Shown one piece after another: positions 1 to 64,000 of a DNA stretch of 64,000 nt; the stretch's first letter is position 1; the number at the start of each line of letters is the position of its first letter. The stretch is from NCBI GenBank assembly GCA_951812955.1, contig OX638340.1, positions 2,432,001 through 2,496,000 on the forward strand, read 5' to 3'. The position numbers were made by a program, and so were the translations under genes. Below the pieces are notes generated by a model, which had not been told where the DNA came from, searched no databases, and saw nothing but the letters and a program-made list of their open reading frames with translations. Source of the stretch: an uncultured Gemmatimonadota bacterium (GTDB taxonomy: Bacteria > JAAXHH01).

Positions 1-1412
1 TCGACGAAGCGATAGTCCCTCCGGACCTCCCGTACCCACCATCCACCGCTGACCAGGTGTTCTGGGGGCGGACCGGGACCCGAAGGCGCCTGCCAGTGCA
101 CGGGCTGGCCTTCCAGGACGCGGGGACTGGCGTGGGCGCGCCGCACCAGGGAACGCACGGCGACGGGCCGGGGACTGGCCGCTGCGAGCTTGCCGAAGGG
201 CCGCCACGCGAAACGGGCCTCCGGCAGGTGCGCCGAGGCCAACCGGGCCGTGAGGACCGAATCGGGGCCGAACTCGGCGCGGACCCGCGCCAGGGCCCGC
301 ATGGCCGACCCGGTATCGCGGTCCGGATTCTCCTGCAGCAGGTTCAGTTTATCGGCGGTGACGCCCACGGCCTCCACCTCGAGGGCCAACTCCACCGGGG
401 GAAAGGGGAAGGAGACCGTTTCCAGATGCAGAACCACCAGCTCCAGCAGGATCTTCGCGTCCAGCGTCGGTTCGGCCGCCTGGACCCGGCAGCGGTGCCG
501 CGTTCCGTTCTCCTGCCGGAACGCCATCTGGAGGGCGGCGGCCGCCTGGTATCTTTCACCCGCGGCCTTCAGCAGGGGCGCCAGCAGTTGGGACACCCGG
601 AACAGGAGGCCCCGGGCATCGGACTCGTTATCGTCCAGTTCCATCCGGGCCTGGAGCGGTTCGGGAAGCGCCCGGGGCTGGAGGGGCAGGGGGCGGTCAC
701 CCGTCGCGAAGCGGTAGAGTTCCCTCGCCTGCTCGCCGAGATGCCGGGCGATACGCTCCCCGGGAAGCGCTAGGAAGTCCCCCACGGTATGCACGGCCAG
801 CTTGTCCAGCCGCTCCCGCAGTTTCGGCTCGAGTTGCAGGTGCACCAGCCCCACCTTGCGGTATTCGGCTTCCTCGGCTTCCACGGACGGGAGTACGATT
901 ACCCCGTTCCTCGCTCTGGCGACGGCATAGGCGCCGAAACGGCCGAAACCGACCACGACGCTCGCCGAAAACTCCAGCGCGGTGAGGGCGGCGTGCATCT
1001 GTCCGGCCCAGTCCTCCAGCGACACGTAGAGCCAGTCCAGCCCCCCCGCGTCCACCCAGAAGATCCCCGGTTCCTCCCCGCTCGGTTCCACCCGGGGGCT
1101 GAAGCGATCCAGCGCGCCGTGGACCTGCCGGACTGCGGCCCCGACCTCCTCCTCCGAAACCGTCCCGGCGCACAGGCAGCGATCCAGGGAGAGGGCCGCG
1201 GCGTACCGCATGCCCGGCCGGATCCCGCCCCGGACGGCCGCGTCGTTGAGCCACAGGATGGGGCTCAGGGGTTTTTCTTCCTCTACCACCACCACCGGTC
1301 TCTCCCGCCACTGCGGATGGCTCCGCAGCAGGAGCTGCAGCGGCAGCGCCCGAATGTTAATGCAGGCCGTCCGGCCCGCGGCAGATTTCGGTGTGGCGCC
1401 AGCCCGGTCCAT
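1..1412 (-). CDS. imuB: ImuB-like Y-family DNA polymerase (5' portion; ORF runs off the window start, so it is absent from the ORF track)
   Basis: Manual minus-strand translation from the ATG at 1412..1410 gives MDRAGATPKSAAGRTACINIRALPLQLLLRSHPQWRERPVVVVEEEKPLSPILWLNDAAVRGGIRPGMRYAAAALSLDRCLCAGTVSEEEVGAAVRQVHGALDRFSPRVEPSGEEPGIFWVDAGGLDWLYVSLEDWAGQMHAALTALEFSASVVVGFGRFGAYAVARARN... with no stop down to at least ~nt 800. The N-terminal pattern (LPLxxLL...VVVVEE...PILWLNDAA...GIRPGMRxAAA) matches ImuB proteins. It sits downstream of lexA-imuA and overlaps the imuA 3' end by ~55 nt. Confidence 0.6.
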   Translation of the reverse strand, partial: MDRAGATPKSAAGRTACINIRALPLQLLLRSHPQWRERPVVVVEEEKPLSPILWLNDAAVRGGIRPGMRYAAALSLDRCLCAGTVSEEEVGAAVRQVHGALDRFSPRVEPSGEEPGIFWVDAGGLDWLYVSLEDWAGQMHAALTALEFSASVVVGFGRFGAYAVARARNGVIVLPSVEAEEAEYRKVGLVHLQLEPKLRERLDKLAVHTVGDFLALPGERIARHLGEQARELYRFATGDRPLPLQPRALPEPLQARMELDDNESDARGLLFRVSQLLAPLLKAAGERYQAAAALQMAFRQENGTRHRCRVQAAEPTLDAKILLELVVLHLETVSFPFPPVELALEVEAVGVTADKLNLLQENPDRDTGSAMRALARVRAEFGPDSVLTARLASAHLPEARFAWRPFGKLAAASPRPVAVRSLVRRAHASPRVLEGQPVHWQAPSGPGPPPEHLVSGGWWVREVRRDYRFV

Positions 1413-1992
1413 GACGTCTGTCCTTCAGGATTTCGATTTCACATTGAAAACGGTCCACCGCCAGGCGGCGGCAGGAGGTCTGGCCCCTCAGGGTGACCAT
1501 CGGCCCCAGCGAAGGCGCCTCCCGGGATTTGGCGGTCAGGCACAGCAGGGCGGCGTGGTGGTCCCGCGCCTGCCGGGCCAGGCGCACCTGCAGCGGCACG
1601 GGGACCCTGGAATCGGCGTGCAGGTCCATCACCACCAGCCCGAATCCACCCGATCGCAGGACCCGGTCCCCCGCCCGCGCCGCGGCCCGGGCGTCCGGTA
1701 CGCGGATGACCACCAGGGCGTCCAAGTCCACGCCGCTCTCCGCCGCGTCCGGCGCGAAGAAGGTGTCCGGCGTTGCCGTGATCCAGGCCGCCGGCTCGCC
1801 CTCGAGCTGGGCGTCCAGCACCAGCCGGAAGGCGGCCGTCAGCAGGGCGGCCCCGGGGACGGACGAGAGCTCGCAGAGCCGCCCGGCCAGCTGGGCCCGC
1901 GACCAGCACGGCTGCTCCTCCCGTTTCTTGACGGGCATACGCGTGAAATAGGGATCGAGATCCTGCAGATCCCGATCCCGCGGGGACGACAT
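1357..1992 (-). CDS. imuA: ImuA-like (SulA/RecA-fold) protein of the SOS mutagenesis cassette
   Basis: 211-aa ORF starting 11 nt after the lexA stop on the same strand. Family call is based on position in a lexA-imuA-imuB arrangement and a RecA/SulA-like P-loop-less fold family pattern (…VVMDLHADSRVPVPLQVRLARQAR…). Not a strong sequence call. Confidence 0.5.
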   Translation of the reverse strand: MSSPRDRDLQDLDPYFTRMPVKKREEQPCWSRAQLAGRLCELSSVPGAALLTAAFRLVLDAQLEGEPAAWITATPDTFFAPDAAESGVDLDALVVIRVPDARAAARAGDRVLRSGGFGLVVMDLHADSRVPVPLQVRLARQARDHHAALLCLTAKSREAPSLGPMVTLRGQTSCRRLAVDRFQCEIEILKDRRHGPGWRHTEICRGPDGLH

Positions 1993-2003
1993 AGTGGTTC
2001 CTT

Positions 2004-2618
2004 TTACTCAACGCTCCGCCGCACCTCGATGACCTTACCCAACAGCGAAAAAGGCGCTCCGTCCTCCCGGGGGATGATCGGACTGAAGGCCTCGTTCTCC
2101 GGATGCAGCTCGACACGGCCGTCCCGCTCCCGGTACCGCTTGACCGTCGCCTCGTCGCCCACCAGGGCCACCACGATGTCCCCCGGACTGGCCGTTGCCT
2201 GCCGACGCACGATCACGATGTCCCCCGGCAGGATGCCGGCATGAAGCATGCTCTCCCCCTCCACGGCCAGCGCGAAGAGCTCATCGTCGTCGAAACGCGT
2301 CTGCACCATGATGTATTCCGGCGGATCCTCCATGGCCTCGGTCAGTTCGCCCGCCTGTACGCGCCCCAGCATGGCGATCAACTGGGGCGGACGGGCCTTG
2401 CCGAACTCCGGCAGCCGGTAACCCCGAGACCTTCCGTCCACCTTGGCGAGCTTCCCCTCGGACACCAGCTTCTCCAGGTGCTGGCGGGCGGACTGGACCG
2501 CCCGGAACCCGAAGGCGCGCTGCACGTCCCGGGTCGTGGGCGGGATCCCGCTTAAGATCCGTTCCCGCACGAAATCGTAGATCTTCTCCCTGGTCTTTCC
2601 AGATGGCGTGTAGGCCAT
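2004..2618 (-). CDS. lexA: LexA repressor (S24 peptidase)
   Basis: MAYTPSGKTREKIYDFVRERILSGIPPTTRDVQRAFGFRAVQSARQHLEKLVSEGKL is a winged-HTH N-domain. The C-domain has the Ser/Lys dyad context (GESMLHAGILPGDIVIV…VKRY). The ATG is at 2618..2616; the 240-aa track ORF is an upstream extension. Confidence 0.9.
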   Translation of the reverse strand: MAYTPSGKTREKIYDFVRERILSGIPPTTRDVQRAFGFRAVQSARQHLEKLVSEGKLAKVDGRSRGYRLPEFGKARPPQLIAMLGRVQAGELTEAMEDPPEYIMVQTRFDDDELFALAVEGESMLHAGILPGDIVIVRRQATASPGDIVVALVGDEATVKRYRERDGRVELHPENEAFSPIIPREDGAPFSLLGKVIEVRRSVE

Positions 2619-2757
2619 GATGGTCTCCTCGGGGCCGGGCCGGTGAAAGGGGTTGATGGAAAGGACCAGCGCAACGGAGAAAAGGGCCGGCGCGAAGGGC
2701 CGATGAAACGTGCCGGGGCGCACCAAAACGCATCAACGAGCGCCTGAAAACCCATAA

Positions 2758-2775
2758 AACAGACATTTGTCTGTT
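2758..2775. promoter_or_regulatory. Inverted repeat AACAGACA-TT-TGTCTGTT (ACAG-N8-CTGT) in the lexA / DUF4143-ATPase divergent promoter; candidate LexA operator
   Basis: 8-bp perfect arms separated by 2 nt. It lies ~140 nt upstream of the lexA ATG and ~120 nt upstream of the divergent 2897 gene. It contains CTGT/ACAG tetramers as in CTGT-N8-ACAG SOS boxes, but in the opposite arrangement. Confidence 0.4.
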
Positions 2776-2896
2776 ATGTCAAGCGGTTTTTAGGAAAATT
2801 GGGGATTGGGAACGGGTGAGAACCATTTCACTAACCGCAAGTTCTTTTCAAAATTACAGCTTGCTTATTGATACAATTAACGTTAAATATATTAAT

Positions 2897-4057
2897 ATGA
2901 TGGCAGATTTTTACATTCCTCAAGCGCAACTCACCACACTCGCCCACCTGGTTACACCGGGCAAAGTCGTTGTGGTATACGGACCCAGAAGGGTGGGCAA
3001 GACCACGCTGATCAAGCGTTACATGCGAGAACACGACCCCGACGCCCTGCTCGTAACGGGGGAGGACATCGTGGTCAGGGAGTACCTCGAGAGTCAGTCC
3101 CTGGCCAAATTGACGTCCTTCGTCGGCCGTCGCCGTACACTGATCATCGACGAAGCTCAGCATATCCGGCAAATCGGGCTGAATCTCAAGCTGATCGCCG
3201 ACCACGTCGAAGGGCTTAAGATCATCACCACAGGCTCGTCCTCCTTCGACCTGGCCAATCAGACTGGCGAGCCCCTGACCGGCCGCAAGTATACCCTGCT
3301 GCTTCTGCCACTGGCCCAGTTGGAACTCCAGGAAACCGAATCCGCGCACCAGACACGAGCCCATCTCGAACTTCGGATGATTTACGGGTCGTATCCCGAA
3401 GTCGTCCTCATGGAGTCAAACGAAGACCGGCAACTCTATATCAAGGAACTGATCGCTTCCTATCTATTCAGGGACATACTCCAGCTGGAGGGCATACGCC
3501 ATGCGGACAAGCTGCTCAGGCTGCTGCAACTGGTCGCCTTCCAGATCGGACGCGAGGTATCGACTTCCGAACTGGGCACCCAGTTGGGCATGAAAGCGAA
3601 CACCGTGGATCGATATCTAGACTTACTTGAGAAATCCTATATCCTATACAGCCGCCGCGGGTTCAGCCGCAATCTGCGTAAGGAAATAACCAAGAGCCGA
3701 CGGTATTACTTCTACGACAACGGCATCAGGAACGGGTTGATCAACAACTTCAACCCACTTGCAATGCGGGATGACGCGGGGGAGTTGTGGGAAAGCTACA
3801 TCCTGGTGGAACGATTGAAGCACAACCTCTACAACGGACACCTGGCGGAAAGCTACTTCTGGCGTACATACGATCGCCAGGAAATCGACCTAGTTGAGGA
3901 GTGGGGAGGTCAACTACTTGCCACGGAAATGAAATGGACCGCCAGATCACACCGGGCGCCCGGCGCCTGGCGCAAGGCCTATCCCGAAAGTTCGTTCCAG
4001 GTTGTTCATCCTGAAAACTATCTCAGTTTTATTTCTGAATCACCGGCCGCACCCTAA
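2897..4057 (+). CDS. AAA-superfamily ATPase with C-terminal DUF4143 domain (COG1373-like)
   Basis: Walker A GPRRVGKTT, Walker B LIIDEAQ. The C-terminal region is typical of the ATPase+DUF4143 family. The start is placed at MMADF (2897) after an AT-rich promoter-like stretch. Confidence 0.7.
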   Translation: MMADFYIPQAQLTTLAHLVTPGKVVVVYGPRRVGKTTLIKRYMREHDPDALLVTGEDIVVREYLESQSLAKLTSFVGRRRTLIIDEAQHIRQIGLNLKLIADHVEGLKIITTGSSSFDLANQTGEPLTGRKYTLLLLPLAQLELQETESAHQTRAHLELRMIYGSYPEVVLMESNEDRQLYIKELIASYLFRDILQLEGIRHADKLLRLLQLVAFQIGREVSTSELGTQLGMKANTVDRYLDLLEKSYILYSRRGFSRNLRKEITKSRRYYFYDNGIRNGLINNFNPLAMRDDAGELWESYILVERLKHNLYNGHLAESYFWRTYDRQEIDLVEEWGGQLLATEMKWTARSHRAPGAWRKAYPESSFQVVHPENYLSFISESPAAP

Positions 4058-4077
4058 ACGAACAACAGATCCTTCGT

Positions 4078-4557
4078 TCAACCGGTCTGCGCAATGACCG
4101 TTTCCGGCTCGTGATCGACCGCGAAGTTCACGGACCTGGCGATAAAGCACATGGCATGGGCTTTTTCGTGCAGGCGCTCCGCGGTTTCCGCATCCCTCTC
4201 CGCCGTTATCGTAACACGCGGCCTGAGGGTCACGCGTCCGAACTGGCCCGAGCCGTCCGGATTCAGTTCCATCACGCCTTCCGCCTGGTCTTCGTAGGCC
4301 GTCACCACGACTTTGTTCACCGTGCAAAGATGCAGATACCAGAGCATGTGGCAGGCCGAAAGAGAAGCCAGCAGCATGTCCTCCGGATTATGGCGGGCAG
4401 CGTCGCCCAGGTAGCCAGGATCCGCGGAACCCTTGAGAACCGGCTTGCCCTTGCATGCGATGTCGTAATCACGCGTATAGCCCCTGTACGTGCTCGAACC
4501 GTTGCCCAGATTGCCCTTCCACACAACACCGACCTCGTACGTATGCTGCTTGTTCAT
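4078..4557 (-). CDS. osmC: OsmC/Ohr-family peroxiredoxin-like protein
   Basis: 159 aa. Has OsmC-like conserved Cys pairs (…LSACHML…, …HAMCFIARS…) and the family's size. Confidence 0.75.
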   Translation of the reverse strand: MNKQHTYEVGVVWKGNLGNGSSTYRGYTRDYDIACKGKPVLKGSADPGYLGDAARHNPEDMLLASLSACHMLWYLHLCTVNKVVVTAYEDQAEGVMELNPDGSGQFGRVTLRPRVTITAERDAETAERLHEKAHAMCFIARSVNFAVDHEPETVIAQTG

Positions 4558-4597
4558 GATGCCTCCAGGTTTCTAGTCAATTACGGTGCCTGAACTT

Positions 4598-4620
4598 AAC
4601 TGATCGGTACACGATCAGTT
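4598..4620. promoter_or_regulatory. Inverted repeat AACTGATC-N7-GATCAGTT upstream of osmC
   Basis: Perfect 8-bp arms seen in the AT-rich intergenic region ~40 nt upstream of the osmC start. Could be an operator for an OhrR/MarR-type regulator. Confidence 0.3.
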
Positions 4621-4796
4621 TCAATCGTAGTAACTCACCTGGTGCCATGCAACAGGTTAAAACCTGTGGTGCATCCGGTAGCCTTAAGACCGGGTTGGAT
4701 GTAACGGACAGAAAATTGGAAGAAACTTCTTGTTTGGTCAGATAATTACTTTAATTTTCTGACAATAATTGATACTGAGCATATCGCATATCACGG

Positions 4797-5429
4797 GTGT
4801 TTTCAATGAGCAGTATGGCCGCTAAAATCATGCGTCGGGTGTCCGCTCATCCCACCGGAAAGTGGGTTTGTACACCGAAGGATTTCCTGGACTTCGGGAG
4901 CAGGGAGGCCATTGACCAGGCTCTGTCGCGCCTGGCCAGATCCGATCGGCTGCGGCGCATAGGCCACGGCCTCTATGACAGGCCCAGGTTCAGCAACGTA
5001 CTGAGACGTCCTGCGCCGGTTGATCTGGATGCTGCAGTTAGCGCACTGGCAAGGAGGGACGGCGTTCAGATCCTGCCGGATGGCATGGCCTCTGCGAATC
5101 AGTTGGGACTCACGAACGCCGTACCGGCCAAAGTCAGCTTCGTAACAGATGGCTACTCCAGGACACTTAAAATTGAAGGAAGGACGGTCCGTTTTCGACA
5201 TGCGAGCCCGAGCGTTATGAAATGGGCCGGAAGACCGTCAGCTTCGGTGGTTCAGGCGTTGCGATGGCTTGGTCCCGCCGCGGCCGAGGACGCACGGGTC
5301 CTGTCGACCTTGAGCCGAACCCTCTCGGAAGAAGTGAAGGTCGATTTATTAAGAAACATACGCGATCTGCCGGGATGGGTATTGCCGCTGTTGCGAGAAA
5401 TAACCACTGAACATCACGACGCAATATGA
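4797..5429 (+). CDS. abiEi: AbiEi-family antitoxin/transcriptional regulator (type IV TA)
   Basis: The N-terminal region (…AIDQALSRLARSDRLRRIGHGLYDRP…) resembles AbiEi wHTH antitoxins. It is followed 7 nt later by an AbiEii-like ORF. Confidence 0.55.
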   Translation: MFSMSSMAAKIMRRVSAHPTGKWVCTPKDFLDFGSREAIDQALSRLARSDRLRRIGHGLYDRPRFSNVLRRPAPVDLDAAVSALARRDGVQILPDGMASANQLGLTNAVPAKVSFVTDGYSRTLKIEGRTVRFRHASPSVMKWAGRPSASVVQALRWLGPAAAEDARVLSTLSRTLSEEVKVDLLRNIRDLPGWVLPLLREITTEHHDAI

Positions 5430-5436
5430 AAATGGA

Positions 5437-6174
5437 TTGCGTATCTTTCCTCTCCCTTCCTGTCCAGGACAGACGGGACCTCTTCGAGTCAGCGGCAAAC
5501 TGAAAACCGCACTTTCGAGACGAATCGACGAGATCGTCGAAGGAGGTCTTGTCATTCCAGATGAAAGCGACGTCGACGGCCAGACGCTTCTCGTGGAGTA
5601 CCCTACACTTTACCCTGGAGACAGTGTCGCCTACGTGGCGCCACGGGTACGAATCGAGGCAGGGGCGAGATCGGCGCTGGATCCCAACCTGACCCGTACC
5701 ATCAAACCATTCATCGCGGATGAGGTGCGAGACTTGTCTTTGGCAGTGGAAAACATCCGCGTTATCGCACCAGATCGCACGCTCTGGGAGAAGCTGTTGA
5801 TCCTGCATGGGTTGTACTGCGGATATCGGGACGCACAGCGTCTACCGGCAGACAGAGATCGGATATCCCGCCACTACTACGATGTTGCCATGATAACGGA
5901 GACCGAGTCCGGCAGGGCCGCTCTATCCAACCTTGAATTGATGGATTCAGTTCGTAAACACAACCTTATTGCGTTTCGACAGGCCTGGAAGAAGTTCGAA
6001 GAGGCCGTACCTGGACGGGTGAAACTGGTTCCTCAGTTGGAACTGCACATGCTGATCGAGCGGGACTATGAAGCCATGCAGGACATGATCCTGGGTGACG
6101 TCCCGAATTTCAGATGGATCGTGGACCAATTGATGCATGCCGAAGCCATTGTCAATGGAACTACGAGAAGTTAA
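5437..6174 (+). CDS. abiEii: AbiEii/AbiGii-family nucleotidyltransferase toxin (DUF1814), TTG start, possibly N-terminally degenerate
   Basis: …IRVIAPDRTLWEKLLILHG… and …RHYYDVAMI… are typical DUF1814 C-terminal motifs. The ORF begins with TTG. The canonical N-terminal GGTAL-type motif is not obvious (GKLKTAL instead). Confidence 0.55.
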   Translation: MRIFPLPSCPGQTGPLRVSGKLKTALSRRIDEIVEGGLVIPDESDVDGQTLLVEYPTLYPGDSVAYVAPRVRIEAGARSALDPNLTRTIKPFIADEVRDLSLAVENIRVIAPDRTLWEKLLILHGLYCGYRDAQRLPADRDRISRHYYDVAMITETESGRAALSNLELMDSVRKHNLIAFRQAWKKFEEAVPGRVKLVPQLELHMLIERDYEAMQDMILGDVPNFRWIVDQLMHAEAIVNGTTRS

Positions 6175-6298
6175 CGTTCATGAATGCCAGGACGGCAGCA
6201 CTATCTCTAATTACACGTCATGATACCTTGACGGTCGTGCTCGATTTCGACGTCAGACAACACGAAGATCAGTCGGACCAATATGAAGGAGCTCCAAC

Positions 6299-6916
6299 AT
6301 GGCAACCCGGCGAGAACTTGCCTTTCCCGTCGAATCTCAGGAAGCCGCTGAACTCGCAATCGAAGATGACCGCACCGGTATCATCCTCGATCCGCTTCGC
6401 TGGCGTCTCCTTGAGATCCTGGGAGCGGGAAAGTCGGTGACGGAGATTTCTGAAGCGCTTGATGTTACGGACGCCCGGGTGCTGTACCACGTGCAGAGAC
6501 TGGCACAGACGGGAGTCGTGCATCTGGAGGATGATGCGGCGGCAGATCCCCGGGAATGGCGGTGTCTGCCCGCGGCGGCAGTGATTAGCGTACAGGAGGA
6601 GCAGGAGGCGGGCAGGTCATCCGGGCAGGAGGACAGACAGGCACAAGTGGCCGTCCCGGAGGCAGTGGCCGGCCAGTTTAACCAGGCTTTTCGCGAAGCG
6701 GCGGAAGGGATGTACGGACCGTCCTTCCAGATGTCCGTCAACCACAACCGCGCGCGGCTGTCAGAAGCCCAGGCCGCCGAATTCAACCGTAGGCTGCTTG
6801 CGCTCATCGAAGAGTACTTCCCTCCCGGAAAAGGAGACCGGTCGGGCGTCAAGTACGGTTTCCACGGCGTGCTAACACCGATCGATCTTCATCCGCTTGG
6901 GGATGCCGAGGGATAG
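6299..6916 (+). CDS. ArsR-family HTH transcriptional regulator with C-terminal extension
   Basis: …ILDPLRWRLLEILGAGKSVTEISEALDVTDARVLYHVQRLAQTGVV… is an ArsR/SmtB-type HTH. At 205 aa it is longer than the minimal ArsR. Confidence 0.6.
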   Translation: MATRRELAFPVESQEAAELAIEDDRTGIILDPLRWRLLEILGAGKSVTEISEALDVTDARVLYHVQRLAQTGVVHLEDDAAADPREWRCLPAAAVISVQEEQEAGRSSGQEDRQAQVAVPEAVAGQFNQAFREAAEGMYGPSFQMSVNHNRARLSEAQAAEFNRRLLALIEEYFPPGKGDRSGVKYGFHGVLTPIDLHPLGDAEG

Positions 6917-6988
6917 GTGTTCGCGGATATCACGAACGTCATCCGCTCGGAGATGCCGGGGGATAGAGAGGTGGGTATACCATAAGCA

Positions 6989-7219
6989 TCACCGGGGTCC
7001 GCGACCATCACCGCGGCCTGAGACGACGGACCACAAGAAGACCGCCATACCTGCCAGCACAAGCACGGCCCCCAGGCAAAGGAACAAAGTCATCGAGACC
7101 GGATGGATCCAGAACAGGGTCGCCACTTCCACGACGAGGCCAACCGCAATCAACAAGCCCGCAATGTAAAGCCGGCCGGCGAATCCAGTTCGACCACCGG
7201 ACCGGAGGGATTCATGCAT
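6989..7219 (-). CDS. Small two-TM membrane protein (hypothetical), last gene of the cytochrome operon
   Basis: An ATG (MHESL…) lies 5 nt after the NrfH-like stop. It has two hydrophobic helices (LYIAGLLIAVGLVVEV…, LFLCLGAVLVLAGMAVFLW). Confidence 0.3.
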   Translation of the reverse strand: MHESLRSGGRTGFAGRLYIAGLLIAVGLVVEVATLFWIHPVSMTLFLCLGAVLVLAGMAVFLWSVVSGRGDGRGPR

Positions 7220-7224
7220 ATCGC

Positions 7225-7852
7225 TCACTCTCCCGCCGCCGGTTCCCATTTGCCAAAACGATCCAGCTTGTCCACCTCATGCACCAGGTTGTGGCACATC
7301 ACGCATGATCTGGTACCGTTGAGCATTTCTCGCAGATAGGGCCGGTGGTCCGGATGCTCCTCGTACGAGCGCGCGCCTGCGTGACATTCGAGGCAGGCCG
7401 TGTTTTCGTAGGGCTCGTACAGCGCGACGGGTTCGGACCACGTCCCCCAGACGTTGTGCCATACGTGCCGCACGCCCCGGATCTTGTCGTCCACGTCCCC
7501 GAACATCGTGTAGTCCGAATGGCAGACGTAGCAGGCATAGTCCGCGGGGATCCGCTTATTCTGGAAATGGGCGGCCGGCAGAAACCGGCCGTCGTCGATA
7601 TACAGGCTTTCCAGGAAGGGTTGGTTGACGTGGCAGGAGACGCAGAACTCGGTCGACTTGGCTTGCTCGTAGTGCTGCACGGTTCCCACCGAGCAGCGCC
7701 ACGCCGGGCAGCAGTAGAAACGTGAAGAACGCGAAGATCATGCCGCCGGCCGAGGCGGTAAGATCGGGCCGCCGCAGGACTACCGCGATCATGGCCAGCG
7801 TAATGGCCGCCAGGACGATCAGGGTGATGGTAAATCCGGTCATTCCGGCCAC
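7225..7852 (-). CDS. NapC/NirT/NrfH-family membrane tetraheme cytochrome c, split into two overlapping ORFs (probable frameshift near 7690-7705)
   Basis: ORF 7556..7852 encodes an N-terminal hydrophobic anchor (MTGFTITLIVLAAITLAMIAVVL…MIFAFFTFLLLPG). ORF 7225..7689 (GTG start, no signal peptide) has four CxxCH motifs (CVSCH, CYVCH, CLECH, CVMCH) in 150 aa. Family members are a single polypeptide of TM helix plus tetraheme domain. Confidence 0.6.
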
Positions 7853-8106
7853 TCAGTTCGACTCCTGTCCCCGGTCGCTATGGCTGCTTCGGTCGGCTCT
7901 ATTGTTCAGGCCGCCGACACTGCTCCGGCCACTTACTCCGCCGAACCGCGCCGGCCGGCTTCCTCACGAAGGTCCCGGGAGAGCGCCCTGATCTCGGCCA
8001 GGTCCTGCACCATCTCGCTCCAGCCGTACCACAGCGCATAGTCGGGATTGTTATGGAAGGTCCCCTGGAATGCCCGCATGCGATGTTCCAGGTGCATCCT
8101 GAAGAG

Positions 8107-9315
8107 TCACTGTTCGATCCTCGAAGGCGCGTCGTGAAACGCCAGCAGGTCGGGATAGTCGTATGCGTAATGTTCCGGCCGGACCAGTACCCCGTCCCGG
8201 TACAGCGCGGAGACGATGCGGATGGCCTCGGCCAGGAGGCGGTCGGTCTCGCGGATCATCTCATCGCCCTTTGCGAGTTCCGCCCGCACGAGGTTTTCCG
8301 AATGGCACTGCTCGCAGATGCCGGTCATGCGGTCGCGCTCCCGCTGCCAGTCCTCCTGGGTCAGCCGGGCCACGTCGGCCTGCCTGACCACATCCAGTCG
8401 CGGGGTGGGGTTGCCGTCCGGGTCCAGCACGCCAAGTGCCTGGAGGATCGTTGCCCGGTCCTCCGCCCACTGCGGGTCTTCCGGCATGGGAAGTCGGACG
8501 GCCAGGAAACCCCAGGCGGTCCGGACGCCGTGATCTCCCTCGGGCATGTGGCAGGTCTGGCACGTAGGCGCCTGGGCATGCTCGGGCAGCGTGCCGTTCT
8601 GCTTGAGCAGATGCCGCACGCCATGCTTGGAGGACGAGTACATTTCCCACTGGGGATGATCGAACCCCATGTGGCACGTCCTGCACGCCTGGGGCTCCCG
8701 GGCCTCCTTCACAGAAAAGAGATGGCGGGTATGACATACGTCGCAGGACGACAGGCCGAAAAGCCCGTCCTGCGCCTTGATCGTCTTAATCTCCTCTTCG
8801 CTCTTGAGGCCGATGCGGTGGCATCCGCCGCAGCCCTTCATACCCTCAGTCAGGGCCATGGGCAGGAAGTGGGTCGTCGGCATGGCGTTCATGCTGGTCC
8901 AGGCAAGGGCGTGCTTGCCCCCCGCGAACTGTTCCACCTGGATCGGATGGCACGTGGCGCACACGTCCGGGGTCGCGACGCCGGCCAGGGCCACGTCCTC
9001 CTCCGTGCGGTGATCGCCGCCGTGACACATGACGCAGTCCACGCCGTTCGTGCTGTGGGTGCTGAGTTCCCAGTCAATTACGATGCCGGGCGTGGCATCC
9101 TGGTGGCAGGCCACGCAGTCGGACGTGGCCCGCGGTGGATCGGCGGAGGGACCGCAGGCGGCAAGGGACAGCAGGAAGAATGATACGATGAAGAAGGATA
9201 CGATGTTGTTAACAAGGATGGCACGGCATACGCGGTACCTGGTTTTAGCAAGGAAGCGACTCCTGGAAAGCAGAGACGTCAGACTACCGGATTGCCGGGC
9301 CATCTTGTACCTCAT
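8107..9315 (-). CDS. Octaheme c-type cytochrome lipoprotein (HAO/ONR/OTR-like multiheme family)
   Basis: Lipoprotein-type signal (…FFLLSLAACG). Eight CxxCH motifs (CVACH, CVMCH, CATCH, CGGCH, CDVCH, CRTCH, CQTCH, CEQCH) within ~340 residues. It sits immediately upstream of the NrfH-like quinol-dehydrogenase-type gene. Confidence 0.8.
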   Translation of the reverse strand: MRYKMARQSGSLTSLLSRSRFLAKTRYRVCRAILVNNIVSFFIVSFFLLSLAACGPSADPPRATSDCVACHQDATPGIVIDWELSTHSTNGVDCVMCHGGDHRTEEDVALAGVATPDVCATCHPIQVEQFAGGKHALAWTSMNAMPTTHFLPMALTEGMKGCGGCHRIGLKSEEEIKTIKAQDGLFGLSSCDVCHTRHLFSVKEAREPQACRTCHMGFDHPQWEMYSSSKHGVRHLLKQNGTLPEHAQAPTCQTCHMPEGDHGVRTAWGFLAVRLPMPEDPQWAEDRATILQALGVLDPDGNPTPRLDVVRQADVARLTQEDWQRERDRMTGICEQCHSENLVRAELAKGDEMIRETDRLLAEAIRIVSALYRDGVLVRPEHYAYDYPDLLAFHDAPSRIEQ

Positions 9316-9321
9316 GGAAGG

Positions 9322-9723
9322 TCACTGCCGGTTTTCAACGGCTTTCCGCCGCACCTCTTCACTCACCAGAACATCCGCGATGATTGCCACGATGTAGAAC
9401 TTGCCTTCCAACAGGTGCTCGTTGCTGAAAATGGGTTCCAGTTTTATCCATCTTCGAAGGTTCAGGTTCCCCCGGACCGTGTTGTATATAATGTCGTAAA
9501 ACTTCTGCGTGTCGTCAAACACCCAGGCTTCCGTGAAAATGATCCAGAACCCGATTTCTTCGGGAATGCCGTCCCAGTCGTTTGCCACCGCCCAGTTAAT
9601 CTCGATCGCCGGGTCGCTGTCGTACTTTATGGACTTCGATTCCGTGCCCATGACGATGCGGATTTGCAGATCCATATCGTTGATCTGGTTGAGCACGCCG
9701 TTCACGTCCTCGATAATTGCCAT
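9322..9723 (-). CDS. Hypothetical protein (acidic, AT-richer codon usage), first gene of the octaheme cytochrome operon
   Basis: 133-aa ORF ending 7 nt before the octaheme cytochrome start. Its GC is visibly lower than its neighbours. No recognisable motifs. Confidence 0.4.
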   Translation of the reverse strand: MAIIEDVNGVLNQINDMDLQIRIVMGTESKSIKYDSDPAIEINWAVANDWDGIPEEIGFWIIFTEAWVFDDTQKFYDIIYNTVRGNLNLRRWIKLEPIFSNEHLLEGKFYIVAIIADVLVSEEVRRKAVENRQ

Positions 9724-9880
9724 GTGCGCTCCTGGTGATGCGCTGGTTGTTGAATTGAATTCCAGTTGAAACCGAAGGTCGTTCGGACCCCGTAATCCTT
9801 TACTGCCGGCCTTGCAATCTAAAAAGTAAATCAGGTTGAGCAGAACCGGAAGGTAAACCGAAAGTTCGGATCCTCATCCA

Positions 9881-10495
9881 TCATGGCCCCTCCCAGGGCC
9901 GTATCCTCGGAAACCAGCGCGGCACGTTCGCCTTGTACAACCGGTAGGGTTCACCGAACCGGCGCTCGAGGCCCGGCTCCTCGTAGAACGGGAAGTAGAT
10001 CGCGCACACAACGAAGAACACGCACATCCAGGCCGCAAGGTGCCATGAGCCGAAGAGCAGGGCTTCGGCGCCGAGTATGAGCACCATACCCGAATTCATG
10101 GGGTTGCGCACGTGGCGATAAGGTCCGAGGACGACCAGCTTCTCGGGCGGAGCCCAGGGCGCTGGCGTGCCCTTCCCGACCCTGTCGAACAGCGCCATGG
10201 TCCAGGCGGCAAGGAACAGGCCGTCCACCGCCATCGCGACCCCGATCCAGAACCGGAACTGCGCGGGTTCCGCCGGTGACAGCGCGCCCGGCGAGTCTGA
10301 CGATATCCACAGTATCACGCCCGGAACGTAGACCGTAGCAGCTGCCGGAAGGAGAAGGACGGTCTTCGCAGTAGTCCATTTCACGCGGGACACCCCCTCG
10401 CACGGTCCATAGTGTCCATTTCGTACATTGGCGATTATTCCATTCGGCCGCTCAGCGACACCCATGACGAAGGGATAAAAACCGGTCCATGTCAA
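9881..10495 (-). CDS. Isoprenylcysteine carboxyl methyltransferase (ICMT)/phospholipid methyltransferase-family membrane protein
   Basis: The C-terminal motif …LVVLGPYRHVRNPMNSGMVL…EEPGLERRFGEPYRLYKANVPRWFP is the ICMT/PEMT signature. The true start is probably the internal GTG (VKWTTAKTVLLL…). Confidence 0.7.
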   Translation of the reverse strand: MTWTGFYPFVMGVAERPNGIIANVRNGHYGPCEGVSRVKWTTAKTVLLLPAAATVYVPGVILWISSDSPGALSPAEPAQFRFWIGVAMAVDGLFLAAWTMALFDRVGKGTPAPWAPPEKLVVLGPYRHVRNPMNSGMVLILGAEALLFGSWHLAAWMCVFFVVCAIYFPFYEEPGLERRFGEPYRLYKANVPRWFPRIRPWEGP

Positions 10496-10595
10496 GCGTT
10501 AGTAATTAAGTGACAAATCCCCCGGCCGGGACAAATGCGACAATTATATTGCACACGTTTGTTGTTCGTTATACTATACGAAATTCGAAACGATA

Positions 10596-10641
10596 TTTGA
10601 ACGAACCTATGAACTTGAACCCTGCGATTTGAACTGGAACC
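10596..10641. promoter_or_regulatory. Array of direct repeats TTGAAC(N0-2)GAACC x3 in the ICMT/M48 divergent promoter
   Basis: tttgaacgaacc / tgaacttgaacc / ttgaactggaacc read directly from the sequence, ~150 nt upstream of the M48 start at 10792. Confidence 0.3.
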
Positions 10642-10791
10642 TTGAGAATCCGCCGCGGATCTGTAGGGTCACTGCCAGGACCGGTAACCGCTTCGGTACG
10701 GATACGCGACAATCCCGCAGAATCGGACGGCGGATGCGGGACCGCGCCTTAACGGCCAAACCCGTTCCGACACACAGCCGGAGGATAAAGA

Positions 10792-11733
10792 ATGCATGGC
10801 GCCGAGAACGATATTCCATTTGAAGGCGAGGGGACTCATACAGGCGGGCCGGACCGGGCTGTTGACGATACGATCCGGCTGAACTGGCGCGAGAAGCTGG
10901 TTGAAGTCGGCCTGATGATGGTAATGTTCACGTGCGGTATGCTGATCGGAATGTTCGTCATCATAGCTTCTCTGCTTACCATGCGAAGTACATTCGAGCA
11001 GTTGGCCCCGGGATTCATGGAAGTAGGTTCGATTCCGCTCATCATTCTGGTCGTCGTGGCCGTGATCGTCGGGAATATCTGTTCGTTCAGCTGCGCTCCC
11101 TACCTCATACGTCTCTTCTTTCGGGGCTACGAGTTGAAGGACGAGCGGATCGACCGCGCTTTGGATCACCTGATTTCCGTGACCGGGATGGAAATCAGGG
11201 CCGAACGGATCTACGCCATAAAGGGCAGGACGGCCAACGCCGTCGTGGCCGGCCTCTTCCGGAAGGGTCAGTACATCTTCTTTACCAACAGGCTTCTGGA
11301 GAGAATGAGAGAAGGAGAGATCATGGCGATCCTGGCGCACGAACTGGCCCATGTGCGGCACCGGCACATGCCGAGGATGATGCTGGGCATCGTGCTATGG
11401 ACCCTCGGCATCCAGGTATTCTTCTGGCTGATTGGCTTCCAGGTTTACTTCGAATCGATCGAAGAATCCTGGAAAATGTGGGTGTATGGCGGAATAAATG
11501 CCTTGAACTTCTACCTGCTTGTTTTCCTCGTTCTGTTCCCGCAGTCGAGGCGTCACGAATACGAGGCGGATGAGGCCGCCGCCCGGTGGGTGGGCATAAG
11601 CCAGTACAAGCAGGCCCTTTACCGGTTGCATCAATTGAATGACCAACTGAAACCACCGAGGAAGATCCTGTCGAAGCTAAGTACCCATCCGACGCTTCAG
11701 CAGAGGCTGGAGCGGGTGGGGAATCTGGAATAA
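10792..11733 (+). CDS. M48-family (Ste24/HtpX-type) zinc metalloprotease, copy A
   Basis: Two N-terminal TM helices, then HELAHVRHRH (HExxH), two more TM helices, and a downstream EYEADE third zinc ligand. ~55% identical over its length to the 16245..17192 protein. Confidence 0.8.
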   Translation: MHGAENDIPFEGEGTHTGGPDRAVDDTIRLNWREKLVEVGLMMVMFTCGMLIGMFVIIASLLTMRSTFEQLAPGFMEVGSIPLIILVVVAVIVGNICSFSCAPYLIRLFFRGYELKDERIDRALDHLISVTGMEIRAERIYAIKGRTANAVVAGLFRKGQYIFFTNRLLERMREGEIMAILAHELAHVRHRHMPRMMLGIVLWTLGIQVFFWLIGFQVYFESIEESWKMWVYGGINALNFYLLVFLVLFPQSRRHEYEADEAAARWVGISQYKQALYRLHQLNDQLKPPRKILSKLSTHPTLQQRLERVGNLE

Positions 11734-11799
11734 CGTGTGACTGGTGTTTCAGCGTGCTATCCGCGTTTGTAAGGAAGGTTACAGGACGTGTATACGGAC

Positions 11800-13023
11800 T
11801 CACTCCATGTTCATCGCATCCACCGGGCTCAGCTGCGAAGCCTTCAAGGCGGGATATATTCCGGCACATAGACCTATTGCCAGTGAGATCGCCAGCGACA
11901 AGAGGATATTGGAAACCGACGTACCAGTCGTGAAAGTGAGATCCAACACCTGATTCAATACGAACGAGAAAACCGATCCAAGGCCCAGTCCCAGCAATAT
12001 CCCCAGTAACCCCCCTAAAGCACTGATACCTATGGCTTCCAGCGTGAATTGATTCACGATATCGACGTGTCTGGCTCCTACTGACTTCCTAATACCTATT
12101 TCCCGCCTTCGTTCCGTTACGGAGACCAGCATCATATTCATGATCCCGATTCCACCCACCATCAGTGAGATGCCCGCCACGGCGGCAATCGCCGACTTAA
12201 CGGCGTTAATCACACCTCCTATCTGGTCCATTGCGTTTTTTCCGCTGACTATGTCAAATCCGGGCGCATCACCATGGATTGTCTTCAAGGCTGCCTCAAT
12301 GTCATCCACCGCAATTTCCATGACACTCGAATCCACTACCTTGATGGTCAAAAGGTCGAAGCCTTCATGGCCAAGCATCCTTTTCTGGACCGTCGTTATC
12401 GGAACGAAGACCCGGTTGCCCCAACTTTCATTGAAAACAATCTTTGGCTTCATGACGCCGATCACGGCAAATCTCTGACCATTCAGTTTCACTTCCTTGC
12501 CGACCGGATTGGTATCGTCAAACAATCTAGCGGCCAGTTCATCGCCCAGTACACATACTTTTCGCCAGCGCTTGACGTCGCGGTCGGTAATGAATCGACC
12601 CGTGGAAACCGACCACTGGTACATCTCCGGAAATGAAGGCGTCGTGCCGTACAACATCCCTCCATGCGACGTTTTTGCGAATCTGAGATCTACATTCAAT
12701 GTCGCGGCGGGGACCAATTGGCGCACGGCGCTCGATCTTCTCCCGATTTCCAGCATATCCTGCCAGACAAGATGCTCGTAATCGGATACAGGCATCCAAC
12801 TTCCTTCCCTATTTTCGTATCTCGATGGACTCACCCACACCATGGAGCCGCCACGTACGGATTCGAATTCATCCATCACCATGTCGTGAAGCCCCTCTCC
12901 AATCACGATGATGCCTGTTACAGCGCCAATGCCGACCGCAATCCCCAGCAGCGTCAGGACCGAACGCAGCCTGTAGTGAACGAGATTGGTAAACACCGTG
13001 TGGACATGGTGCGCTAAAGACAT
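11800..13023 (-). CDS. MacB/FtsX-type ABC transporter permease (YknZ-like), no fused or adjacent ATPase
   Basis: N-terminal TM1 ([18 protein letters not shown]), a large periplasmic domain, and three C-terminal TM helices with the FtsX motif region (…[14 protein letters not shown]…). No Walker motifs. Confidence 0.8.
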
Positions 13024-13045
13024 AGACGACAGGGTCCGTAGAGGA

Positions 13046-14260
13046 CTATTGGTGTTTCGATTTCAGCGCGATATGAACCGCTCTTGCATCCGCTGCGATG
13101 TGTGCTCCAGGTTCGATACCGGACAGAATCTCCACATATTCAGTCGATTCAATTCCGATCTCGACCATGGTGGATTCCAGGTATTCTTCCGGACATTTCG
13201 ACATACCAGGGTCCATCGAAGTACAACGATAAACCACGTACGGCTTGCCGGGCACCGACCCAGTAGATGCTGTTTCCTTCTGTTCAGTGGCTATACCTAC
13301 GTAATCACCCATTTCCATGACCGAAGATGCAGGCGCAAGCAGCGAGCCTTCATTCTTCTCCAACACGATGTCGATATCGCAGGACATTCCCTGCTGCAAA
13401 TCCAGCGATGGATTCGATATCACGATTTCGGCATCGAACGTTACAAGCGCACTCCCGGGTTTCCGCACACCGATAGGCGCCAACCGCTCAACATGCCCGC
13501 TGTACAATGTGTCCGGGTAGGCATCGACACGAATCCGTACTTCCTGTCCAGGCCTGACCCTGCCTGCGTCAATTTCCCCAATGGCCGATTTGACGATCAT
13601 TCTGTCCGGATCGCCAATATGAAACATCTCCGTACCGCCGGTATACGAGGAGGTGCCCGATGCTACGACCTCGCCCGTTTCCACCATGCGGGCAACGACG
13701 ATGCCGTTCAAGGGAGACAGGATCCTCACGGCATCATGCGTTCTGTTGGAATCCACCTCAACATTAACCTTCAGTTCAAGTATTTTGAGTTCGAGTTCCG
13801 CCATGTTGAGATTATGATTGGCCTTGGTTTTTTCAATCCTTGCCTTGTCGAATTCCGCAGACGATATCAGGGATCTCTCATGTAATTCACGCTTTCTTTT
13901 AAAGGAGATCTCTTGTTCTGACAGATCTATTCGAGCGCCTTCAACTCTGGCGCGCTGCCGGGACAACTGAAGGGACTGAGACGGATCCGGCTCTATCACG
14001 GCAAGGACATCCCCCTTTGATACCGTATCCCCTACATCGGCGTGAATATGCCTGATTTCCCCGGATATGGTGGGTTTGACCATGACGGTCCTGACAAACT
14101 GGATCGTACCTGTCTCCACCAGGATATCGGAGATCGTTCCATGTTGAACCTGGAGTATTGGGAACGAGGCAACCCGGACCGTGGAACTGTAAACAAAGTA
14201 CAGTAGAACGGCTACGAGAATGCATGCCGATACGCAGACAATGACTATGCGTTTTTTCAT
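13046..14260 (-). CDS. HlyD/MacA-type periplasmic adaptor (membrane fusion protein, YknX-like)
   Basis: N-terminal anchor [22 protein letters not shown], a coiled-coil segment ([19 protein letters not shown]…[12 protein letters not shown]), and barrel/lipoyl motifs (…VKPTISGEI…[13 protein letters not shown]). Confidence 0.8.
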
Positions 14261-14281
14261 GTCAGCGGTGATTTCCAGGAA

Positions 14282-15013
14282 TTACACGTAAACGGTACCA
14301 AGGTTCTCCATGGTCCTGCGAATGACAATCCACATGCACCACACTAGTCCCAACGCGAACCATGTGAGTATAACCGATCCCTGGAAAGTCCGTGCAAGAC
14401 CCAACCCCAGCAGGTAAAGAAACCAAATACCGAAAAAGTCGACACCTGTAAGGAACAGGCCCGGGAGGGTTTCGAGGTCTGCATCGTCGAGCAACACACC
14501 AGGATGGATAGCCGGATCTAGCGACCCCCAAAGCAGAACCAGCGTGGTTTTGACGACTGTTTCGGGTACGAGGACAAGCAAGGCGTAGCCGGTAATCGGC
14601 AGAACCTTGTTGTACGGCAGGAGCTTACCGAAGATCAATTCTCCGCTGTGTTTCCCTACAACCGACCACGCGACAAGCATAAGGCAGACGCTGGCCGGCA
14701 TGATTAAAAGACCGGCGAGTTGCCTATGGTCGAATTTCGAAGCCTCGCGCAGGATAATAGATTGCTGAAACATACTGAGATTCGAATAGGACTGGAGTTC
14801 CATTTCGATCAACGCCCGTTCCGTATCCAGCGCAACCGGCAAAGTTACTATCCCGGCGATCAGTACGACCGACACGATAACGATCAGAATCAGGATCGAC
14901 TCAGAGGCGGACTGTTCAGTTTCAAGATCCGCAAATGCCCTCCCGGGACTGTAATAGACTCGTAGCCATCGCCTGGCATATCTTCCCATATCTATTGACG
15001 CGCTCAAGGACAT
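14282..15013 (-). CDS. Yip1-domain family membrane protein (YknW-like)
   Basis: The N-terminal …RVYYSPGRAFADLE… followed by 5 hydrophobic helices is the bacterial Yip1-domain pattern. It sits directly upstream of the HlyD and FtsX genes, as in B. subtilis yknWXYZ. Confidence 0.55.
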   Translation of the reverse strand: MSLSASIDMGRYARRWLRVYYSPGRAFADLETEQSASESILILIVIVSVVLIAGIVTLPVALDTERALIEMELQSYSNLSMFQQSIILREASKFDHRQLAGLLIMPASVCLMLVAWSVVGKHSGELIFGKLLPYNKVLPITGYALLVLVPETVVKTTLVLLWGSLDPAIHPGVLLDDADLETLPGLFLTGVDFFGIWFLYLLGLGLARTFQGSVILTWFALGLVWCMWIVIRRTMENLGTVYV

Positions 15014-16224
15014 AGATCTCCCATGATGACCAGATGGTAGTAGCTGTGTCCGCCACCGGACCAGAATGGACTATTCCAGGGCCAGAACCTCCACCAGATT
15101 GGTTTGGAACGGGTATATGCACCTTGGCGAAAACTCTCCAGGAAGGTACTGATGTGATGTACCGTGCTCGTGGAAAGATGCCTGCCGACTCTCTTGGGAT
15201 GGGATTCCACGCCGAGGTAAGAACGAATCATAAGGCTGTGTTCATCGATTGGAAGCGCATCGACATTCTCGACGTACCAATTGAACACGTAGTAGAAGTG
15301 GTTTATGAGGAAGTACTCAACGTTAGAAACATAGAAAACGGAAATGCTCGAGTCGTGGGCTTCAGCGTAAGAACCGATGGCCCTCAACGTCTTCTCGCCC
15401 GCGAAGTTTCCCACGACGGGAATGATCAGGTTCCTGTGATGCAGGCGCTTCACGAACCTGAATGTATCTTCGGTAAACAAGAAACTGGCGAATTCTCCCT
15501 CCACAGTCGTACCTGTCATCAGGTCTTTGAACGAAGGATAGGATAACCCGTTGCCCAGTCGTGTTTCAGCGTATGTAATCGAAAGCTGTTTTTCGTAAAA
15601 CGATCGGTATATGTAGCGCATCCTGTCGAGATCGTACCGATCTTTGATCCCATACATGCCTACTTCCCGACTGAGCCGCCTCCAATTCTGTTTAAAAAAC
15701 AGTGAGTCGGCCGTGGTCGACGATTCGATGTATTCCAGGACTTCCGTAACGGAAGCGGTTTTATCCGGTAATCCGTTCAAAGCCAATCCGACTTCCCGGT
15801 TATGTCTACTGAACAGCAGCATCAGGAAGGATGTCCGGTCCCGGGCCAGGGTAAAAAGGGCTTTGTAGAGGAGATGCTGAAGCAGGTTTTCACGTCGGAT
15901 GTCGACGACAAATGCGATTTCCGGTCTCGTAGCAGCGATGTAGGAGAAGTTCTGTTCCGTACCGACGCCGATATAGACGCCGCCGCGTTTTCCCAGTTCG
16001 ATTACGGTCGGGACAACGTGCAGGTAGGACGATTCATTGGAAACGAAGTTGTCGCCGGGAAAGTGACCGGGATCTTCGGAGAACGCAGTCATGATCCTGG
16101 CGAATTCGGACAGCGCAAGGGAGTCCGGCAACGCCCCGTAAGATGGGAAGCGCAGGTCAGTCAGCGCGCCGATGGTCAGTAGCAGTATGACAACTCGAAT
16201 CAACTTCATCGGTTTTACATCCAT
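15004..16224 (-). CDS. Secreted protein of unknown function
   Basis: Signal peptide MKLIRVVILLLTIGALT. 406 aa, no motifs I can assign. Translationally coupled (overlap) to the Yip1 gene. Confidence 0.5.
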   Translation of the reverse strand: MDVKPMKLIRVVILLLTIGALTDLRFPSYGALPDSLALSEFARIMTAFSEDPGHFPGDNFVSNESSYLHVVPTVIELGKRGGVYIGVGTEQNFSYIAATRPEIAFVVDIRRENLLQHLLYKALFTLARDRTSFLMLLFSRHNREVGLALNGLPDKTASVTEVLEYIESSTTADSLFFKQNWRRLSREVGMYGIKDRYDLDRMRYIYRSFYEKQLSITYAETRLGNGLSYPSFKDLMTGTTVEGEFASFLFTEDTFRFVKRLHHRNLIIPVVGNFAGEKTLRAIGSYAEAHDSSISVFYVSNVEYFLINHFYYVFNWYVENVDALPIDEHSLMIRSYLGVESHPKRVGRHLSTSTVHHISTFLESFRQGAYTRSKPIWWRFWPWNSPFWSGGGHSYYHLVIMGDLCP

Positions 16225-16244
16225 TCCATCTGCATTTGGTTCGT

Positions 16245-17192
16245 CTATTGCGCGTCCAACCTTGACACGCGGTCGAGACGGTTCTGCATCGTGGGGTGGG
16301 TCAGAAGTACTCTAACAAATCTCGGTGGTGGCTTTAAATTGTCATTGACTTGATGAAGACGGTAGAGCGCCCGTTTGTATTGCTCCGTGCCCACCCATTT
16401 TGCCGCCGTAGCATCTGCTTCGTATTCGTTACGCCTCGATAGCGGGTAAATGACCAGAAACATGAGAAGCCACACGTTCACGGCATTTAAAAGCCCGTAC
16501 GTCCACATTTTAAAAGACTCATCCATTGCATCGACATATGCACTGAAATCTAGCAGATACAGGAAAGCCTGCATCCCGCAGACCCACATAAATGTAGCCA
16601 ACTGCATCTTGGGAAGATGCCTGTGACGAACATGGGCCAATTCGTGGGCGAATATTGCCAAAATCTCCTCTTCGTTCGCTTTCGCCAGAAGTTTGTCCGT
16701 AAAGAAGATGTACCTGTTTTTGCGGAAAAGCCCAGTTACCATCGCGTTGGCAGTCCTGCTCTTGATGGTGTACAGGGTTTCTGCCGCAATGTTCATATCG
16801 ACGGACGATATCAGCTTCCCGACTGACCGATCCAGGCGATCGTCCCGTAACTCGTATCCACGGAAGATGAGACGTATCAGATATGGAGAACACAACCATG
16901 CACAGGCGTTCCCTACGGTTGCCGACAGGATGACCAGCAACACAATCGTTAAGGAACCTTGGTCCAATAGACCCGGAACTCCCTGAACAATCATGTCATC
17001 CGCGGTTAACAGAATGCTTAAGAACACGAATACCGCGATCAATATGCCCACCAGGGTCACACTCATGTTCAACCCGATTTCGACCAGTCTGTCGCGCCAG
17101 GTCAACCGGATTGGTTCATCTTTAATCGATGAAGCGCCGCCGGCTACTTCATTTATACGGTGTGTAGGTTCGACCATTATTTCCTTCTTCAA
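16245..17192 (-). CDS. M48-family (Ste24/HtpX-type) zinc metalloprotease, copy B
   Basis: HELAHVRHRH and NEYEAD motifs. Same topology as copy A and clearly paralogous to it (RLTWRDRLVEIGL…PYLIRLIFRGYELRDDRLDR…). Confidence 0.8.
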   Translation of the reverse strand: MKKEIMVEPTHRINEVAGGASSIKDEPIRLTWRDRLVEIGLNMSVTLVGILIAVFVFLSILLTADDMIVQGVPGLLDQGSLTIVLLVILSATVGNACAWLCSPYLIRLIFRGYELRDDRLDRSVGKLISSVDMNIAAETLYTIKSRTANAMVTGLFRKNRYIFFTDKLLAKANEEEILAIFAHELAHVRHRHLPKMQLATFMWVCGMQAFLYLLDFSAYVDAMDESFKMWTYGLLNAVNVWLLMFLVIYPLSRRNEYEADATAAKWVGTEQYKRALYRLHQVNDNLKPPPRFVRVLLTHPTMQNRLDRVSRLDAQ

Positions 17193-17199
17193 ATCAGCG

Positions 17200-17850
17200 T
17201 TATGACATAACGGCTTGTACCAGGCCGTTTAGCGCGACGTATGCCAGGATCACGCCGACTGCTTTGAACCTGGGCATCAAGCAGACCCTGTGCACCGCTT
17301 CGATGGCAAAAGCGACCACCAGGGTCAAAGCAATATACCGACCGTATCGAATCCACTTAAGCAACCCGATATCCTGCATCTTCGTGATCTCGCCGGGCAA
17401 TTGATCGATCGTGGCCAGGTTCGACAGTCCGACATAGACCATCTGGTCTGAAAACGCAAGCATGAGAACGACCGCCATGATCGAATACACTGTAACCGGG
17501 GTGTATGCGACACCCAGCCATCCAAACAGCGCGCGATGACGACGTCTACTGTTCAATAGCGCAACAACGATCATTACAAACAGCCAACCGAACACGAAAA
17601 TCACGATTTCGCCCAATGTGACGCCCAATATCATGGTTATGAACATAACTGAGAATAACTGTGCATATGTTTCGGTAAGATGATCCGGTATTTGTCCTGC
17701 AACTGACCTGAAAGTCAGAAAAAGTACGATCCCGTTCATAAGCAAGTATATGACAAACATGCCGATGCCCGTCGAGAGCGGTTCGGTTACACTGATTGAT
17801 ACCAGCCTGTCGGATGCCCTGCGTGGAATTTCCATTTTCTGTCCGTTCAA
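17200..17850 (-). CDS. Polytopic membrane protein (possibly Yip1-like), hypothetical
   Basis: 216 aa with 5-6 hydrophobic helices. It follows the SpoIIM-like gene with a 4-nt overlap. Confidence 0.45.
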   Translation of the reverse strand: MNGQKMEIPRRASDRLVSISVTEPLSTGIGMFVIYLLMNGIVLFLTFRSVAGQIPDHLTETYAQLFSVMFITMILGVTLGEIVIFVFGWLFVMIVVALLNSRRRHRALFGWLGVAYTPVTVYSIMAVVLMLAFSDQMVYVGLSNLATIDQLPGEITKMQDIGLLKWIRYGRYIALTLVVAFAIEAVHRVCLMPRFKAVGVILAYVALNGLVQAVMS

Positions 17851-18518
17851 TTGATTTTGTTCGCTATTTGTCCAGTGACAAAGGTTTCTATAATCGAAGC
17901 CACCGTGATCAGAAGGAATCCGGTGACGAGTCTGCGTACGTTCAAGGCCAACCTATCCGAATCTATGAGCCATGTATCGAACTTGAGTTTTTGGCAAAAG
18001 AGGACCAGACCTTCGCATCCCACAGCGCCGAAAAACACAAACCCCGCCAACTCAATCACGCCATGGGGTAGAATCAAAGCGGCTATGTGGTATATCGAAG
18101 CACCGGAATCAACCGCAGAAAGCGTAGACCATGCCACGATAGTTCCTGTCCAGCCCAATATCACAACACTGACCAATCCAAAGGACAGAAGGCCCAATAG
18201 TATTTTCATGGAAACGAGGAAATTGTTGCCAATAATGAAACGCCATTCATCCCCACCGTCCAAAAAGGGACGTGAATCCAGCATGAGGGTGGAGCTACCC
18301 GGATCTGTTGGTTTATTCTCAATCATATCCAGGGGCATTGCCGCTCCAACACCCAAGCCGACGATGACAGAAGCAAAGGAAATTAAAATGGGTAGTTTGC
18401 TTGGTTTGCGCGTTGACATAGATCCCACACTAGGTATCATCCATAAATTCCGAGGAAAGGATGGAGGCCATTTTCGGCCTCCATCCATCGTACTTACCAG
18501 CTTGTTAAATTCCAGCAC
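17847..18518 (-). CDS. SpoIIM/DUF95-family integral membrane protein
   Basis: 223 aa with multiple TM helices. Its overall pattern resembles the stage II sporulation protein M / DUF95 family. Its start overlaps the 3' end of the peptide gene by 14 nt. Confidence 0.45.
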   Translation of the reverse strand: MLEFNKLVSTMDGGRKWPPSFPRNLWMIPSVGSMSTRKPSKLPILISFASVIVGLGVGAAMPLDMIENKPTDPGSSTLMLDSRPFLDGGDEWRFIIGNNFLVSMKILLGLLSFGLVSVVILGWTGTIVAWSTLSAVDSGASIYHIAALILPHGVIELAGFVFFGAVGCEGLVLFCQKLKFDTWLIDSDRLALNVRRLVTGFLLITVASIIETFVTGQIANKIN

Positions 18519-18789
18519 CTATAAACACGGCGCCAACACCGGTTCCAATGCCAACGCTGGCCACGAGACCATAGCCGGCTGCTGTCAGCCAACCAATTGT
18601 TCCACCACCAGCCAATCCACCCAGTGCAACACCGCCAACCAGGGACGCATTGGAACCCCACAAGCAGTAAGCGAGGTTCGGCGACGCTGCGATGCCCGGT
18701 GTTTCAGCCAGCGGCGAACTGGCCGTTGAGTTGACGCTCGCGCCTGCGATCAGGGCGAACATGAACACTGAGAGAATGAGTTTTTTCAT
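18505..18789 (-). CDS. 94-aa secreted Gly/Ala-rich hydrophobic peptide precursor (bacteriocin-like / glycine-zipper-like)
   Basis: The ATG at 18789..18787 has a GAGGGG SD 9 nt upstream. Sequence: MKKLILSVFMFALIAGASVNS|TASSPLAETPGIAASPNLAYCLWGSNASLVGGVALGGLAGGGTIGWLTAAGYGLVASVGIGTGVGAVFIGAGI. It has a Sec-type signal, then a ~73-aa uncharged segment with repeated GxxxG motifs. Confidence 0.55.
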   Translation of the reverse strand: MKKLILSVFMFALIAGASVNSTASSPLAETPGIAASPNLAYCLWGSNASLVGGVALGGLAGGGTIGWLTAAGYGLVASVGIGTGVGAVFIGAGI

Positions 18790-19114
18790 AATGATTTGTT
18801 CCCCTCGATTTTGGTATATATCGAACCAATGTGGTTTATCCTTCGAAAGACTCTGTAATGCCGTTAACCTCCTTTCCTCTCTCAAATTAGATTCCATCCG
18901 CCGTTCTCATTCGATGCGACGTCATTCTCTGCCCAGGTACCAGGAAACTCGGTTGCAGGTCTCGGAATGCGCAGTTCCGAGAGAAAGCGTCGATCTCTTA
19001 ACGGGGACTCGACCTAATGTTAAAACTGAATCCAGTAACTGTGACCGCAGCGATCTATCACAATTAGTCTCCGTGAATCCCCGGTTCTCGTAGACAATCT
19101 CTATTTCCTGCAAT

Positions 19115-19143
19115 AAAAAAGCCCGGCGATCGTACCGCCGGGC
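19115..19143 (-). terminator. Rho-independent terminator after the large secreted-protein gene
   Basis: The minus-strand RNA folds as GCCCGGCG-GUACGAU-CGCCGGGC followed by UUUUUU. It lies between the 19275 gene end and the peptide-operon promoter region. Confidence 0.6.
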
Positions 19144-19274
19144 GTTCACATATCCCATTCGCATTCCGATAAACCCAGTATTTTACCTCATCCCCTCCTT
19201 AGCCTCAATCTCGTCTCGTATTCTTTTTAAATCGCTGGATATTGTCTTACAGACTACGGCAGGATTCTTCTTTA

Positions 19275-21884
19275 CTACTCCCCGTCCCCATCCCCCACCG
19301 CATCCAGCAGCGCTTCCCGCGTCATGCCATCGGGAGGCGTGTTTAGGCCCGATTCCTCGCCCGGGTCGGCGACGAGCCAGATGCCGCGCTCGAGGGCGTA
19401 GCCATCTCGTTCGGAGGCCTTTTGGAGGAGTTCCTGCAGGTCTTCGCCATCCATCAGGCCCAGCAGCCCGACGGGGATCACCCGGGCGGAGATTCCCCTT
19501 TCGCGCAGGAAGCCCGCGTACCAGTCGGGAGGACGTTCATAGGAGAACACGAGAAAGGGGCGTTCCGGCGTGCCGGCGCCCCGCCAGAATCCCAGGCGAT
19601 ACCAGTCCGGCCGCAGGGAGCGGACGAAGGCGCCGTGGCGCAGCCGGGGATTGATTTCGTCCATGGACTGCCGGTACAGCGTGCCGAGGCGCTCCGCGTT
19701 GGCTTCCTGGAGCTGGATATAGGTCTCGAGGTATCCCGACTTGAGCAGCCACTCGAACCGGTCTTCCCGGTCCAGTCCCATGAGCGACCTGAATTCGTCG
19801 CCGTGGTACAGACCGTTCCGGACGAGATGCCGGATGAAGTACCGGAAATGCAGGTCGTCGAAGACGTCGGTCGCGGCATAGGCGTGCCGCGGACGCGTGA
19901 TATGGGGATCCCAGTCGTGCACGATGGCCTGCGGGGCCCCCTGGAGGCGGCTGTGCCGGGCGATGGCGCGGGCCGGCTCAAAGAGGTGGCGGTTCAGGTA
20001 TGCCATGTCGAGCCGGGAAGGCAGGTCGACGTCCTCCCCGCGGGCGTTCAGGGCGGCTGCGTAGTCGCCGGTGATCTCGCGCTCGCGAGGGGCGCTGACG
20101 CCGGCGTACCAGGCCGTCGGTGTGCCGCCCACGCGGCTGAGGATGGGCATGGCCCACGATTCGAAACGCACGTCGCCCGTCACCGCCGCGCCCCCGGTGT
20201 AACTGGCAGCCGGCGCCACGGTCCAAAGGAAGTCCATCCCGAGGCCGGGCAACGTTCCGGCGAGTTCGGACACGTGTTCATGCCGGCGGGCGATGAAATC
20301 CCAGACGCCTCGAAGCGGTACGGCATCCGTCGTGCCGGTAGAGAGGCCGGCGTCTGCCGAGTCGCCGGGACTGGGGCGGGCTTCGGCGTCCACGCTGGCG
20401 TCTGAGCCGGAACCCGGACCAGCGCCCAGCTCTGCACTTGAACCTGTGCCGGCTCCGGAACCCGTGCCGTCGCCTGTGCCCGCGCCGTCGCCTGTGCCCG
20501 CGCCGGGTCCGTCATCCGGACCGGACGCCGCGCTGCTGAGCACCCGGACCCGTTCGGGCGCCGCCGTCCTTATGGATACGTTGTTGAGGGAGAAATCCGG
20601 TTTCCGGTTGCCGGGCATCTGGGCCGTGGCATAGTCGTGTTCGGGAGACCAGTCTCCGGGGGAATCGACCAGCGCGCGGACGTAGCTCGCGAGTCCGTCC
20701 ATAAAATCATCCAGTCCTTCGAGATCGGCTTCCCGGGGGCGGATGCCCAGGGGCGGCAAGGGCCGGTCGAGCCCGGATAGCACCTGGCGGTCAACGGCAA
20801 GGACGAATCCCTCGTTCAGCCGGCCGGTCCGTCCCGCGGCCGCTACCGCCATGCGGCCGAAGGTCTCCTCGTCGCCTCGCATGGTTTCCAGGTCTTCGGC
20901 CGACCCGATCTCTTCCCGGATCTCCCGGTCGGCGAAAGCGGCGGCGATGATCTCCACCGGAACGCCCACCAGCGCGTATTCGGATCCCCAGCGGTTTCCG
21001 GACATGCGCACGGTCAGCGTGTCCTTCGCATCTGAAACGCCTTCCACCCTGCCCTTGAATCTCGCCGCGGTCCAGTCCACCGGCACGAGCCGATCCCGGT
21101 TCCGGTACTGCAGGCTGGTCCGCAGCTCCTGGTCGCCGCGCAGCAGCAGTTCGACGTCTTCTCCCGCAATCGCGTCCGCGGGGGAGATACGCAAGGTACG
21201 CCGGACTACGCGGTATTCGGGTTCGGGTTCGGGTGCGGGTTCCGGTTCGATCTCCTCTCCAGGGTCCGGCGCTTGAGGTTCCACGAGCAGCGGCTCGGCA
21301 CCGTCGCCCACGAGCAGCCGGGTGCCGGCGCGGGCGGCCACGCTGCCGTCCATGCCCCGCCCGACCGGGTGGCCGTCGGCAATTTCGAAATAGACCACGG
21401 GGTTCAGGACTGGACTGGTTTCGTGGTCGGCGTTCAGCGCGTGCAGGTTGATGTTCAGACGGGCCAAGATCTCGTTGAACTGATACCGGTCGTGGACGCC
21501 GGGATTGACCTTCCTCCGCTCGCTGTAGGGCCCGTCGGAGGGCATCGCCAGCACGAGCACTTTACCCCGCGACACGAAGTTGATGACCAGGTCCACTTCC
21601 TGGATGCTCATGCCCGGATCGCCGCCGCCCAGAAGCACGATGGCGTCGTAGTCCCGGGCGTCCCGTTCGACCATGGCCGGATAATACGGCCGGTAGTCGA
21701 CGTCGAACCCCGCTTCCGAGAACGCCTGTATCATCCCGGTGTGCTCTTCCGGATAGGCCATGGCGTATTCGACGACGAGCAGGCGGGGATCGCCGTTCGG
21801 CCCGGCGGACGGCTCCTGCCTCGCGCTTGCGGAGTAATTGGGCGCCAGGAATACAATCAGGCAGACAATCAGTTTGATTCGCAT
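19275..21884 (-). CDS. Large secreted protein of unknown function with Gly/Thr/Asp-rich repeat linker
   Basis: Signal peptide MRIKLIVCLIVFLAPNYSASA. 869 aa. The internal low-complexity repeat is GAGTGDGAGTGDGTGSGAGTGS. High GC. Confidence 0.6.
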   Translation of the reverse strand: MRIKLIVCLIVFLAPNYSASARQEPSAGPNGDPRLLVVEYAMAYPEEHTGMIQAFSEAGFDVDYRPYYPAMVERDARDYDAIVLLGGGDPGMSIQEVDLVINFVSRGKVLVLAMPSDGPYSERRKVNPGVHDRYQFNEILARLNINLHALNADHETSPVLNPVVYFEIADGHPVGRGMDGSVAARAGTRLLVGDGAEPLLVEPQAPDPGEEIEPEPAPEPEPEYRVVRRTLRISPADAIAGEDVELLLRGDQELRTSLQYRNRDRLVPVDWTAARFKGRVEGVSDAKDTLTVRMSGNRWGSEYALVGVPVEIIAAAFADREIREEIGSAEDLETMRGDEETFGRMAVAAAGRTGRLNEGFVLAVDRQVLSGLDRPLPPLGIRPREADLEGLDDFMDGLASYVRALVDSPGDWSPEHDYATAQMPGNRKPDFSLNNVSIRTAAPERVRVLSSAASGPDDGPGAGTGDGAGTGDGTGSGAGTGSSAELGAGPGSGSDASVDAEARPSPGDSADAGLSTGTTDAVPLRGVWDFIARRHEHVSELAGTLPGLGMDFLWTVAPAASYTGGAAVTGDVRFESWAMPILSRVGGTPTAWYAGVSAPREREITGDYAAALNARGEDVDLPSRLDMAYLNRHLFEPARAIARHSRLQGAPQAIVHDWDPHITRPRHAYAATDVFDDLHFRYFIRHLVRNGLYHGDEFRSLMGLDREDRFEWLLKSGYLETYIQLQEANAERLGTLYRQSMDEINPRLRHGAFVRSLRPDWYRLGFWRGAGTPERPFLVFSYERPPDWYAGFLRERGISARVIPVGLLGLMDGEDLQELLQKASERDGYALERGIWLVADPGEESGLNTPPDGMTREALLDAVGDGDGE

Positions 21885-22296
21885 GGCATTCGGATCCGGG
21901 GAGATGATATCGACCGACTTACCATATTATAACCATGCGACCTCGATCACAAGCCGATAAACGGCGAAACGCCCGGCAATAACAGGCCATGCTTGCCACC
22001 ATGGTCTCTTGATCGAAGGATACCGGGCGAACGGGTGTCTGTGCGGCGGACGGCTACGTTAGCGGTTACGTTAAAAGTAAACTGCAGACAGGGCAAAATA
22101 TCAGATTTTTAGTGACAAACGTGTGTAATGGTTTCGTTATTTGGAGACTAATACGCGTTTTTTCGCCTTTACAGCGGGATTTCGCGATTTCAAGCGCGCT
22201 TGCGGAAGATCCGCTGCGGAATCGTTCGGCCCGGAGGCTTAATCCGCACCCGGGACGGAATGAACGCGTGGTGGACATCCAGGGGAGGGCAGATAG

Positions 22297-24681
22297 TTGA
22301 GTGCTCGCGACGATCCGGTACCGGAGATACAGGCGTTGCGCGCACGCAACGACGCGCTCAACGCGGCGATCCTGCGTATCAACGCAAGCCTGGACCTCGA
22401 AAACGTCCTCAGGGAGGTCGTGGAGAGTGCCAGGGCGCTCACCGGTGCCCGCTTCGGCGCCATCACCACCATCGACGAGACCGGCGTTCTCCAGGACTTC
22501 GTCTCCTCCGGTCTTACCGAAGAGGATCATCGGCGCATGGTGGACTGGCCGGAAGGGCCGCAACTCTTCGAACACTTCCGCGACCTGCCGGGACCGCTGC
22601 GGCTCGCGGACATGTCCGAATACGTGCGCAAAATCGGTTTTTCGGCTGACCGACTGCCGAACGTCCGTTCCTTCCTGGGTACGCCGATGCGTCTTGGTGG
22701 CGAGCACGTAGGCAGCTTCTACCTGGTCGAAACGGCAGGCGGCGAGGAGTTCACGAATGAGGACGAGGAGGCCCTTGTACTGTTCGCTTCACAGGCGGCC
22801 GTCGCGATTGCCAATGCGCGTGCGCACCGTATCGAGCAGCGTACCAGGGCCGACCTCGAAGCGCTGGTCGAGACCTCTCCGGTGGGCGTCGTGGTGTTCG
22901 ATGCCGTGGCGGGCAGGCGGGTGTCATTCAACCGGGAGGCGAAGCGGATCGTGGAGCACCTGCGCATACCGGGCCGATCCTATGAAGCCATACTCGAGGT
23001 GGCGACCTGCCGCTTCGCCGACGGACGCGAAGTCGCGCTGGACCAGCTCTCGCTGTCCCGTGTGCTCAGTGGTTCCGTGACGGTGAAGGCCGAGGAGATC
23101 GTGCTTTCCACACCCGATGGGCGCAGTGTGACGATGCTCGTAAACGCCACCACGATCCGCGGCGAGGACGGCGCGGTTGCGTCGGTGGTGGTCACCATGC
23201 AGGACCTGGCGCCGCTGCAGGAACTGGACCGGACGCGGGCCGAGTTTCTCAGCATGGTGAGCCACGAACTGCGCGCGCCGCTGACTTCCATCAAGGGGTC
23301 GGCGACGACGGTGTTGAACGCCTCACGGGAACTGGACCCGGCCGAAGTCCGCCAGTTCTTCCGTATCATCGATGAACAGGCCAATCTCATGGACAGCCTG
23401 ATCGGCGATCTGCTCGATGCGGGACGCATCGATACGGGCAGTTTGTCTGTCTCCCCCGAACCCTCCGACGTCGGCGCCCTGGTGGACCAGGCCCGCAACA
23501 CTTTCCTGTCCGGAGGCGTCAGACACGACGTACTCATCGACCTGCCGCCCGATCTGCCCCCGGTTCTCGCCGACAGGAAACGCATCGGGCAGGTGCTGAA
23601 CAACCTGCTGTCCAACGCCGCACGCCACTCGGCGGCGACAACGCCCATCCGGATCTCGGCCGAACGGGACGGCGTATACGTCGCGCTCACCGTTTCCGAC
23701 GAGGGCCGGGGCATAGCGCCGAAACTTCTCGGACGGTTGTTTCGCAAGTACGGGCGCACCGAAGAAGACGCAGGCGTGACCGGAGGCCTGGGGCTGGTCA
23801 TCTGCAAGGGGCTGGTCGAGGCACATGGCGGGCGCATACGGGCCGAAAGCCCGGGCATGGGGAAGGGCACGCGCTTCGTCTTCACGATACCTGTTGCGGC
23901 AAAGGGCGGCGAAGACGCAGCGGACGGCGATGCCCGCCAGTCCTCGGGCATACCTTCCGAAGGCCGCCAGCCGACGCCTGTCCTCGTTGTGGACGACGAT
24001 CCACAGACCCTGCGTTACGTGCACGACATTCTCGCCGATTCGGGCTACTCCGCACTGGTCACGGCCGAACACAGGGATATTTCGAAAATCATCGAAGCGG
24101 AGAAGCCCAAACTGGTTCTGCTCGACCTCATGCTGCCCGAAACCGACGGGATCGAACTCATGCAGACTATTCCCGAGCTTGCCATCCTGCCGGTAATCTT
24201 CATCTCGGGCTATGGACGCGACGAGACGATTGCAAGGGCGCTGGAAGCCGGCGCCGAGGACTATATCGTCAAGCCCTTCTCACCGACCGAGCTCACCGCA
24301 CGGATCGGAGCCATCCTCCGCCGACGGGCCAATCCGGAACGCTTCGTGCTCGGCGAGCTGGCCATCGACTACGACCGCCGCGAGGTCGAAATCGCGGGTC
24401 GGCCGGTGCCGCTTACGGCGACAGAGTACGAGGTGTTGCGTGTGCTTTCGCTCTGCGTGGGGCGAATCGCTACCTACGACGCCTTGCTGCGTGAGATCTG
24501 GGGCAGGCGCGGCTTCGGCGACGCGAGACTCGTACGGGCCATCGTCAAGCGTCTTCGGAGGAAGCTCGGCGACGACGCGAACAATCCGTCCTACATCGCC
24601 AACGTGCGCGGCCTTGGCTACCGCCTGATCCGGCCGGCCGGAACGGGGGAATCGGGCGGACCGGGTGGACAGGGCGGATAG
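22297..24681 (+). CDS. Hybrid sensor histidine kinase / response regulator with C-terminal OmpR-PhoB winged-helix DNA-binding domain (GAF-PAS-HisKA-HATPase-REC-trans_reg_C)
   Basis: TTG start with a GGGGAGGG SD. GAF-like N-domain, H-box SHELRAPLTSIKG, G-boxes (…GGLGLVICKGLVEAHGGRI…), REC domain (VLVVDDDPQTLRYV…LVLLDLMLPETDG…), and a C-terminal …LTATEYEVLRVL…YIANVRGLGYRL winged helix. Confidence 0.85.
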   Translation: MSARDDPVPEIQALRARNDALNAAILRINASLDLENVLREVVESARALTGARFGAITTIDETGVLQDFVSSGLTEEDHRRMVDWPEGPQLFEHFRDLPGPLRLADMSEYVRKIGFSADRLPNVRSFLGTPMRLGGEHVGSFYLVETAGGEEFTNEDEEALVLFASQAAVAIANARAHRIEQRTRADLEALVETSPVGVVVFDAVAGRRVSFNREAKRIVEHLRIPGRSYEAILEVATCRFADGREVALDQLSLSRVLSGSVTVKAEEIVLSTPDGRSVTMLVNATTIRGEDGAVASVVVTMQDLAPLQELDRTRAEFLSMVSHELRAPLTSIKGSATTVLNASRELDPAEVRQFFRIIDEQANLMDSLIGDLLDAGRIDTGSLSVSPEPSDVGALVDQARNTFLSGGVRHDVLIDLPPDLPPVLADRKRIGQVLNNLLSNAARHSAATTPIRISAERDGVYVALTVSDEGRGIAPKLLGRLFRKYGRTEEDAGVTGGLGLVICKGLVEAHGGRIRAESPGMGKGTRFVFTIPVAAKGGEDAADGDARQSSGIPSEGRQPTPVLVVDDDPQTLRYVHDILADSGYSALVTAEHRDISKIIEAEKPKLVLLDLMLPETDGIELMQTIPELAILPVIFISGYGRDETIARALEAGAEDYIVKPFSPTELTARIGAILRRRANPERFVLGELAIDYDRREVEIAGRPVPLTATEYEVLRVLSLCVGRIATYDALLREIWGRRGFGDARLVRAIVKRLRRKLGDDANNPSYIANVRGLGYRLIRPAGTGESGGPGGQGG

Positions 24682-24737
24682 GGCGGATAGGGCGGAGCGA
24701 GCGGACACGGCGACGCTTAGACGGTTCTCCAGGTTCC

Positions 24738-25745
24738 TCACACCACCGCGAGCCGCTCCAGCAGGTCGACGCAGCGGTTTGAGTAGCCCCACTCGTTATC
24801 GTACCAGCCGCAGATCTTGACGAGGCCGTCGTCGATGATCATGGTCAGCTCGGAGTCGAAGATGCAGGAGGCGGGGTTGTGCACGATGTCGACGGAGACG
24901 ATGGGGTCTTCGCAGTACTCGAGGATGCCGTGGAGGGGGCCCTTCGCGGCCGCCGCGAAGGCGGCGTTGACTTCGTCGGCTGTGGGCACACGTTCGACCT
25001 GGGCAACGAAGTCGGTGAGGGATCCGTCGGGGACGGGCACGCGGACGGCCATGCCGTTGAGACGGCCGTTCAGCGCGGGGATCACCTCGCCGATTGCCTT
25101 GGCCGCGCCGGTGCTTGTGGGGATCATGGACAGTGCGGCCGACCGGGCCCTACGGGGGTCCTTGTGGGCGAAGTCGATGATCTGCTGGTCGCTGGTATAG
25201 GCGTGGACCGTGGTCATGGAACCGCGGACGACGCCGAAGTTGTCGTGCAGCACAGATGCCATGGGAGCGAGGCAGTTGGTGGTGCAGGAGGCGTTGGAGA
25301 TCACCCGGTGCGAATCGTTCAGGATCCCGTCGTTCACGCCCATGACGATAGTGGCGTCCACGTTGGTTGCCGGCGCGGAGATCAGCACCTTCTTCGCACC
25401 GGCGGAAAGGTGCGCCGACGCCTGTTCGCCGTCGGTGAAGATGCCCGTGGATTCCACCACGAGGTCGACGCCGCGGTCGCCCCAGGGCAGATCCGCAGGA
25501 TTCCGTTCGGAGACGATCTCGATCGTGTTTCCGTTCACCGCGAGTCCGCCGTTCACGGCTTCAACCGGATGGTCGTACCGGCCGTGGACGGAGTCGAATT
25601 TCAACAGGTGCGCCAGCGTGGCGTTGTCGGTGAGGTCGTTGATGGCGACCACGTCGAAGCCGCCGCGGTCCGTCATGGCGCGGAAGACCATGCGGCCGAT
25701 GCGGCCGAACCCGTTGATGCCGACTCTGATACCCATGGTACGCAT
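24738..25745 (-). CDS. gap: Type I glyceraldehyde-3-phosphate dehydrogenase
   Basis: [13 protein letters not shown]-binding motif and the active-site [12 protein letters not shown]. Confidence 0.9.
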
Positions 25746-25865
25746 GCCTCCAAAAGTTTCGGGAAACCGTCCCGTGCTACCGGGGCCGATTTCCCTTTTT
25801 CAATTCCGGCTTCGGCCGGTTCGATGTCTATGCTTTCGTCCGCCTGCCGCGTGTTGCGCGCGCCG

Positions 25866-28637
25866 CTATGCTCCGGACTTCAGCAGGCCGCGCAGCACGT
25901 ACTGCAAAATGCCTCCGTGGCGGTAGTATTCCACCTCGACCGGCGTGTCGATGCGCGTGATGGTGTCGAAATTCTTTACCTTACCGTCGTCTGACGTCAC
26001 GCGGACACGGACGCGCTGTCGGGGCGCGATGCCGCCCTCGATCCCCTCGATGTCGTAGGTCTCAAAGCCGGTCAGGCCGAGTGAATCGGCGCTCTCCCCT
26101 TCCTCGAACTGGAGGGGCAGGATGCCCATGCCGATGAGATTGCTGCGGTGGATGCGCTCGTAGCTCTCCACGATGACGGCCCGGACGCCGAGGAGGTTGG
26201 GTCCCTTGGCGGCCCAGTCCCGGGACGAACCGGATCCGTACTCCTTGCCGGCGATGACGACCAGGGGCGTGCCGGACGCGCGGTATCCCATGGCGGCGTC
26301 GTAGATGGCGACCGGCTCGGTGTCGGGCGAAGTTTTTGTCCAGCCGCCCTCAGTTCCCGGCGCCAGGCGGTTACGCAACCGGATGTTGGCGAAGGTGCCC
26401 CGCATCATGACTTCGTGATTGCCCCGCCGCGCGCCGTACGAATTGAAGTCCTTCGGCGCGACGCCGCGCTCGACCAGGTATCGGCCCGAGGGACTGTCGG
26501 CCTGGATCGAACCGGCCGGCGAGATGTGGTCCGTCGTGACGGAATCGCCGAGCACCGCCAGTACGCGGGCGCCCCGTATATCCGAGATATCGCCTGGTTC
26601 CATCTGCATGCCGTCGAAGTAGGGCGGAAGCTTCACGTAGGTGGAAGCGTCGTCCCAGGCATAGGACTCGTCCCGGGTCGCGGCCAGTTCCGCCCAGCGG
26701 TCGTCCCCCGTGAAGACGTCGGCGTAGATGGACTGGAACATCTCCCGGCGCACCGAGACGCGCACGGCCTCACGGACTTCATCCGGCGTCGGCCAGATGT
26801 CGCGCAGATATACATCGTCACCCTTCGGGTCGGTACCAATAGGCTCGGTGTACAGGTCCACGTCCATGCGCCCGGCGATCGCGTAGGCGACCACCAGCGG
26901 CGGCGAGGCCAGGTAATTGGCCTTGACGATGGGATTCACGCGGCCTTCGAAATTGCGGTTTCCACTCAGCACGGCGGCCGCGACGAGCTTCGACTCCCGC
27001 ACCGCGTCTCCGATGGGGGCGGGTACGGGCCCGCTGTTACCGATGCACGTCGTGCAGCCGTAGCCCACGACGTGGAACCGGAGCTGCTCCAGGTAGGAGA
27101 GGAGGCCCATGTCTTCCAGGTACCGGGTCACGACCTGCGATCCCGGCGCGAGGCTGGTCTTCACCCAGGGCCGGGTGGACAGGCCCCGTTCGACGGCTTT
27201 CCTCGCCAGTACCCCGGCGGCCGCGAGGACGGCCGGATTGGACGTATTCGTGCAGCTGGTAATCGCGGCGATCACGACCGATCCGTGTCCCACTTCGAAG
27301 GACGATCCGTCCATATCGACGGCCGCTTTCTTCGTCAGCGTGCCCAGATCGCCAGGTGTGTGCCCGTTGCCGTCCACCCACTGGTCGACGGTATCATCGG
27401 ACAGGCCCGGGTTCTCGTCGGACAGCATAGAGGCCAGTTCCCTCCGGAAGGAAGGTTTCATACTGGACAGCGACACGCGGTCCTGGGGCCTGCGCGGCCC
27501 AGCCATGCTCGGTTCCACGGAGCCCAGGTCGAGATCCAATGCGTCAGCGAAATGGGGATCGGGTGAATCGGAAGTGCGGAACAGGCCCTGCGCTTTCGTG
27601 TATGCCTCCACCAGGGCGATCTCCTCACGTCCGCGACCGGTCAGTTCCATGTAGGTCAGCGTCTCGCCGTCGATGGGGAAGAACCCTACAGTGGCCCCGT
27701 ATTCGGGCGCCATGTTGGCGATCGTGGCCCGGTCGGGCAGAGAGAGGCTGTCCAGGCCCGGACCGTAGAATTCGACGAACTTGCCGACGACGCCGTGAGC
27801 CCGGAGCATCTGAGTTACCGTAAGGACCAGGTCCGTGGCCGTGGCCCCGGCCGGCAGCGCTCCCGTCATCTTGAACCCCACCACGGACGGGATGAGCATG
27901 GATACCGGCTGTCCCAGCATCGCCGCTTCCGCCTCGATGCCGCCGACGCCCCAGCCGACGACGCCGAGTCCGTTGATCATGGTCGTATGGGAGTCAGTGC
28001 CCACCAGCGTGTCGGGATAGGCGATCGTTCCACCGTCGCGCTCCCGGACGAAGACAACCTTGGCCAGGTACTCGAGGTTGACCTGGTGCACGATGCCCGT
28101 GCCGGGCGGGACGACGCGGAAGTTGTCGAAGGCCCGCTGTCCCCACTTCAGGAAGAGATACCGCTCCTGGTTGCGGTCGAATTCGCGGTCCACGTTGGCC
28201 GCGAAGGCCCGGCGGGTTCCGAACTCGTCCACCTGGACGGAGTGGTCGATGACCAGGTCCACATCCTGCAGGGGATTGATGCGGTCGGCCGCGCCGCCCA
28301 GTTTTCCTATGGCGTCCCGCATGGCCGCCAGGTCGACGACGGCCGGCACGCCCGTGAAGTCCTGCATCAGGACCCGCGCGGGCCGGAAGGCGATCTCCCG
28401 TTCAGATGTTCCGGCTCCCACGCTCTCCACGACGGCGGCCACATCTTCGGCGGAGACCACCACGCCGTCTTCGTGTCGCAGCAGGTTTTCCACCATGACT
28501 TTGAGGGAAAAGGGCAGGCGGGAAATGTCACCGACGCCGCCCTCCATGGCCCGCGTAAGCGAATAGTAGGTGCTGGTGCTTCCGCCCGTGCTCAATTCGG
28601 CGCGGGCACCGAAGCTGTCCTGGTGTCTCGTGGTCAT
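25866..28637 (-). CDS. acnA: Aconitate hydratase A
   Basis: …[35 protein letters not shown]…[30 protein letters not shown]… is AcnA/IRP-family. The start is placed at MTTRHQ (ATG 28637..28635). Confidence 0.9.
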
Positions 28638-28908
28638 GCGCAACTCCGTCTTGCCCGTTCGCACTGGACGGTCGTGAAAGTGATTCTGTGGCTGGACCGA
28701 CCGGTTGCGCCTGTGGGGCGTAGATCCCTGCGGGACGGGCGAAATGGTCGTTTTCTCAAGAAAAAGCAACGTAAGAGCAAATCAGAAGGATGTCAAGCAC
28801 AAACCATCAGCGTAATAGGTACGGATACCTTGACAAACGGGGGTTCCCGGCCTACCATCATAGCGCTTCGAATCGTCGAATAACCCCGATTCCCGGAAGG
28901 GAGAAACA

Positions 28909-29787
28909 ATGCCGGCTACAGGCACGACGCTCCGCGTTCTCGCCCGTGTGGCAGGCCGGCTGTACCGCGACCTTCCCCGGGTCGGCGTGTTATGCCTGGC
29001 GCTCGCCCTGACATTGGACGCCGCAGCAGGGTCCTGGCGTTTCGCCGCGCCGCAACAGCGGCTGTTCCGTCCGCTCCTGGCCGACCCGACCGAGGCGCGG
29101 TTAGCCGTCACAACGAATCTCAACAACCGGCTGAACGGCAATATCGGAGCTTCCTGGGAGGCAGCGGACTATACATGGGACGCAGCGGGCCTGCTGCGAT
29201 TCCGGACAGGGATCCACGCCGGCGTCTTCTCGAAACTTCGCTGGTCCGGTACGACCTTCCCTCTCGAAACCGCGGACTACCTGGTCGGATTTCACGCTGA
29301 CCTGGGCAACGACGGGATGACGGGCCGATTCGAGTACGCCCACGTAAGCGCCCACCTGGCCGACGGGTACGACGGACCGGAACGCGCCTTCACCTACAGC
29401 CGGGAGTACTTCACGCTGTATGGATCCTACGCGCGGGAAGCGCGCCGGGGAACCATGATCGGAAGCGTACGGGTCTATGGAAGCTTTCGGTGGTCGAACC
29501 ACGCCATCCCGGACGTGCGCCGATGGCGGGTCCAGGGCGGTGCGGAACTGGTCTCCGGTCCACTCGCGGGCGGGGCAACCCGCGCCTATCTCGCCGGCGA
29601 CCTGCGAGTTTTCCGGGACGGGGACGTAGCAATAAACCCCACAGTACAGGCAGGATTACTATTTCACAATGAGGCGAACAGGGGCCTACGCATCGCCCTG
29701 GTCTACCACGGGGGACGCAGCGAACACGGACAGTTTCACCACCTGGAAGACAACTACGGCGGCGTCGGACTGTTCTTCGACCTGTAA
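28909..29787 (+). CDS. Putative outer-membrane beta-barrel protein (DUF1207-like), hypothetical
   Basis: Signal-like N-terminus, alternating aromatic/hydrophobic beta-strand pattern, and a C-terminal …GGVGLFFDL aromatic terminus. Confidence 0.4.
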   Translation: MPATGTTLRVLARVAGRLYRDLPRVGVLCLALALTLDAAAGSWRFAAPQQRLFRPLLADPTEARLAVTTNLNNRLNGNIGASWEAADYTWDAAGLLRFRTGIHAGVFSKLRWSGTTFPLETADYLVGFHADLGNDGMTGRFEYAHVSAHLADGYDGPERAFTYSREYFTLYGSYAREARRGTMIGSVRVYGSFRWSNHAIPDVRRWRVQGGAELVSGPLAGGATRAYLAGDLRVFRDGDVAINPTVQAGLLFHNEANRGLRIALVYHGGRSEHGQFHHLEDNYGGVGLFFDL

Positions 29788-29790
29788 AAG

Positions 29791-29900
29791 CTGCACGGGA
29801 GTGGATTCGCACGGCGGAAGCCGCGTGCTGCACGGGAGTGGATTCGCACGGCAGAGACCGCGTGCTGTGCGGGAGAAGAAGCCGCGTGCTGCGCGGGAAA
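29791..29900. repeat. Tandem ~37-bp direct repeats (2 near-identical copies plus degenerate copies), each with a small palindrome CGTGC-T-GCACG
   Basis: ctgcacgggagtggattcgcacggcggaagccgcgtg / ctgcacgggagtggattcgcacggcagagaccgcgtg / ctgtgcgggagaagaagccgcgtg / ctgcgcggg… read directly from the intergenic region before thrC. Confidence 0.6.
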
Positions 29901-29949
29901 CCTGCACGGGAGAGCGGAACGTCCCGCCGCGTCGGAAACCCAAGCGAAA

Positions 29950-31143
29950 GTGACGATCATGAGCTTTCTCATCGACCTGGAATGCAGCGACTGCGGTAAA
30001 CGGCTGACGTCGGACGAGTTGCAGAACCTGTGTCCGGACTGCGCCAGGCCGCTTCTGGCAAGGTACGACACGGACGGTGCGGCCGAAGCGCTGACCCTGG
30101 AAACTCTGGCGGTACGAGAACCCAATATGTGGCGCTATCGCGAGATGCTTCCGGTACGCGACGAATCGGCCATCGTCACCCTGAGCGAGGGCGGCACGCC
30201 GCTGATCCACGCCCGGCGCCTGGGTGATCGCCTGGGCATGGACGGGCTATACATCAAGGATGAGTCCGTCAATCCTACCGGTTCATTCAAGGCGCGGGGC
30301 CTGTCCATGGCCGTGTCCCGCGCCCTTGAACTGGGGGCCGAGTCCCTGGCCATCCCGTCCGCCGGCAACGCGGCGGGGGCCCTCTCGGCCTACGGCGCCA
30401 AAGCCGGCATCCCCGTGTACGTGTTCATGCCCCGGGACACGCCCCGTCCCTTCATAGTCGAGTGCCGGGCCCACGGCGCGGCGGTGGAACTCGTCGATGG
30501 ACTGATTACGGACTGCGGCAAACTGGTGGCCGCCCGGAAGGACGCGGAAGGGTGGTTCGACGTGTCCACCCTGAAGGAACCTTACCGGGTGGAAGGCAAG
30601 AAGACCATGGGATACGAACTTGCGGAACAGTGCGGATGGGTGCTACCGGACGCGATCCTCTACCCCGCGGGGGGCGGGACTGGACTCATCGGCATGTGGA
30701 AGGCCTTCTCAGAGATGGAGGCCCTCGGATGGATCGGACCGGAGCGGCCCCGCATGATCGCGGTGCAGGCCGCCGGGTGCCAGCCCATCGTCCGCGCCTG
30801 GGAACAGCAATGGCCCGACGCCCCGGAATGGGAGAATGCCCGCACACTCGCCAGCGGACTGCGCGTGCCCGCCGCGGTGGGCGACAAGCTGATGCTGGCC
30901 GCGATCCGTGAGAGCGGCGGCGACGCAGTGGCCGTACCCGACGGCGACATGGTGAAAGGCGTGCGGGAGATCGGGACCTGCGAGGGCATCTTCGCGGCGC
31001 CCGAAGGCGGCGCCGTGCTGGCCGGACTGCGGAAAATGATCGCGCTGGGACGCATCGACCGGGCCGACCGGGTCGTGCTCTTCAACACGGGGAGCGGGCA
31101 CAAGTACGTGGACAACCTGGCGGAGTTGCATGAAGGAGCTTAG
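29950..31143 (+). CDS. thrC: Threonine synthase (PLP-dependent, N-terminal zinc-ribbon type)
   Basis: N-terminal CSDCG…CPDCA zinc ribbon. PLP-lysine motif NPTGSFKARG. Glycine-rich PLP loop AGGGTG. Confidence 0.8.
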   Translation: MTIMSFLIDLECSDCGKRLTSDELQNLCPDCARPLLARYDTDGAAEALTLETLAVREPNMWRYREMLPVRDESAIVTLSEGGTPLIHARRLGDRLGMDGLYIKDESVNPTGSFKARGLSMAVSRALELGAESLAIPSAGNAAGALSAYGAKAGIPVYVFMPRDTPRPFIVECRAHGAAVELVDGLITDCGKLVAARKDAEGWFDVSTLKEPYRVEGKKTMGYELAEQCGWVLPDAILYPAGGGTGLIGMWKAFSEMEALGWIGPERPRMIAVQAAGCQPIVRAWEQQWPDAPEWENARTLASGLRVPAAVGDKLMLAAIRESGGDAVAVPDGDMVKGVREIGTCEGIFAAPEGGAVLAGLRKMIALGRIDRADRVVLFNTGSGHKYVDNLAELHEGA

Positions 31144-31373
31144 CTATACGTAACGGATGTATGAGACCTTGTTTCATTGTCGGATTCGAGATTATGAGTT
31201 GCGCTCCGACTGTTATTTAAGACTTGCCAAATTGTGTCTGGAAGCATGAGGCGCAACCTTGAATCATGACCTGTTTCCGTTGACCATGAGGACGAACGGC
31301 GTCATATTCTTCGATAGAGGACGGAGCAGAATGGCCGGATTTACCGATCCACTCTTTCGAAGGGAAGATTGCC

Positions 31374-31667
31374 ATGAAAGTCAGGGTTACTGTTGTAATA
31401 GAACCTGATGGCGAGCAGTTTCATGCATACTGTCCTGCTTTGCCCGGTATCCATATCAATGGTTCTACGGTCGAGGAAGCCTGTGAACGGACCATACCTG
31501 CGATAGAATGGTATCTGGACTCTTTGGATGAGCAAGGCGACCCTATTCCCGTGGGGCCGGATCTGGATATCGAAGTGAATAAAGAAATCGTCGACCTCCT
31601 TTCAAAACCTTCCGATTCAACGGTCCAGAGCGTTGAGGTCCCATGGCCGTCAGCCGTTCCTCGTTAG
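31374..31667 (+). CDS. hicB: HicB-family antitoxin (UPF0150)
   Basis: MKVRVTVVIEPDGEQFHAYCPALPGIHINGSTVEEACERTIPAIEWYL is the HicB N-terminal RNase H-like fold signature. Lower-GC locus. Confidence 0.7.
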   Translation: MKVRVTVVIEPDGEQFHAYCPALPGIHINGSTVEEACERTIPAIEWYLDSLDEQGDPIPVGPDLDIEVNKEIVDLLSKPSDSTVQSVEVPWPSAVPR

Positions 31668-31909
31668 AGCAACTCAAATCCAGAACCTCCGCCGATTTTA
31701 TACGCGCTCTTAAACGGGACGATTGGGAAGAATTGACGAACAGAGGTGCAACACGGCCATTCACCAAAACCAACGCTTCAGGTAAACGGCTTCGAGTAGT
31801 AATACATTATCACCCCAAAAACACCTATGGGCCCAAACTCCTGAAGTCACTGATGGAAGATACAGGTTGGACGGACGGTGATCTGAGACGACTTAAACTG
31901 ATCAGATAG
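31643..31909 (+). CDS. hicA: HicA-family mRNA interferase toxin
   Basis: 88-aa basic protein (…RGATRPFTKTNASGKRLRVVIHYHP…) in the HicA/YcfA dsRBD-like family. It overlaps hicB by 25 nt, in reversed order relative to canonical hicA-hicB. Confidence 0.65.
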   Translation: MAVSRSSLEQLKSRTSADFIRALKRDDWEELTNRGATRPFTKTNASGKRLRVVIHYHPKNTYGPKLLKSLMEDTGWTDGDLRRLKLIR

Positions 31910-31946
31910 TCATTCGGGCCAATTCCAACACATCCTTAAATAACCA

Positions 31947-33200
31947 ATGCGAAGATACGTCCTTTCCGTCACCGCACTGCTCCTCCTTTCCGCGCCTTCG
32001 GCCAGCGCCCAGAAGATGCTGATCTTCATGGACCTGGAACAGCAGGACCATCTCAAGGCCTACGGCATAGCCTTTCAGGCGCTGGAGCAGGGCTATACCG
32101 TTGAATGGCTGCTGAACTACCGCGGCGGATCCTTTATCATGGACCCCACGGCGGACCGGGTGCGGGCCTGTTACCTGCGCGGCGTGAGCTTCAAGGTGAT
32201 CGACGGCGCGGAACTGTTCCGGATCTACGCCCACATCGACGAGAATAATATGGACCGGGTCCTGCTCGAAAAAGCGCCCGGTATCGCCGTGTACACCCGG
32301 CCGGACCAACGGCCGTGGGACGACGCCGTGACCATGGCGCTCGAGTACGCGGAGGTGCCCTACGAGACGATCTTCGACGAGGAGGTCCTGACCGGCGCCT
32401 TGAAGGAATACGACTGGCTGCACCTGCACCACGAGGATTTCACCGGGCAGTACAGCAAGTTCTACAGCTATCACCGCATGCCCTGGTACCAGCAACAGCA
32501 GGCGACCGACGAAACACTGGCAAGGATCCTGGGGTATCCGACGGTAGCGGAGGCCAAGAAGGCCGTGGCGCAGGGCATCAGGTCCTACGTGGGAAACGGC
32601 GGGTTTATCTTCGCCATGTGCGCGGCGACGGAAACCCTGGAGATCGCGCTGGCGTCGGCACACACCGACATCGTGGCGCAGGAGTACGACCATACGCCTG
32701 TCGATCCCGATGCCCAGTCCAAGCTGGACTTCGGCCAGACGTTCGCCTTCGAGAACTTCACGCTGCAACTGAACCCGCTCGTCGGTTCCTTCTCCAACAT
32801 CGACGTGAACCAGGTCAACGCCGGCAAGGTGCCGACCGGCCCCTTCACCCTCTTCGATTTCTCCGCCAAGTACGACCCGGTTCCCACCATGCTTACCCAG
32901 AACCACGTGAATTACATCGCCGGGTTCTACGGCCTGTCCACGTCCTTTCACCGCGACGTGCTCAAGCGTACCGTGGTCGTCCTCGCCGAGGAAGCCGGAA
33001 CCGATCACGTCAAGTATCTCCACGGCAACTACGGACAGGGGACTTTCACCTTCTACGGAGGACACGATCCGGAGGACGAAGAGCACCTGGTGGGCGATCC
33101 GCCGACCGATCTCTCCCTCCACAAGAACTCCCCGGGCTACCGGCTCATCCTGAACAACGTCCTATTCCCCGCGGCTAAGAAGAAAAAGCGTAAAACCTGA
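31947..33200 (+). CDS. Secreted protein of unknown function with polybasic C-terminal tail
   Basis: Signal peptide MRRYVLSVTALLLLSAPSASA. 417 aa. Ends …PAAKKKKRKT. Confidence 0.5.
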   Translation: MRRYVLSVTALLLLSAPSASAQKMLIFMDLEQQDHLKAYGIAFQALEQGYTVEWLLNYRGGSFIMDPTADRVRACYLRGVSFKVIDGAELFRIYAHIDENNMDRVLLEKAPGIAVYTRPDQRPWDDAVTMALEYAEVPYETIFDEEVLTGALKEYDWLHLHHEDFTGQYSKFYSYHRMPWYQQQQATDETLARILGYPTVAEAKKAVAQGIRSYVGNGGFIFAMCAATETLEIALASAHTDIVAQEYDHTPVDPDAQSKLDFGQTFAFENFTLQLNPLVGSFSNIDVNQVNAGKVPTGPFTLFDFSAKYDPVPTMLTQNHVNYIAGFYGLSTSFHRDVLKRTVVVLAEEAGTDHVKYLHGNYGQGTFTFYGGHDPEDEEHLVGDPPTDLSLHKNSPGYRLILNNVLFPAAKKKKRKT

Positions 33201-33220
33201 CGGCAGATCCCGTGAAAAAT

Positions 33221-33249
33221 CAAAAACACTTGCCGGTCTGCGCCGTGTC
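33221..33249 (+). promoter_or_regulatory. Near-consensus sigma70 promoter (TTGCCG-N17-TATAAT) driving a ~290-nt leader before ecfT
   Basis: cacTTGCCGgtctgcgccgtgtcgagTATAATgtt read directly. The predicted TSS is ~33256 and the ecfT start codon is at 33538. Confidence 0.5.
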
Positions 33250-33537
33250 GAGTATAATGTTTGTTACCTCACACAGGTTTCCAGCAAAGTCATTTTAAAA
33301 GAACCTTTGCTATAAAATAGGGAATCCTGCTCCGGGTATCGATGGCATGCCTCACCAGATTGGAGGACGTCAGAACTGCCCGGGGGGACAACCACTGTTC
33401 CGAACAGGTTCTCCTAAAAATACTTATGCTCGCCTGTGTGGGGTATTTTATTGCCCGGACGCGAAAGCACGGTGTGACGTTCCAGTCCATGCTCACGCCA
33501 CCTTCCGGTAAGTAAGCTACGATATAAGAATCCCCCC

Positions 33538-34359
33538 ATGCTCCAGAACCTGACGCTGGGACAGTACTATCCCGGCGAGTCTTCCATACACCGCCTGGAC
33601 CCGCGCACCAAGCTTTGCGGCGCCCTGGCGCTGATGGCGGTGCTGATCTGGGTAAAGACCCTGCCGCTGTTCTTTTTCATGCTGGCCGCGATCGCGGTCC
33701 TGGTCCGGATCTCCGGCGTTCCGCTCCGCCTGCCCCTGAACAACCTGAAGGCCTTCCGGCTGATCCTGATCATCACCTTCGCCGCCCACGCCTGCTTCAC
33801 GCCGGGTGAAGCGGTAATTATCGCGGGATACACCGTGCCGGGTCCCAGCTGGGAGGGGATGTTTCAGGGCGTGGTTTTCTCCCTGCGCCTGATGGTCATC
33901 ATGCTGATCGCGGCGCTCCTGATGCTGACCACGGCGCCGCTGGACATATCGGATGGTATAGAGCGGCTGCTCAAACCCCTTGAACGATTCGGGCTGCCGG
34001 CCCATGAACTGGCCATGATGATGGTCATCGCCCTGCGGTTCATCCCCACGCTGGTGGAGGAAGCCGATCGCCTGCAGAAGGCCCAGGCCGCACGGGGCGC
34101 CGACTTCACCGGCAATCCCATCCGGCGCGTAAGGAAAATGACGGCTCTGCTGGTGCCGCTCATGCTTTCGGCCTTCCGTCGGGCCGAAGACCTGGCCGTC
34201 GCCATGGAGTCCCGATGCTACCGGGGCGGTACCGGACGCACCCAGTTCCGCGTCATGGCCCTTGCCCGAAACGATTACGTGGCCATCGCCGCCGTGACGA
34301 CCCTGCTCTTCCTCAGCGCGGCCGCCAACAGTCTCGAGCACATCGGCGGCCTGTTCTGA
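33538..34359 (+). CDS. ecfT: Energy-coupling factor transporter transmembrane component EcfT (CbiQ family)
   Basis: MLQNLTLGQYYPGESSIHRLDPRTKL… and the ARGA coupling-helix motifs (…LQKAQAARGADFTGNP…) are typical EcfT/CbiQ. No ecfA or S-component genes are adjacent. Confidence 0.8.
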   Translation: MLQNLTLGQYYPGESSIHRLDPRTKLCGALALMAVLIWVKTLPLFFFMLAAIAVLVRISGVPLRLPLNNLKAFRLILIITFAAHACFTPGEAVIIAGYTVPGPSWEGMFQGVVFSLRLMVIMLIAALLMLTTAPLDISDGIERLLKPLERFGLPAHELAMMMVIALRFIPTLVEEADRLQKAQAARGADFTGNPIRRVRKMTALLVPLMLSAFRRAEDLAVAMESRCYRGGTGRTQFRVMALARNDYVAIAAVTTLLFLSAAANSLEHIGGLF

Positions 34360-34390
34360 TCCGCTTCCATCCCAAACACGCCTCACCGTC

Positions 34391-35137
34391 ATGCGCACCC
34401 TGGTCCTGAAGATCGAATACGACGGCACCGGCTTCCTCGGCTGGCAGCTCCAGCCCGAAGGCCGCACCGTGCAGGGCGTCCTGGAGGAGGCGATGCGCAC
34501 CATTCTGCAGGCCGACCTCCGCGTGACCGCGGCCGGGCGTACAGACGCCGGCGTGCACGCCACCGGCCAGGTCGTCCACTTCAGGACGGATTCGGTCATG
34601 ATGGTGGATCGGCTGAAGAAAGGGTTGAACGGCGTCCTGCCTCCGGACGTGCGCGTCCTGGAGGCTACGCAGGCGGCCGATGATTTCCACGCCCGGTTCA
34701 GCGCGGTGGGACGCCGGTACGCCTATCGGATCATCCGGCGCCCGAGCGCTTTGCGCCGGCACCATGCCTGGCACGTAGCCTACCCGCTGGACGTCGACAC
34801 CATGCGCCGGGCCTGTGTTCCCCTGGTAGGCCAGCACGACTTCACGTCTTTCTGCCAGGCCACTTCGACGGCCGACGGCACGGAATGCGAGGTGCGGGAA
34901 CTGGACTGGATCGAAGAGAAGGACGAAATCCGCCTGCATATCGAGGCGAACCGTTTCCTCCACCACATGGTGCGGACCATCGTGGGCACGGCCGTGGACA
35001 TCGGCCGGGGCCGCTGGACGGAAAGCGTCATGTGGGATATGCTGAAGGCGAAAGACCGCCGGGTGGCGGGGCCAAATGCACCGGCCCATGGGCTCTGCCT
35101 GGAGGCGGTGCGCTATCCTCGCGAATTCGGGATCTGA
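34391..35137 (+). CDS. truA: tRNA pseudouridine(38-40) synthase
   Basis: MRTLVLKIEYDGTGFLGWQLQP…AAGRTDAGVHATGQVVHF, with the catalytic Asp in the RTDAGVHA motif. Confidence 0.9.
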   Translation: MRTLVLKIEYDGTGFLGWQLQPEGRTVQGVLEEAMRTILQADLRVTAAGRTDAGVHATGQVVHFRTDSVMMVDRLKKGLNGVLPPDVRVLEATQAADDFHARFSAVGRRYAYRIIRRPSALRRHHAWHVAYPLDVDTMRRACVPLVGQHDFTSFCQATSTADGTECEVRELDWIEEKDEIRLHIEANRFLHHMVRTIVGTAVDIGRGRWTESVMWDMLKAKDRRVAGPNAPAHGLCLEAVRYPREFGI

Positions 35138-35156
35138 GGCCGAACAAATCCGGTGA

Positions 35157-35924
35157 TCAAGCCCCGCCGCCGCGACGATCCACGTACGCGTCGATCTCGT
35201 CGCATACCTTGTGCAATACGGCGATGTCTCGCTGTTCCAGCCTCAGGCTCCGTCGGAGGACGCGGCGGATAGACCGCAGGAAGGTCTCCTCACTCGGAAG
35301 GGACGTGAAACCGAGCCGGAGCAGCGTCTCGTGGACGCGGTGGGTAACGCGTTCCACTTCACTGTTTCCGGCAAGGCTTACCTCGGAGACCGGTGGCGCC
35401 TCTCCTCCGGTACGAAAAAGCTCGTACGCGCAGACCATGACCGACTGGGCGAGGTTCAGGGACGGATAGGTCATCGCCGCGGGGATCCGGGCGATGGCGT
35501 TGCAGCGTTGCAGTTCATCGTTCAGCAGGCCGCGGTCTTCCCGCCCGAAGAGGATTCCGGCGGGCTGGTTCCGCGCCACGGCGGTAAGTTCGGCGCAGGC
35601 CTGGTCGATGGGTTGGATGGGATTCATCCAGATGCCGCGCGTGCGGTTGGTCGTGCCGACGACAAGGGCGAGGTCTTTCACCCCATCGTCCAGCGTCGGG
35701 ACTACGCGGGCGTTATCCAGGATCTCCCCGGCGCCGTGGGCCATCCAGCGGGCCTCAGCCTCCTGGCGGAATTCGACCGGGTTGATCAGGACGAGGCGGG
35801 AAAGCCCCATGGTCGTCATGGCCCGGGCGACGGCCCCTATGTTGCCGGGCACCTTCGGTTCTACGAGTACGATGTGAATGCGCGAGAAATAGTCCGGCGC
35901 GATGCTTTCCGTTCGATCAGCCAT
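35157..35924 (-). CDS. trmJ: SpoU/TrmH-family tRNA 2'-O-methyltransferase (TrmJ-like)
   Basis: …IHIVLVEPKVPGNIGAVARAMTTMG…LVVGTTNRTRG…ILFGREDRGL…SLNLAQSVMVCAYEL are SPOUT motifs. The start is placed at MADRTE. Confidence 0.7.
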   Translation of the reverse strand: MADRTESIAPDYFSRIHIVLVEPKVPGNIGAVARAMTTMGLSRLVLINPVEFRQEAEARWMAHGAGEILDNARVVPTLDDGVKDLALVVGTTNRTRGIWMNPIQPIDQACAELTAVARNQPAGILFGREDRGLLNDELQRCNAIARIPAAMTYPSLNLAQSVMVCAYELFRTGGEAPPVSEVSLAGNSEVERVTHRVHETLLRLGFTSLPSEETFLRSIRRVLRRSLRLEQRDIAVLHKVCDEIDAYVDRRGGGA

Positions 35925-36097
35925 TGGTATTTCCAGGTCTGTCGGGCCTTGACTGAACAACGCAGCCGTCCTCATGAGCATGGGACGGCTGGAAAATAAC
36001 GTAAATTGCTAAATGCAGGCTGGAGCGTGGCACGCGATGCAGGCCGAAACAGGGCACGCGGCACGCGATACGGAATGGACGCGGCTCACGCCCGTTC

Positions 36098-36253
36098 CTA
36101 TTCCTTCGCTTCCAGCGCTTCCACGGCGGCCTTGAGTTCAGCGATCTCGGCCTCCAGCTTCTTTTCACGGCCTGCGATTGTGAAGAGGTACACGAACAGC
36201 CCGATCCAAATCAGCGTGTATGCGGAAAACAAGTACCAGAAGTTCTGATCCAC
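36098..36253 (-). CDS. ccmD: Heme exporter protein CcmD (small single-TM protein), GTG start
   Basis: Manual translation gives VDQNFWYLFSAYTLIWIGLFVYLFTIAGREKKLEAEIAELKAAVEALEAKE (51 aa). It lies directly downstream of ccmC and was not in the ORF track (below the size cut-off). Confidence 0.5.
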   Translation of the reverse strand: MDQNFWYLFSAYTLIWIGLFVYLFTIAGREKKLEAEIAELKAAVEALEAKE

Positions 36254-36376
36254 GGTTCAAACACTCCTTTCAATGCTCAAGCCCCGGCGCATCGCCGACG
36301 GTCTCCTGAAGGCACAACTCAGCGGACTGACCGACGGGTTTCCACGCGCCCGGTCAAACCGGCGGAAAGACTTGAA

Positions 36377-37105
36377 TCAAACGCCTACGCTGCCGGGATG
36401 CCGGTGCTCCACGCGCTCCCGCAGGTCCTCGGCCTCGTCGCGCAGGCGCTCCAGCGCCATACGCCGGCCCATGAGGTAGAAGAAGAGCAGGGTGAAGACG
36501 ACCGCCGACACACCCAGCGCGATGCGCATGTCGACTTCCATGCCCGCTCCCAGGCCCTCTTCCGTCATGACCAGGGAGTCGGGGTGCAGGCCCCGCCACC
36601 ACATGGTCGCGAAATGGATGAAGGGGATATCGATCGTGCCGAGGATGCCCAGTACCGCGAGGAAGGTCTTCACCTGCGGCATGTCGTCGCCGTACACGCG
36701 CAGCATCAGGTAGGCTACGTAGATGAGCCAGAGAATCATGGAGAAGGTGAGCCGGGGGTCCCAGGTCCACCACGTTCCCCACACCGGCTTGCCCCAGATC
36801 GGACCGGTGATCATCACGAAGCAGCAGAAAACGAAACCGATCTCAGCGGCGCTGTAGGCCACGATGTCCCACTTCCGCTCCCGCAGCCACAGGTAGATGA
36901 CGCTCGAAACGCCCACCAGGACAAAGGCGAACTCCGCGATCCAGGCGGATGCTACGTGGAAATACATGATCCGCTGCACGTCGCCCATGACCCGCTCCCG
37001 GGGCGCCCAGATCAGCGAAAGGTACAGCGTGGCGACCAGTCCCAGGAGGCAGATGAGGCCGAAGGGGGTGATGCGCAGGCGGGCGGCTATTCCAGCCATT
37101 TTCAT
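36377..37105 (-). CDS. ccmC: Heme exporter protein CcmC
   Basis: WGTWWTWDPRLT tryptophan-rich WWD motif. Polytopic membrane protein. Confidence 0.85.
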   Translation of the reverse strand: MKMAGIAARLRITPFGLICLLGLVATLYLSLIWAPRERVMGDVQRIMYFHVASAWIAEFAFVLVGVSSVIYLWLRERKWDIVAYSAAEIGFVFCCFVMITGPIWGKPVWGTWWTWDPRLTFSMILWLIYVAYLMLRVYGDDMPQVKTFLAVLGILGTIDIPFIHFATMWWRGLHPDSLVMTEEGLGAGMEVDMRIALGVSAVVFTLLFFYLMGRRMALERLRDEAEDLRERVEHRHPGSVGV

Positions 37106-37782
37106 TCCTCCATAATGTACTCGAACAGCATGACGGACGCGACCAGGAATACGACCGTGAACACCGAAAGCAGCCTGATCCAGTTGGCCATGTCCTGCCA
37201 GTCGCCTCCTTCGAAGGTGGTCCGCGTCGTTTCCACCAGCGCGATCAGGACGGGCGAGGCTACGGGCAGCAGCAAGACCGGCAGCATGACGTCCCGCATG
37301 CGCGTGTTGACGGCCACGGCGGCGAAAAGGGTGGCGACGGACGAGAATCCAACCGTTCCCAGAAAGAATATCACCAACAGTTTAGACAGATGGGGCAGGA
37401 TTGTCATGTTGAAAAACAGGACGAACAGCGGAAGCATCGCCAGCTGGACCAGGCCGATGAGCGTGACGTTGCCTAGCAACTTGCCCAGGAATATGGATCC
37501 GCGGTCGATGGGCGCGAGGAGCAGTCCATCGAGTGTTCCCCGGTCTTTTTCCGGCGAGAAGGACCGGCTGGCGCTCAACATGCCTGCGAAGGCGAAGGCT
37601 ACCCAGATCATGCCGGGCACCACGCGCTGCACCACGTCCGCCCCCGCGTTGAAGGCGAAGTTGAAGATGACCACGACGATCAGCGAAAAGACGAACATGG
37701 TCACGACCCGCTCGCGGGTCCGGTATTCAACGACCATGTCCTTGCGGTAGATCTGCCATGACTGGGCGAGTAAGGATCTCAT
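37102..37782 (-). CDS. ccmB: Heme exporter permease CcmB
   Basis: 226-aa six-TM protein between ccmA and ccmC. 4-nt overlap with ccmC. Confidence 0.75.
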   Translation of the reverse strand: MRSLLAQSWQIYRKDMVVEYRTRERVVTMFVFSLIVVVIFNFAFNAGADVVQRVVPGMIWVAFAFAGMLSASRSFSPEKDRGTLDGLLLAPIDRGSIFLGKLLGNVTLIGLVQLAMLPLFVLFFNMTILPHLSKLLVIFFLGTVGFSSVATLFAAVAVNTRMRDVMLPVLLLPVASPVLIALVETTRTTFEGGDWQDMANWIRLLSVFTVVFLVASVMLFEYIMEE

Positions 37783-37912
37783 GGGTTGCGGCTTCTCACG
37801 TTTCGTATCATCACCGGGTGATCCGGGCCGGAGCGCGCCGGTATGGGTTCCGGGCCGTAGAGCGAGTTCCGGGCCGTAGAGCGCCGGGCCACGGACCGTT
37901 TACCGGCCGATC

Positions 37913-38623
37913 CTACACAGCGTGGTCCCGGTAAGCCTGTTCGAAATCTACCCTGGACAGGTCGCGTGTCCCGGCTTCGAAAACCAGACGACCCCGGTTC
38001 AGGATGGCGACGCGGTCGGCGGATTCCAGTCCGCGGGCCAGATCGTGGGTCACCAGGAGGATCGTCTTGTTCCGAGCGGTCAGGATCGTTTTCAGCATGA
38101 CCAGCGCGTCCTGGTCCAGCCCCGAGTAGGGTTCGTCGAGTAGCAGGACGTCCGGGTCGTGCAGCAAGGCGCGGGCCAGCGCCACCCGCTGGCGCATGCC
38201 GCGCGAAAGCGTGCGCACCGGACTCCCCGCCCTGGCATCCATGCCCACCGTGCGCAGCAGCGCTTCGATCCGCTCCTCGCCGTTTTTGATTCCGTACAGT
38301 TTTCCGTAGAACCGCATGTTCTCCCGTACGGTCAATTCGTCGTAGAGATAGGTCTGGTAGGACAGCACGCCGATCCGTTCTCCCAGGGACTCGTCGCGGT
38401 CCCCGGTGATTTCGTCTCCGTCCAGCAACACCTGGCCACGGGACGGACGCACGAGCCCGGCGATGACGCCCAGGAGGGTCGATTTGCCCGCGCCGTTGGG
38501 ACCGAACAGCGCCAGGAAGGATCCCGGCGCTACTTCCATGTCCACCCGGTGCAGTGCCCGGAAGCGGCCATAGGTCTTGGTCAACTGGCGGATGCTGATG
38601 CCGGGCGCGGATCGATCACCCAT
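37913..38623 (-). CDS. ccmA: Heme exporter ATP-binding protein CcmA
   Basis: Walker A GPNGAGKST, signature LSRGMRQRVALARALL, Walker B VLLLDEP. The start is placed at MGDRSAP. Confidence 0.8.
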   Translation of the reverse strand: MGDRSAPGISIRQLTKTYGRFRALHRVDMEVAPGSFLALFGPNGAGKSTLLGVIAGLVRPSRGQVLLDGDEITGDRDESLGERIGVLSYQTYLYDELTVRENMRFYGKLYGIKNGEERIEALLRTVGMDARAGSPVRTLSRGMRQRVALARALLHDPDVLLLDEPYSGLDQDALVMLKTILTARNKTILLVTHDLARGLESADRVAILNRGRLVFEAGTRDLSRVDFEQAYRDHAV

Positions 38624-39803
38624 CTCCGCTCCCGGGTTGGCGCAGGCGGAGCGCCCTGGCTTTAAGGCTGTCACGACGTGCGCGATAGGCGTCCTCGCCA
38701 AGTCCTCCAGCCTCAAACTGGTCGTCCAACGTGGCCAGGGCCTGGATGATCGCGGCATACTTGCGCTCGTCTTCCGGCGAGAGATCGGCAGTGGCCGGGG
38801 GTTCGTCCGCCTGTTCGGGCTTGACGCGGATGCCCACGACGAGCCCGGCGGCGACGATGAGCACCACGAATCCCAGCATGCTCCACTTCATGACGTCCTG
38901 CCAGGCCAGTATGCGGGGAAAGGCGACCTCCACCGACATGCCCCGCCCCACGCCCACGCGGTTCGACAGCAGCAGGTATTCGTCTTCGGCGATCTGCTGC
39001 ACGCCGTCGTTGGTCAGGTTGGTGGCCGTCACGGTCTCACTGCTGGGTGAAACCAGTACCTGGACGCGGGCTACGCCATAGTCCATCTGCCGCGTGAACC
39101 GGTGATCGATGGATGCCCTGTCCAAGTCGTAGGCGTACACGATCCGGGCGACCCCGGGGGAAATGGGCGCCGAGAAAACCAGGCCGCGGTCGGTGTGCTG
39201 AAGCCCGTCCACCATCGGCTGAAGTCCAAAGGCTTCGGCGGGGAGGGTGTAGACAAGTCCCATCCCCAAGCTGGGCGGCGGCGCGAAGGTCAGGTTTCCC
39301 CGGTTCTCCACGACGATAATTTCCGTGATGGTCAGTACATCGGGATTGGCTTCGACGACCAGGTGGACCGCGCTGTGGACCAGGGCGCTCTCATCCGTCG
39401 TGATGTCGTACACCTGGAGCGGGACTTCCTGCCGTCCGGCGCCCGGTTCAAGGGGAATATGGCCTGTCAGGTAGGGCATCTCCAGGTACCGGGTGGCGAC
39501 CACATAGTGAGAGCCGTCAGCCGCCAGTCCGGTGAATTCGTACCGGCCATCGCGATCGGTGACCACCCTTGCCAGGGTTGCGTCCGGACCCTCTTCGCTG
39601 CTGTGATTCAGCAGGACCACCTCGTGTCCGGCCATCGGCAGGCCGGTGGTACCGTTTACGACGGTGAGGCCGATGCTGCCCGTTTCCTGGGCCTGCGCGG
39701 GTCGGGCTGGCCAGAACCCGCAGACCGTCAGGGAGACAAGGGCCACCAGGGCCGCATAATAAACAAAAAGCCCCGAAGGGCTGGCGTGAAGTTGATGTTT
39801 CAT
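38616..39803 (-). CDS. Secreted protein with carboxypeptidase-regulatory-like (CarbopepD_reg) beta-sandwich domain and C-terminal TM anchor; hypothetical
   Basis: Signal peptide …ALVSLTVCGFWPARPAQAQ. The segment …GLTVVNGTTGLPMAGHEVVLLNH…VVTDRDGRYEFTGL is CarbopepD_reg-like. TM helix WSMLGFVVLIVAAGLVVGI near the C-terminus. Embedded between ccmE and ccmA. Confidence 0.45.
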   Translation of the reverse strand: MKHQLHASPSGLFVYYAALVALVSLTVCGFWPARPAQAQETGSIGLTVVNGTTGLPMAGHEVVLLNHSSEEGPDATLARVVTDRDGRYEFTGLAADGSHYVVATRYLEMPYLTGHIPLEPGAGRQEVPLQVYDITTDESALVHSAVHLVVEANPDVLTITEIIVVENRGNLTFAPPPSLGMGLVYTLPAEAFGLQPMVDGLQHTDRGLVFSAPISPGVARIVYAYDLDRASIDHRFTRQMDYGVARVQVLVSPSSETVTATNLTNDGVQQIAEDEYLLLSNRVGVGRGMSVEVAFPRILAWQDVMKWSMLGFVVLIVAAGLVVGIRVKPEQADEPPATADLSPEDERKYAAIIQALATLDDQFEAGGLGEDAYRARRDSLKARALRLRQPGSGDG

Positions 39804-39807
39804 GGGA

Positions 39808-40434
39808 TCAGTTCGAGATCAGTATAGTGCCGCACTGCGCACAGAATTTAGCTGTGGCGGGGTTTTCCGTTCCGCAGCCTTCGCACGTTATGCGCGTCAG
39901 CGAAGCGCCACACTCGATGCAGAATTTCGCGGATTCCTCGTTGACTGTACCGCAGCCACCGCATGACTGGCCACTCACGGGCTGCACGGGCTGAGCGGGC
40001 TGCACGGGCTGCACGGGCTGAGCGGGCCGCTTCTCGGAGTTCTTAGTTGCTTCAACGGGCGCTTCAACGACGGCCGCCCCGGGTTCCCTGCGGCGGCGGA
40101 TCTCCAGCACCGCCTCTTCGATCTGTTCCTCTACAGGCAGATCGCTGCCGGCGGTCCGGTCCAGTTCGTCCAGCACGTCGGAGGCTTCATTCATGTACTC
40201 CTGCCGGAGCGCTTCATGATCCTCGGCGGCCAGCTTGCCCATGCTGTAATCGATGTTCAACTCGCGGATGGACGAATAGATGAAGTCCTTCTTCTTCTGC
40301 AGGTCGTCCCGTCGGGCCAAGGCGGCCCACGCGGACCGGGCGGACCAGGGGCGGCGGTCCGATCTTTCCAGCATTGGACTTATCATGTAGGCGAGTACGC
40401 CCAGTGCGAGCAGTCCGCACGCAAGCAGTGTCAT
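39808..40434 (-). CDS. Membrane-anchored protein with PVQ repeats and C-terminal double zinc ribbon; hypothetical
   Basis: N-terminal TM (LLACGLLALGVLAYMI), then PAQPVQPVQPAQPVQPV, then CGGCGTVNEESAKFCIECG and CEGCGTENPATAKFCAQCG (two CxxC…CxxC ribbons). Confidence 0.5.
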   Translation of the reverse strand: MTLLACGLLALGVLAYMISPMLERSDRRPWSARSAWAALARRDDLQKKKDFIYSSIRELNIDYSMGKLAAEDHEALRQEYMNEASDVLDELDRTAGSDLPVEEQIEEAVLEIRRRREPGAAVVEAPVEATKNSEKRPAQPVQPVQPAQPVQPVSGQSCGGCGTVNEESAKFCIECGASLTRITCEGCGTENPATAKFCAQCGTILISN

Positions 40435-40488
40435 AGTCCGGACCGGCTCCCCTCGTACGCGCGCCGGCCAGACCGGTGCGACGGCTGG

Positions 40489-40962
40489 TCAGGACCGGGG
40501 AAGCGGTTCCGGCGACTTAGGCTCGGTCTGCTCATACTGACCGTATCCCCCCTCGGCCTCGTACTTGGACGGACACTTGGCGTACAGTGTATGGGCGTTG
40601 AAGGTCCCATCCCGGGCGTATTCGCCCTCCACGACCACTTCGGAATCGTCCCTGAACGTGTCGGGGACTACGCCGGTGTATACGACGGGGGCCTCGACAC
40701 CGCCCTCGCGGGCAATGAAACGGATGCGCATGGAGCCCACGTCTCCGCGCTGGATCGATCCGTTCACGACCTTGCCGTGCAGACGCATATTCTCATCGTA
40801 ATCCACCTCGCCGGTTTCTACGGCGGCCTTCAGTTCACTCACCGTCAGGTAGTACATGGTCGCATCGGTCGCTCCGGTATAGATCAGGTAGCCGATGGCG
40901 GCGATCACCAGTCCGAAGCCCACCAGGAATTTACGTTGCTTCTTCCGCTTGCGGTTTTCCAT
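40489..40962 (-). CDS. ccmE: Cytochrome c maturation heme chaperone CcmE, CxxxY variant
   Basis: N-terminal anchor KFLVGFGLVIAAIGYLIY followed by an OB-fold region. The C-terminal …FNAHTLYAKCPSKYEAE has C-P-S-K-Y where canonical CcmE has H-x-x-x-Y. Confidence 0.7.
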   Translation of the reverse strand: MENRKRKKQRKFLVGFGLVIAAIGYLIYTGATDATMYYLTVSELKAAVETGEVDYDENMRLHGKVVNGSIQRGDVGSMRIRFIAREGGVEAPVVYTGVVPDTFRDDSEVVVEGEYARDGTFNAHTLYAKCPSKYEAEGGYGQYEQTEPKSPEPLPRS

Positions 40963-41266
40963 AGCTTTTCTCCATGAATGCCCTGTCCTGCGCGACCTCC
41001 GCAATATAGGCGATACGCCCGGTTCCGGCAAGCACTATTTGACCCGAAGAAGGCGCATGCAACTGCCCGTGAGCAGGGGTATTCGGGGCGAAAACACCCG
41101 CTTCTCGCACAGGCGCGCGCGCAGGCGAATGTGCTTGACACCCACCCTGGCCACGCCTACCTTACGCCGGAGTTAACCCCGAAATGAATCTCGACCAGGG
41201 ATCGTGACGCCTGCCCCGTAAAATCCTGATATCGCGCCCCGTTTCGTCTTACTCTTCAGGAGCATC

Positions 41267-42184
41267 ATGACCGCTTTCACGTCTGCCCACGATGTCATCC
41301 AGCGCTTCGAAGCCCAGGACTATATCTGCGGTCCCGACCTGGCTACGCCCGTCTTCCTCATGGAACGGCTCGAAAAGCCGTTGCTGGTCGAGGGGCCGCC
41401 GGGCGTGGGGAAGACGGAGATCGCCAAGATGCTGGCCGACGCGCTGGGACGCCGCCTGATCCGCCTGCAGTGCTACGAGGGACTGGACGAATCCAAAGCG
41501 CTCTATGAATGGGAATACACCAAGCAGCTGCTGTATACGCAGATGCTCAAGGACCGCATCGGCGAACTGTTGAAACAGACGGAAACGCTCGGCAACGCGG
41601 TGGAAGCGCTCAACCGGGAGGACAGCGCATTCTTCTCCAGGCAATTCCTGCTCCCGCGGCCCCTGCTGGAGGCGATTCTCGCGCCGGAACCCGTCGTCCT
41701 CCTGGTCGACGAGATAGACCGGTCGGACGATGAGTTCGAAAGCTTCCTCCTCGAGGTGCTGAGCGACTTCCAGGTCAGCATCCCGGAACTCGGCACGCTG
41801 ACCGCGGCGCAGCGCCCCCTCGTGGTGCTGACGAGTAACGCCAACCGGAACCTGTCCGAGGCGCTGAGACGGCGGTGCCTGTATCTCTACATCAATTACC
41901 CCACTCTCGAGCAGGAGGTCCGGATCGTCCTATGCAAGACGCCGGGCATCGACGAGGACCTGGCGAACCAGGTCGTCCGGTTCGTCCAGAAAATCAGAAC
42001 GCTCAACATGCGCAAGCCCCCGAGCATCGCCGAAACGATCGACTGGGCGCTGGCGCTGGTGGTCCTGAACGCGCGGCACCTTTCGCGAGACACCCTTTCC
42101 AGCTCGCTGAACGTCCTGATGAAGGACCGCGAGGATATCGAACGGATCATGCGGGACGGCTACCATGATCAAGCGGCTGGTTGA
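41267..42184 (+). CDS. MoxR/CoxD-like AAA+ ATPase
   Basis: Walker A GPPGVGKTE, Walker B VLLVDEIDR. Followed by a VWA partner gene with a 20-nt overlap. Confidence 0.8.
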   Translation: MTAFTSAHDVIQRFEAQDYICGPDLATPVFLMERLEKPLLVEGPPGVGKTEIAKMLADALGRRLIRLQCYEGLDESKALYEWEYTKQLLYTQMLKDRIGELLKQTETLGNAVEALNREDSAFFSRQFLLPRPLLEAILAPEPVVLLVDEIDRSDDEFESFLLEVLSDFQVSIPELGTLTAAQRPLVVLTSNANRNLSEALRRRCLYLYINYPTLEQEVRIVLCKTPGIDEDLANQVVRFVQKIRTLNMRKPPSIAETIDWALALVVLNARHLSRDTLSSSLNVLMKDREDIERIMRDGYHDQAAG

Positions 42185-43370
42185 GTTCGCCAGGACACTG
42201 AGACAATCCGGAGTGCGCGTTTCCATGGCCGAGACCCTGGACGCCGCCGAGGTGTTGCGGCACGCGCCGGTCACCGAACGGCCGGCCTTCAAGGCGTCCC
42301 TGCGGACCACCCTGGTAAAGTCCCACGAGGACATCCCCGCCTTCGACGAGGCCTTCGAACGGTTTTTCCTCGTCCAGGTGGGTGGGGAGACCGAGGGTCC
42401 GCCCGACGGCCATCCCGACCTCGACGACATCCACGATGACGGGGAACAGGACATCCGGCGTTTCCAGGACGAGCAGGGAGAGGCCATGGCCGGGGAAGGG
42501 GAAGGGGAGCCCGCGGACGGCGACGAACCAGATGAATTGGAAGGTGAACTGGAGCGGATGCTCGCCCGCGTGCAGGTGGGTGAACAGGCGTCCGATGCGG
42601 TCACCGAGTCCGGCGCACAGCCGAACCAGCAGGCGGAAGACGTCGATCTCTACCAGGAACTGCCGCCGGGCGACGTCGATAACCTGTACGAGGCGGTGGA
42701 GGAACTCGCCCGGAATCTCGTGACGCGCAAATCGCTGCGATTCAGGAAATCGCGCCACGGCCGGGTCGATATCAAGAAGACGATCCAGCGGAGTTTTCGC
42801 ACGGGCAACCTGCCCTTTCACATCATCTACAAGCACCGCAAGATCAAGAAGAACGAACTGGTCGTGCTGTGCGACGTATCGGGATCGGTCTGGGAGGTCG
42901 CCCGGTTCTTCATCAAGCTGGTCCACGAGATGCAAAACCAGTTCAGCCGGGCCCGCAGTTTTCTATTCGTGGACCGGATCAACGAGGTGACGGACGAGTT
43001 CGACAGCAGGCCCTTCGAAGATACAGTCGAGAACCTGAAGGACGACCATGCCCTTAATTTCTTCGGACTGAGCGATTTCGGCAGGGCCTTCTACCAGTTC
43101 CACGACGAACACCTCCTTTCCCTCTCTGGGAACACGGTGCTCGTCATCCTTGGCGACGCGCGGACGAACTGGTTCGATCCCCAGGACTGGGTACTTGGAG
43201 AATTGAACACAAGGGTGCACCAGACGATCTGGCTGAACCCGGAACCTGTGCAGTACTGGGACACCGACGACTCCGTCATGTCCAAATACAGCCCGCACTG
43301 CGATCACGTGCTGGAATGCCGGAATCTGGTCCAACTTAAGGAGATCGGCGAACTGATCCTCAGGGCCTGA
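42165..43370 (+). CDS. VWA-domain protein (CoxE-like partner of MoxR ATPase)
   Basis: A C-terminal VWA domain with MIDAS-like DVSGS (…VVLCDVSGSVWEV…). The N-terminal region is typical of CoxE-like proteins. Confidence 0.65.
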   Translation: MIKRLVEFARTLRQSGVRVSMAETLDAAEVLRHAPVTERPAFKASLRTTLVKSHEDIPAFDEAFERFFLVQVGGETEGPPDGHPDLDDIHDDGEQDIRRFQDEQGEAMAGEGEGEPADGDEPDELEGELERMLARVQVGEQASDAVTESGAQPNQQAEDVDLYQELPPGDVDNLYEAVEELARNLVTRKSLRFRKSRHGRVDIKKTIQRSFRTGNLPFHIIYKHRKIKKNELVVLCDVSGSVWEVARFFIKLVHEMQNQFSRARSFLFVDRINEVTDEFDSRPFEDTVENLKDDHALNFFGLSDFGRAFYQFHDEHLLSLSGNTVLVILGDARTNWFDPQDWVLGELNTRVHQTIWLNPEPVQYWDTDDSVMSKYSPHCDHVLECRNLVQLKEIGELILRA

Positions 43371-43386
43371 CACCGATCGGACGGGT

Positions 43387-44172
43387 ATGATGACACGTTT
43401 TAAAAACATGAATTGCGTCGTCCTTGCGGCGCTTTGCTGCCTGCTCGGCGTGGCGCTGTGGACGAATCGCGGCGCCGGTGATTCGGGCCACGACCTCTTC
43501 CTGCGCAACGACTTCACCTTTGGCCGGGTAGTATACCAGAATTTCGGGGGCTTCTACCGGGGTTTCGGTTTCGGGCGGTGGTCGGTGGATTTCCCGTCTG
43601 CGGATTCCAACGTGATCCGCGCCCTGCGGGCCACCACTTCTCTCAAGATCAACGAACCGCAATCCGTGGAACTTACCGATCCCGAACTGTTCGATATTCC
43701 CTTTCTGTATATCCTGGAAGTCGGATCCCTGCAGTTCAGTCCGGAGGAAGTGGACGCCCTGCGGGAGTACCTATTGCGCGGGGGGTTCCTTCTGGTGGAC
43801 GACTTCCACGGTTCGCGGCAGTGGGCGGTCTGGGAATCGCAGATCAAGCGGGTGTTTCCCGGGCGGGACATCGAGGAGATACCGGCCGACCACCCGATCC
43901 TGCACTGTTACTATGATTTCGACACCTACCCCCTGGTGCCCGGGATCGCGGCGCTGTGGAACATGAACCACTACGAAAGGGACGGCGCCCTGTACGGCCA
44001 CAGGCTGCGGGGGATATTCGACGACGGCGGAAGGCTCATGGTGCTGATGAACTGGAACGCAGACCTGGGCGACGGCTGGGAACACGCGGCCGATCCCGGG
44101 TATCCGCGGGAGTTTTCCGTAACCGCCTACCGCCTGGCCGTCAATTACGCCATCTACGCGATGACGCATTGA
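43387..44172 (+). CDS. DUF4159-domain secreted protein
   Basis: Signal peptide, then …DFPSADSNVIRALRATTSLKINEP…FLYILEVGSLQFSPEEVDALREYLLRGGFLLVDDFHG… DUF4159 commonly accompanies MoxR/VWA pairs. Confidence 0.5.
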   Translation: MMTRFKNMNCVVLAALCCLLGVALWTNRGAGDSGHDLFLRNDFTFGRVVYQNFGGFYRGFGFGRWSVDFPSADSNVIRALRATTSLKINEPQSVELTDPELFDIPFLYILEVGSLQFSPEEVDALREYLLRGGFLLVDDFHGSRQWAVWESQIKRVFPGRDIEEIPADHPILHCYYDFDTYPLVPGIAALWNMNHYERDGALYGHRLRGIFDDGGRLMVLMNWNADLGDGWEHAADPGYPREFSVTAYRLAVNYAIYAMTH

Positions 44173-44236
44173 TCCAGCCGGCAGGGATCTCCCCGGACCC
44201 GTCGAGTACCCGCGGTCTCATTCTTTATTCGTTGAA

Positions 44237-45289
44237 TCAATCGGCGGAGGACAGCTGCCTGAGCGCGGAGGTCATCACTTCGACGGACCGGAGATACTCG
44301 TCCAGTACGATGTGCTCGTCCGGCGTATGGTCCAGTCTTGAGTCTCCCGGACCGTAGGCCGCGATCGGGCACCCCCATGCCGGGCCGAGGATGCACATGT
44401 CCGACGTGCCCGTCTTCTTCTTGAAGGTGGGCCGGCCCCCAGCCTGCCGGATGGCCCGCAACAGCGAACGGATCATCGGGGTGTTCTTCGGCGCGACGAT
44501 TCCTACCAGCCGCCGGTCGCATTCGATCTCCGCGGGACCCGCCTGTTCCTTCACGAAGCCGATCAGGCCGTCTATGTCGTATTCCGGCGGCACGCGCATC
44601 GAGAAATAGGCGTCCACGCCTTCGGCCAATCCATGGTCGTAGGTATTGAATCGCCGCATTTCGAGCCGGGGAGACTCGAATTCGCTTTCGGTGGCGTGGG
44701 ATGCTGCGCGGGACCGCAGAGCGTTGTAAAGATCTACGGCCCGGTCCCCCGCCCGCCGATGGTCGCCGGCGTGATGGGCGTTGGGCTGTTCGAGCCGGTA
44801 GTCGAAACCTACGAAACCCTTGTACCCGATGGTGATGCTGTCCCAGCCGCTCGGCTCGCCGATGAATACGTAGCCCGGCCGCATGCGGTCCACCAGGTGG
44901 AAGGCGCCCTTCGACGTGGGGCACTCCTCTTCCACGGCGCCGACCAGGGTGATCCGGCCGTTTTCGAGTTCCGTCAAACGGGAAAGGGCGGCGGCGAAGG
45001 CGGCCAGTGGGCCCTTGGCGTCCACGGCGCCCCGGCCGTATAGGCGGCCGCTTTCTTCGCGTATCGGAACGACGCCCGGTACGGTGTCGATATGCCCGAC
45101 CAGTGCGATATGCGGTTCGCCGCGGCCGACTTCGCCCACGGCGTTTCCCGCCTCGTCCACGTGGGCACGGATCCCCCTCCGTTCCATCCACTCGATCAGG
45201 TAGGAGACCGCCTCGCTCTCCTGCGTTGAGGGACTGAACCGCTCGATAAGGCCCCGCAGCAGCGCGACGTCGTCGCGGGCGTCGCTCAT
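44237..45289 (-). CDS. lysK: M20-family hydrolase, [LysW]-lysine/ornithine hydrolase (LysK/ArgE-like)
   Basis: ATG at 45289..45287 overlapping the lysJ stop (ATGA). 350 aa. M20 metal ligands in …ALVGHIDTVP…GRGAVDAKG… The longer 566-aa track ORF is an upstream out-of-context extension. Confidence 0.7.
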   Translation of the reverse strand: MSDARDDVALLRGLIERFSPSTQESEAVSYLIEWMERRGIRAHVDEAGNAVGEVGRGEPHIALVGHIDTVPGVVPIREESGRLYGRGAVDAKGPLAAFAAALSRLTELENGRITLVGAVEEECPTSKGAFHLVDRMRPGYVFIGEPSGWDSITIGYKGFVGFDYRLEQPNAHHAGDHRRAGDRAVDLYNALRSRAASHATESEFESPRLEMRRFNTYDHGLAEGVDAYFSMRVPPEYDIDGLIGFVKEQAGPAEIECDRRLVGIVAPKNTPMIRSLLRAIRQAGGRPTFKKKTGTSDMCILGPAWGCPIAAYGPGDSRLDHTPDEHIVLDEYLRSVEVMTSALRQLSSAD

Positions 45290-46554
45290 TTCCCCTCCCG
45301 GGCCGCGGTTCGGCCGCGGCCGGCGCGACGCCGATCCCGGCTGTTTCCTTCCCCGCGTCCCGGGCCGGACCGGCCGGACGACGGGTTTTCTCCAAGGGCG
45401 TCCAGTGCTTCGTGCGTTGCCGCCACAACCTGGTCGATTTCCTCCGTGGAGATCGACAGCGGCGGCAGGAACCGCAGCACGGTATTGCCCGCGGGCAGGG
45501 CTAGTACACCCCGTTCCATGAGCCCGCGCAGTACGGGCGTGACCCGGCTCTTCAGCTCGACGCCGATGATCAGGCCCATGCCCCGTATCTCCCGTACGGC
45601 GGGGTGGGCCAACGCCGCGAGGCCTTCCCGGAAATACCCGCCGGCCTCCCTGGCGTTCTCGACAAGGCCTTCCTCGTCCAGCACACGCAGAGTCGCCAGC
45701 CCCGCCGCGCAGATCACCGGGCTGCCGCCGAAGGTGTTTCCGTGGGACATGGACGGGACGCCCTGGACCGCGTCCCCGCAGAGCGCCGCGCCGACGGGGA
45801 GCCCTCCGGCCATGGCCTTGGCCAGGCAGAGGATGTCCGGCCGTATACCGTGGTGCTCGCAGGCAAACATGGCGCCCGTTCTGCCGAACCCGGTCTGCAC
45901 CTCGTCCACGATGAACAAAGCGCCCCGTTCCCTGCAAAGGGCCTCTACCCGCTTCAGGTACCCACCGTCGGCCACACGCACGCCGCCCTCTCCCTGCACG
46001 ACCTCGAGGATGACCGCGGCGGTCTCCTCGCCGATGGCTTCTTCCATGGCGGCGGGATCATTGTATCTGACGTGGGAGAATCCGGGCACGAGGGGTTCAA
46101 AGGGGGCGCGATACTTGGGGTTCCACGTCGCGCTCAATGCGCCGAAGGTGCGTCCGTGGAATCCGCGCTGGGCCGCGATCACGCCGGTTTTTCCCGTGAC
46201 GGCCCGGGCGAATTTCAACGCCGCTTCCACCGCCTCCGTACCGGAGTTGCACAGGAACAGCCGGTCGAGCCCCGCCGGGGCCGCCTCGACCAGGGCCGCG
46301 CCCAGTTCCGCACGCACATCGTTGTAGAAGGAGTCCGGGCATATCGTGAGGCGGTTCACCTGCCGCGTGACCGCTTCGGCCACGGCCGGGTGGCTGTGGC
46401 CAATGTTGGCCGTGCCGATCCCGCCGATGCAGTCGATGTATTCCTTACCGGCGGCGTCCCATACACGCGTGCCGCGGCCGCGGACGATCACCGCGTCGCG
46501 TTTCGGCAGGATGCCCATGGAAACGCCATTTTCCATTGTCTGGTAGTCTGTCAT
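45286..46554 (-). CDS. lysJ: Class III PLP aminotransferase, acetylornithine/[LysW]-aminoadipate semialdehyde aminotransferase (LysJ/ArgD)
   Basis: …LCNSGTEAVEAALKFAR…IVDEVQTGFGRTG…, with the PLP-lysine context in …LCLAKAMAGGLPVGA…. Confidence 0.85.
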   Translation of the reverse strand: MTDYQTMENGVSMGILPKRDAVIVRGRGTRVWDAAGKEYIDCIGGIGTANIGHSHPAVAEAVTRQVNRLTICPDSFYNDVRAELGAALVEAAPAGLDRLFLCNSGTEAVEAALKFARAVTGKTGVIAAQRGFHGRTFGALSATWNPKYRAPFEPLVPGFSHVRYNDPAAMEEAIGEETAAVILEVVQGEGGVRVADGGYLKRVEALCRERGALFIVDEVQTGFGRTGAMFACEHHGIRPDILCLAKAMAGGLPVGAALCGDAVQGVPSMSHGNTFGGSPVICAAGLATLRVLDEEGLVENAREAGGYFREGLAALAHPAVREIRGMGLIIGVELKSRVTPVLRGLMERGVLALPAGNTVLRFLPPLSISTEEIDQVVAATHEALDALGENPSSGRSGPGRGEGNSRDRRRAGRGRTAAREGK

Positions 46555-46576
46555 GTTCCCCGTACTCCTGTTTTCG

Positions 46577-47374
46577 TTACCCGATTACCGTGCCCTGTCC
46601 ACGCAGCGCAGCCGTGACGGGTCCGGGTATCCTCCCGTCGCCCAGGATCACCTTTCCCACCCCGACTTCCAGCGCCTCTTTCGCGCCGAGCAGCTTCTTC
46701 TTCATGCGGTCCCGGGCGTGGGTCGCGATCGCCTCGTCTATGTCCTCACGGGCGAGGCGGGGGATCAGCGTGTCTTCGTCCTCGGCGTCCTCGAGGAATC
46801 CAGGCGTGTTGGAAAGGATGACCAGCCTGTCCGCCCCGAGGGCGTCGGCGATCACGGCGGCCGCCCGGTCGCCGTCCACGTTGATGATCTCCCCCTCGTA
46901 GCTGATGGCCGGCGGCGTGATGACCGGCAGGTAACCCTGGTCCAGCAATGAGGTCAGCAGCGGTACGTTCGCCTTCTCGACCCGGCCTGTGTAATCGTTT
47001 CTCAGGACCTTCTTCCGGCCGTCCTCCACGATCCGGAGGGTGGGTTTCCGCCTGCCCTCGAGGAGGCGACCGTCGACCCCGCTCAGTCCTACGGCGTTGG
47101 CGCCGAGCTGCTGCAGTTTCTCCACGATGCGCTTGTTTCGCTTGCCGCAATACACCATGTTGAAGATATCCAGCGTCTCCGGATCGGTATATCGGCTCGT
47201 GTACCCGGAGGGCGACGTGACCATGCGGGGCGGCTTGCCCAGTTGTGTCGATACGGTGTTCAATTCGTCGGAACCGCCGTGCACCAGCACCAGCGGTTCG
47301 GTCTGCCGCGCGATGTCCTCCAGTACGTAGTCCAGGTTGATGCCCCTGCTGCCTCCGGTCTTCACCACGATCAT
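46577..47374 (-). CDS. lysZ: Short amino-acid-kinase-family carboxylate kinase, [LysW]-aminoadipate/glutamate kinase (LysZ/ArgB)
   Basis: MIVVKTGGSRG… begins the AAK fold. At 265 aa it is the short archaeal/Thermus-type kinase. Its start overlaps the hisS stop by 4 nt. Confidence 0.7.
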   Translation of the reverse strand: MIVVKTGGSRGINLDYVLEDIARQTEPLVLVHGGSDELNTVSTQLGKPPRMVTSPSGYTSRYTDPETLDIFNMVYCGKRNKRIVEKLQQLGANAVGLSGVDGRLLEGRRKPTLRIVEDGRKKVLRNDYTGRVEKANVPLLTSLLDQGYLPVITPPAISYEGEIINVDGDRAAAVIADALGADRLVILSNTPGFLEDAEDEDTLIPRLAREDIDEAIATHARDRMKKKLLGAKEALEVGVGKVILGDGRIPGPVTAALRGQGTVIG

Positions 47375-48636
47375 GCCGTGCCGCCTCCCTTAACCGCGTC
47401 CAGCACCTCCCACCTGGGAAGGGCCGTCTGCGTACTGTCCGCCATGCGCCGTACCATGACGACGCCGTTTTTCACCTCTTCTTCGCCGATGATCAGGGTG
47501 TATGCGGCACCGATCCGGTCGGCCTGCTTCATCTGGGCCTTCAGGCTGCGGTCCTCCCACAGGGCCGCCGCGCCCACGCCGGCCGAGCGAAGTTCCTGTG
47601 CCAGGACCACGGCGGCGTCCTTGGCCTCGGCGCCGAGATAGGCAACGAACACGGCAGGTTTCGGCACTTCCGGGGGTTCGATCCCCTCCTGCTTCATCGT
47701 GAGGATGATGCGCTCTATGCCCGACGCGAAGCCGATAGCCGGCGTTTCGGGTCCGCCCACCATTCCGATCAGTCCGTCGTACCGCCCGCCCCCGCACACC
47801 GCGTTCTGCGCGCCGATGCCCTCTGCCCAGACCTCGAACACCGTCTTCGTATAGTAGTCGAGTCCCCGCACCATGCGGTGGTTGACCTCGTAAGGGCGGC
47901 CCAGGGCGTCCAGGTACGACCTCAGCTGGACGAAGTGGTCATTGCATGCACCGCACAGGGATTTCGCGATCCGCGGCGCCCCCTCCGCTATCTTCCCGCA
48001 GGATTCCCGCTTGCAATCCAGAAGCCGCAGCGGGTTCTCGCCATAGCGGCGCCGGCAATCATCGCAGATCCCGTCCAGGTGCTGTTCGTACCAAGCCTTC
48101 AGCGTAGCGATGTATCCAGGCCGGCAAGCGGGACACCCCGTACTGTTCACCTGGAAGGACAGCCCCTTGATGCCGACGGCTTCGTAGATCTGCCAGGCGA
48201 CCTGCATCACCTCGAGGTCGATGGCCGGGTCCTGGCTGCCCAGTACCTCCACGTCGACCTGGTAGAACTGGCGGTATCTTCCCGCCTGCGGACGTTCGTA
48301 CCGGAAAGCCGGACCGATCGTATAGAGTCTCAGGGGCTGGGGCCTGCCATGGAGCTTGCGCTCGGCGTAGGCTCGGCAGATCCCCGCCGTGAATTCGGGC
48401 CGCAGCGTCATGCGCTCGTCACTCCGGTCGCGGAAGGTGTACATCTCCTTCTCCACGATGTCCGTGGTCTCGCCGACGCCCCGCTCGAAGAGGCCGGTCT
48501 GCTCGAAGACGGGCACGTCGATCCGCTCGTAGCCGTACAGTTCGCAGACCTGCCGGGTCATCTCGGTCACGAACCGCCAGTAGGCCTGGTCCTCCGGCAG
48601 GATGTCGTAGGTGCCTCTCGGTGCCTGGAATTTCAT
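47371..48636 (-). CDS. hisS: Histidine--tRNA ligase
   Basis: MKFQAPRGTYDILPEDQAYWRFVTE… class II aaRS motifs. Embedded between lysY and lysZ on the same strand. Confidence 0.85.
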   Translation of the reverse strand: MKFQAPRGTYDILPEDQAYWRFVTEMTRQVCELYGYERIDVPVFEQTGLFERGVGETTDIVEKEMYTFRDRSDERMTLRPEFTAGICRAYAERKLHGRPQPLRLYTIGPAFRYERPQAGRYRQFYQVDVEVLGSQDPAIDLEVMQVAWQIYEAVGIKGLSFQVNSTGCPACRPGYIATLKAWYEQHLDGICDDCRRRYGENPLRLLDCKRESCGKIAEGAPRIAKSLCGACNDHFVQLRSYLDALGRPYEVNHRMVRGLDYYTKTVFEVWAEGIGAQNAVCGGGRYDGLIGMVGGPETPAIGFASGIERIILTMKQEGIEPPEVPKPAVFVAYLGAEAKDAAVVLAQELRSAGVGAAALWEDRSLKAQMKQADRIGAAYTLIIGEEEVKNGVVMVRRMADSTQTALPRWEVLDAVKGGGTA

Positions 48637-48668
48637 TTTGGTCTTCCTATACCGGTCTATACCGGTTC

Positions 48669-49712
48669 CTATACCGGATGCAGGCCCGGAAACTCGAGGC
48701 CCGTCCGTTCGTCCCACCCGTACATGATGTTGAGCGCCTGAACGGCCTGGCCGGCCGCGCCCTTGACCAGGTTGTCCAGCGCCCCCATGACCACGACGCG
48801 GTCGCTGTGCTCGTCCCGTTCGAACCCGACGTCGCAGAAGTTGGTGCCCGACAGGAACTTCGGATCGGGATAGCGGAACACGCCCTGCCGCTCCTTGATG
48901 ATGCGGATGAAGGGCTCCCGTCCATAGGCCTCCCGGTAGATACTCCAGATTTCCCGTTCTGACAGGCCGTCGTTCACGAAGGCGTGGGTCGTCATCAGGA
49001 TGCCGCGCACCAGTTCGATGGCCGTCGCGGAGAAATGGACCTGCGGCGCCTGTCCCCCGAAAGTCAGTTCCTGCACGATCTCTGCCGTATGGCGATGACC
49101 CGTAGGCTTGAAAGAGCGCACCGCGCCGCTTCGGTCGGGGTGGTGGGTGGACCGGTCGGCCCGGTTACCGGCAGCGGAGGACCCGATCTTGCCCTCCATG
49201 TAGAGACGCGAGGGGTCCACCGCGCCAGCCCGCACCAGGGGCGCCAGCGACAGGATCGCCGTGGCGGCCAGGCAACCGGTGCACGCGACGTGCTCGGCGT
49301 CCCGTATCTCGTCACGGTACAGTTCGGCCAGGCCGTACACGAAGCGGTCCAGCATCTCCGGGTGCGCGTGCTCGTGCCCGTACCACGTGGGATAGTCCGC
49401 CGCGTTCCGCAGGCGGAAGTCCGCGCTCAGGTCGATGATGCGGCCGCCCAGGCCCGAAAAGGCGTCCCATCGTTTCATGGCCTCCCCGTGGGGCAGGCAC
49501 AGGCACAATACGTCGCAGGGCTCCAGGTCGGCCATGGCGCTGAATTTCAGGTCCGTGACTCTGCGGAGGTTGGGATGGGCGCGTCCGACGGGCTTGCCGG
49601 CCTGCGATTCCGACGTCACCTGATGGATTTCTATTTCGGGGTGGAAGAGCAGCAGCCGAAGCAGTTCGCCGCCGCCGTACCCGGACGCTCCTGCGATCGA
49701 CACCTTGATCAT
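48669..49712 (-). CDS. lysY: N-acetyl-gamma-glutamyl-phosphate / [LysW]-aminoadipyl-phosphate reductase (LysY/ArgC)
   Basis: [21 protein letters not shown] Rossmann motif. Active-site Cys in …[12 protein letters not shown]…. Confidence 0.8.
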
Positions 49713-50548
49713 GATCGGGCCACCTTTACCAGGTAGTCTATGATGCGCCCGGGAATGTCCACACCCGTTGGCCGGACGCTGTTACGGAATTCCATGGTGT
49801 AGTTCACCTCGTTGACCAGGATCCCCTCGGGAGATTCAAGCAGGTCGACCGCCACCACGCCGCCGCCCACCGCTTCCGCCGCGCGGGAGGACAGCGTCCC
49901 CACGTCCCCGTCGATGGGACAGTCCGCGGTCGTTCCCCCCAGGGCTGTGTTGGTCTTCCAGTGATCCGAATAGCGGTAGACGGCGCAGATGGTTTCGCCG
50001 TCGACCACGAAGGACCGGATATCCCGCCCGGGCTTCTCCACGTACTCCTGGATATAGAACACGGAGTGGTGATAGGACCCCAGGACCTCCTTGTGCTCCA
50101 GCACCGCTTCCGCCGCGTGGCGGTCGTTGATGCGGGCGATCAGCCGTCCCCACGATCCGATGGGCGGCTTGAGTACGACGGGGTAACCCATGGTTTCCAT
50201 CACCTCCAGCGCCGCTTCCGCCGTGAAGGCCACGCGCGCCTTCGGCGTCGGTACGCCGTGATCCACCAGCGCCATGGTCGTCAGGAACTTGTTCCCGCAC
50301 ACGCGGGCCACGTCGTAGGTGTTAACCGTCCTGATACCGCTGGCGTTCAGCATCTTGAGCGAGTAGAGCGCCCTGGAGTGGTTGACGCACCGCTCCAGGA
50401 TGACGTCGTGGTCGTACCGGTGGTTCTCCAGGTCGAAGATGATGCGCCGGTCGTCCATCCGGTCGAAGGCGACGCCCCGTTTCGCAGCCGCCTCGAAGAG
50501 CATCTTCTGTTCCGTGGATACAATGGAAAGTAGCATGCCGATCTTCAC
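49709..50548 (-). CDS. lysX: RimK/LysX-family ATP-grasp ligase (LysX or ArgX), paralog 2
   Basis: GTG at 50548..50546 overlapping the upstream stop (GTGA); alternatively the ATG at 50536. [26 protein letters not shown]… ATP-grasp RimK-like motifs. The 510-aa track ORF is an upstream extension. Confidence 0.7.
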
Positions 50549-51399
50549 GATGCCCTGCCTCCCTTCGTCACCGTATCCGCTACGTAGTCCATGATTTTGC
50601 CCGGTATATTGACCCCGGTGGCGTCCGACGCGTCGGAAAGGCCGGACGGCGGGCCCATCTCCTGCACGTACCAGGCGTCCTTCGTGCGGACCATGTCCAC
50701 CACCGCGACGCCGCCGCCAATGGCCTCGACGGCAGAGACCGCCAGGCCGTTCAACTCCTCCGTTACGGGTTCGTTCTCCATCAGGCCGCCGGCGGCGATG
50801 GTCCCGATCCAGTGATGGGTCAGCACCGACACGGCGGCCACCGTCTCGCCACCCACCACGTACGCCCGTATGTCGTGACCAGGCGCATCGATATGTTTCT
50901 GCATGAAGAAGATGGAATGGTGATAAGCGCCGAGTATGCGTTTGTGCTCCAGGACCGTCGCCGCCGTATACTTGTCTCCTATGCGGGAAACGAGCTGGTC
51001 CTCGGGGCCCTCCGCGGGTCTCAATACGACCGGGTATCCCATGTCTTCCATTGCCTTGAGCGCCGAGTCCGGCGTATAGGCCAGGCGCATGTCCGGAACC
51101 GGGACGCCCCTCTCCCGCAACGCCAGGGTCGTCAGCAGCCGGTTTCCGTAGGTCTCCACCACGGACTGCCGATTCACCGTGGGTATGCCCCAGTGGTCGA
51201 ACACGGAGAGCGCGTATACGGCCCGGTGGTGATCGACGCACCGTTCCAGGACCACGTCCAGGTCCATGTGCCGGCGGTCGAGTTCGAAGACCTGCCGGGA
51301 ATTGTCGATCGTCGTCACGTCGAAACCGCGCAGACCCGCTTCGGCGATCAGCCGCTTTTCGTCCTTTCGGATCCGAGACAGCACAATGCCCATTTCCAT
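50545..51399 (-). CDS. RimK/LysX-family ATP-grasp ligase (LysX or ArgX), paralog 1
   Basis: [28 protein letters not shown]… Same fold and length (284 aa) as paralog 2, clearly related but diverged. Confidence 0.7.
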
Positions 51400-51430
51400 G
51401 GTTCCCGCACCTTCTTCCTGGTCATGCCAT

Positions 51431-51481
51431 ACAAAAAAAGGAGCCGGCCTCTTCGCTCAATCGGAAGAGGAACCTGGCTCC
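51431..51481 (-). terminator. Strong intrinsic terminator/attenuator between lysW and the first lysX paralog
   Basis: The minus-strand RNA folds as GGAGCCAGGUUCCUCUUC-CGAUUGAGC-GAAGAGGCCGGCUCC (about 15 bp GC-rich stem) followed by UUUUUUU. It lies 30 nt upstream of the lysX-paralog start codon. Confidence 0.55.
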
Positions 51482-51641
51482 TGTCAGTTCCCTTGGTCCG
51501 GTTATGCCCCGTAGGGGATCAACACGGACCGCGATGAGCGAACGAACGCAAATCACAATCATGGTATCCATGTTTATGTTTCATTCGTTTATTCATCGCC
51601 GTTTCCTGTTCTCGTTTGAACCCGCAATGCGGGTGAGGGGC

Positions 51642-51806
51642 CTATTCTCCCCAGTCTTCTTCTTCTTCCGGCGCCAACTCCAATTCCAGCGGACTGACGC
51701 TGATTACCTCGAGCTCCGCGCCGCATTCTTCACACTCCAGGATTTCGCCTTCAACGACATCATCGTCCACGTTGACAGCGGCGCCACACTCCGGGCAGGT
51801 TCCCAT
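51642..51806 (-). CDS. lysW: Amino-group carrier protein LysW
   Basis: MGTCPECGAAVNVDDDVVEGEILECEECGAELEVISVSPLELELAPEEEEDWGE is 54 aa. It has a CxxC-N17-CxxC zinc ribbon and the acidic EDWGE C-terminus that is the conjugation site in LysW proteins. Confidence 0.8.
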   Translation of the reverse strand: MGTCPECGAAVNVDDDVVEGEILECEECGAELEVISVSPLELELAPEEEEDWGE

Positions 51807-51940
51807 GATATCCCCCGAATTACCTGGACATAGCCCAGTACTGAAACCCATTCCAGGGTCCTTTTACCCCATCGGGAAGGGCCCCGGTCCATGCTGGAAC
51901 GGTCGAAATATATGGCGCGGTTAAACCGTGTCAAGCGCTT

Positions 51941-54439
51941 TTATGAAGGATTTTCGTCCGTCTCCCCGGTGGATTCGTCCGCTGCGGCCGACGCCGATTC
52001 GTCATCTTCCTCGCCGGGCGTAATCCTGGACACGTCGATCACCCGGTCCCCCTCGTCGAGGTTGATGAGCCGGACACCCTGGGTATTCCGGCCGATGGGT
52101 CGCAGGTCGCGGACAGGCAGGCGTATGATGAGGCCTTTCGTGGTGATAATCATCAGTTCGTCTTCGTCGGAGACGGCGTGAATCGACACGACGGGACCGT
52201 TGCGTTCGCTGGTGCGTATGTTGCTCACGCCCTTGCTGTGCCGGCGGGTCAGCCGGTAGCTCGCGATGTCCGTCCGCTTACCGTAGCCGTTTTCCGTCAC
52301 GGAAAGCAGCGTGGTGTCCCGTCCGGACGCCAGCATGCCCACGACCCGGTCGTCTTCGCCGAGGCGAATGCCACGCACTCCCTGTGCGCCGCGGCCCATC
52401 GTCCGGACATCGCTCTCGTGAAAACGGACGGCCTGGCCATTCCGGCTGGCGATGACGATGTCGTTGCCTCCATCGGTAAGCAGGGCCTCGATGAGGGCGT
52501 CGCCCTCGAGGATGTTCAGTGCAACGATGCCGTTCCGGCGGGGATTCCCATAAGCGGAAAGAACGGTCTTCTTCACGAGACCACCCCGCGTAACCATCAT
52601 GATGTAGTGGTCGTCGTCGAACGTCCTGATCGGCAGGAAGGCCGCAATACTCTCGCCCTGGCCGAGCTGCAGCAGGTTGACCACGGCCTTGCCACGGGCC
52701 GTGCGTCCGGCTTCGGGGATCTCCCACACCTTGAGCCAGTAACACTTACCTCGGTTCGTGAAGAACAGGATATAGGAATGGGTCGAGGCGGAGAAGAGGT
52801 GCTCCACGAAGTCCTCTTCACGGGTCTTCATGCCGGTGATCCCCTTGCCGCCGCGGTTCTGGCTGCGATAGGTGTCCATGGGCAGGCGCTTGACGTAGCC
52901 GGCGTGGGAGATGGTGATGACCATTTCCTCGTCGGCGATCAGGTCCTCGATGCTGAGATCGCCTTCGATGTCGATCAACTCGGTCCGTCTTTCATCGCCG
53001 TAGCGTTCCTTCAGGTCGAGCATCTCTTCCTTGATGATCTGCATCCGGCGATCCAGGCGTGAGAGGATATCCCGGAAATCGGCGATCCGGGCGACCAGTT
53101 CGTTGTATTCTTCCTCGAGCTTGTCCCTTTCCAGTCCGGTCAGGCGCTGCAGGCGCATGTCCAGGATGGCCTCGACCTGGGCACGGGACAGTCCGAACTC
53201 GTCCACCAGGATCTCCATGGCCTCCTCGCCGGTACGCGACCCGCGGAGGATTTCGATCACGCGGTCCACGTTGTCCAGCGCGATGCGCAGACCTTCCACG
53301 ATGTGGGCCCGTTGCTCGGCCTTCTCGAGGTCGAAGGTGGTCCGGCGCACCAGCACCTCGTGACGGTGGTCGATGAAGTGCTGAATGCATTCCTTGATGT
53401 TCAGGACGCGGGGACGTCCGTCCACGAGCGCCAGCATGGTGACGCCGATGGTGGTCTCGAGCGACGTCATCTTGAAGAGGTGGTTCAGTACGATTGTGCC
53501 CGGGATATCCCGCCGCACGTCGATGGCGATGCGCAGACCCGACCGGTCGGACTCGTCCCGTATATCGGTAATGCCCAGTATCTGCTTTTCACGGACGAGG
53601 TCGGCGATCTTCTCGATCAGGCTGGCCTTGTTGACCTTGTACGGGATTTCCGTGATGACGATGGTTTCCTTCTCGCTTTGCTCATGAAGCTCGATCTCCG
53701 TGCGGGCGCGCACCTTGATCTTGCCGCGGCCGGTGTGGAAATACTCTTTAATCGCGTTGCGGCCGTATATGATCGCGCCGGTGGCAAGATCGGGACCCTG
53801 GATGTGTCCGGCGATCTCATCGATCGTGATTTCCGGGTTCTCGATCACCGCCACCATCCCATCCACCACCTCGCTGAGGTTATGGGAAGGCAGGTTGGAT
53901 GCCATGCCCACGCCAATACCGAGCGACCCGTTGCAAAGCAGGTTGGGGAACTTGCCCGGAAGCACCGTCGGCTCGTCTTTCGACTCGTCGTAGTTGGGCA
54001 TGAAATCGACGGTGTTCTTGTCGATATCCTCCATCATCTCGATGGCCAGGCGGGACATCCTCGATTCGGTGTACCGCATGGCGCCCGGGGGATCGCCGTC
54101 TATGGAACCGAAATTCCCCTGTCCGAAGACCATGGGGTAACGCATGCTGAACGGCTGGGCCATCCGCGCGAGGGTGTCGTATACGGCCAGGTCTCCGTGG
54201 GGATGGTAATCACCGATCGTCTGGCCGACGATCTTGGCGCATTTCCGCGTGGGCCGTCCCGGTGTGAGGTTCAGGTCGCGCATCGCCACGAGTATGCGTC
54301 GCTGGGACGGTTTGAACCCGTCGCGGACGTCCGGAATCGCCCGTGACAGATTCACACTCATGGAGAAGTCGAGATAGGAACTCTTCATCTCGTCTTCGAT
54401 GAAGATGGGCTGAATATTGTCGTGTTGTTCTACCGCCAT
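51941..54439 (-). CDS. gyrA: DNA gyrase subunit A
   Basis: …LSRAIPDVRDGFKPSQRRILVAMRDL…AMRYTESRMS (active-site Tyr context). 832 aa. Confidence 0.95.
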   Translation of the reverse strand: MAVEQHDNIQPIFIEDEMKSSYLDFSMSVNLSRAIPDVRDGFKPSQRRILVAMRDLNLTPGRPTRKCAKIVGQTIGDYHPHGDLAVYDTLARMAQPFSMRYPMVFGQGNFGSIDGDPPGAMRYTESRMSRLAIEMMEDIDKNTVDFMPNYDESKDEPTVLPGKFPNLLCNGSLGIGVGMASNLPSHNLSEVVDGMVAVIENPEITIDEIAGHIQGPDLATGAIIYGRNAIKEYFHTGRGKIKVRARTEIELHEQSEKETIVITEIPYKVNKASLIEKIADLVREKQILGITDIRDESDRSGLRIAIDVRRDIPGTIVLNHLFKMTSLETTIGVTMLALVDGRPRVLNIKECIQHFIDHRHEVLVRRTTFDLEKAEQRAHIVEGLRIALDNVDRVIEILRGSRTGEEAMEILVDEFGLSRAQVEAILDMRLQRLTGLERDKLEEEYNELVARIADFRDILSRLDRRMQIIKEEMLDLKERYGDERRTELIDIEGDLSIEDLIADEEMVITISHAGYVKRLPMDTYRSQNRGGKGITGMKTREEDFVEHLFSASTHSYILFFTNRGKCYWLKVWEIPEAGRTARGKAVVNLLQLGQGESIAAFLPIRTFDDDHYIMMVTRGGLVKKTVLSAYGNPRRNGIVALNILEGDALIEALLTDGGNDIVIASRNGQAVRFHESDVRTMGRGAQGVRGIRLGEDDRVVGMLASGRDTTLLSVTENGYGKRTDIASYRLTRRHSKGVSNIRTSERNGPVVSIHAVSDEDELMIITTKGLIIRLPVRDLRPIGRNTQGVRLINLDEGDRVIDVSRITPGEEDDESASAAADESTGETDENPS

Positions 54440-54495
54440 GCTTTCCCCTTGAACTTGTTATCCCGCGTTCCGGGCGTGCCAGGCAAGCGCCGGTA

Positions 54496-57185
<2,690 letters not shown>

Positions 57186-57194
57186 GCCCGAGTC

Positions 57195-58304
57195 TCAGTC
57201 ATAAGGCGTCACCGCGCCTTCGTGGACGCGGAAACGGGTAATCCCGCGCCGGTAGTCCCCGATATCGCTTTCTTTGGCCGTCGTAATGAAGGTCTGGCCG
57301 TACGTGGGAACCATTTCCATCAGGCGGCCCGTCCTGGCAGCGTCGATCTCCGCGAAGATGTCATCGAGAAGCAGCAGCGGGGGGGCCTGCAACTGGCGCC
57401 AGAGAAAGCGGGCTTCCGCCAGCTTCAGGGCCGTCGCCGCCGTCTTGTGCTGCCCCTGCGATCCAAATGTCTGCAGCGACACCCCGTTCATCCGGATGGA
57501 CAGGTCGTCCCGGTGCGGCCCCACCTCCGTCATGCCCCGCGCCCGTTCCCGGGACGCGGCACGGTCCAGCGCCTCCTCGAAGGCGGCCTCGATATCGGCC
57601 AGGGCCTCGAAATCGAAGGATGGCGCATAGCCGATCTCCAGTCGCTCCGCGTCTTCACTGACGGAGGCGTGAATACCCGACGCTTCATCCTTCAGGTCCG
57701 CGATCACTTCCACCCGTTTCCTCATGATGCGGCTGCCAAGCTCGACAAGCGGCACGTTCCATACTTCGAGGTCTCCCATCCTTCCCGGGTTCTCCTGTAA
57801 CGCACGCAAGGCCTCGTTGCGTTGGCGGACCACCCGTCTGTACTCCTGCAGGGCGGAAAGATACGCCGCGTTGGACTGCGAGATCGCAATGTCCAGAAAA
57901 CGCCGGCGTGAACTCGGCGAGCCCTGGACGAGCCTCCGGTCGTCCGGTGAAATCACCACGGCTGCCAGGATGCCGTACAGATCCGACAGGTTCCGCCGGG
58001 GAGACTCGTTTACGAATACCTTCTTTCCCGCCTGGCGGGCGTACCTGATCTGCACCTCGACCTCCCTGCCCTCCGCCGACCGCCCCGTTCCCTGTATCAG
58101 GAAATGGTCCGATCCCATGCGCACGAGATCCCGGTCCTGTGACTCGCGGCAGGAACGGGCCACGCATAGGTAGTAAATCGCCTCCAGGAGGTTGGTCTTG
58201 CCCTGGCCGTTCGTTCCGATAAAAACATTTGTCTGTAAATCACAGGCCAGCGACAGGTCCGTGTAATTCCTGAAATGGCGGAGGTCCAGCCCTTGCAGGT
58301 GCAC
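57195..58304 (-). CDS. recF: DNA replication and repair protein RecF
   Basis: MHLQGLDLRHFRNY…GTNGQGKTNLLEAIYYL Walker A and an SMC-like signature. Confidence 0.9.
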   Translation of the reverse strand: MHLQGLDLRHFRNYTDLSLACDLQTNVFIGTNGQGKTNLLEAIYYLCVARSCRESQDRDLVRMGSDHFLIQGTGRSAEGREVEVQIRYARQAGKKVFVNESPRRNLSDLYGILAAVVISPDDRRLVQGSPSSRRRFLDIAISQSNAAYLSALQEYRRVVRQRNEALRALQENPGRMGDLEVWNVPLVELGSRIMRKRVEVIADLKDEASGIHASVSEDAERLEIGYAPSFDFEALADIEAAFEEALDRAASRERARGMTEVGPHRDDLSIRMNGVSLQTFGSQGQHKTAATALKLAEARFLWRQLQAPPLLLLDDIFAEIDAARTGRLMEMVPTYGQTFITTAKESDIGDYRRGITRFRVHEGAVTPYD

Positions 58305-58306
58305 CT

Positions 58307-59437
58307 TTAACTTTCCGGTTCGGTCGTTCTAAAGGGCATGATCAGGCACTGGTAGTCCTCGCCCTCCGCTTCTTCTTTGGAAGGGGTGATGATCCCCGCG
58401 CTGACGGGTGAATCGAGTTTGAAAACCACTTCGTCGCTCTCGATCCGTTCCACGACATCGAGCAGATACCGGAAGTCGTAGGTCGTATCCATGGCTTCAC
58501 CTTCGTATTCGGCCGGCACTTCCTCCCGGGCTTCTCCGCCGATGTCATGGCTGGACGAACTCAATTCGACGAACCCCGGCCGGAACGAATACCGAATCTG
58601 CCGGGTGGAGGGGTTGGACAGGACGGACACCCGACGGACGGCGCTTTCCAGTTCTTCGCGGTTCACCTTGACCACCTTGTCGTTCCCCGTGGGAATAACC
58701 CGTTCGTAATCCGGATAGGTCGCTTCGATCAGCCTGGCGAACAGCTGGGCGTTCTCGAGTTCGAAATGGACGTGGTTCTGGCCGATCGTGATGCGGGACG
58801 GCGTATCCGATTCTCCGATGAGGCGCGAGAGGTTGTTCAGCGCTTTTGGCGGCACGATGATCCCCTCCGTGCCCTCATCGGAAACATCACAGGGGAGGGT
58901 CGTCTTGGCCAGGCGGTGCCCATCGGTTGCCACCATCCGGACGGCGCCTCTGCCTATGCGCAGGAAAGCGCCCCACAGACTCGGGTGTATCTCGTCCTTC
59001 GATACCGCATACACTGTCTTGCGGATCAACCGCTGCAACGAAGACGCCGGCAGGGAAATGGTCTGATCCGAAGGCAGATCGGGCATCGCCGGGTACTCTT
59101 CCTTGCTGATGCCCACCAGGCGGAACACCCCCCTGTCGCACCTGACCGTCACCTTGACCCCGTCCACCTCGATATCCACGGGCGCATCTGGTAACTCGCG
59201 CACCATCTCCGCGAATTTCCTTCCGGGCACCGTGATAGAGCCTCCCTCCGTTATCTGGGCGGGTATCTTCGTCACGATGAATATATCCAGATCGGTGGCC
59301 CCTATCGTCAGGTGGCCATCTTCGGTCTCGAGCAGCAAGTTGGACAGGATGGGCAGGGTGGACTTCGGTGGGACGACATTCAGGACGGTCTGTATACCGC
59401 TCATCAGCGTGGAACTGGCCGGTATGGTGATCTTCAC
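58307..59437 (-). CDS. dnaN: DNA polymerase III beta sliding clamp
   Basis: VKITIPASSTLMSGIQTVLNVVPPKSTLPILSNLLLETEDGHLTIGATDLD… The start is placed at the GTG (VKITI); the track ORF has an upstream extension. Confidence 0.85.
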   Translation of the reverse strand: MKITIPASSTLMSGIQTVLNVVPPKSTLPILSNLLLETEDGHLTIGATDLDIFIVTKIPAQITEGGSITVPGRKFAEMVRELPDAPVDIEVDGVKVTVRCDRGVFRLVGISKEEYPAMPDLPSDQTISLPASSLQRLIRKTVYAVSKDEIHPSLWGAFLRIGRGAVRMVATDGHRLAKTTLPCDVSDEGTEGIIVPPKALNNLSRLIGESDTPSRITIGQNHVHFELENAQLFARLIEATYPDYERVIPTGNDKVVKVNREELESAVRRVSVLSNPSTRQIRYSFRPGFVELSSSSHDIGGEAREEVPAEYEGEAMDTTYDFRYLLDVVERIESDEVVFKLDSPVSAGIITPSKEEAEGEDYQCLIMPFRTTEPES

Positions 59438-59512
59438 AGAGGTACTCCTTTGGGCAATCGTCGCCGGTTGCCTTGTTCGATGCACTCGGCATGGAATGAA
59501 CAAAGGCCGCAA

Positions 59513-60180
59513 TTTGTACAGTAACCTTTTACCACTATTGAATATTATAAAGAAAACAGGAGGCAGTACGCAAGGGATTTGTGAGGCAAATCCTACTTCA
59601 TGTTGTATAACGGCGTGGGTAGTCCACTGAAAAAGTACAATATATTGTGTATATGTATTAATATAGTATGAGTATATAAGAAAGACATAATACTAATAAA
59701 GGATGTGGATATGTGCATAAGTGCGTCATATGGATGATAACCACCAATTAAATCAGTTAATTACGTAAAAAACACCATGTGGAAAAAGTAGCACCTAAAC
59801 AGATGTTTATCCACACTTATCCACACACTAAAGACCAGGTACGGCAAAAACACCCGTTTATACACATTGCATCGACAATTCCTATACCCTTATCCCCCGG
59901 GTTATCCACATTAAATACAGCCCCGAATGGGCCTGTTGCGTACATGAACTGACCCGCACCGCTACGTGGCCGTTCCGTCCGGATCGGAAGCCTATCCACA
60001 TCGAGGTCGGATTCCCGTAGTGGATAGGTGTGGAAACTTCGGAAACACAGCGAGTAAACTCTTGTCGGAGAGGAGGTTATGATAGTCTTATATTGTCAAC
60101 AAAATGTGGATAACCACCAACTTATCCACATCGTGGTGGGGGAATTGCCTGGTTGGAGAGGGTGTTGAACGGCAGGCGGG
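59513..60180. other. oriC: Chromosomal replication origin oriC (DnaA-box cluster plus AT-rich unwinding region)
   Basis: TTATCCACA-type boxes at ~59827, 59837, 59902, 59992 (CTATCCACA), 60020 (rc), 60105 (rc) and 60122, plus weaker ones (TGTGGATAT ~59704). An AT-rich stretch lies at 59580-59800. Located between dnaA and dnaN. Confidence 0.8.
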
Positions 60181-61542
<1,362 letters not shown>

Positions 61543-61806
61543 TGCGTATTACCTTGTGGACCGAAGGAAATGGAATGCCCGTGAACGGACCGGTGGAATC
61601 CCGGTCCGAAAACATACTCGTACGCTCGCATGTTACATGCTAAATTGTTGTAATTACTACATTTAAGGTGGTGTTTGGTACTACAACAAATCCACGGCAG
61701 GCGGAAACGTTGCGGGTAGTATCTGAACAATAGTATGTAACGCGAAGCGGGTGCTGTCAAGATTAATATCGAAAAGATTTGCGCCTTCTCGATTACCAAA
61801 AACAAC

Positions 61807-61835
61807 TTGACAAAATCGCGATCGCCCGGTATTAT
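61807..61835 (+). promoter_or_regulatory. sigma70-type promoter of rpmH (TTGACA-N17-TATTAT)
   Basis: cTTGACAaaatcgcgatcgcccggTATTATcg read directly, ~50 nt upstream of the rpmH ATG. Confidence 0.6.
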
Positions 61836-61884
61836 CGAGGGCTGTTATTTTTAAGAAAAAAGCAGGAAATACCGGGAGTAAACG

Positions 61885-62019
61885 ATGAAGCGGACCTTTC
61901 AACCGAGCAATCTCAAGCGGCACCGCAGGCACGGCTTTCGTCGAAGGATGAGCACCAAGGCGGGACGGCTGATTCTGAATCGCCGCCGCGCCAAGGGAAG
62001 GACCCGCGTTGCCGTTTAG
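61885..62019 (+). CDS. rpmH: 50S ribosomal protein L34
   Basis: Manual translation: [44 protein letters not shown] (44 aa). Not in the ORF track because of its size. Confidence 0.85.
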
Positions 62020-62051
62020 GCGCCGCCCGAGTGCGGCAGGACCGATGTGCC

Positions 62052-62423
62052 ATGGCCGCCGGTTCCCGACGTTTCCCCCAAGACGAACGCATGAGACACC
62101 GGTGGGAGTTCGAACGAGTCAGGAAGAGCGGGCAGACCGTCCGGGGACGTTCAATGATCCTGTCCCTGGCCCCCTGCCCGGACCGGCTTGAACGCCGGGT
62201 CGGATTCGTCGTGACCAGGCGCTACCGCGGAGCGGTCAAGCGTAATCTGGTCCGCCGGAGAATGCGAGAGATCTACCGGCTGAACAGAAGCCGTCTGAAG
62301 AGGGGGATGCATCTGGTGCTCATCGCCCGAAGTCCCGGGCAGGAAGCAACGTACCGCCAGATGAACGAAGAGTTCCTGTCCCTCTACCGTACCGCGGTGA
62401 CACGCATATGTGGAAAAGGCTGA
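62052..62423 (+). CDS. rnpA: Ribonuclease P protein component
   Basis: …[34 protein letters not shown]…[21 protein letters not shown]… basic RnpA pattern directly after rpmH. The start is taken at the ATG at 62052. Confidence 0.75.
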
Positions 62424-62662
62424 CCACGGCAATCACGACCACGCTCGTCTGGGGTGTCCGCGGATACCAACTCGCCGTATCCCCGCTCCTTCCGCCAAGT
62501 TGCAGGTTTACCCCCACCTGTTCAAAGTACGCCATCGAAGCGCTGGAACGAAAGGGCCCGTTCAACGGAACCTGGCTGGCCGTGCGAAGACTGCTGCGTT
62601 GCCATCCCTTTCACCCGGGCGGTTTCGATCCGGTTGATCGACCGGGTGAACCAGGTGGTTGA
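62408..62662 (+). CDS. yidD: Membrane protein insertion efficiency factor YidD
   Basis: …[54 protein letters not shown]… YidD signature. Overlaps the rnpA end. Confidence 0.8.
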
Positions 62663-62773
62663 GGTGGTAGAATCGAACCGGACGGCTGAAGCGGTTGAAG
62701 CGGCCCAGGCGGCTTAGGCGGACCACTCGATTAGCCGCAGGCCACGGCTTGAAACCCTGGAATCACATCGACA

Positions 62774-64000
62774 ATGGAAAAACGGGTACTCGGCGCATTC
62801 GGGCTCATCATACTGACCTGGATCGGTTATTACTACATTATATATCCCATGTACGCGCCCGATCTTCCTCCTCCGGTCGACCGGACGATTACGCAGGAGC
62901 AGCCGGGAGACTTTGCGACTGGGGATGGACCGGTGGGAGACTTTCCCGCTGGAGAGACCGAGGTACCGGCATTTGACGCCCCGGCGGACGCCGCAAGGCA
63001 GGAGCCGGTGCGGACGCCGTCCGCCCGTAACACATCCACCCCTCGACCCGAACAGGCCGCGGAAAGCTGGGACCGTTCGGAGCGCGTGCTGTATCTCCCC
63101 TCTGCCGAAAACGCCGCCGAACCCCGTGAAATTGTCGTAGAGAACCAGTACTACCGCGGTGTGATCAGCACGGTGGGAGGCGTCATAACCAGTTGGAAAC
63201 TAAAGGGATATAGAGGAATCGGCGGGGACGACGTGGAACTCATCCCACCCGATCGCGAAACCGGCCCCGATATCGTGCTCACCACGGAGCGGGGACCTCG
63301 CAGCACCCGCGCCCTTCGCTTCACCGCGGACCGCGACGCGGTCGTGCTGGGTCCCGGGCAGGCCTCGGGATCGCTCACGCTCACGGCCGATACGCCTGGA
63401 GGGCTCTCCGTTACCAAGGTATTCGTGATCAACCGGGACGACTACGCCGTGGACCTCCAGGTGAAGCTAAGCGGCGGGGAGAACCTGCTCCTGGGCAGCA
63501 AGTACTATCTCCGGTGGGGCGGCGGAATCAGCGTGACGGAGAAGGACTGGGACCAGGACCTTTACGCCTTTCGGGGTTTCGCTTCGCTCAACGACACGGT
63601 GATCGATGAAGACCTCGGTAGCGAGCTGGAAGACCCCAGGCCCGAGACCACGGGCGAGACCCACTGGGTCGGCGTCCGTAGCAAGTATTTCTTCACCGCC
63701 ATGGTGCCCGTGGACCGGAAGGCCAGGGGCTACCGGCTGAACGGCCGGCCCGTGCAGCGCCCGCAATACGACGACCGGCAGATCGCCGCGGAGCTGTCCA
63801 TGGGGCTTGCGTCTCCGCTTGTGGACAACTTCCTCCTCTACCTCGGACCGGTTCACTACGATACCCTGGAACAGTACGGATACGGCCTCGAGGGCGCCGT
63901 CGACCTCGGATGGGCGATCATTCAGCCCATCAGCCGGATCACGCTCATTTCGCTGGTCTGGCTGCACCAGTTCATTACCAATTACGGCGTCGTCATCATG
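62774..64000 (+). CDS. yidC: Membrane protein insertase YidC (3' end beyond window)
   Basis: Manual translation from the ATG at 62774: MEKRVLGAFGLIILTWIGYYYIIYPMY…, a long periplasmic domain, and ending …ITLISLVWLHQFITNYGVVIM at the window edge (start of the conserved YidC core). No stop codon before the window end, hence absent from the track. Confidence 0.8.
   Translation, partial: MEKRVLGAFGLIILTWIGYYYIIYPMYAPDLPPPVDRTITQEQPGDFATGDGPVGDFPAGETEVPAFDAPADAARQEPVRTPSARNTSTPRPEQAAESWDRSERVLYLPSAENAAEPREIVVENQYYRGVISTVGGVITSWKLKGYRGIGGDDVELIPPDRETGPDIVLTTERGPRSTRALRFTADRDAVVLGPGQASGSLTLTADTPGGLSVTKVFVINRDDYAVDLQVKLSGGENLLLGSKYYLRWGGGISVTEKDWDQDLYAFRGFASLNDTVIDEDLGSELEDPRPETTGETHWVGVRSKYFFTAMVPVDRKARGYRLNGRPVQRPQYDDRQIAAELSMGLASPLVDNFLLYLGPVHYDTLEQYGYGLEGAVDLGWAIIQPISRITLISLVWLHQFITNYGVVIM

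Follow-up and report, generated by a model that had tools for sequence, protein, structure and literature searches.

A HAO-family octaheme cytochrome c operon with a membrane tetraheme partner, probably recently pseudogenised

Background

The ε-Hao proteins of the Campylobacterota combine an octaheme cytochrome c that lacks the Tyr-heme cross-link with a NapC/NrfH/cM552-type tetraheme partner, and quinol has been proposed as their source of electrons (Hanson et al. 2013, PMC3701875). Haase et al. (2017 Mol Microbiol 105:127) report that ε-Hao reduces nitrite as well as hydroxylamine in vitro, with ammonium as the product. The locus described here has the same pair of cytochromes, with several differences. 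The partner gene of N. profundicola, NAMH_0559, lies apart from haoA, NAMH_1280 (PMC3701875), whereas here the two genes are neighbours; a third, small membrane gene is present here, the octaheme protein is a lipoprotein, the tetraheme protein has two TM helices, and the host phyla differ. In addition, the conserved Met before Trp that Haase noted in ε-Hao, as described second-hand in PMC8940962, appears to be Phe here.

Three other systems share parts of this plan. Kustc0458/Kustc0457 (the HAOr of Kuenenia stuttgartiensis, PDB 6h5l) is the best match to our octaheme protein in both sequence profile and fold; Kustc0458 likewise lacks the Tyr cross-link, has eight hemes and the Asp-His pair, and reduces nitrite to NO (PMC8042395). 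It differs in being about 24% identical, in being partnered by a diheme cytochrome that is soluble where ours is a membrane tetraheme, and in being sited in the anammoxosome. The HAO of Nitrosomonas europaea (NeHAO) with c554 and cM552 (HURM; PDB 1fgj and 4fas) pairs an octaheme of the same family with a NapC/NrfH-related membrane tetraheme, but NeHAO carries the Tyr-heme cross-link (P460), is oxidative and is about 90 residues longer, and the hao cluster of ammonia oxidisers includes haoB and cycA, neither of which is present here. NrfHA (PDB 2j7a) follows the same logic, a membrane tetraheme quinol dehydrogenase with a periplasmic multiheme reductase, except that its catalytic subunit is a pentaheme with CxxCK. 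The archaeal Ignicoccus hospitalis protein IhOCC is a more distant HAO-family octaheme, which lacks the Tyr cross-link and is not known to have an adjacent NrfH-like partner; its structure (PDB 4qo5) matches ours at E = 1.2e-25 by sequence profile and E = 7e-6 by fold.

Results and discussion

Layout of the locus

The locus lies wholly on the minus strand of the window, by which we mean the entire 64-kb stretch of DNA that was analysed. Its genes encode, in order, a 133-aa orphan protein, an octaheme lipoprotein, a tetraheme cytochrome of the NapC/NrfH superfamily and a small protein with two TM helices. The features are as follows.

9322..9723, minus strand: orf133, a 133-aa acidic, cytoplasmic-type protein of an orphan family
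7933..9315, minus strand: HAO-family octaheme cytochrome c gene (haoA-like, lipoprotein); full frame of 460 codons with a premature stop inside
9315..8107, minus strand: octaheme ORF as read up to the TGA; 402 aa with eight CxxCH
8107..8109, minus strand: premature stop in frame; the CGA codon of Arg403 has become TGA, and 57 C-terminal residues are lost
7935..7933, minus strand: TAA ending the octaheme read-through frame, 57 further codons after the TGA
7225..7852, minus strand: gene (haoC/cycB-like) for a tetraheme cytochrome c of the NapC/NrfH superfamily, anchored in the membrane by two helices; a +1 frameshift divides the reading frame
7852..7556, minus strand: TM part of the tetraheme protein; two TM helices in their own frame
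7689..7225, minus strand: heme domain of the tetraheme protein; four CxxCH in the other frame, GTG start without the membrane anchor
7685..7687, minus strand: GGG run with the extra G (frameshift site); one-base excess relative to L001 and L087
6989..7249, minus strand: ORF for a small 2-TM membrane protein; intact, third conserved gene of the module, overlapping the 3' end of the tetraheme gene

A promoter and terminator scan of 6700..10100 gave no operon boundaries, its counts being near the shuffled expectation (one promoter-like site against a shuffled mean of 0.8, and five terminator-like sites against 2.4). Scans of the whole window for tRNAs and Rfam families returned no matches, no nitrogen-cycle gene was found elsewhere in it (about 30 genes were scanned), and neither a c554-like nor a haoB-like gene accompanies the module.

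The octaheme protein belongs to the HAO family

The octaheme protein is a catalytic-type member of the HAO family. Its CxxCH motifs lie at residues 67, 94, 119, 162, 191, 211, 252 and 334, behind a lipobox (LSLAAC|G) shared by the closest relatives, and it scores 82.8 bits against Pfam PF13447 (cutoff 21.9). Among PDB chains the best profile matches are 6h5l (Kustc0458, 1.5e-37), 4fas (NeHAO, 1.9e-33), 4n4j (2.8e-32), 6hif (1.3e-27) and IhOCC as given above, and every sequence match at E<=1e-25 is to HAO, HDH, HAO-like proteins or IhOCC. The fold search, for which the query was an AlphaFold2 model of an intact 95%-identical orthologue, agrees: the first eleven Foldseek matches in the PDB are all HAO-family proteins at probability 1.00, with 6h5l first (the heme core is poorly modelled, with a mean pLDDT of 65, so that TM-scores are only about 0.3). 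Finally, the active-site Asp-His pair that follows the sixth heme motif is present, CHMGFDH aligning with CHSGVDH of NeHAO (octaheme CHMGFDHPQWEMY, NeHAO CHSGVDHNNWEAY, Kustc0458 CHMGPDHPDAESY); D219 is invariant and H220 nearly so among the homologues. The NCBIfam equivalog for hydrazine dehydrogenase is far from matched (84.4 bits, cutoff 900).

The earlier note recognised the pairing of an octaheme with an NrfH-like partner as the ε-Hao architecture, which is borne out here by an HAO-family octaheme beside a NapC/NrfH-superfamily tetraheme, and the HAO-family matches set the protein apart from the OmcA/MtrC-like electron shuttles that it had named as the opposite case. The ONR and OTR alternatives that it kept open can be dropped. 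All eight motifs are CxxCH, none being the CxxCK of ONR (TvNiR type), which gave no PDB sequence match and whose fold matches to the model have E>1 over about 130 columns; no OTR chain is present among the PDB sequence matches at E<=0.01 or among the 50 fold matches listed. NrfA fold matches likewise have E>1, the MccA structures gave no sequence match, and the protein contains no extra Cys-rich motif.

The cross-link site and the probable direction of catalysis

The cross-link Tyr of NeHAO (HVNPGGWTYTEGW; GGWTYTEGW) falls opposite the invariant Leu428 in both hmmsearch and hhalign alignments, and a different gap placement puts Trp429 there; all 56 sequences have either Leu or Trp at the aligned position. 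The Tyr that marks oxidative HAO and HDH proteins is thus not found at this position, as in the reductive members of the family. Judged from these alignments the cross-link is most likely absent, although invariant Tyr426 and Tyr430, which flank the aligned position at -2 and +2, leave room for doubt. The HAOs without the cross-link that have been characterised are reductases without appreciable oxidative activity (PMC8042395, where Haase 2017 is also cited for ε-Hao). Leu or Trp in place of the cross-link Tyr makes a reductive role most likely here also and, by analogy with those enzymes, the protein would most likely be a quinol-dependent reductase of nitrite, hydroxylamine or NO, of the ε-Hao or reverse-HURM type. 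To our knowledge no enzyme of the octaheme-tetraheme-small-ORF clade has been characterised, and identity to any solved HAO is about 20–24%, so the substrate and product named here are extrapolated.

A nonsense codon and a frameshift

The module had been taken as intact, and it is not: the octaheme gene contains a nonsense codon and the tetraheme gene a frameshift. The 402-aa ORF, its eight motifs and its lipoprotein character are as previously described, but the ORF is a truncated one: its frame continues for 57 codons beyond the TGA, and every homologue reads through this point. The read-through frame is 95% identical to homologue P0001 (456 aa) over 99% coverage. Around the stop the window reads CAG TGA CTC where L001 has CAG CGA CTC and L003 has CAG CGG CTT; all 15 homologues have Arg or Lys in this column, and the CGA-to-TGA change is assigned to the window branch (as R399*). 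The lost 57-residue tail is highly conserved, and in the model of the intact orthologue it forms two long helices with pLDDT values of 83–98.

The description of the second gene as a NapC/NrfH-family tetraheme membrane cytochrome holds for its heme domain, which has four CxxCH and reaches 34.8 bits with the Pfam NapC/NirT model PF03264 (cutoff 24.1), but not for its attachment to the membrane, the anchor having been split off by the frameshift. The cause is one extra G near 7687 (window GGTGGGAACC, against GGTGGAACC in L001 and L087), and in the 4.28-kb alignment to L001 no other coding indel has a length indivisible by three. With this G removed the gene encodes a 208-aa tetraheme protein that is 95% identical to that of L001 and aligns without gaps to 17 homologues, each with two TM helices and four CxxCH. 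This repaired protein has the features of the NapC/NirT/NrfH superfamily; as the window reads, anchor and heme domain are out of frame with one another. Membership of NrfH itself is not indicated: the NrfH model TIGR03153 gives 29.5 bits against a cutoff of 134.2, the tetraheme profile matches the NrfH structure 2j7a_C at E = 0.11, and the first motif, C[LV]SCH[VI]x, is without the methionine of the CxxCHxM of NrfH. A frameshifting indel in a run of G is a classic site of sequencing error.

Relatives and synteny

About 40 loci, in MAGs labelled Acidobacteriota, Gemmatimonadota and Latescibacterota, share the octaheme-tetraheme-small-ORF order, and their octaheme proteins form one clade apart from octahemes that have no such partner. 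The closest relative (L087, 96.6–99.3% nucleotide identity) has intact genes of 456, 208 and 86 aa. In another related genome, L086, the equivalent of window positions 7019..9319 is missing by a clean deletion that takes the octaheme gene, the tetraheme gene and most of the small ORF. The AbiEii neighbour gene in the window carries a 304-bp deletion, a third local lesion. Octaheme changes number five nonsynonymous and 13 synonymous on the window branch and three and 13 in L087; besides the stop codon, every amino acid change on the window branch falls in the signal peptide. A test for relaxed selection on this branch thus found no nonsynonymous excess, which rules out long-standing pseudogenisation and means that the lesions are either very recent or artefacts.

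Proposed mechanism and alternatives

We favour, with some confidence, the view that this is a three-gene operon for a membrane-bound, quinol-dependent HAO-family reductase that has very recently been pseudogenised in this genome. Where the operon is intact, as it is in L087 and L001, a two-helix hairpin would hold the tetraheme protein in the membrane, probably packed against the small 2-TM protein; the tetraheme would take electrons from quinol and pass them through its own hemes to the lipid-anchored periplasmic octaheme. The fourth heme is five-coordinate and His-ligated in HAO-family structures, and here (CGGCH) it would reduce a small nitrogen oxide, either nitrite and/or hydroxylamine, or NO, to give ammonium or NO. 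In the present genome the stop at Arg403 would remove 57 residues rich in invariant positions, and the extra G would uncouple the tetraheme anchor from its heme domain. What the sequences show is the family, both lesions, the gene order across loci and the loss by deletion in L086; the catalytic direction, the substrate, the part played by the small subunit and the biological reality of the lesions are inferred.

The lesions themselves could be read in two other ways. It is possible, though on balance unlikely, that the module is functional and that errors of sequencing or assembly produced the stop codon and the extra G. The extra G belongs to a short homopolymer of G, no amino acid change besides the lesion is specific to the window in the mature octaheme (the tetraheme has only A109V), and the dN/dS-like counts equal those of intact relatives. 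Against this, a C-to-T change that creates a stop is an atypical assembly error, both lesions fall inside one 2-kb functional unit while the window's long housekeeping ORFs, which together span at least 13 kb, are uninterrupted, and L086 has lost the same genes, with the AbiEii neighbour also carrying a deletion. Aconitase, gyrA, gyrB, dnaA and HisRS are all full length, and a generally error-ridden assembly is therefore unlikely. Looking up three proteins of the window by exact sequence turned up no independent assembly. That the TGA is recoded, by selenocysteine or read-through, with a full-length octaheme being made, strikes us as exceedingly improbable. The frame downstream of the TGA is perfectly preserved, and UGA before C is a weak termination context, which also counts in favour of recoding; however, the homologue column is Arg or Lys and not Cys or Sec, a SECIS-like fold is absent (z = -0.45) and the Rfam scan was empty, TGA is the ordinary stop of both orf133 and the tetraheme gene, and recoding would not rescue the frameshifted tetraheme. 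Both cytochrome genes are probably broken here, and the operon is probably a recent pseudogene pair.

Two further alternatives concern what the intact enzyme does. In a forward HURM, hydroxylamine (for example from neighbouring ammonia oxidisers) would be oxidised and its electrons sent through the tetraheme to the quinone pool. The combination of an octaheme with a NapC/NrfH/cM552-type tetraheme is indeed that of the ammonia oxidisers (PMC3701875), and the invariant Tyr426 and Tyr430 lie beside the aligned cross-link position. We nevertheless regard this direction as quite improbable in view of the Leu or Trp at that position throughout the alignment, of the HAOs lacking the cross-link that were found to have no appreciable oxidative activity when tested (PMC8042395), and of the missing c554-like or haoB-like companion. 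It is very improbable that the octaheme acts on a substrate other than a nitrogen compound (sulfite or tetrathionate) or merely transfers electrons: multiheme enzymes are promiscuous in vitro and no nitrogen-cycle gene is linked to the locus within the 64-kb window, but the lack of sequence matches to OTR or MccA, the E>1 fold matches to NrfA and ONR, the conserved HAO-type Asp-His pair, and the absence of both CxxCK and an extra Cys-rich motif all speak against it. More speculatively, and we think this rather unlikely, the clade could be a distinct three-subunit quinol:N-oxide oxidoreductase whose role is other than respiratory nitrite ammonification; if so, the module is dispensable enough to have been caught in three states in one lineage. 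One possible role for it would be to detoxify hydroxylamine or NO arising from neighbouring ammonia oxidisers.

Implications for gene surveys

HAO-like genes without the cross-link Tyr were among the most abundant nitrogen genes in one microbial-mat study (PMC8940962), and such genes are scored as 'hao' in many metagenomic surveys of the nitrogen cycle. The sub-clade whose members are accompanied by a membrane tetraheme and by a small membrane protein defines a concrete complex. The operon in the window is probably a dying copy of a fairly common enzyme, and it illustrates that the presence of a gene is no guarantee of its function: a marker-gene pipeline would score this copy as 'hao present' with both cytochromes broken. 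The three operon states in one lineage (intact, point-inactivated and deleted) make a small, clean case of the ongoing loss of a respiratory module.

orf133 and the small membrane protein

The AT-richer, acidic 133-aa orphan upstream of the octaheme gene is as the earlier note described it in size, acidity (pI 4.5) and base composition (GC 0.51, against 0.61–0.64 in neighbouring genes). Its GC3 of 0.74 is host-like, which argues against a foreign 'low-GC' origin; the low GC is due to amino acid composition. It ends 6 nt upstream of the octaheme start and is probably co-transcribed with the module but without a functional tie to it. It cannot be relied on as a module member: it is found only in the closest relatives, and L086 keeps it with the cytochrome genes gone.

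The tiny 2-TM protein reported after the tetraheme gene is indeed present (ORF 7249..6989). A tblastn match, with 44–94% identity, lies downstream of the tetraheme gene in 37 of the 40 syntenic loci, and the proteins, 76–86 aa long, have in common a W-x-H-P loop and, within the membrane, a conserved Glu; none of the 42 clusters of homologues has a Pfam domain. What looked like a 19-bp lesion at the 3' end of this ORF proved to be a tandem duplication beyond the stop codon in L087. It leaves the protein unaffected, and the window and L087 proteins have identical C-termini.

Gene organization of the locus

The four consecutive reading frames of this locus all lie on the minus strand, between positions 6989 and 9723:

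9723..9322, minus, orf133, an acidic protein of 133 aa
9315..8107, minus, octaheme ORF, 402 aa, with eight CxxCH motifs and a lipobox
7689..7225, minus, heme-domain (tetraheme) ORF, 154 aa, with four CxxCH motifs
7249..6989, minus, small ORF, a protein with two transmembrane (TM) helices

The earlier note's description of these genes is broadly accurate, including the octaheme lipoprotein frame and the tiny 2-TM protein 3' of the tetraheme gene, but two details of the reading frames, a stop codon and a frameshift, alter the picture. The octaheme gene starts six bases 3' of the end of orf133, its CxxCH motifs are at residues 67, 94, 119, 162, 191, 211, 252 and 334, and its lipobox is LSLAAC|G. 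The 154-aa tetraheme ORF has a GTG start and no membrane segment, and its 3' end is overlapped by the small ORF.

Interruptions in the two cytochrome genes

The TGA that terminates the octaheme ORF after 402 aa (8109..8107) is premature: the same frame continues for another 57 codons (MHLEHRMRAFQGTFHNNPDYALWYGWSEM...) up to a TAA at 7935..7933. Searching a database with the read-through protein brought up more than 7000 homologues; P0001 (456 aa), the best of them, shares 95% identity across 99% of the query. When 16 sequences were aligned, all homologues had Arg or Lys at the TGA column (IEQ[RK]LF), and about 30 of the 57 positions downstream of it were invariant. The DNA reads CAG TGA CTC in the window and CAG CGA CTC at the related locus L001. 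No SECIS-like structure was found in the RNA downstream of the TGA (z = -0.45), and the flanking genes also use TGA as a normal stop. Modelling of the intact orthologue shows the lost tail as two long helices, predicted with confidence (residues 395-455, pLDDT 83-98).

Every tetraheme homologue has two TM helices ahead of its heme domain, and in the window these are encoded in another frame (7852..7556). The window carries one extra G, GGTGGGAACC as against GGTGGAACC in L001 and in L087, the closest relative found. Deleting it restores a 208-aa tetraheme protein that is 95% identical to that of L001 and aligns without gaps with 17 homologues.

L087 is a metagenome contig of 149 kb whose DNA matches the window at 96.6-99.3% identity over about 7 kb aligned (window 1839..9757); its four genes are intact (133, 456, 208 and 86 aa). 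When changes on the window branch were polarised with L001 and L085 as outgroups, the octaheme showed four conservative signal-peptide changes plus R399*, and the tetraheme A109V plus the frameshift. Nonsynonymous/synonymous counts are in line with the intact sister's (window octaheme 5/13, L087 octaheme 3/13), so the lesions are either very recent or artefacts. An artefactual origin gains from the location of the indel in a G run and from both lesions having been read from one assembly, but both fall inside a single 2-kb functional unit, while aconitase (967 aa), gyrA, gyrB, dnaA, HisRS and GAPDH are full length elsewhere in the window. Also in favour of real decay, AbiEii next to the module lacks 304 bp that L087 has, and the relative L086 (a 3.9-Mb contig, 83-96% identical in nucleotides to the window across the aligned flanks) has lost exactly the equivalent of window 7019..9319; this removes the octaheme gene, the tetraheme gene and most of the small ORF, and spares orf133 and the flanking genes. 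We therefore lean toward the two interrupted genes being genuine pseudogenes.

Comparison of L086 3865..4525 with window 6939..9859 shows a clean deletion in which the ArsR-like gene and the flanking export genes are retained; the PEMT gene (9860..10765) is also missing from L086.

Family and probable function of the cytochromes

The octaheme is a member of the HAO family (PF13447, 82.8 bits). Among the HAO, ONR and OTR types put forward in the earlier note, only the first was matched: when the octaheme family profile was compared with all PDB sequences, matches at E<=1e-25 were to HAO-family proteins only (Kustc0458 of Kuenenia stuttgartiensis, 6h5l, 1.5e-37; N. europaea HAO, 1.9e-33; K. stuttgartiensis HAO, 2.8e-32; hydrazine dehydrogenase, 1.3e-27; IhOCC, 1.2e-25), 6lod was one further, marginal match (E = 0.009), and no ONR or OTR chain was matched. 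The AlphaFold2 model built for the intact orthologue has a poor heme core (mean pLDDT 65); nevertheless, HAO-family structures fill the first 11 places among its PDB fold matches, 6h5l first, and NrfA and TvNiR match at E>1 only. Each of the eight motifs is CxxCH, and the CxxCK motif that marks ONR and NrfA does not occur. An Asp-His pair after the sixth heme motif is conserved. By hmmsearch and hhalign the P460 cross-link Tyr of N. europaea HAO (GGWTYTEGW) lies opposite an invariant Leu, or opposite a Trp if the gap is placed differently. The Tyr-heme cross-link thus appears to be absent, which is well supported but falls short of proof because invariant Tyr residues stand two positions before and two positions after this Leu.

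The assignment of the tetraheme to the NapC/NrfH superfamily holds at the level of the Pfam NapC/NirT family (PF03264; 34.8 bits against a threshold of 24.1); the membrane anchor is out of frame here. The protein scores well short of the equivalog cutoffs for NrfH, NapC and TorC, the match of its profile to the NrfH structure reaches only E = 0.11, and its first motif lacks the Met of the NrfH-type CxxCHxM. The anchor forms a hairpin of two helices whose loop (RRP) is positively charged, in keeping with a heme domain in the periplasm. The small ORF belongs to no Pfam family; its two TM helices are accompanied by a conserved membrane Glu and a W-x-H-P periplasmic loop.

HAOs that lack the cross-link are reductases in the literature, and Kustc0458 converts nitrite to NO (PMC8042395). 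The same article describes the four epsilon-Hao proteins as reducing nitrite and hydroxylamine, with negligible oxidative activity. Hanson et al. proposed that such a HaoA and a NapC/NrfH/cM552 tetraheme form a quinol-oxidising "reverse HURM" (PMC3701875). Quinol-fed periplasmic N-oxide reduction is the best-supported reading of the module in the intact relatives: the tetraheme would oxidise quinol, probably with the small subunit as its membrane partner, and pass electrons to the lipid-anchored octaheme, whose heme 4 would reduce nitrite, hydroxylamine or NO in the periplasm. The analysis shows the HAO-family membership and the two lesions; the direction, substrate, product and small-subunit role proposed here are extrapolated from characterised relatives only 20-24% identical. 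In the window genome the module would be disabled. No nitrogen-cycle genes were seen among about 30 genes scanned in the window. The module is akin to the reductive HAO or epsilon-Hao-type modules and differs from them in its adjacent genes, third small subunit, two-helix anchor and lipoprotein octaheme, four variant features for which no description was found in the searchable literature.

Distribution of the module

Scanning one genome per species gave at least 573 loci that code for relatives. The best 80 of these are in MAGs labelled Latescibacterota, Gemmatimonadota, Acidobacteriota (Vicinamibacterales, Bryobacterales and Terriglobia), Poribacteria, Zixibacteria and others. The order octaheme, tetraheme, small ORF is found in about 40 of the loci fetched, and the rest have the octaheme alone. 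The partnered octahemes form one clade in a neighbour-joining tree, and in the 16-sequence alignment the lipobox is present in sequences of that clade and absent from the partner-less ones. The stand-alone sister octahemes of L041..L084 (38 loci, e.g. L042 5073..6332) are 61-72% identical to the window protein and have an ordinary signal peptide without a lipobox; no tetraheme or small-ORF partner was found within 2.5 kb of them. At L085 the module is flanked by LRR/Big_2 repeat proteins (206..1534 and 5993..6779), which are typical of host-associated (e.g. sponge) symbionts, and several related MAGs have names (names only) resembling sponge-metagenome bins.

The upstream gene orf133

The changes in orf133 are mostly synonymous, so it is a real gene. 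It is a member of an orphan family represented by 14 clusters in a set of 5.8 billion proteins; an exhaustive profile search gave a single 50%-identity cluster. The earlier note's view of it as an AT-richer acidic protein without a recognisable family stands in that no domain, confident structure or meaningful fold match was found; on the other hand its GC3 (0.74) is host-like, and its low overall GC reflects a composition rich in Ile, Asn, Asp and Glu rather than foreign origin. Its occurrence is confined to the nearest relatives (L001, L002, L005, L006, L085, L086 and L087), and it is missing upstream of the module in L007 and L008, though the neighbouring PEMT gene is kept. Because of this restricted occurrence and its survival in L086 without the cytochromes, we treat it as a neighbour, perhaps co-transcribed with the module, and not as a functional component.

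Surrounding genes

The window is chromosomal, and the clustering of full-length dnaA, gyrB, gyrA and HisRS at 47371..61542 places it beside the replication origin region. Genes have been gained and lost in the 2.8-6.3 kb stretch, a small hotspot. It holds in the window an AAA ATPase gene (413 aa, 2816..4057; noted stretch 2829..4039) that L087 and L086 both lack, and OsmC (4078..4557) is present in L087 and absent from L086. In the AbiEi/AbiEii pair (DUF6088 + AbiEii) the AbiEii toxin gene is truncated (5437..6174, plus strand, versus L087 5661..6713): L087 encodes 350 aa, and the window has a 245-aa ORF matching just positions 51-237 of the Pfam family. This makes a third lesion, within 4 kb of the module. 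The ArsR/HTH_20-type regulator (6299..6916, plus strand) is convergent with the operon and kept beside it in close relatives; compared with the L087 gene it lacks 66 bp, in frame (205 aa versus 227 aa), and has a high nonsynonymous share (14N/10S). Between two paralogous M48 peptidase genes (10792..11733, plus strand, 313 aa; 16245..17192, minus strand, 315 aa) lie a MacB/FtsX, HlyD and ABC export cluster and a DUF7790 gene. Finally, L087 has a 19-bp tandem duplication (GGTCGCGGACCCCGGTGAT, 4737..4755) just 3' of the small-ORF stop that is absent from the window and leaves the small-ORF protein unaffected.

Follow-up and report, generated by a model that had tools for sequence, protein, structure and literature searches.

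A putative bacteriocin-type peptide locus resembling circular bacteriocin clusters in an uncultured Gemmatimonadota bacterium

Circular bacteriocin clusters are recognised by a precursor gene accompanied by a SpoIIM/DUF95 protein and a transporter; Yip1 proteins are frequent accessories, and M48 proteases define the altitudin S subgroup and occur in a few other clusters (PMC8659200; bioRxiv 10.1101/2025.10.31.685828; PMC8534725). The DUF95 protein has been termed the "class defining protein" of these clusters (PMC11580447), and an ATP-binding protein is stated for all those reported (PMC8534725). For enterocin AS-48, the products AS-48EFGH constitute an immunity pump with an adaptor, a MacB-type component and an extra membrane protein; the MacB family also includes FtsEX and LolCDE (PMC5985334). 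The published predictions of circular bacteriocins considered here come from Firmicutes, two Actinobacteria and one Thermotogae (PMC8534725). The clusters described so far are almost exclusively from Gram-positive bacteria, whereas the host of the locus analysed here belongs to the Gemmatimonadota.

The locus lies in a metagenome-assembled genome of an uncultured organism, within a 64-kb stretch of DNA that we call the window. Eight minus-strand genes (11800-18789) form a single operon-like unit in the order precursor, SpoIIM, 216-aa membrane protein, the M48 protease M48a, DUF7790 protein, Yip1, adaptor and MacB/FtsX permease (Table 1). The genes are tightly packed, with gaps of at most 23 nt save for a hairpin-containing spacer after the peptide gene. 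An earlier note on this DNA had described eight such reading frames with operon-like packing in a region of lower GC and had proposed a check of codon usage; its observation held. GC content of the operon is about 50%; windowed GC is 0.46-0.55 across approximately 10.5-19.5 kb, compared with 0.61-0.72 on both sides. Codon usage is foreign as well: the eight genes have GC3 values of 0.52-0.63, compared with 0.78-0.88 in the flanking genes (aconitase, GAPDH, a histidine kinase, an 869-aa gene and cytochromes). The convergent M48 paralogue M48b has an intermediate GC3 of 0.73. The intrinsic terminator of the 869-aa gene marks the 5' limit of the cluster's own transcription unit. Another stretch of lower GC in the window, near the cluster, is an AbiE toxin-antitoxin insertion.

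Table 1. Features of the locus (positions within the window)
Feature	Position	Strand	Basis or remark
Intrinsic terminator of 869-aa upstream gene	19121..19143	-	10-bp GC-rich stem, then T run
Putative promoter/5' leader, ~330 nt, highly conserved	18790..19120	-	alignment, 10 loci
Precursor peptide, 94 aa	18505..18789	-	orthologue-supported start MKK at 18789
Hairpin, perfect 11-bp, directly 3' of peptide stop codon	18459..18486	-	present in 10/10 loci
Hypervariable cassette: peptide core, SpoIIM, 216-aa membrane protein, N-terminal M48a	16900..18660	-	boundaries approximate
SpoIIM/DUF95 membrane protein, 190 aa	17847..18419	-	PF01944, 52.4 bits (cut-off 26.9)
Polytopic membrane protein, 211-216 aa, ~5-6 TM segments	17200..17850	-	weakly Yip1-like, TM profile
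M48a zinc metalloprotease, 310 aa, HtpX-like 4-TM topology	16245..17177	-	PF01435, 100 bits
DUF7790 / LIC_10091-like protein	15004..16224	-	N-terminal signal peptide or anchor; class-I methyltransferase-type Rossmann fold
Yip1 / YknW / AS-48E-like membrane protein	14282..15013	-	PF04893, 30.4 bits (cut-off 28.6)
Periplasmic adaptor, HlyD/MacA/YknX-type membrane fusion protein	13046..14260	-	Pfam/NCBIfam; RND_mfp 117 bits
MacB-type permease	11800..13023	-	MacB_PCD + FtsX
M48b, convergent paralogue of M48a	10792..11733	+	53% identity to M48a

We consider it probable (roughly 60%) that this locus encodes a bacteriocin-type system for peptide production and self-protection, a circular-bacteriocin blueprint that would have been adapted to a diderm host. 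Gene content, gene order, the conservation pattern and cassette exchange are read directly from the data. The family calls proposed before for SpoIIM, M48, Yip1 (just above the cut-off), the HlyD/RND adaptor and MacB_PCD plus FtsX were all confirmed. The note knew of no described system with such a gene set, a view that is not supported: the architecture is that of published circular bacteriocin clusters, and an annotated circularin A/uberolysin cluster on a B. thuringiensis plasmid has nearly equal content (HlyD, ATPase, permease, Yip1, Yip1, precursor, SpoIIM). The SpoIIM proteins of the two clusters match in hhalign (96.4% probability, E 1.3e-9), the permeases share 29% identity over their full length (E 4e-39), and the Yip1 proteins match weakly. 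This recognised architecture, together with the B. thuringiensis comparison, supports the circular-bacteriocin-type reading.

The precursor has the organisation expected of a secreted peptide with a variable product. Its maximal reading frame reaches 18897, but every orthologue begins with MKK at 18789, which corresponds to 94 aa. Residues 1 to about 25 are a Sec-type signal peptide that is nearly invariant among loci. An invariant boundary motif, TP..(A/I/V)YC(L/M), follows at about residues 36-43, and the remainder (about 44-94) is a hypervariable core, uncharged, hydrophobic and Gly/Ala-rich, with one invariant Cys. Past the signal peptide, the precursor of the window has no basic residues, and Glu29 of the pro-region is its only acidic one. 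No family in Pfam or NCBIfam matched the precursor, and only four true relatives were found among 1.84 billion (1.84e9) representatives; on sequence criteria the peptide family is new and corresponds to no known bacteriocin family. A single-sequence AF2 model places helices at 37-60, 65-78 and 88-91 with low confidence (pLDDT 53, pTM 0.30). The lack of a known family and the low-confidence model count against the circular-bacteriocin reading.

Both sides of the peptide gene carry conserved noncoding elements. The 5' leader has a mean column identity of 74% with many invariant blocks in the alignment of 10 loci, and contains an inverted repeat, TCTCGGAA-n6-TTCCGAGA, plus a GAGGAAAGGAGG block; it had no match in Rfam, and covariation was weak. 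Downstream, the hairpin recurs in all loci with stems that differ in sequence; its z-score is -4.3 for the window and lies between -2.65 and -5.2 for four further loci. It probably acts as an attenuator or stabilises the mRNA, and would so yield surplus peptide transcript. The overlap of the peptide and SpoIIM genes assumed previously probably does not exist: although the maximal SpoIIM frame extends to 18518, the orthologue-supported ATG gives 190 aa and a spacer of about 65-85 nt that holds the conserved hairpin.

SpoIIM lies directly downstream of the peptide gene in 10/10 loci and has the invariant motifs LPHG..E and GCEG. The next protein, of 216 aa, is polytopic as the note had it, and can be described further as weakly Yip1-like (Pfam Yip1, E 3.3e-4, under the cut-off). 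It has no significant similarity to Bacillus Yip1 proteins, which argues against the circular-bacteriocin reading. In the pattern of cassette types it varies in step with the peptide core, and we regard it as a candidate specificity or immunity component.

The variable part of the locus is a cassette, which includes the N-terminal half of M48a. Between the window and loci L003 and L006, nucleotide identity is 0.46-0.60 within the cassette versus 0.8-0.9 in its flanks. Four loci (L007, L169, L170 and L171) are 90-96% identical in MFP/FtsX, yet they carry three or four cassette types whose SpoIIM proteins are 38-55% identical. The types of L007, L169 and L170 are each nearest to the cassette of another organismal group, and that of L171 is unique; L170 and L171 come from one sample. 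Overall, SpoIIM identities to the window sort into discrete classes, and cassette types are incongruent with both the downstream module and the organism phylogeny, a pattern expected of toxin/immunity specificity alleles. Judged from these comparisons, close relatives exchange the peptide core together with the neighbouring membrane-protein genes as a single unit. The co-variation of the cassette proteins with the core suggests that the cassette acts as an exchanged specificity (toxin/immunity) allele.

Discrete cassette types within one sample, shuffled among lineages, would also suit a strain-specific cue, that is, a secreted non-toxic peptide that the co-varying membrane proteins would detect, comparable to pherotype or self-recognition alleles. 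The long conserved regulatory leader fits such a role, and so does the hybrid histidine kinase/response regulator that most loci encode two genes upstream. However, the cluster itself has no regulator or kinase, the nearby kinase is missing in L004 and L005, an uncharged Gly-rich hydrophobic peptide of about 50-70 residues is unlike known pheromones, and the accessory genes are of the bacteriocin cluster type. We therefore regard kin recognition or signalling as quite unlikely. The bacteriocin-type reading, on the other hand, is strengthened by the invariant leader and hypervariable core, the hairpins in 10/10 loci and the cassette polymorphism. The leader/core pattern, hairpin and cassette exchange likewise back the note's suggestion that the locus looks like a bacteriocin locus.

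The distribution of the cluster is less typical of an accessory element. It is syntenic across the whole clade in the 10 loci compared: relatives whose GAPDH is as little as 82% identical still carry it at the corresponding chromosomal site, and its GC is low in every case. It is restricted to 3/185,579 species genomes. Such synteny is greater conservation than most bacteriocin loci show, and it counts against the bacteriocin-type reading as well as against the term "accessory island". What speaks for the term is L008, in which the corresponding slot holds a restriction/defence island with EcoRII/Dcm/Vsr and SNF2/HATPase/HNH genes. This slot and the neighbouring lower-GC AbiE insertion raise the question of whether the cluster is itself an anti-phage or other defence system. 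PADLOC, however, gave no hits except that the permease had a generic match of the LolE TM type, and the products are all envelope proteins plus a secreted peptide, which makes a defence function highly improbable. For the bacteriocin-type reading, the foreign composition and the defence island in L008's slot are supporting evidence.

The two M48 proteases do not bracket the operon, as had been claimed: M48a is its fourth gene, and only M48b lies at the 3' end, converging on it. Both paralogues score at least 96 bits, and the HEXXH motif and downstream Glu (H178, E179, H182 and E251) do not vary among 26 sequences. M48b occurs in L008, where the cluster is lacking, and is missing from L004 and L005; it is therefore cluster-associated yet separable. 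The M48a subfamily is restricted to the clade. M48a has four hydrophobic segments, and by the positive-inside rule its catalytic domain probably faces the cytoplasm, a poor fit to the processing of a Sec-exported peptide.

HtpX-like proteases with a probably cytoplasmic active site are among the features that an envelope maintenance operon would share. There, the Gly-rich protein would be a membrane-resident subunit or substrate, and the M48, SpoIIM/Yip1 and MacB/FtsX-type mechanotransducer proteins would serve membrane-protein quality control or envelope remodelling, as do HtpX, FtsEX and LolCDE. The clade-wide fixed position, the lack of a dedicated ATPase and immunity gene, and the membership of FtsEX and LolCDE in the MacB family (PMC5985334) agree with this. 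Housekeeping, however, does not predict a hypervariable cassette swapped between lineages, foreign GC3, occurrence in so few species genomes, a restriction island in its place in L008, or an invariant leader joined to a variable mature part. Envelope maintenance is therefore unlikely.

The fifth gene of the operon encodes the 406-aa protein previously listed as a secreted unknown. It was identified as DUF7790/LIC_10091-like, its N-terminus being either a signal peptide or an anchor, and is without precedent among bacteriocin clusters. The last three genes parallel YknW/X/Z, as the note had proposed: Yip1 matches YknW_fam weakly (E 4e-5, below the family cut-off), Beta-barrel_YknX matches were found on adaptor orthologues, and the permease, only 22 nt from the adaptor gene, combines four TM segments with a periplasmic domain of 229 aa and a C-terminal FtsX domain but lacks a nucleotide-binding domain. 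No ABC_tran domain or NBD occurred in the cluster genes of any of the 10 loci, and a motif scan of the window for ABC ATPases returned only CcmA (37913-38758). The absence of a cluster-borne ATP-binding protein counts against the circular-bacteriocin reading. So does the lack of room for a small immunity gene, none of which fits in the gaps of the operon; the 216-aa membrane protein may stand in for it.

If the locus is of the bacteriocin type, the precursor would be made in excess over the downstream products, owing to the hairpin 3' of its stop codon, and would pass the inner membrane via Sec through its conserved signal peptide. SpoIIM/DUF95 and M48a may then trim it at or near the TP..YC(L/M) boundary and possibly cyclise it, releasing a membrane-active product of about 50-70 residues, uncharged and Gly/Ala-rich. 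The Yip1-adaptor-permease module would correspond to AS-48E/F/H and YknW/X/Z. Driven by an ATPase whose gene lies elsewhere, it would either rid the producer's membrane or periplasm of the peptide or expel it across the outer membrane. The 216-aa protein, SpoIIM and M48a, which co-vary with the core, would set which peptide variant is made and tolerated.

Compared with circular bacteriocins (enterocin AS-48, circularin A/uberolysin and the cerecyclin cyc cluster), the locus shares the precursor gene followed by SpoIIM/DUF95, Yip1-family proteins, an accessory module of adaptor and MacB/FtsX-type permease, and further hydrophobic proteins. The peptide shares a leader more conserved than the remainder, a hydrophobic core and a hydrophobic or aromatic C-terminal residue; its neutral charge and its core size, 51-69 aa depending on the choice of cleavage site, resemble those of subgroup II. 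Known cores have about 58-76 aa and a compact 4-5-helix (saposin-like) fold. The candidate core belongs to no Pfam or NCBIfam precursor family, and its low-confidence model (pLDDT 53) has three helices. The Gemmatimonadota cluster further differs in its canonical Sec signal peptide leader, its extremely Gly/Ala-rich core with one invariant Cys, its additional DUF7790 protein, and its lack of both the ATP-binding and the small immunity protein. The altitudin S-like subgroup of Bacillales shares the precursor, Yip1, SpoIIM, ABC transporter parts and the M48 hallmark, but in altitudin S the leader is 56 aa long, the 76-aa core is strongly cationic (pI ~11, +13), in contrast to the uncharged core here, and there are ABC ATPase subunits that the present cluster lacks (bioRxiv 10.1101/2025.10.31.685828). 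M48a is the third gene after the precursor, an arrangement also noted for two group-1 clusters (PMC8659200), and its likeness to the altitudin S protease is at the family level. YknWXYZ of Bacillus and AS-48EFGH of Enterococcus share the order of Yip1-type protein, membrane fusion protein and MacB/FtsX-type permease. Both are linked to protection against an endogenous membrane-active peptide, and we propose a parallel role here, although the NBD subunit YknY/AS-48G has no counterpart in any of the 10 loci. The adaptor of a diderm might additionally connect to a channel in the outer membrane, as happens in MacAB-TolC. Sec-dependent class II bacteriocins of the enterocin P type carry a Sec signal peptide instead of a double-glycine leader and mature into small, hydrophobic, Gly-rich peptides, features shared by the Gemmatimonadota peptide; their loci usually consist of a structural and an immunity gene, without SpoIIM, M48 or a MacB-type pump. 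Taken together, the locus would represent a known blueprint in a new setting: a Gemmatimonadota host, no ABC ATPase, a Sec-type leader and a DUF7790 protein.

Overall, GC content falls to 0.46-0.55 over ~10.5-19.5 kb of the window, compared with 0.61-0.72 on either side. The contrast is stronger at third codon positions: GC3 is 0.52-0.63 in the eight operon genes and 0.78-0.88 in the aconitase, GAPDH, hybrid histidine kinase, 869-aa and cytochrome genes, while that of M48b, the paralogue converging on the operon, lies in between (0.73). These values bear out the AT-richer stretch described in the earlier note, and its eight minus-strand ORFs are all present where it placed them. Pfam and NCBIfam agree with its calls of SpoIIM, M48, Yip1, HlyD (an HlyD/RND-type adaptor) and MacB/FtsX (a MacB_PCD plus FtsX permease) and refine two others: the polytopic membrane protein of gene 3 (216 aa) bears a weak resemblance to Yip1, and the protein noted as a secreted unknown is DUF7790 / LIC_10091-like. 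The operon was also said to be bracketed by M48 paralogues, which does not hold, because one of them (M48a, 53% identical to M48b) is itself the fourth operon gene. A strong intrinsic terminator (19143-19121) follows the upstream 869-aa gene, and the cluster is therefore its own transcription unit. The 869-aa gene was considered as a cluster member and rejected, since it has its own terminator and normal GC3 and persists in L008, a relative's locus in which the slot lacks the cluster; Pfam gives no domain in its product.

Exact-sequence look-ups of the window proteins returned no match, and the context was accordingly drawn from homologues. M48a belongs to a tight subfamily of ~74 proteins, from Gemmatimonadetes wherever the source is named, with search scores falling from 304 to 67 bits where ordinary Ste24 proteins begin. 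Carriers of this subfamily are rare: only 3 of 185,579 species-representative genomes, plus one metagenome contig, the single locus that a metagenome scan added. We also asked whether DUF7790 marks a larger conserved module and set the idea aside, since its members at ~40% identity stand alone in unrelated surroundings. The eight genes keep their order and their chromosomal position in ten loci, across which GAPDH identity ranges from 99% down to 82%; the neighbours are aconitase, GAPDH, (kinase) and a ~850-aa gene on one side, and (M48b), PEMT and cytochromes on the other. The GC dip recurs at every one of the compared loci. Given this shared position, gene order and recurrent dip, the cluster was not inserted recently. 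Across a divergence in which its downstream module follows the organism phylogeny, the whole cluster has retained its foreign GC3. In L008, the cluster is replaced by a defence island of 43-46% GC between the ~850-aa gene and M48b. Position is also the sole point in favour of reading the cluster itself as a defence system, which we consider highly improbable, a PADLOC search having returned no defence-system match.

The first ~25 residues of the precursor peptide, read by eye, follow a Sec-signal pattern (KK, a hydrophobic core and A-x-A), so that the leader looks like a textbook Sec signal. Among the aligned orthologues, the signal peptide is almost invariant and the boundary motif TP..(A/I/V)YC(L/M) is invariant; beyond the boundary lies a hypervariable, uncharged, Gly/Ala-rich hydrophobic half, in which only W67, a GYG-like turn and scattered glycines are kept. 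Bacteriocin and RiPP precursors are built in this way, the leader being conserved and the core variable. Because the precursor had no match in Pfam or NCBIfam even at E <= 10, and an exhaustive HMMER search across 1.84 billion representatives found only four true relatives, it represents a new peptide family. A single-sequence structure model of the peptide was too uncertain and was discarded. One database relative, P0278, shares the leader and boundary motif and has an Arg/Cys-rich C-terminal half, which suggests a frameshifted precursor gene, either inactivated or mis-assembled.

Compared with two of the relatives' loci, L003 and L006, the window keeps a nucleotide identity of 0.8-0.9 over the 869-aa gene and across DUF7790 to M48b; this drops to 0.46-0.60 between ~18,650 and ~17,000, and the promoter and signal peptide form an island of conservation. 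The divergent cassette (~16900-18660) comprises the peptide core, SpoIIM, the 216-aa protein and the N-terminal part of M48a. By DUF7790, Yip1, the adaptor (MFP) and FtsX, the loci fall into the groups {window, L002, L086}, {L007, L169, L170, L171}, {L003, L006} and {L004}, a grouping with which the housekeeping genes are compatible. SpoIIM and the 216-aa protein, on the other hand, sort them into types A {window, L002, L086, L007}, B1 {L003, L169}, B2 {L006, L170}, C {L171} and D {L004}, with only 38-55% identity between types. It follows from this conflict that one organismal group holds three or four cassette types, mostly nearest to the cassettes of another group. L170 and L171, which come from one sample, are 96% identical in FtsX and only 40% in SpoIIM. 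In the wider database, SpoIIM identity to the window falls into discrete classes (80-100%, 54-63%, ~49% and 40-46%); in-clade DUF7790 identity is mostly 78-92%, with a small tail at 61-70%. Such a pattern marks a specificity cassette that is exchanged or maintained by balancing selection, as toxin/immunity loci are. The locus also shows clearly how a specificity cassette can stay polymorphic and compositionally foreign within an otherwise stable chromosomal position, and types A to D are natural 'allele swaps' that map the proteins tracking the peptide core. A kin-recognition or signalling locus would account for the polymorphism too, but the cluster is without any regulator, and we give this explanation a low probability. 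Nor do we favour an envelope-maintenance operon: the synteny and the HtpX-like proteases would be accounted for, but the cassette polymorphism, foreign composition, rarity and replaceability would not, and this reading is similarly improbable.

Directly 3' of the peptide stop codon, a hairpin of 11-15 bp is found in every locus (18459-18486 in the window), its stem sequence varying by cassette type. In four of the five loci tested, it was more stable than shuffled controls at z = -4.3 to -5.2; in L003, z was -2.65. The hairpin fits differential expression, with the structural gene made abundantly. Upstream, a region of ~330 nt (18790-19120, minus strand; mean column identity 74% over 10 loci) exceeds the coding cassette in conservation and carries a perfect inverted repeat, TCTCGGAA-n6-TTCCGAGA, as well as a GAGGAAAGGAGG block. 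Since an Rfam search of this region and the hairpin returned no match, and RNAalifold backed no single conserved fold for the leader, with covariation weak and not convincing, the region may be an operator or, alternatively, a structured leader.

Further features of the surroundings were noted in the window and in relatives (table). The window has a second lower-GC patch (0.50-0.58) at 2500-6500, which is a genuine strain-specific insertion, because it is missing at the matching position in L001, L002 and L169-L171. The 133-aa ORF is 88-98% conserved in L001, L002 and L007; in L169-L171, an equally long ORF is called between PEMT and the cytochromes or a regulator. In L001, FtsX (14153-15375) and M48b (15443-16380) are each in two fragments (48 + 360 aa and 162 + 141 aa), whereas both are intact in the near-identical L002; the fragments reflect either long-read assembly frameshifts or recent pseudogenisation. 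Large Big_2 and leucine-rich-repeat proteins (one with a Peptidase_M66 match) and a Sel1-repeat protein are encoded near the locus in L008 (6336-9608) and L171 (1-1514), and such eukaryote-like repeat proteins may hint at a host-associated lifestyle.

Features of the cluster and its surroundings, in window positions unless another sequence is named
Feature	Positions	Strand	Remarks
AAA_14/DUF4143 ATPase	2816-4057		second lower-GC patch
DUF6088/AbiEi-like antitoxin	4797-5429		second lower-GC patch
AbiEii toxin	5437-6174		second lower-GC patch
133-aa ORF	9322-9723	minus	GC 0.51, GC2 0.29, GC3 0.74; no Pfam match
M48b	10792-11733	plus	convergent paralogue of M48a
Eight-gene cluster	11800-18789	minus	peptide to MacB/FtsX permease
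869-aa secreted protein	19275-21884	minus	Gly/Ser/Asp-rich low-complexity middle; conserved upstream of slot in all relatives including L008
Cytochrome c maturation set	36377-38758	minus	CcmA ABC ATPase, CcmB, CcmC-type assembly protein; CcmA unrelated to cluster
Defence island of L008 (OZ241920.1)	10944-19435		HNH, HATPase_c_3, EcoRII-N/B3, SNF2 helicase, Dcm methylase, Vsr, EcoRII-C, Sel1-repeat protein

A literature search on SpoIIM, Yip1 and bacteriocins led us to the circular (head-to-tail cyclised) bacteriocins, which are prized for their stability and whose leader removal and end joining are still unexplained in the literature. Besides the precursor gene, their typical cluster has genes for transporter protein(s), a membrane protein of the SpoIIM/DUF95 type, an immunity protein and additional hydrophobic proteins; Yip1 is common, and in a few clusters an M48 peptidase lies three genes downstream of the precursor (PMC8659200). 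An M48 gene distinguishes the altitudin S subgroup, alongside Yip1, SpoIIM and ABC subunits (bioRxiv 10.1101/2025.10.31.685828). DUF95 has been called the 'class defining protein' (PMC11580447), and, according to a 2026 proposal, it both cleaves the leader and circularises the peptide (PMC13463998). The AS-48EFGH immunity operon, which parallels YknWXYZ, is made up of a membrane protein, an adaptor, an ATPase subunit (NBD) and a MacB-type permease (PMC5985334). Through a weak tblastn match, the window SpoIIM led to an annotated Bacillus thuringiensis plasmid cluster with the order HlyD, ATPase, permease, Yip1, Yip1, 'circular bacteriocin, circularin A/uberolysin family', SpoIIM, a 583-aa protein and a second ATPase. 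The two SpoIIM proteins match by profile (96.4% probability, E 1.3e-9) and have an LPHG..E motif in common, and the permeases are 29% identical over the full length. Yip1 and the adaptor gave weak matches only to their counterparts, and profile comparison of the 216-aa protein with the Bacillus Yip1 proteins gave no match. A search of plasmids with M48a by tblastn found generic HtpX/M48 genes only; a Geobacillus plasmid match was dismissed, as neither SpoIIM nor a precursor adjoined it. The gene architecture is thus already known from circular bacteriocin clusters: the guess of a bacteriocin-type production/immunity system pointed in the right functional direction, and its claim of an undescribed gene set was wrong.

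The model that we propose starts from what the comparison shows: which genes are present and in what order, how they are conserved, and that cassettes are exchanged. The precursor would be exported by Sec, trimmed at the conserved boundary by SpoIIM with M48a, possibly also cyclised, and released as a membrane-active peptide. The Yip1-adaptor-MacB module would serve self-protection and/or outer-membrane export with an NBD encoded elsewhere, and the cassette proteins would decide which peptide variant is made and tolerated. The model has weak points: the NBD is missing, the cluster holds no small immunity gene, and the catalytic domain of M48a is probably on the cytoplasmic side. For one circular bacteriocin, there is evidence for cyclisation inside the cell, before export (PMC7132975), which is hard to square with a Sec leader. 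Because of these weak points, we assign a probability of roughly 0.6 to a bacteriocin-type production/immunity locus of circular-bacteriocin architecture, and consider actual head-to-tail cyclisation of the peptide doubtful.

One survey states an ATP-binding protein for all reported circular bacteriocin clusters (PMC8534725), whereas none of the ten loci here (0/10) carries an ABC ATPase, and a motif scan of the whole window found CcmA as the only one. A YknX-like adaptor (458 aa) and a 223-aa ABC ATPase, adjoining an HTH_20 regulator, lie ~4 kb past the cluster in L001 (19604-20933) and L002 (19996-20933), with no permease visible in the DNA covered. This pair was rejected as the missing NBD, being conserved neither in the window nor in the other loci. 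The in-silico range of circular bacteriocins covers Firmicutes, 2 Actinobacteria and 1 Thermotogae (PMC8534725), and our literature search found no paper connecting them with Gemmatimonadota. What sets this circular-bacteriocin-type cluster apart is the Gemmatimonadota host, the Sec leader, the lack of an ATPase, the new peptide family and the exchangeable specificity cassettes. An unlikely but consequential version is that a diderm phylum here has its first circular-bacteriocin system, in a minimal form, with Sec export, a cut at TP..YC, periplasmic head-to-tail ligation by SpoIIM/DUF95 with M48a and no dedicated ATPase, in which matched SpoIIM/membrane-protein/M48 alleles would define mutually incompatible peptide types within one population. 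If so, cyclisation would be separable from ABC-driven export and DUF95 would be indicated as the cyclase, a long-standing open question. The cluster itself offers a stripped-down setting in which what DUF95 and M48 do could be told apart from ABC export. By combining SpoIIM/DUF95, an M48 protease and an AS-48EFGH-type pump with a Sec leader and without an ATPase, the cluster widens the taxonomic and mechanistic range of the circular bacteriocin class to a Gram-negative-type phylum far from Firmicutes.

Follow-up and report, generated by a model that had tools for sequence, protein, structure and literature searches.

The window, a 64,000-nucleotide stretch of DNA from an uncultured Gemmatimonadota bacterium, contains two genes for M48-family proteases. 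The backbone paralog M48-A (10792..11733, plus strand), present as an ORF with a GGAGG ribosome-binding site, encodes 313 amino acids with four predicted transmembrane (TM) helices. As laid out in the preliminary description, it converges on the end of a minus-strand operon of which the other paralog, M48-B, is a member; the gap to the 3′-end of the operon is 66 bp. The operon runs from 18789 to 11800 in the order precursor peptide, SpoIIM, Yip1-like protein, M48-B, DUF7790, Yip1, HlyD-type adaptor and MacB_PCD/FtsX permease. We propose that it comprises about eight to nine genes, the first four forming a variable cassette and the last four a conserved module for export or expulsion. The mechanically called ORF of M48-B starts at a TTG codon at 17192 (315 aa, 16245-17192); all of its 310-aa homologs start at the ATG equivalent to 17177, downstream of GAAGAAGGAAATA, so that the gene is most likely 16245..17177 (minus strand, 310 aa, four TM helices).

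The first operon gene (18505..18789, minus strand) encodes a 94-aa precursor peptide. In alignments its signal-peptide-like N-terminus, MKKLILSVFMFALIAGA, is conserved, as is a segment of ca. 25 aa that contains a single Cys, whereas the C-terminal part, hydrophobic and rich in Gly and Ala, is hypervariable; the Gly content is roughly 29% by eye count, and no match was obtained in Pfam or NCBIfam. The next two cassette genes, both on the minus strand, encode a SpoIIM/DUF95-family membrane protein (17847..18518; Pfam SpoIIM, 7.6e-14), which probably starts near 18428 since its orthologs are called at 192–253 aa (mostly 192–212), and a Yip1-like polytopic membrane protein, Yip1a (17200..17850), with about six hydrophobic segments and a weak, below-cut-off Pfam Yip1 match (3.3e-4). 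Downstream of M48-B and on the same strand follow an exported DUF7790/LIC_10091-like protein (15004..16224), which has an N-terminal signal anchor and a fold like that of class I methyltransferases, and a conserved YknW-like Yip1-domain membrane protein (14282..15013) with five hydrophobic segments, an above-cut-off Pfam Yip1 match (4.2e-07) and a weak NCBIfam YknW_fam match. The last two genes encode a membrane-fusion periplasmic adaptor of the HlyD/YknX/MacA type (13046..14260; Pfam HlyD_D23 and HlyD_3, TIGR01730 RND_mfp above cut-off), the orthologs of which match Beta-barrel_YknX, and a YknZ/MacB-like permease (11800..13023; MacB_PCD 1.3e-40, FtsX 1.6e-18). The permease is 84–86% identical in relatives and matches only residues 262–647 of the NCBIfam MacB model, without the ATPase domain, and no ATP-binding protein is encoded within or adjoining the operon.

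Upstream of the peptide gene, an alignment of 10 loci revealed a conserved non-coding leader/promoter region (18790..19120, minus strand) with invariant blocks and a hairpin, TCTCGGAA-N7-TTCCGAGA; the region had no Rfam match and the hairpin no covariation support. The 5′ limit of the operon is marked by the intrinsic terminator of the upstream 869-aa gene (19121..19143, minus strand; 10-bp stem with 8 GC pairs, then a T-run), which is kept in relatives. GC3 of the operon is 0.50–0.63 vs 0.76–0.82 in the flanks, a dip that is present in all relatives, and that of M48-A is host-like at 0.73. On its other side, M48-A has a divergent neighbour encoding a PEMT/ICMT-like membrane methyltransferase (9881..10495, minus strand; Pfam PEMT, 2.2e-11).

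M48-A and M48-B matched Pfam Peptidase_M48 with E-values of 3.5e-27 and 1.8e-28, respectively, and in BLASTP 163 of 306 positions were identical (53%; 73% positives, 5 gap positions, E = 5e-128), the alignment spanning both ends except for the first ca. 12 residues and the four hydrophobic segments lying at matching positions. This puts a figure on, and bears out, the preliminary description of two diverged paralogs aligning end to end. At the nucleotide level only a 565-nt stretch could be aligned, with 66% identity, which agrees with the view that they are not recent DNA duplicates; for a duplication this old, the inverted repeat seen around the cargo genes carries no mobile-element meaning. 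The catalytic motifs HELAH (183–187 in M48-A, 178–182 in M48-B) and EYEAD (256 and 251) are intact in both copies, HExxH…E is invariant in 57 members of the subfamily, and the M48-A and M48-B clades are separated by only 11 fixed differences, mostly conservative, so that the suggested protease/pseudo-protease pair is not supported. We propose that both are catalytically competent inner-membrane zinc metalloproteases, with an active site predicted by the positive-inside rule to face the cytoplasm.

Against the NCBIfam HtpX equivalog models the two proteins scored 27–69 bits, far under the cut-offs of 245–422. The best PDB profile match was Ste24p (E 6e-17), restricted to the C-terminal 255 residues of that protein, with HtpX at E 3e-4, and a Foldseek search with the AlphaFold2 model of M48-B, which is of moderate confidence only (pLDDT 70), placed ZMPSTE24/Ste24p on top (E 2e-9, best TM-score normalised by query length 0.55–0.61). 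As in Ste24/ZMPSTE24 (M48A), which fits the catalytic region and last membrane helices best in both sequence profile and fold, HExxH is followed by ExxAD; those enzymes, however, have ca. 420–480 aa and seven helices forming a chamber, whereas the window proteins have about 310 aa and four helices, lack the N-terminal PF16491 domain and have no evident CAAX-type substrate. The window proteins resemble HtpX (M48B) in length, in the four hydrophobic segments on either side of the catalytic domain and in the predicted cytoplasmic active site, but they fail every equivalog threshold and are lineage-restricted, operon-embedded, duplicated and cassette-linked. The subfamily is very small and found only in Gemmatimonadota assemblies: the pair has 74 close homologs, after which the score falls from 304 to 67 bits, and only 12 of 1.84 billion cluster representatives reach E ≤1e-30. 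We regard it as a putative Ste24-like catalytic core on a four-helix scaffold, and, judged from these scores and the tiny family, M48-A and M48-B are not housekeeping HtpX, in line with the earlier expectation that they would not be ordinary members of that group.

Both copies occur in the same layout in ten to eleven syntenic relatives (L001, L002, L081, L083, L086, L087, L088 and L094, and, with M48-A frameshifted, L093 and L095). In the tree they form two clades (M48-B clade bootstrap 86/100, whole family 100/100), outside both of which branches the single-copy lineage of L085 (50/100), and we propose one old duplication within this lineage, with roles since diverged. At 13 of the 14 related loci examined, L003 being the exception, M48 members lie in or adjoining this operon or a related YknWXZ-type module; at one of these, L089, the only M48 is an A-like gene convergent with a YknW/HlyD/FtsX module, next to which a LanB-type dehydratase is encoded. 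The occurrence of a singleton apart from the operon, raised earlier as an argument against coupling, was encountered once and for M48-A only, at L003, where an intact A-type gene remains and a defence island stands in place of the operon. P0110, the closest outgroup M48, lies among unrelated genes. Because all relatives share the flanking synteny, the conserved adjacency argues only weakly for functional coupling.

The peptide core, SpoIIM, Yip1a and M48-B form a hypervariable cassette that exists in types I, II and III; these crosscut the backbone groups and are not in step with the species backbone. Between the near species represented by L002 and L088, FtsX, HlyD and M48-A are 92%, 93% and 82% identical, vs 45%, 42% and 64% for SpoIIM, Yip1a and M48-B, and in the peptide of near species the signal part is 93–97% identical (93% for L002 and L088) and the rest 20–30%. 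Across relatives, identities are 40–75% for Yip1a and 40–77% for SpoIIM, with correlated identity matrices (r = 0.93). Within M48-B the membrane helices are the most variable, the TM1-loop-TM2 and TM3-4 regions diverging in step with the cassette.

Identities of M48-A, on the other hand, track the backbone genes (r 0.58–0.76) better than the cassette (r 0.01–0.26). Between the window and L094, M48-A is 77% identical with a dN/dS of 0.41, vs 96.5% and 0.17 for M48-B, and its dN (0.125) and dN/dS are the highest of eleven genes. The same M48-A frameshift is found in L093 and L095, independent assemblies carrying identical M48-B. Because of these two assemblies and the intact gene in L003, M48-A is not strictly tied to the peptide operon, and we propose that it is dispensable in some strains, under weaker constraint and not matched to the cassette.

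The gene set (hydrophobic precursor, SpoIIM/DUF95, Yip1, M48 and YknWXZ-like parts) matches the published clusters of circular bacteriocins, which contain the precursor, SpoIIM/DUF95, often Yip1, and ABC components (PMC8659200; 10.1101/2025.10.31.685828; PMC8534725). A few of these clusters have an M48 gene three genes past the precursor or adjoining it (PMC8659200; bioRxiv 10.1101/2025.10.31.685828), namely the altitudin S subgroup of Bacillus and two ‘group 1’ clusters (PMC8659200). In the window, as in the clusters of PMC8659200, M48 lies three genes past the precursor and is followed by accessory ABC-type transporter parts, and the precursors (76–113 aa) share a signal-peptide-like hydrophobic leader. 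The window precursor is, however, far richer in Gly, and no homology to known precursors of circular bacteriocins was detected (hhalign probability <1%; control 75%). Moreover, nearly all producers, known or predicted, belong to the Firmicutes and published cluster criteria demand an ATP-binding protein (PMC8534725), whereas the host phylum here is diderm, the cluster contains no such protein, and a DUF7790 gene and a second, convergent M48 paralog are added. The Yip1, membrane-fusion protein and MacB_PCD/FtsX permease are in the same order as in YknWXYZ of B. subtilis and in the accessory cerecyclin transporter YIP1 plus cycEFG, for which protection against a membrane-active peptide toxin is documented (PMC4887032; PMC8534725); unlike in YknWXYZ, the operon has no gene for the ATPase subunit (YknY), an M48 protease flanks the module, DUF7790 precedes it, and the host is diderm.

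We give an even chance to the reading that the two old duplicates have taken different roles, M48-B being the cassette protease of a circular-bacteriocin-type peptide locus and M48-A a transporter-associated backbone paralog. The first four genes would then constitute a recombining cassette around a hydrophobic secreted peptide, and the last four products would export or expel it. M48-B may recognise its cognate peptide within the membrane and either trim the precursor (leader removal or maturation) or destroy peptide re-entering the producer (self-immunity), and M48-A would go with the transporter module and not with the cassette. The earlier suggestion of peptide processing with distinct specificities fits the co-variation of M48-B alone with the peptide and the M48 genes of published circular-bacteriocin clusters; we infer the peptide as M48 substrate and a bacteriocin-like role of the operon. 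A dedicated leader protease may be unneeded, since by its sequence the start of the precursor looks like a standard Sec signal peptide, with a signal-peptidase site at AGA|S. The predicted active site lies in the cytoplasm, whereas a Sec-exported peptide would be periplasmic; this counts against the proposal, as do the lack of an operon ATPase and of known precursor homology, the unrelated P0110 neighbours and the modest pLDDT of the M48-B model.

That the operon is a YknWXYZ/MacAB-like system for envelope defence or efflux, in which the Gly-rich small protein is a membrane subunit, the M48 proteins regulate or clear the pump, and variability stems from phage or foreign-toxin pressure on surface-exposed parts, is possible but rather doubtful. 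It would account for the Yip1, membrane-fusion and permease genes, the peptide-toxin resistance given by YknWXYZ (PMC4887032), a peptide without homology to known bacteriocins, and a Gly-zipper-like C-terminus that could anchor in the membrane. The variation, however, sits in the peptide core and three polytopic inner-membrane proteins, not in the adaptor or the periplasmic domain of the permease; a pattern in which the leader is conserved and the core varies together with membrane proteins is what a toxin and its cognate partners usually show, and SpoIIM, Yip1 and M48 beside a small precursor are published bacteriocin-cluster architecture. Ordinary HtpX-type quality control of misfolded membrane proteins, with the gene positions as incidental synteny, is improbable: scores are 4–15 times under every HtpX equivalog cut-off, and about 75 proteins in one lineage with a large gap to other M48 are unlike a housekeeping gene. 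Nor does it fit that M48-B is translationally packed in the operon, shares its atypical GC3 and has membrane helices that co-vary with the peptide, SpoIIM and Yip1a, or that in L089 an A-like copy is again found, next to a RiPP cluster, even though the proteins have a four-TM HtpX-like topology with a predicted cytoplasm-facing catalytic domain, only HtpX names were matched in NCBIfam, the adjacency could be inherited through the common synteny rather than selected, and L003 retains the A-type copy in the absence of the operon.

That M48-A is a redundant duplicate heading for loss, with M48-B alone functional in the system, is unlikely. Its dN and dN/dS and the shared frameshift point that way, and the substitutions that distinguish the clades are few and conservative, which speaks against a new specificity of M48-A. 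Yet from before the radiation of the clade onwards it has been intact, with all catalytic residues, in almost every lineage, and a dN/dS of 0.41 still represents purifying selection; this long retention, together with the intact copy in L003 after operon loss and the A-position copy that is the only M48 in L089, argues for a function of its own. We hold it very unlikely that M48-A and the PEMT/ICMT-like methyltransferase work as a CAAX-type pair for C-terminal processing (Ste24-like cleavage, then carboxyl methylation) on a lipidated protein. The catalytic core is closest to Ste24/ZMPSTE24, the top NCBIfam match of the neighbour is protein-S-isoprenylcysteine O-methyltransferase, and the two genes adjoin divergently in 10 of 10 syntenic loci compared; but that match is well under cut-off (33.5 vs 160 bits), the peptide lacks a C-terminal Cys, no gene for a prenyltransferase was observed, the methyltransferase gene is not beside the M48-A-type gene in L003 and L089, and shared synteny confounds the adjacency. 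The methyltransferase is at most a candidate member of the peptide system.

For this Gemmatimonadota lineage, the most likely division of labour between the paralogs is that M48-B would be a cassette-specific protease acting on the peptide, in maturation or self-protection, and M48-A a transporter-associated, partly redundant one.

Two M48 protease ORFs were present in the window, as the preliminary description had proposed: the plus-strand M48-A (10792-11733, 313 aa) and the minus-strand M48-B (16245-17192, 315 aa from a TTG start), which were 53% identical (73% positives) over 306 residues by BLASTP (E = 5e-128). Because all close homologs of M48-B were 310 aa long and began at the ATG matching position 17177, this gene is best annotated as 16245-17177. 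At the nucleotide level, the alignment of the two genes was limited to 565 nt with 66% identity; the duplication is therefore old, and the claim that the copies are not recent DNA duplicates was borne out. The same identity value, together with conservation of the pair clade-wide, ruled out a recent inverted-repeat or transposon-like origin, and a tblastn search for a mobile copy of M48-B among PLSDB plasmids returned only weak matches to Ralstonia M48 proteins. Duplication of a Yip1-M48 unit was likewise ruled out, as the two Yip1-like proteins of the operon, Yip1a and Yip1b, had no pairwise similarity (E 0.6). In itself, the paralogy is ordinary.

Both proteins belong to the Peptidase_M48 family (Pfam PF01435; 95.9 bits for M48-A and 100.1 bits for M48-B, cut-off 20.3), and both carried the expected catalytic signature, with HELAH and EYEAD constituting the zinc site HExxH and its downstream Glu ligand. 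Residues H178, E179, H182 and E251 were invariant among 57 family members, and fixed differences between the A and B clades were confined to 11 positions, mostly conservative. Since every catalytic residue is invariant, neither copy is a pseudo-protease, and the suggested protease/pseudo-protease pair is rejected.

The two proteins do not fit the HtpX (M48B) class by score, with best values of 56 bits (M48-A) and 68.7 bits (M48-B) against NCBIfam equivalog cut-offs of 245-422, that is, 4-15 times under all of these cut-offs. They share with HtpX the order of two N-terminal TM helices, catalytic domain and two more hydrophobic segments; by hydropathy, four segments were located at equivalent positions in both copies (40-58, 78-96, ca. 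196-214 and 225-249, with HExxH at 178), in agreement with the helices of the AF2 model. In a PDB profile search the best solved relative of the family was Ste24p (E 6e-17, versus 3e-4 for an HtpX domain), the alignment spanning only Ste24 residues 191-445 (the C-terminal 255 residues). Foldseek with the AF2 model of M48-B, which was of moderate quality (pLDDT 70, pTM 0.64), placed ZMPSTE24/Ste24p on top (E 2e-9, TMq 0.55-0.61), followed by BepA and BlaR1, and the predicted catalytic core is thus most similar to Ste24. However, Ste24 (CAAX prenyl protease 1, M48A) has a seven-helix chamber and the N-terminal domain PF16491, whereas the proteins studied here are 310-313 aa long with four helices and had no Pfam match to PF16491. 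On the basis of the low HtpX scores and of Ste24p as the best relative by both profile and Foldseek, the two copies are predicted to be a Ste24-like catalytic core on a short, four-helix HtpX-like scaffold. Loops 59-77 and 215-224 were nearly devoid of basic residues and the remaining regions were rich in Arg and Lys, a charge distribution from which the catalytic domain is predicted to be cytoplasmic. Divergently oriented upstream of M48-A was a gene for a PEMT/ICMT-like membrane methyltransferase (9881-10495, minus strand), for which the best NCBIfam name, far under its cut-off, was protein-S-isoprenylcysteine O-methyltransferase; such a gene beside a Ste24-like protease may, as a weak analogy, recall the eukaryotic CAAX pair. 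Just past it, two genes encoded multihaem cytochromes of 402 aa and 154 aa (7225-9315, minus strand), with orthologs of the Cytochrome_C554, Multi-haem_cyto and Cytochrom_NNT families that varied in presence and arrangement among the relatives.

M48-B occupies position four in a compact operon on the minus strand, which begins after an intrinsic terminator (19143-19121) with a gene for a 94-aa peptide (18789-18505) and continues with SpoIIM/DUF95, a Yip1-like gene (Yip1a), M48-B, DUF7790, a second, YknW-like Yip1 gene (Yip1b), a HlyD/YknX-type adaptor and a MacB_PCD/FtsX permease (11800-13023). M48-A converges on the operon end at 11800, so that the described arrangement of one copy inside the operon and the other facing its end was seen in the window. 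Among characterised systems, YknWXYZ, which guards Bacillus against the SDP peptide toxin (PMC4887032), is the closest to the downstream module, whose parts were recognised by the Pfam matches Yip1 (YknW), HlyD_D23/HlyD_3 (YknX) and MacB_PCD with FtsX (YknZ); orthologs of the adaptor also matched Beta-barrel_YknX, and the match to YknW_fam was weak. The operon had no gene for a cognate ATPase (YknY), either in the window or in the relatives examined, and neither a Walker A motif nor an ABC signature was found between 6 and 22 kb of the window. In two related loci a MacB/LolD-type ATPase gene was situated about 4.6 kb past the operon FtsX (L093, 19604-20275; L094, 19996-20667), adjoining another YknX-like adaptor; it was not at the corresponding place in the window, where synteny stops at about 6279. 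DUF7790 was ruled out as a marker of the system, as distant relatives of it, 39-40% identical, occurred by themselves in other, unrelated genomic settings.

Upstream of the operon, on the same strand, lies a gene for an 869-aa protein (19275-21884) with a signal peptide, a low-complexity linker rich in Gly, Asp, Ala, Thr and Ser, and its own terminator, without a Pfam match; all relatives have a conserved version of it (65-80% relative to the window protein) as the gene directly preceding the operon. The non-coding region of about 320 nt (18790-19120, minus strand) from this terminator to the peptide start codon was strikingly conserved among 10 loci, with the shared blocks GACTAAT, GGATTCA, a hairpin TCTCGGAA-N7-TTCCGAGA, and AGGAAAGGAGG. 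It could represent a long regulatory leader; the 10-locus alignment gave no covariation support, and the Rfam scan of 6-22.5 kb, this region included, had no match. A sigma-70 promoter scan performed no better than on shuffled sequence. Third-position GC content (GC3) of the operon was 0.50-0.63, with 0.76-0.82 in the flanks and 0.73 in M48-A, and in all relatives the dip across the operon was kept and M48-A was host-like.

The protein family was narrowly distributed. Among 5.8 billion proteins searched, 74 were close homologs (E ≤ 5e-85), the named ones being from Gemmatimonadetes/Gemmatimonadota; a score gap from 304 to 67 bits followed, after which ordinary Ste24-type proteins appeared. When 1.84 billion cluster representatives were searched exhaustively with a profile, only 12 proteins reached E ≤ 1e-30, most of them fragments of the family. 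In the neighbour-joining tree, rooted on the nearest outgroups, the family (bootstrap 100/100) consisted of two clades, A and B, the latter with 86/100, and protein P0073 was placed before the A/B split with 50/100. The nearest outgroup M48 protein (P0110) was encoded on a 3.4-kb contig beside an NtrC-type regulator, which is uninformative on the ancestral context. A family-profile scan of genome contigs returned mostly generic M48 genes, only three loci (L001-L003) being relevant.

Gene neighbourhoods were read for 14 related loci. The exact layout of the window, with both M48 genes and flanks, was present in ten (L001, L002, L081, L083, L086, L087, L088, L093, L094 and L095), and L082, a second assembly carrying protein P0012, had both copies in the same order up to M48-A, where the record stops. 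The locus of P0073 (L085) carried this operon with only one M48 gene, located inside it, and no M48-A; L089 had one A-like M48 gene converging on FtsX-HlyD-YknW with differing upstream genes, and L003 an A-type copy by itself, the operon not being at the locus. The duplication thus predates the radiation of the lineages that have both copies, and the split from the L085 lineage probably came before it.

The main new result is that, as judged from identity matrices of eleven genes compared pairwise among nine loci, the two paralogs evolve in different ways. Matrices of the backbone genes (869-aa gene, DUF7790, Yip1b, HlyD, FtsX and PEMT) were largely concordant, M48-A following more loosely (r 0.58-0.76). 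The clearest backbone groups were {L002, L086, L088, L081} and {L083, L087}; L001 came close to the second group, the window stood apart and L085 was the outgroup. Instead of following these groups, peptide, SpoIIM, Yip1a and M48-B sorted into three cassette types: type I in the window, L002 and L081; type II in L001, L086, L087 and L088; and type III in L083 and L085. For example, identity between L002 and L088 was 92-93% for FtsX and HlyD and 82% for M48-A, versus 45% for SpoIIM, 42% for Yip1a and 64% for M48-B. The SpoIIM and Yip1a matrices were correlated with r = 0.93, and M48-B had a correlation of about 0.6-0.7 with the cassette genes and equally with the operon backbone genes. The correlation of M48-A was 0.58-0.76 with the backbone versus 0.01-0.26 with the cassette, and subgroups of the A clade were paired with differing cassette types.

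By sliding windows, the variable block extended from directly past the peptide signal sequence (93-97% identical, the remainder of the peptide 20-30%) to the end of M48-B, and identity was back at 83-100% within the first 20-30 residues of DUF7790. M48-B was most divergent in its first ca. 80 residues, comprising the N-terminal tail and TM1-loop-TM2 (23-57%), then in TM3-TM4 (53-67%), with 63-80% identity in the catalytic core. Cassette polymorphism and an unmatched paralog, in an M48-bearing SpoIIM/Yip1 peptide cluster of a diderm phylum, make the locus new in context.

M48-A is accessory. In comparison of the window with a close relative (L094, about 90-95% DNA identity), all genes were under purifying selection, and M48-A was the fastest-evolving one (77% identity, dN 0.125, dN/dS 0.41), versus 96.5% identity, dN 0.018 and dN/dS 0.17 for M48-B. 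Values of dS in this comparison were uneven, at 0.10-0.18 in the 869-aa gene, peptide, SpoIIM, Yip1a and M48-B, 0.16 in PEMT, 0.19 in HlyD, and 0.30-0.37 in DUF7790, Yip1b, FtsX and M48-A, which is a further sign of recombination mosaicism in the locus. A frameshift in M48-A after ...SVTGMD, upstream of HExxH, was common to a long-read chromosome (L093, 15443-16380) and a short-read scaffold from an independent sample (L095, 15444-16381); M48-B was identical in these two and in L094, where M48-A is intact. FtsX was also split in L093, possibly by assembly error. In L003 (OZ241920.1, 10944-20065), a ca. 9-kb island of low GC (0.42-0.47), encoding HNH, HATPase_c_3, EcoRII-N-domain and SNF2 helicase proteins, stood in place of the whole peptide operon, with an intact A-type M48 gene remaining at one edge and the 3′ end of the 869-aa gene at the opposite edge, ca. 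9 kb away. Two giant LRR/Big_2 proteins were encoded on the other side of this M48 gene; sample labels and LRR-rich neighbours hint at sponge symbionts as the source organisms.

By full-text literature search, SpoIIM, Yip1 and M48 were linked to circular (head-to-tail cyclized) bacteriocins. Clusters for these are defined by a precursor together with transporter proteins and a SpoIIM protein (the former DUF95); Yip1 genes are frequent next to three accessory ABC components, and in two clusters the precursor is followed, three genes on, by an M48 gene (PMC8659200), the same position as that of M48-B. The conserved cluster of altitudin S comprises SpoIIM, YIP1 and ABC subunits, with an M48 gene as its hallmark (bioRxiv 10.1101/2025.10.31.685828). 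No enzyme is known that removes the leader and closes the ring, and an M48 or M50 gene is noted only in rare clusters (PMC8659200, PMC8534725). In the window, SpoIIM/DUF95 was directly downstream of the peptide gene (Pfam SpoIIM 7.6e-14), in accordance with the definition used in these two studies. The precursor architecture expected of this class is a hydrophobic leader with a core of ca. 58-70 aa, and the N-terminus of the 94-aa peptide is basic and hydrophobic as in the AS-48, gassericin and amylocyclicin precursors; it is also readable as a plain Sec signal (MKK-LILSVFMFALI-AGA|S). The reading as a standard Sec signal and the predicted cytoplasmic active site of the M48 protease are at odds with the likeness, as is the operon without an ATPase; an ATP-binding protein is a requirement for such clusters in PMC8534725, where predicted producers were nearly all Firmicutes. 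The peptide is also far richer in Gly than known precursors, and hhalign of its 9-sequence profile found no homology to known circular bacteriocins (0.4% against subgroup ii and 0.03% against subgroup i; precursor sequences from the PMC8659200 supplement), when the control of subgroup ii against subgroup i gave 75% probability. We hold unlikely the reading that a diderm phylum has here its first SpoIIM-dependent, circular-bacteriocin-like system, with exchangeable allelic cassettes in which the matched M48-B removes the leader and perhaps helps ring closure of its own peptide. L089 (5553-8706) lends separate support to a connection with peptide natural products: there the YknW-HlyD-FtsX/M48 module adjoins an upstream gene for a LanB-type dehydratase fragment, with matches to 9jhq, a goadsporin biosynthetic protein (E 3.5e-12), and to 6ec7, a LanB-type dehydratase of a thiopeptide (E 1e-6). 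Two unannotated genes with GC3 of 0.45-0.48 also lie beside the module, and this 8.7-kb contig probably carries a RiPP cluster.

An antagonism or immunity-type locus is suggested by features typical of such loci: the leader is conserved and the core hypervariable, the polytopic partners co-vary, the composition is atypical, and another island can take the place of the operon. The operon product would be a polymorphic, membrane-active secreted peptide, with SpoIIM, Yip1a and M48-B as its three cognate inner-membrane proteins, and the conserved module from DUF7790 to FtsX would export or expel it. Because the membrane helices of M48-B vary, this protease may recognise the peptide core inside the bilayer, and would then process the precursor or degrade peptide re-entering the producer, two options that computation cannot separate. 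M48-A would most likely be a partly redundant, transporter-associated paralog belonging to the backbone. We consider the chances of this combined reading, a peptide operon with a cognate M48-B and a partly redundant M48-A, to be about even, the evolutionary and structural statements being much more secure.

Should the peptide prove not to be a bacteriocin, what remains would be a lineage-specific membrane protease pair in an efflux operon, of modest interest. It would gain much if M48-B proves to be the processing enzyme of the peptide, and if the enzyme removes the leader, the co-variation of helices and core would be the first evolutionary evidence identifying the processing enzyme of this bacteriocin class. 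The locus offers a natural experiment, in which three diverged peptide/SpoIIM/Yip1/M48 cassettes are set in a near-identical backbone with the unmatched M48-A as a built-in control. With this locus, SpoIIM-type peptide systems would also be extended to a Gram-negative phylum, and uncultured Gemmatimonadota would possess a peptide-antagonism locus that evolves by cassette exchange.

Follow-up and report, generated by a model that had tools for sequence, protein, structure and literature searches.

Genes and operon structure of the locus

A trio of genes encoding a Yip1-domain protein, a HlyD-type adaptor and a MacB-type permease forms the 3′ end of a tightly packed eight-gene operon on the minus strand of DNA from a diderm Gemmatimonadota bacterium. 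The whole analyzed stretch of 64 kb is referred to as the window. In 5′ to 3′ direction, the operon encodes a small Gly-rich secreted peptide, a SpoIIM/DUF95 protein, a Yip1-like protein, an M48 protease, a DUF7790 protein, and finally the Yip1, HlyD and permease proteins. The following features were annotated:

19121..19143, minus strand: terminator-like GC-rich hairpin with T-run, 3′ of an 869-aa gene (pattern scan, sequence reading)
18505..18789, minus strand: 94-aa secreted hydrophobic protein, gene 1 of the operon (ATG after GAGGGG; signal peptide)
17847..18518, minus strand: SpoIIM/DUF95-family membrane protein (Pfam SpoIIM 7.6e-14); maximal ORF, likely start at ATG 18488
17200..17850, minus strand: multi-pass membrane protein, weakly Yip1-like (Pfam Yip1 E 3.3e-4, 21 bits, below cut-off)
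16245..17192, minus strand: M48a, HtpX-like membrane zinc protease inside the operon (Pfam Peptidase_M48 1.8e-28; HELAH motif)
15004..16224, minus strand: DUF7790/LIC_10091-like exported protein, 406 aa (Pfam DUF7790 2.7e-36)
14282..15013, minus strand: Yip1-domain membrane protein at the YknW position (Pfam Yip1)
13046..14260, minus strand: HlyD/MacA/YknX-type periplasmic adaptor, membrane-anchored, 404 aa (Pfam HlyD_D23, HlyD_3; NCBIfam RND_mfp)
11800..13023, minus strand: MacB-type (type VII ABC) permease without nucleotide-binding domain (NBD), 407 aa, final gene of the operon (Pfam MacB_PCD and FtsX)
10792..11733, plus strand: M48b, second M48 protease, convergent with the permease (Pfam Peptidase_M48 3.5e-27)

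The hairpin is the upstream boundary of the operon. With the exception of this single strong hairpin, the counts of terminator-like and promoter-like patterns were at chance level, and an Rfam scan of 9–23 kb detected zero non-coding elements. The Yip1 gene (14282–15013) and the DUF7790 gene overlap by 10 nt. In the preliminary description, the trio had been placed between an M48 protease and a secreted unknown. The convergent M48 gene downstream is indeed present, while the upstream neighbor is the DUF7790 protein, and the trio is the end of an eight-gene operon, not free-standing. The wider setting, i.e., a SpoIIM/DUF95 gene together with a gene for a small secreted hydrophobic peptide as in bacteriocin clusters, had not been noticed before. 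GC3 values ranged from 0.50 to 0.63 in the operon versus 0.76 to 0.88 in the flanking genes. This composition appears foreign, and a horizontally acquired, lineage-specific operon is part of the explanation to which we give roughly even chances as a whole.

The permease matched the Pfam models MacB_PCD (1.3e-40, 140 bits) and FtsX (1.6e-18, 67 bits), both above the cut-offs, and aligned end to end with residues 280–662 of the MacB structure 5LIL, which are its transmembrane (TM) and periplasmic part (E 1.5e-50). TM1 lies at the N-terminus, followed by a large MacB core domain in the periplasm and, at the C-terminus, by the three helices of the FtsX domain. About 19 residues precede TM1 and a fused NBD is absent. 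The extracellular domain of YknZ (structure 5F9Q) matched the permease at E 9.7e-10. By profile search, proposed earlier as a check for a non-ABC family, it is a bona fide MacB/type VII ABC permease. ADOP proteins (TIGR03434) are a described precedent for a MacB_PCD/FtsX permease without an adjacent ABC ATPase, but they are internally duplicated, about 800 aa long and occur in paralog arrays, whereas the window permease is a single 407-aa unit that scored 124 bits versus the TIGR03434 cut-off of 622 and is not an ADOP member.

The adaptor (13046–14260) scored 117 bits with RND_mfp (cut-off 94.9) and was also above the cut-offs of HlyD_D23 and HlyD_3; for its orthologue in the relative L001 (92% identical), PF25990 Beta-barrel_YknX is on record. 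The Yip1 protein (14282–15013) exceeded the Pfam Yip1 cut-off (30.4 versus 28.6 bits), and its match to the NCBIfam model YknW_fam was full-length but weak (23 bits versus a cut-off of 110). The two Yip1-like genes of the operon show no BLAST-detectable similarity to each other, which rules out recent paralogs. The proposed homology of the module to YknW-YknX-YknZ-type systems is supported. M48a matched the NCBIfam models for HtpX below their cut-offs and is 53% identical to M48b.

Conserved loss of the NBD gene

The operon had been described as lacking an NBD gene, and this was confirmed with several approaches. There were no ABC_tran matches among the 10 proteins scanned at the operon with Pfam, and the Walker-motif check suggested earlier, carried out as a six-frame scan, yielded neither Walker A nor LSGGQ motifs between 6 and 37 kb. 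The sole match of a tblastn search with a MacB NBD across the 64-kb window was at 37985–38599 (minus strand). It is CcmA, adjoins CcmB and CcmC, and is the only ABC ATPase in 64 kb. As an ABC-2-type NBD grouped with CcmB and CcmC, it is ruled out as the missing motor. Since the stop codons of the permease and the convergent M48b are only 66 bp apart, a remnant of an NBD gene 3′ of the permease is excluded. The operon also ends well within the window, so that no NBD gene of the same operon lies just beyond it.

The same eight-gene operon without NBD was found in L001 (96% permease identity) and in L089–L092 and L002/L003 (70%), and the Yip1-HlyD-permease genes without NBD also in L004/L005 (47% permease identity). 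In these relatives of the window clade an NBD is absent within 10 kb, and none of the approximately ten clade loci has an NBD in cis. At least 15 sister loci with 38–44% identity have the order Yip1-HlyD-permease(×1–2)-NBD with the NBD in terminal position. The complete module including the NBD is present in a MAG labelled Gemmatimonadetes (P0151, the NBD of L097). In a neighbor-joining tree, the NBD-less clade was monophyletic, and L108/L113 formed a second NBD-less lineage nested among NBD-linked ones. Because relatives down to 47% identity have no NBD and the sisters carry it as the last gene, the 3′ NBD gene is, judged from these comparisons, lost in the window lineage, with at least one further loss elsewhere, and this is a real evolutionary loss.

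As a control set, we used generic MacB-type permeases with at most 37% identity among the matches listed from a contig scan with the permease alignment; these matches were due to VGGIGIMN and MLVSVTER, two universal motifs. A MacB-type NBD was encoded within 3 kb at 52 of the 68 loci with adequate flanks. At the remaining 16 loci (24%), the flanks were free of NBD genes for at least 3 kb and in most cases for 10 kb, and many of the 16 still adjoin a HlyD gene. Permease genes without an ATPase gene are fairly common in the MacB family; since such loci are common, the pump most likely relies on a motor encoded at another place in the genome. The commonness of permease loci without an adjacent NBD is a point that the preliminary description did not contain.

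Selection on the permease and the possible source of an ATPase

The permease showed the lowest dN/dS of the operon (0.09–0.15) and thus the strongest purifying selection, while the maximum of 0.55 was obtained for the 94-aa peptide gene; this comparison leaves out the SpoIIM values versus L001 and L092. The permease gene is free of frameshifts and stop codons, and intact genes persist across lineages with a synonymous divergence >1. A pseudogene or an assembly artefact is ruled out by the conservation and dN/dS. It is hardly credible, too, that the trio is left over from a four-component pump and has been decaying without function since the loss of the NBD: although an essential component is absent in cis, the genes are full-length across these lineages and the selection data contradict decay.

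The part of the permease that is relevant for ATPase binding is the following segment:

12046..12138, minus strand: permease residues 296–326 (31 residues), end of TM2 with major coupling helix and loop (alignment)

The coupling helix docks the NBD in MacB (PMC5985334). In an alignment including fused MacB proteins, the columns of this segment were invariant or near-invariant, and an 18-residue coupling-helix stretch between TM2 and TM3 aligned with the motif that is invariant in both fused and stand-alone relatives. Identity in the coupling region was 0.74 within the NBD-less clade versus 0.58 for the whole protein, and 0.71 to NBD-linked relatives versus 0.45 for the whole protein. The segment is among the best-conserved parts of the permease and barely differs from its counterpart in fused MacB, which makes docking of any MacB-type NBD plausible, although a purely structural role in the TM2-TM3 turn could also account for the conservation. 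For the N-terminal cytoplasmic segment, the identity to NBD-linked relatives was 0.29 versus the protein average of 0.45. Recruitment of an NBD in trans, one of the possibilities raised in the preliminary description, is thus favored but unproven: the conserved coupling helix and the strong purifying selection argue for it, while a profile search with sister-clade NBDs recognized no partner NBD for the permease among the 120 matches listed.

Alternatively, the module could be independent of an ATPase. The permease dimer, the HlyD ring and Yip1 would then serve as a static scaffold of the envelope or as a shield that binds peptide, or as an adaptor that passes membrane-embedded peptide on to the HtpX-like M48 proteases, and an NBD would never bind. 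The approximately ten clade loci without NBD in cis and the diverged N-terminal cytoplasmic helix of the window clade are consistent with such a module, and a host-hopping island without its own motor would gain from motor independence. Furthermore, M48 genes are found with the NBD-less clade but not with the 15+ NBD-linked relatives. M48b occupies exactly the position of the NBD gene in the sister modules, and its orthologue is convergent to the NBD-less module in L001, L089–L091 and L004/L005 (57% identity in L004/L005). However, the association of M48 genes with NBD loss goes back to one ancestral event, and L108/L113 have neither an M48 nor a Yip1 gene. In the HtpX family the active site faces the cytoplasm, i.e., the membrane side opposite to the periplasmic domain of MacB, and for the two M48 proteins, too, family knowledge and the positive-inside reading predict an HtpX-like cytoplasmic active site. 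With the coupling helix almost unchanged, the permease being the most constrained gene of the operon, and an ATPase required by all characterized members of the MacB/FtsX/LolCE fold (PMC5985334), we regard an ATPase-free module as unlikely. The earlier suggestion of an FtsX-like mechanotransmitter acting on the M48 proteases draws on the same co-occurrence of M48 genes with the NBD-less clade. It is weakly supported: the co-occurrence goes back to one event, the predicted active site lies on the other side of the membrane, and such a mechanotransmitter would still require an ATPase.

The secreted peptide and comparison with known systems

The 94-aa protein has a Sec-type signal peptide, not a bacteriocin leader, followed by a Gly/Ala-rich hydrophobic C-terminal part. 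It is kept in L001 and L002 with the invariant motifs PNxAYCL, AAGYGL and TGVGA, and had no match in Pfam or NCBIfam and no detectable similarity to bacteriocin families. The SpoIIM protein scored 52 bits with Pfam SpoIIM, above the cut-off, and a fragment (P0244) is 100% identical to it. A word-based search found SpoIIM homologues only in Gemmatimonadota-labelled sequences of close relatives and gave no tie to known bacteriocin DUF95 proteins. For the DUF7790 protein, the sole relative with a solved structure is 6ULO, an 'uncharacterized protein'. SpoIIM/DUF95 proteins are a hallmark of circular-bacteriocin clusters (PMC6131525, PMC7132975), and sets of Yip1, HlyD and ABC proteins are found repeatedly in bacteriocin clusters as well as in resistance to SDP (PMC6131525, PMC7132975, PMC10707071, PMC5985334). 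In L004/L005, genes for a LanB-type dehydratase, a nitroreductase-domain protein and an M50 protein precede the NBD-less module. Among the ORFs of at least 60 aa, no small cationic immunity protein was apparent. With none apparent at this size and no ATPase encoded, the operon does not appear to be a canonical circular-bacteriocin cluster.

In the explanation that we prefer, and which we hold to be about as probable as all others together, the trio would be a pump for export or self-protection, powered by a trans-encoded NBD, and would belong to a lineage-specific peptide operon acquired by horizontal transfer. The operon would make a small Sec-exported Gly/Ala-rich hydrophobic peptide, for which the 94-aa protein is the candidate pump substrate. 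The SpoIIM/DUF95 protein, the HtpX-like M48 proteases, the DUF7790 protein and the Yip1-like protein may process, handle or clear this peptide, while the complex of Yip1, HlyD and MacB-type permease would shield the inner membrane of the producer and expel the peptide from the periplasm. The pump would derive from a Yip1-adaptor-permease(s)-NBD module that lost its own 3′ NBD gene. Its permease would still be a type VII ABC mechanotransmitter, with a MacB-type NBD from elsewhere in the genome docking on the coupling helix. YknWXYZ and As-48EFGH have been suggested to protect in the same way, the former against SDP and the latter against enterocin AS-48 (PMC5985334).

It is also possible, if rather improbable, that a trans-encoded NBD is used but no toxic or antimicrobial peptide is made. 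The 94-aa protein would then be a structural glycine-zipper envelope protein, and the operon an envelope maintenance or stress system in which HtpX-like quality control is combined with a MacB-type pump that extrudes lipids, glycolipids or misfolded proteins of the envelope. Lipids and lipoproteins are handled by MacB-type pumps such as DevBCA and LolCDE, HtpX-like proteases act in quality control, and SpoIIM-family proteins are widespread outside bacteriocin clusters. This would also agree with the NBD-linked sister modules, which stand alone without a peptide gene, and with a 94-aa protein that matches no bacteriocin family. However, a hydrophobic peptide gene directly before SpoIIM and a Yip1-HlyD-MacB set mirrors bacteriocin clusters, the NBD-less sister module of L004/L005 lies in a RiPP-like cluster, and the operon is of foreign composition with a fast-evolving 94-aa gene.

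Compared with known systems, the proposed peptide pump resembles Bacillus YknWXYZ, an SDP-resistance pump tied to a Sec-exported hydrophobic peptide and thought to act at the outer face of the membrane (PMC5985334, PMC4887032). In both, a Yip1-family protein, a HlyD/YknX-type adaptor and a stand-alone MacB-type permease are encoded in matching order, and both are linked to a Sec-exported hydrophobic peptide, here by gene neighborhood. In contrast to YknWXYZ, the window operon has no gene for a YknY ATPase, and YknY precedes the permease whereas the NBD follows it in the sisters of the window module. Further differences are the low YknW_fam score of the window Yip1 protein given above, the diderm host, and the location of the module inside an eight-gene operon with SpoIIM, M48 and DUF7790 genes. 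As-48EFGH, an accessory production and immunity transporter in AS-48, likewise combines a multi-pass membrane protein, an adaptor and a MacB-type permease (PMC5985334, PMC6131525), but the ATPases As-48D and As-48G both have no counterpart in the window operon. A SpoIIM/DUF95 gene adjoining a small hydrophobic peptide gene is shared with circular-bacteriocin clusters (PMC5985334, PMC6131525); however, the described examples are all Gram-positive, and the window peptide is very rich in Gly and carries a signal of the Sec type. MacAB-TolC of E. coli and A. actinomycetemcomitans shares permease fold and topology, the coupling-helix motif and a HlyD-type adaptor, but MacB carries an N-terminally fused NBD and has no Yip1 partner, and the window ORFs scanned included no TolC-like outer-membrane gene.

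A further, quite improbable scenario combines several of these aspects. In it, an ATPase-free permease-adaptor-Yip1 complex of the MacB/FtsX fold would work with HtpX-like M48 proteases and SpoIIM/DUF95 in this diderm Gemmatimonadota bacterium, and together they would mature a bacteriocin-like and possibly circular peptide in a Sec-dependent manner and provide immunity to it. If true, the MacB/FtsX fold would here be used without a motor for the first time, and the operon would be the first circular-bacteriocin-type cluster outside Gram-positives. An ATPase-free permease as such would overturn the view of this fold as an always ATP-driven mechanotransmitter. If the NBD is borrowed, the operon would be a clean natural case of ATPase sharing by MacB-type permeases, which about a quarter of the sampled loci seem to need and which is hardly studied for this family. 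Either way, a small secreted Gly-rich peptide encoded with SpoIIM, M48 and DUF7790 proteins points to an undescribed peptide system of Gemmatimonadota that might yield new membrane-active peptides, and the operon suggests for Yip1/YknW-type and SpoIIM-type proteins a role that can be tested.

Operon layout and the absence of an ATPase

Eight closely packed minus-strand genes, overlapping or spaced by at most 22 nt, are located at 11.8-18.8 kb. Downstream of this operon and convergent with its permease gene lies a second M48 gene (M48b), with 66 bp separating the two stop codons.

Genes of the operon and the adjoining M48 gene
18505-18789, minus: 94-aa protein, Sec-type signal peptide and Gly/Ala-rich hydrophobic remainder (GAGGGG 5′ of ATG; no family match)
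17847-18518, minus: SpoIIM/DUF95 membrane protein (Pfam 7.6e-14)
17200-17850, minus: membrane protein, weakly Yip1-like (Pfam 21 bits, under cut-off)
16245-17192, minus: HtpX-like M48 protease, M48a (Pfam 1.8e-28)
15004-16224, minus: DUF7790 exported protein (Pfam 2.7e-36)
14282-15013, minus: Yip1 protein (Pfam 30.4 bits; cut-off 28.6)
13046-14260, minus: HlyD/MacA/YknX-type adaptor (HlyD_D23, HlyD_3, RND_mfp)
11800-13023, minus: MacB_PCD and FtsX permease, 407 aa (Pfam 1.3e-40 and 1.6e-18)
10792-11733, plus: M48b, 53% identical to M48a

A strong terminator-like hairpin (19143-19121) lies 3′ of an upstream 869-aa gene, and therefore the operon begins at the small peptide gene. The upstream gene (19275-21884, minus) has a host-like GC3 of 0.81 and is kept directly 5′ of the operon in the related loci L001, L002, L089, and L090. 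Its product has a signal-like N-terminus and a low-complexity GAGTGDG-type stretch, and no match in Pfam or NCBIfam.

The order Yip1-HlyD-permease without a nucleotide-binding domain (NBD), as stated in the preliminary description, was confirmed by the domain matches and by three scans. None of 10 proteins scanned matched ABC_tran, a six-frame scan covering the operon revealed no Walker A or LSGGQ motif from 6 to 37 kb, and a tblastn query with the NBD taken from a fused MacB relative matched only 37985-38599. This candidate for the missing motor was rejected, as it is CcmA, adjoining CcmB and CcmC and belonging to cytochrome c maturation; it is the sole ABC ATPase in the 64-kb window. The permease likewise has no fused NBD: about 19 cytoplasmic residues precede TM1, and the protein aligns end to end with residues 280-662 of the MacB structure 5LIL, i.e., the transmembrane and periplasmic part (E 1.5e-50). 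Therefore, both an NBD gene immediately outside the window in the same operon and a non-ABC permease are excluded, and the missing ATPase in the module is real.

Elsewhere in the window, genes for NapC/NirT-type and multihaem (hepta-haem-like) cytochromes c and the CcmABC maturation set are found at 7225-9315 and 36377-38758 (both minus). A lower-GC region at 2004-6174 resembles a small mobile or defence islet; it encodes a LexA-like S24 repressor, a DUF4143 AAA ATPase, and a DUF6088/AbiEii (type IV toxin-antitoxin) pair. A three-gene run (41267-44172, plus) encodes a MoxR-like AAA ATPase, a VWA/CoxE protein, and a DUF4159 protein, while genes for an M20 peptidase, a class-III aminotransferase, an amino-acid kinase, hisS, a semialdehyde dehydrogenase, and a LysX/RimK ATP-grasp protein (44237-51241, minus) resemble a LysW-type lysine or arginine biosynthesis cluster. 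The window adjoins the chromosomal replication origin, with rnpA (plus) followed by dnaA, dnaN, recF, gyrB, and gyrA (all minus) at 51941-62423.

Conservation of the NBD-less state

The nearest relatives carry the Gemmatimonadetes label. The same eight-gene operon without NBD is present in L001 (2.47 Mb contig; permease identity 96%), L089-L092 (91-95%), and L002/L003 (70%). In the more distant loci L004/L005 (47%), Yip1-HlyD-permease is retained, again lacking an NBD within 10 kb, and a convergent M48 gene is 57% identical to M48b. There the upstream genes differ, and this NBD-less sister module lies in a RiPP-like cluster, whose genes directly 5′ of the module (200-7800) encode a 755-aa protein ending in a nitroreductase domain, an M50 protease, an 843-aa protein with a LanB-type dehydratase N-domain, and two unknowns; no precursor peptide was recognised in this cluster.

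More than 15 sister loci (38-44% identity), drawn from two look-up sets and from a metagenome scan that used the adaptor as seed, have the order Yip1-HlyD-permease (one or two copies)-NBD, the NBD gene being last and immediately 3′ of the permease gene. In a neighbour-joining tree, the window clade joins the L004 clade in a single NBD-less group. Another lineage without NBD (L108/L113), consisting of HlyD and permease only, without Yip1 and M48, branches within the NBD-linked ones; accordingly, the subfamily has lost the 3′ NBD gene at least twice. Judged by this distribution, the NBD-less state is conserved and derived. The NBD of the complete module L097 is identical to protein P0151, labelled Gemmatimonadetes at NCBI; therefore, the phylum holds both forms. 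In the NBD-linked sister module L087, the NBD gene (11371-12027) is called as pieces of 178 aa and 31 aa with IS elements adjoining, which may reflect either ongoing loss of the ATPase from the module or a misassembly.

Permease constraint and M48 proteases

The dN/dS values of the permease against three orthologues (0.09, 0.13, and 0.15) are the lowest in the operon and indicate a working permease; that the module is a dead remnant of a pump is very improbable. The permease also looks still built for NBD docking. In MacB, the end of TM2 and the next cytoplasmic helix form the major coupling helix, which relays NBD movements (PMC5985334). The corresponding 22-residue segment is invariant or nearly so in NBD-less, NBD-linked, and fused relatives, with a regional identity of 0.74 within the NBD-less clade and 0.71 to NBD-linked proteins, compared with 0.58 and 0.45 for the whole permease; at 0.29, the short cytoplasmic segment at the N-terminus is more diverged than average. 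Since nearly all members of the family share the coupling motif, docking of a MacB-type NBD encoded at another locus is plausible.

The NBD-less clade has M48 genes alongside the module; NBD-linked relatives lack them. In the tree, this association corresponds to a single ancestral event, and the other NBD-less lineage has no M48. Both proteins are HtpX-like. The active site of HtpX is cytoplasmic, and the charges flanking the first two M48 helices fit this location. Therefore, periplasmic activation in the FtsX-EnvC style is unlikely, and the earlier proposal of an FtsX-like mechanotransmitter to the M48 proteases is weakly supported; such mechanotransmission would need an ATPase regardless. 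An ATPase-independent scaffold or protease adaptor, for which the M48 association might speak, is unlikely. The M48 proteins may plausibly clear or process the hydrophobic peptide within the membrane.

A putative peptide-related role

A SpoIIM/DUF95 gene is found in all circular-bacteriocin clusters (PMC6131525, PMC7132975), and sets of Yip1 or another multi-pass membrane protein, HlyD adaptor, and MacB-type ABC transporter serve as accessory export/immunity systems, e.g., YknWXYZ against the Sec-exported SDP peptide, As-48EFGH, and the bawcin cluster (PMC5985334, PMC10707071). Immediately 5′ of the SpoIIM gene, the operon carries the small hydrophobic peptide gene, whose dN/dS among close relatives is the highest of the operon (0.55); despite this fast evolution, the motifs PNxAYCL, AAGYGL, and TGVGA and a single cysteine are retained. 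GC3 is 0.50-0.63 across the eight genes (11800-18789) versus 0.76-0.88 in neighbours, including the membrane proteins CcmB and CcmC. This contrast also occurs in L002 and L004 (there with the RiPP-like island) and lasts in orthologous loci diverged beyond a dS of 1, while in L088, a complete sister module with its NBD, GC3 is like that of the host, which suggests an acquired accessory island. Together, the SpoIIM gene, the Yip1-HlyD-MacB set, the fast-evolving peptide gene, the GC3 contrast, and the RiPP-like sister locus favour a role in peptide export or self-protection; a pump powered in trans with a non-peptide envelope role is rather unlikely. Unlike canonical circular-bacteriocin clusters, the operon has no ATPase and no recognisable immunity protein, and its peptide has a Sec-type signal and no family match.

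The explanation we prefer, with evenly balanced confidence, is an accessory pump of the YknWXYZ/As-48EFGH type that has lost its own NBD gene, would be powered by an NBD encoded at another locus, and would serve a peptide operon specific to the lineage and gained horizontally. Thus, the observation in the preliminary description stands, and its interpretation is borne out only in part.

As a control, 80 loci of generic permeases were taken among the matches listed in a genome scan, a sample biased toward similarity with the query permease. In 52 of the 68 loci with enough flank, a MacB-type NBD was present within 3 kb; the other 16 (24%) were free of such an NBD for at least 3 kb, most of them for 10 kb. 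These 16 include loci of Poribacteria, Acidobacteriota, Verrucomicrobiae, cyanobacteria, and one Gemmatimonas MAG, and several retain an adjacent HlyD gene. This shows that a MacB-type permease without adjacent NBD is a common state, with the ADOP 'duplicated orphan permease' family as a described precedent. The operon as a whole is undescribed, and its missing motor is less surprising than at first sight.
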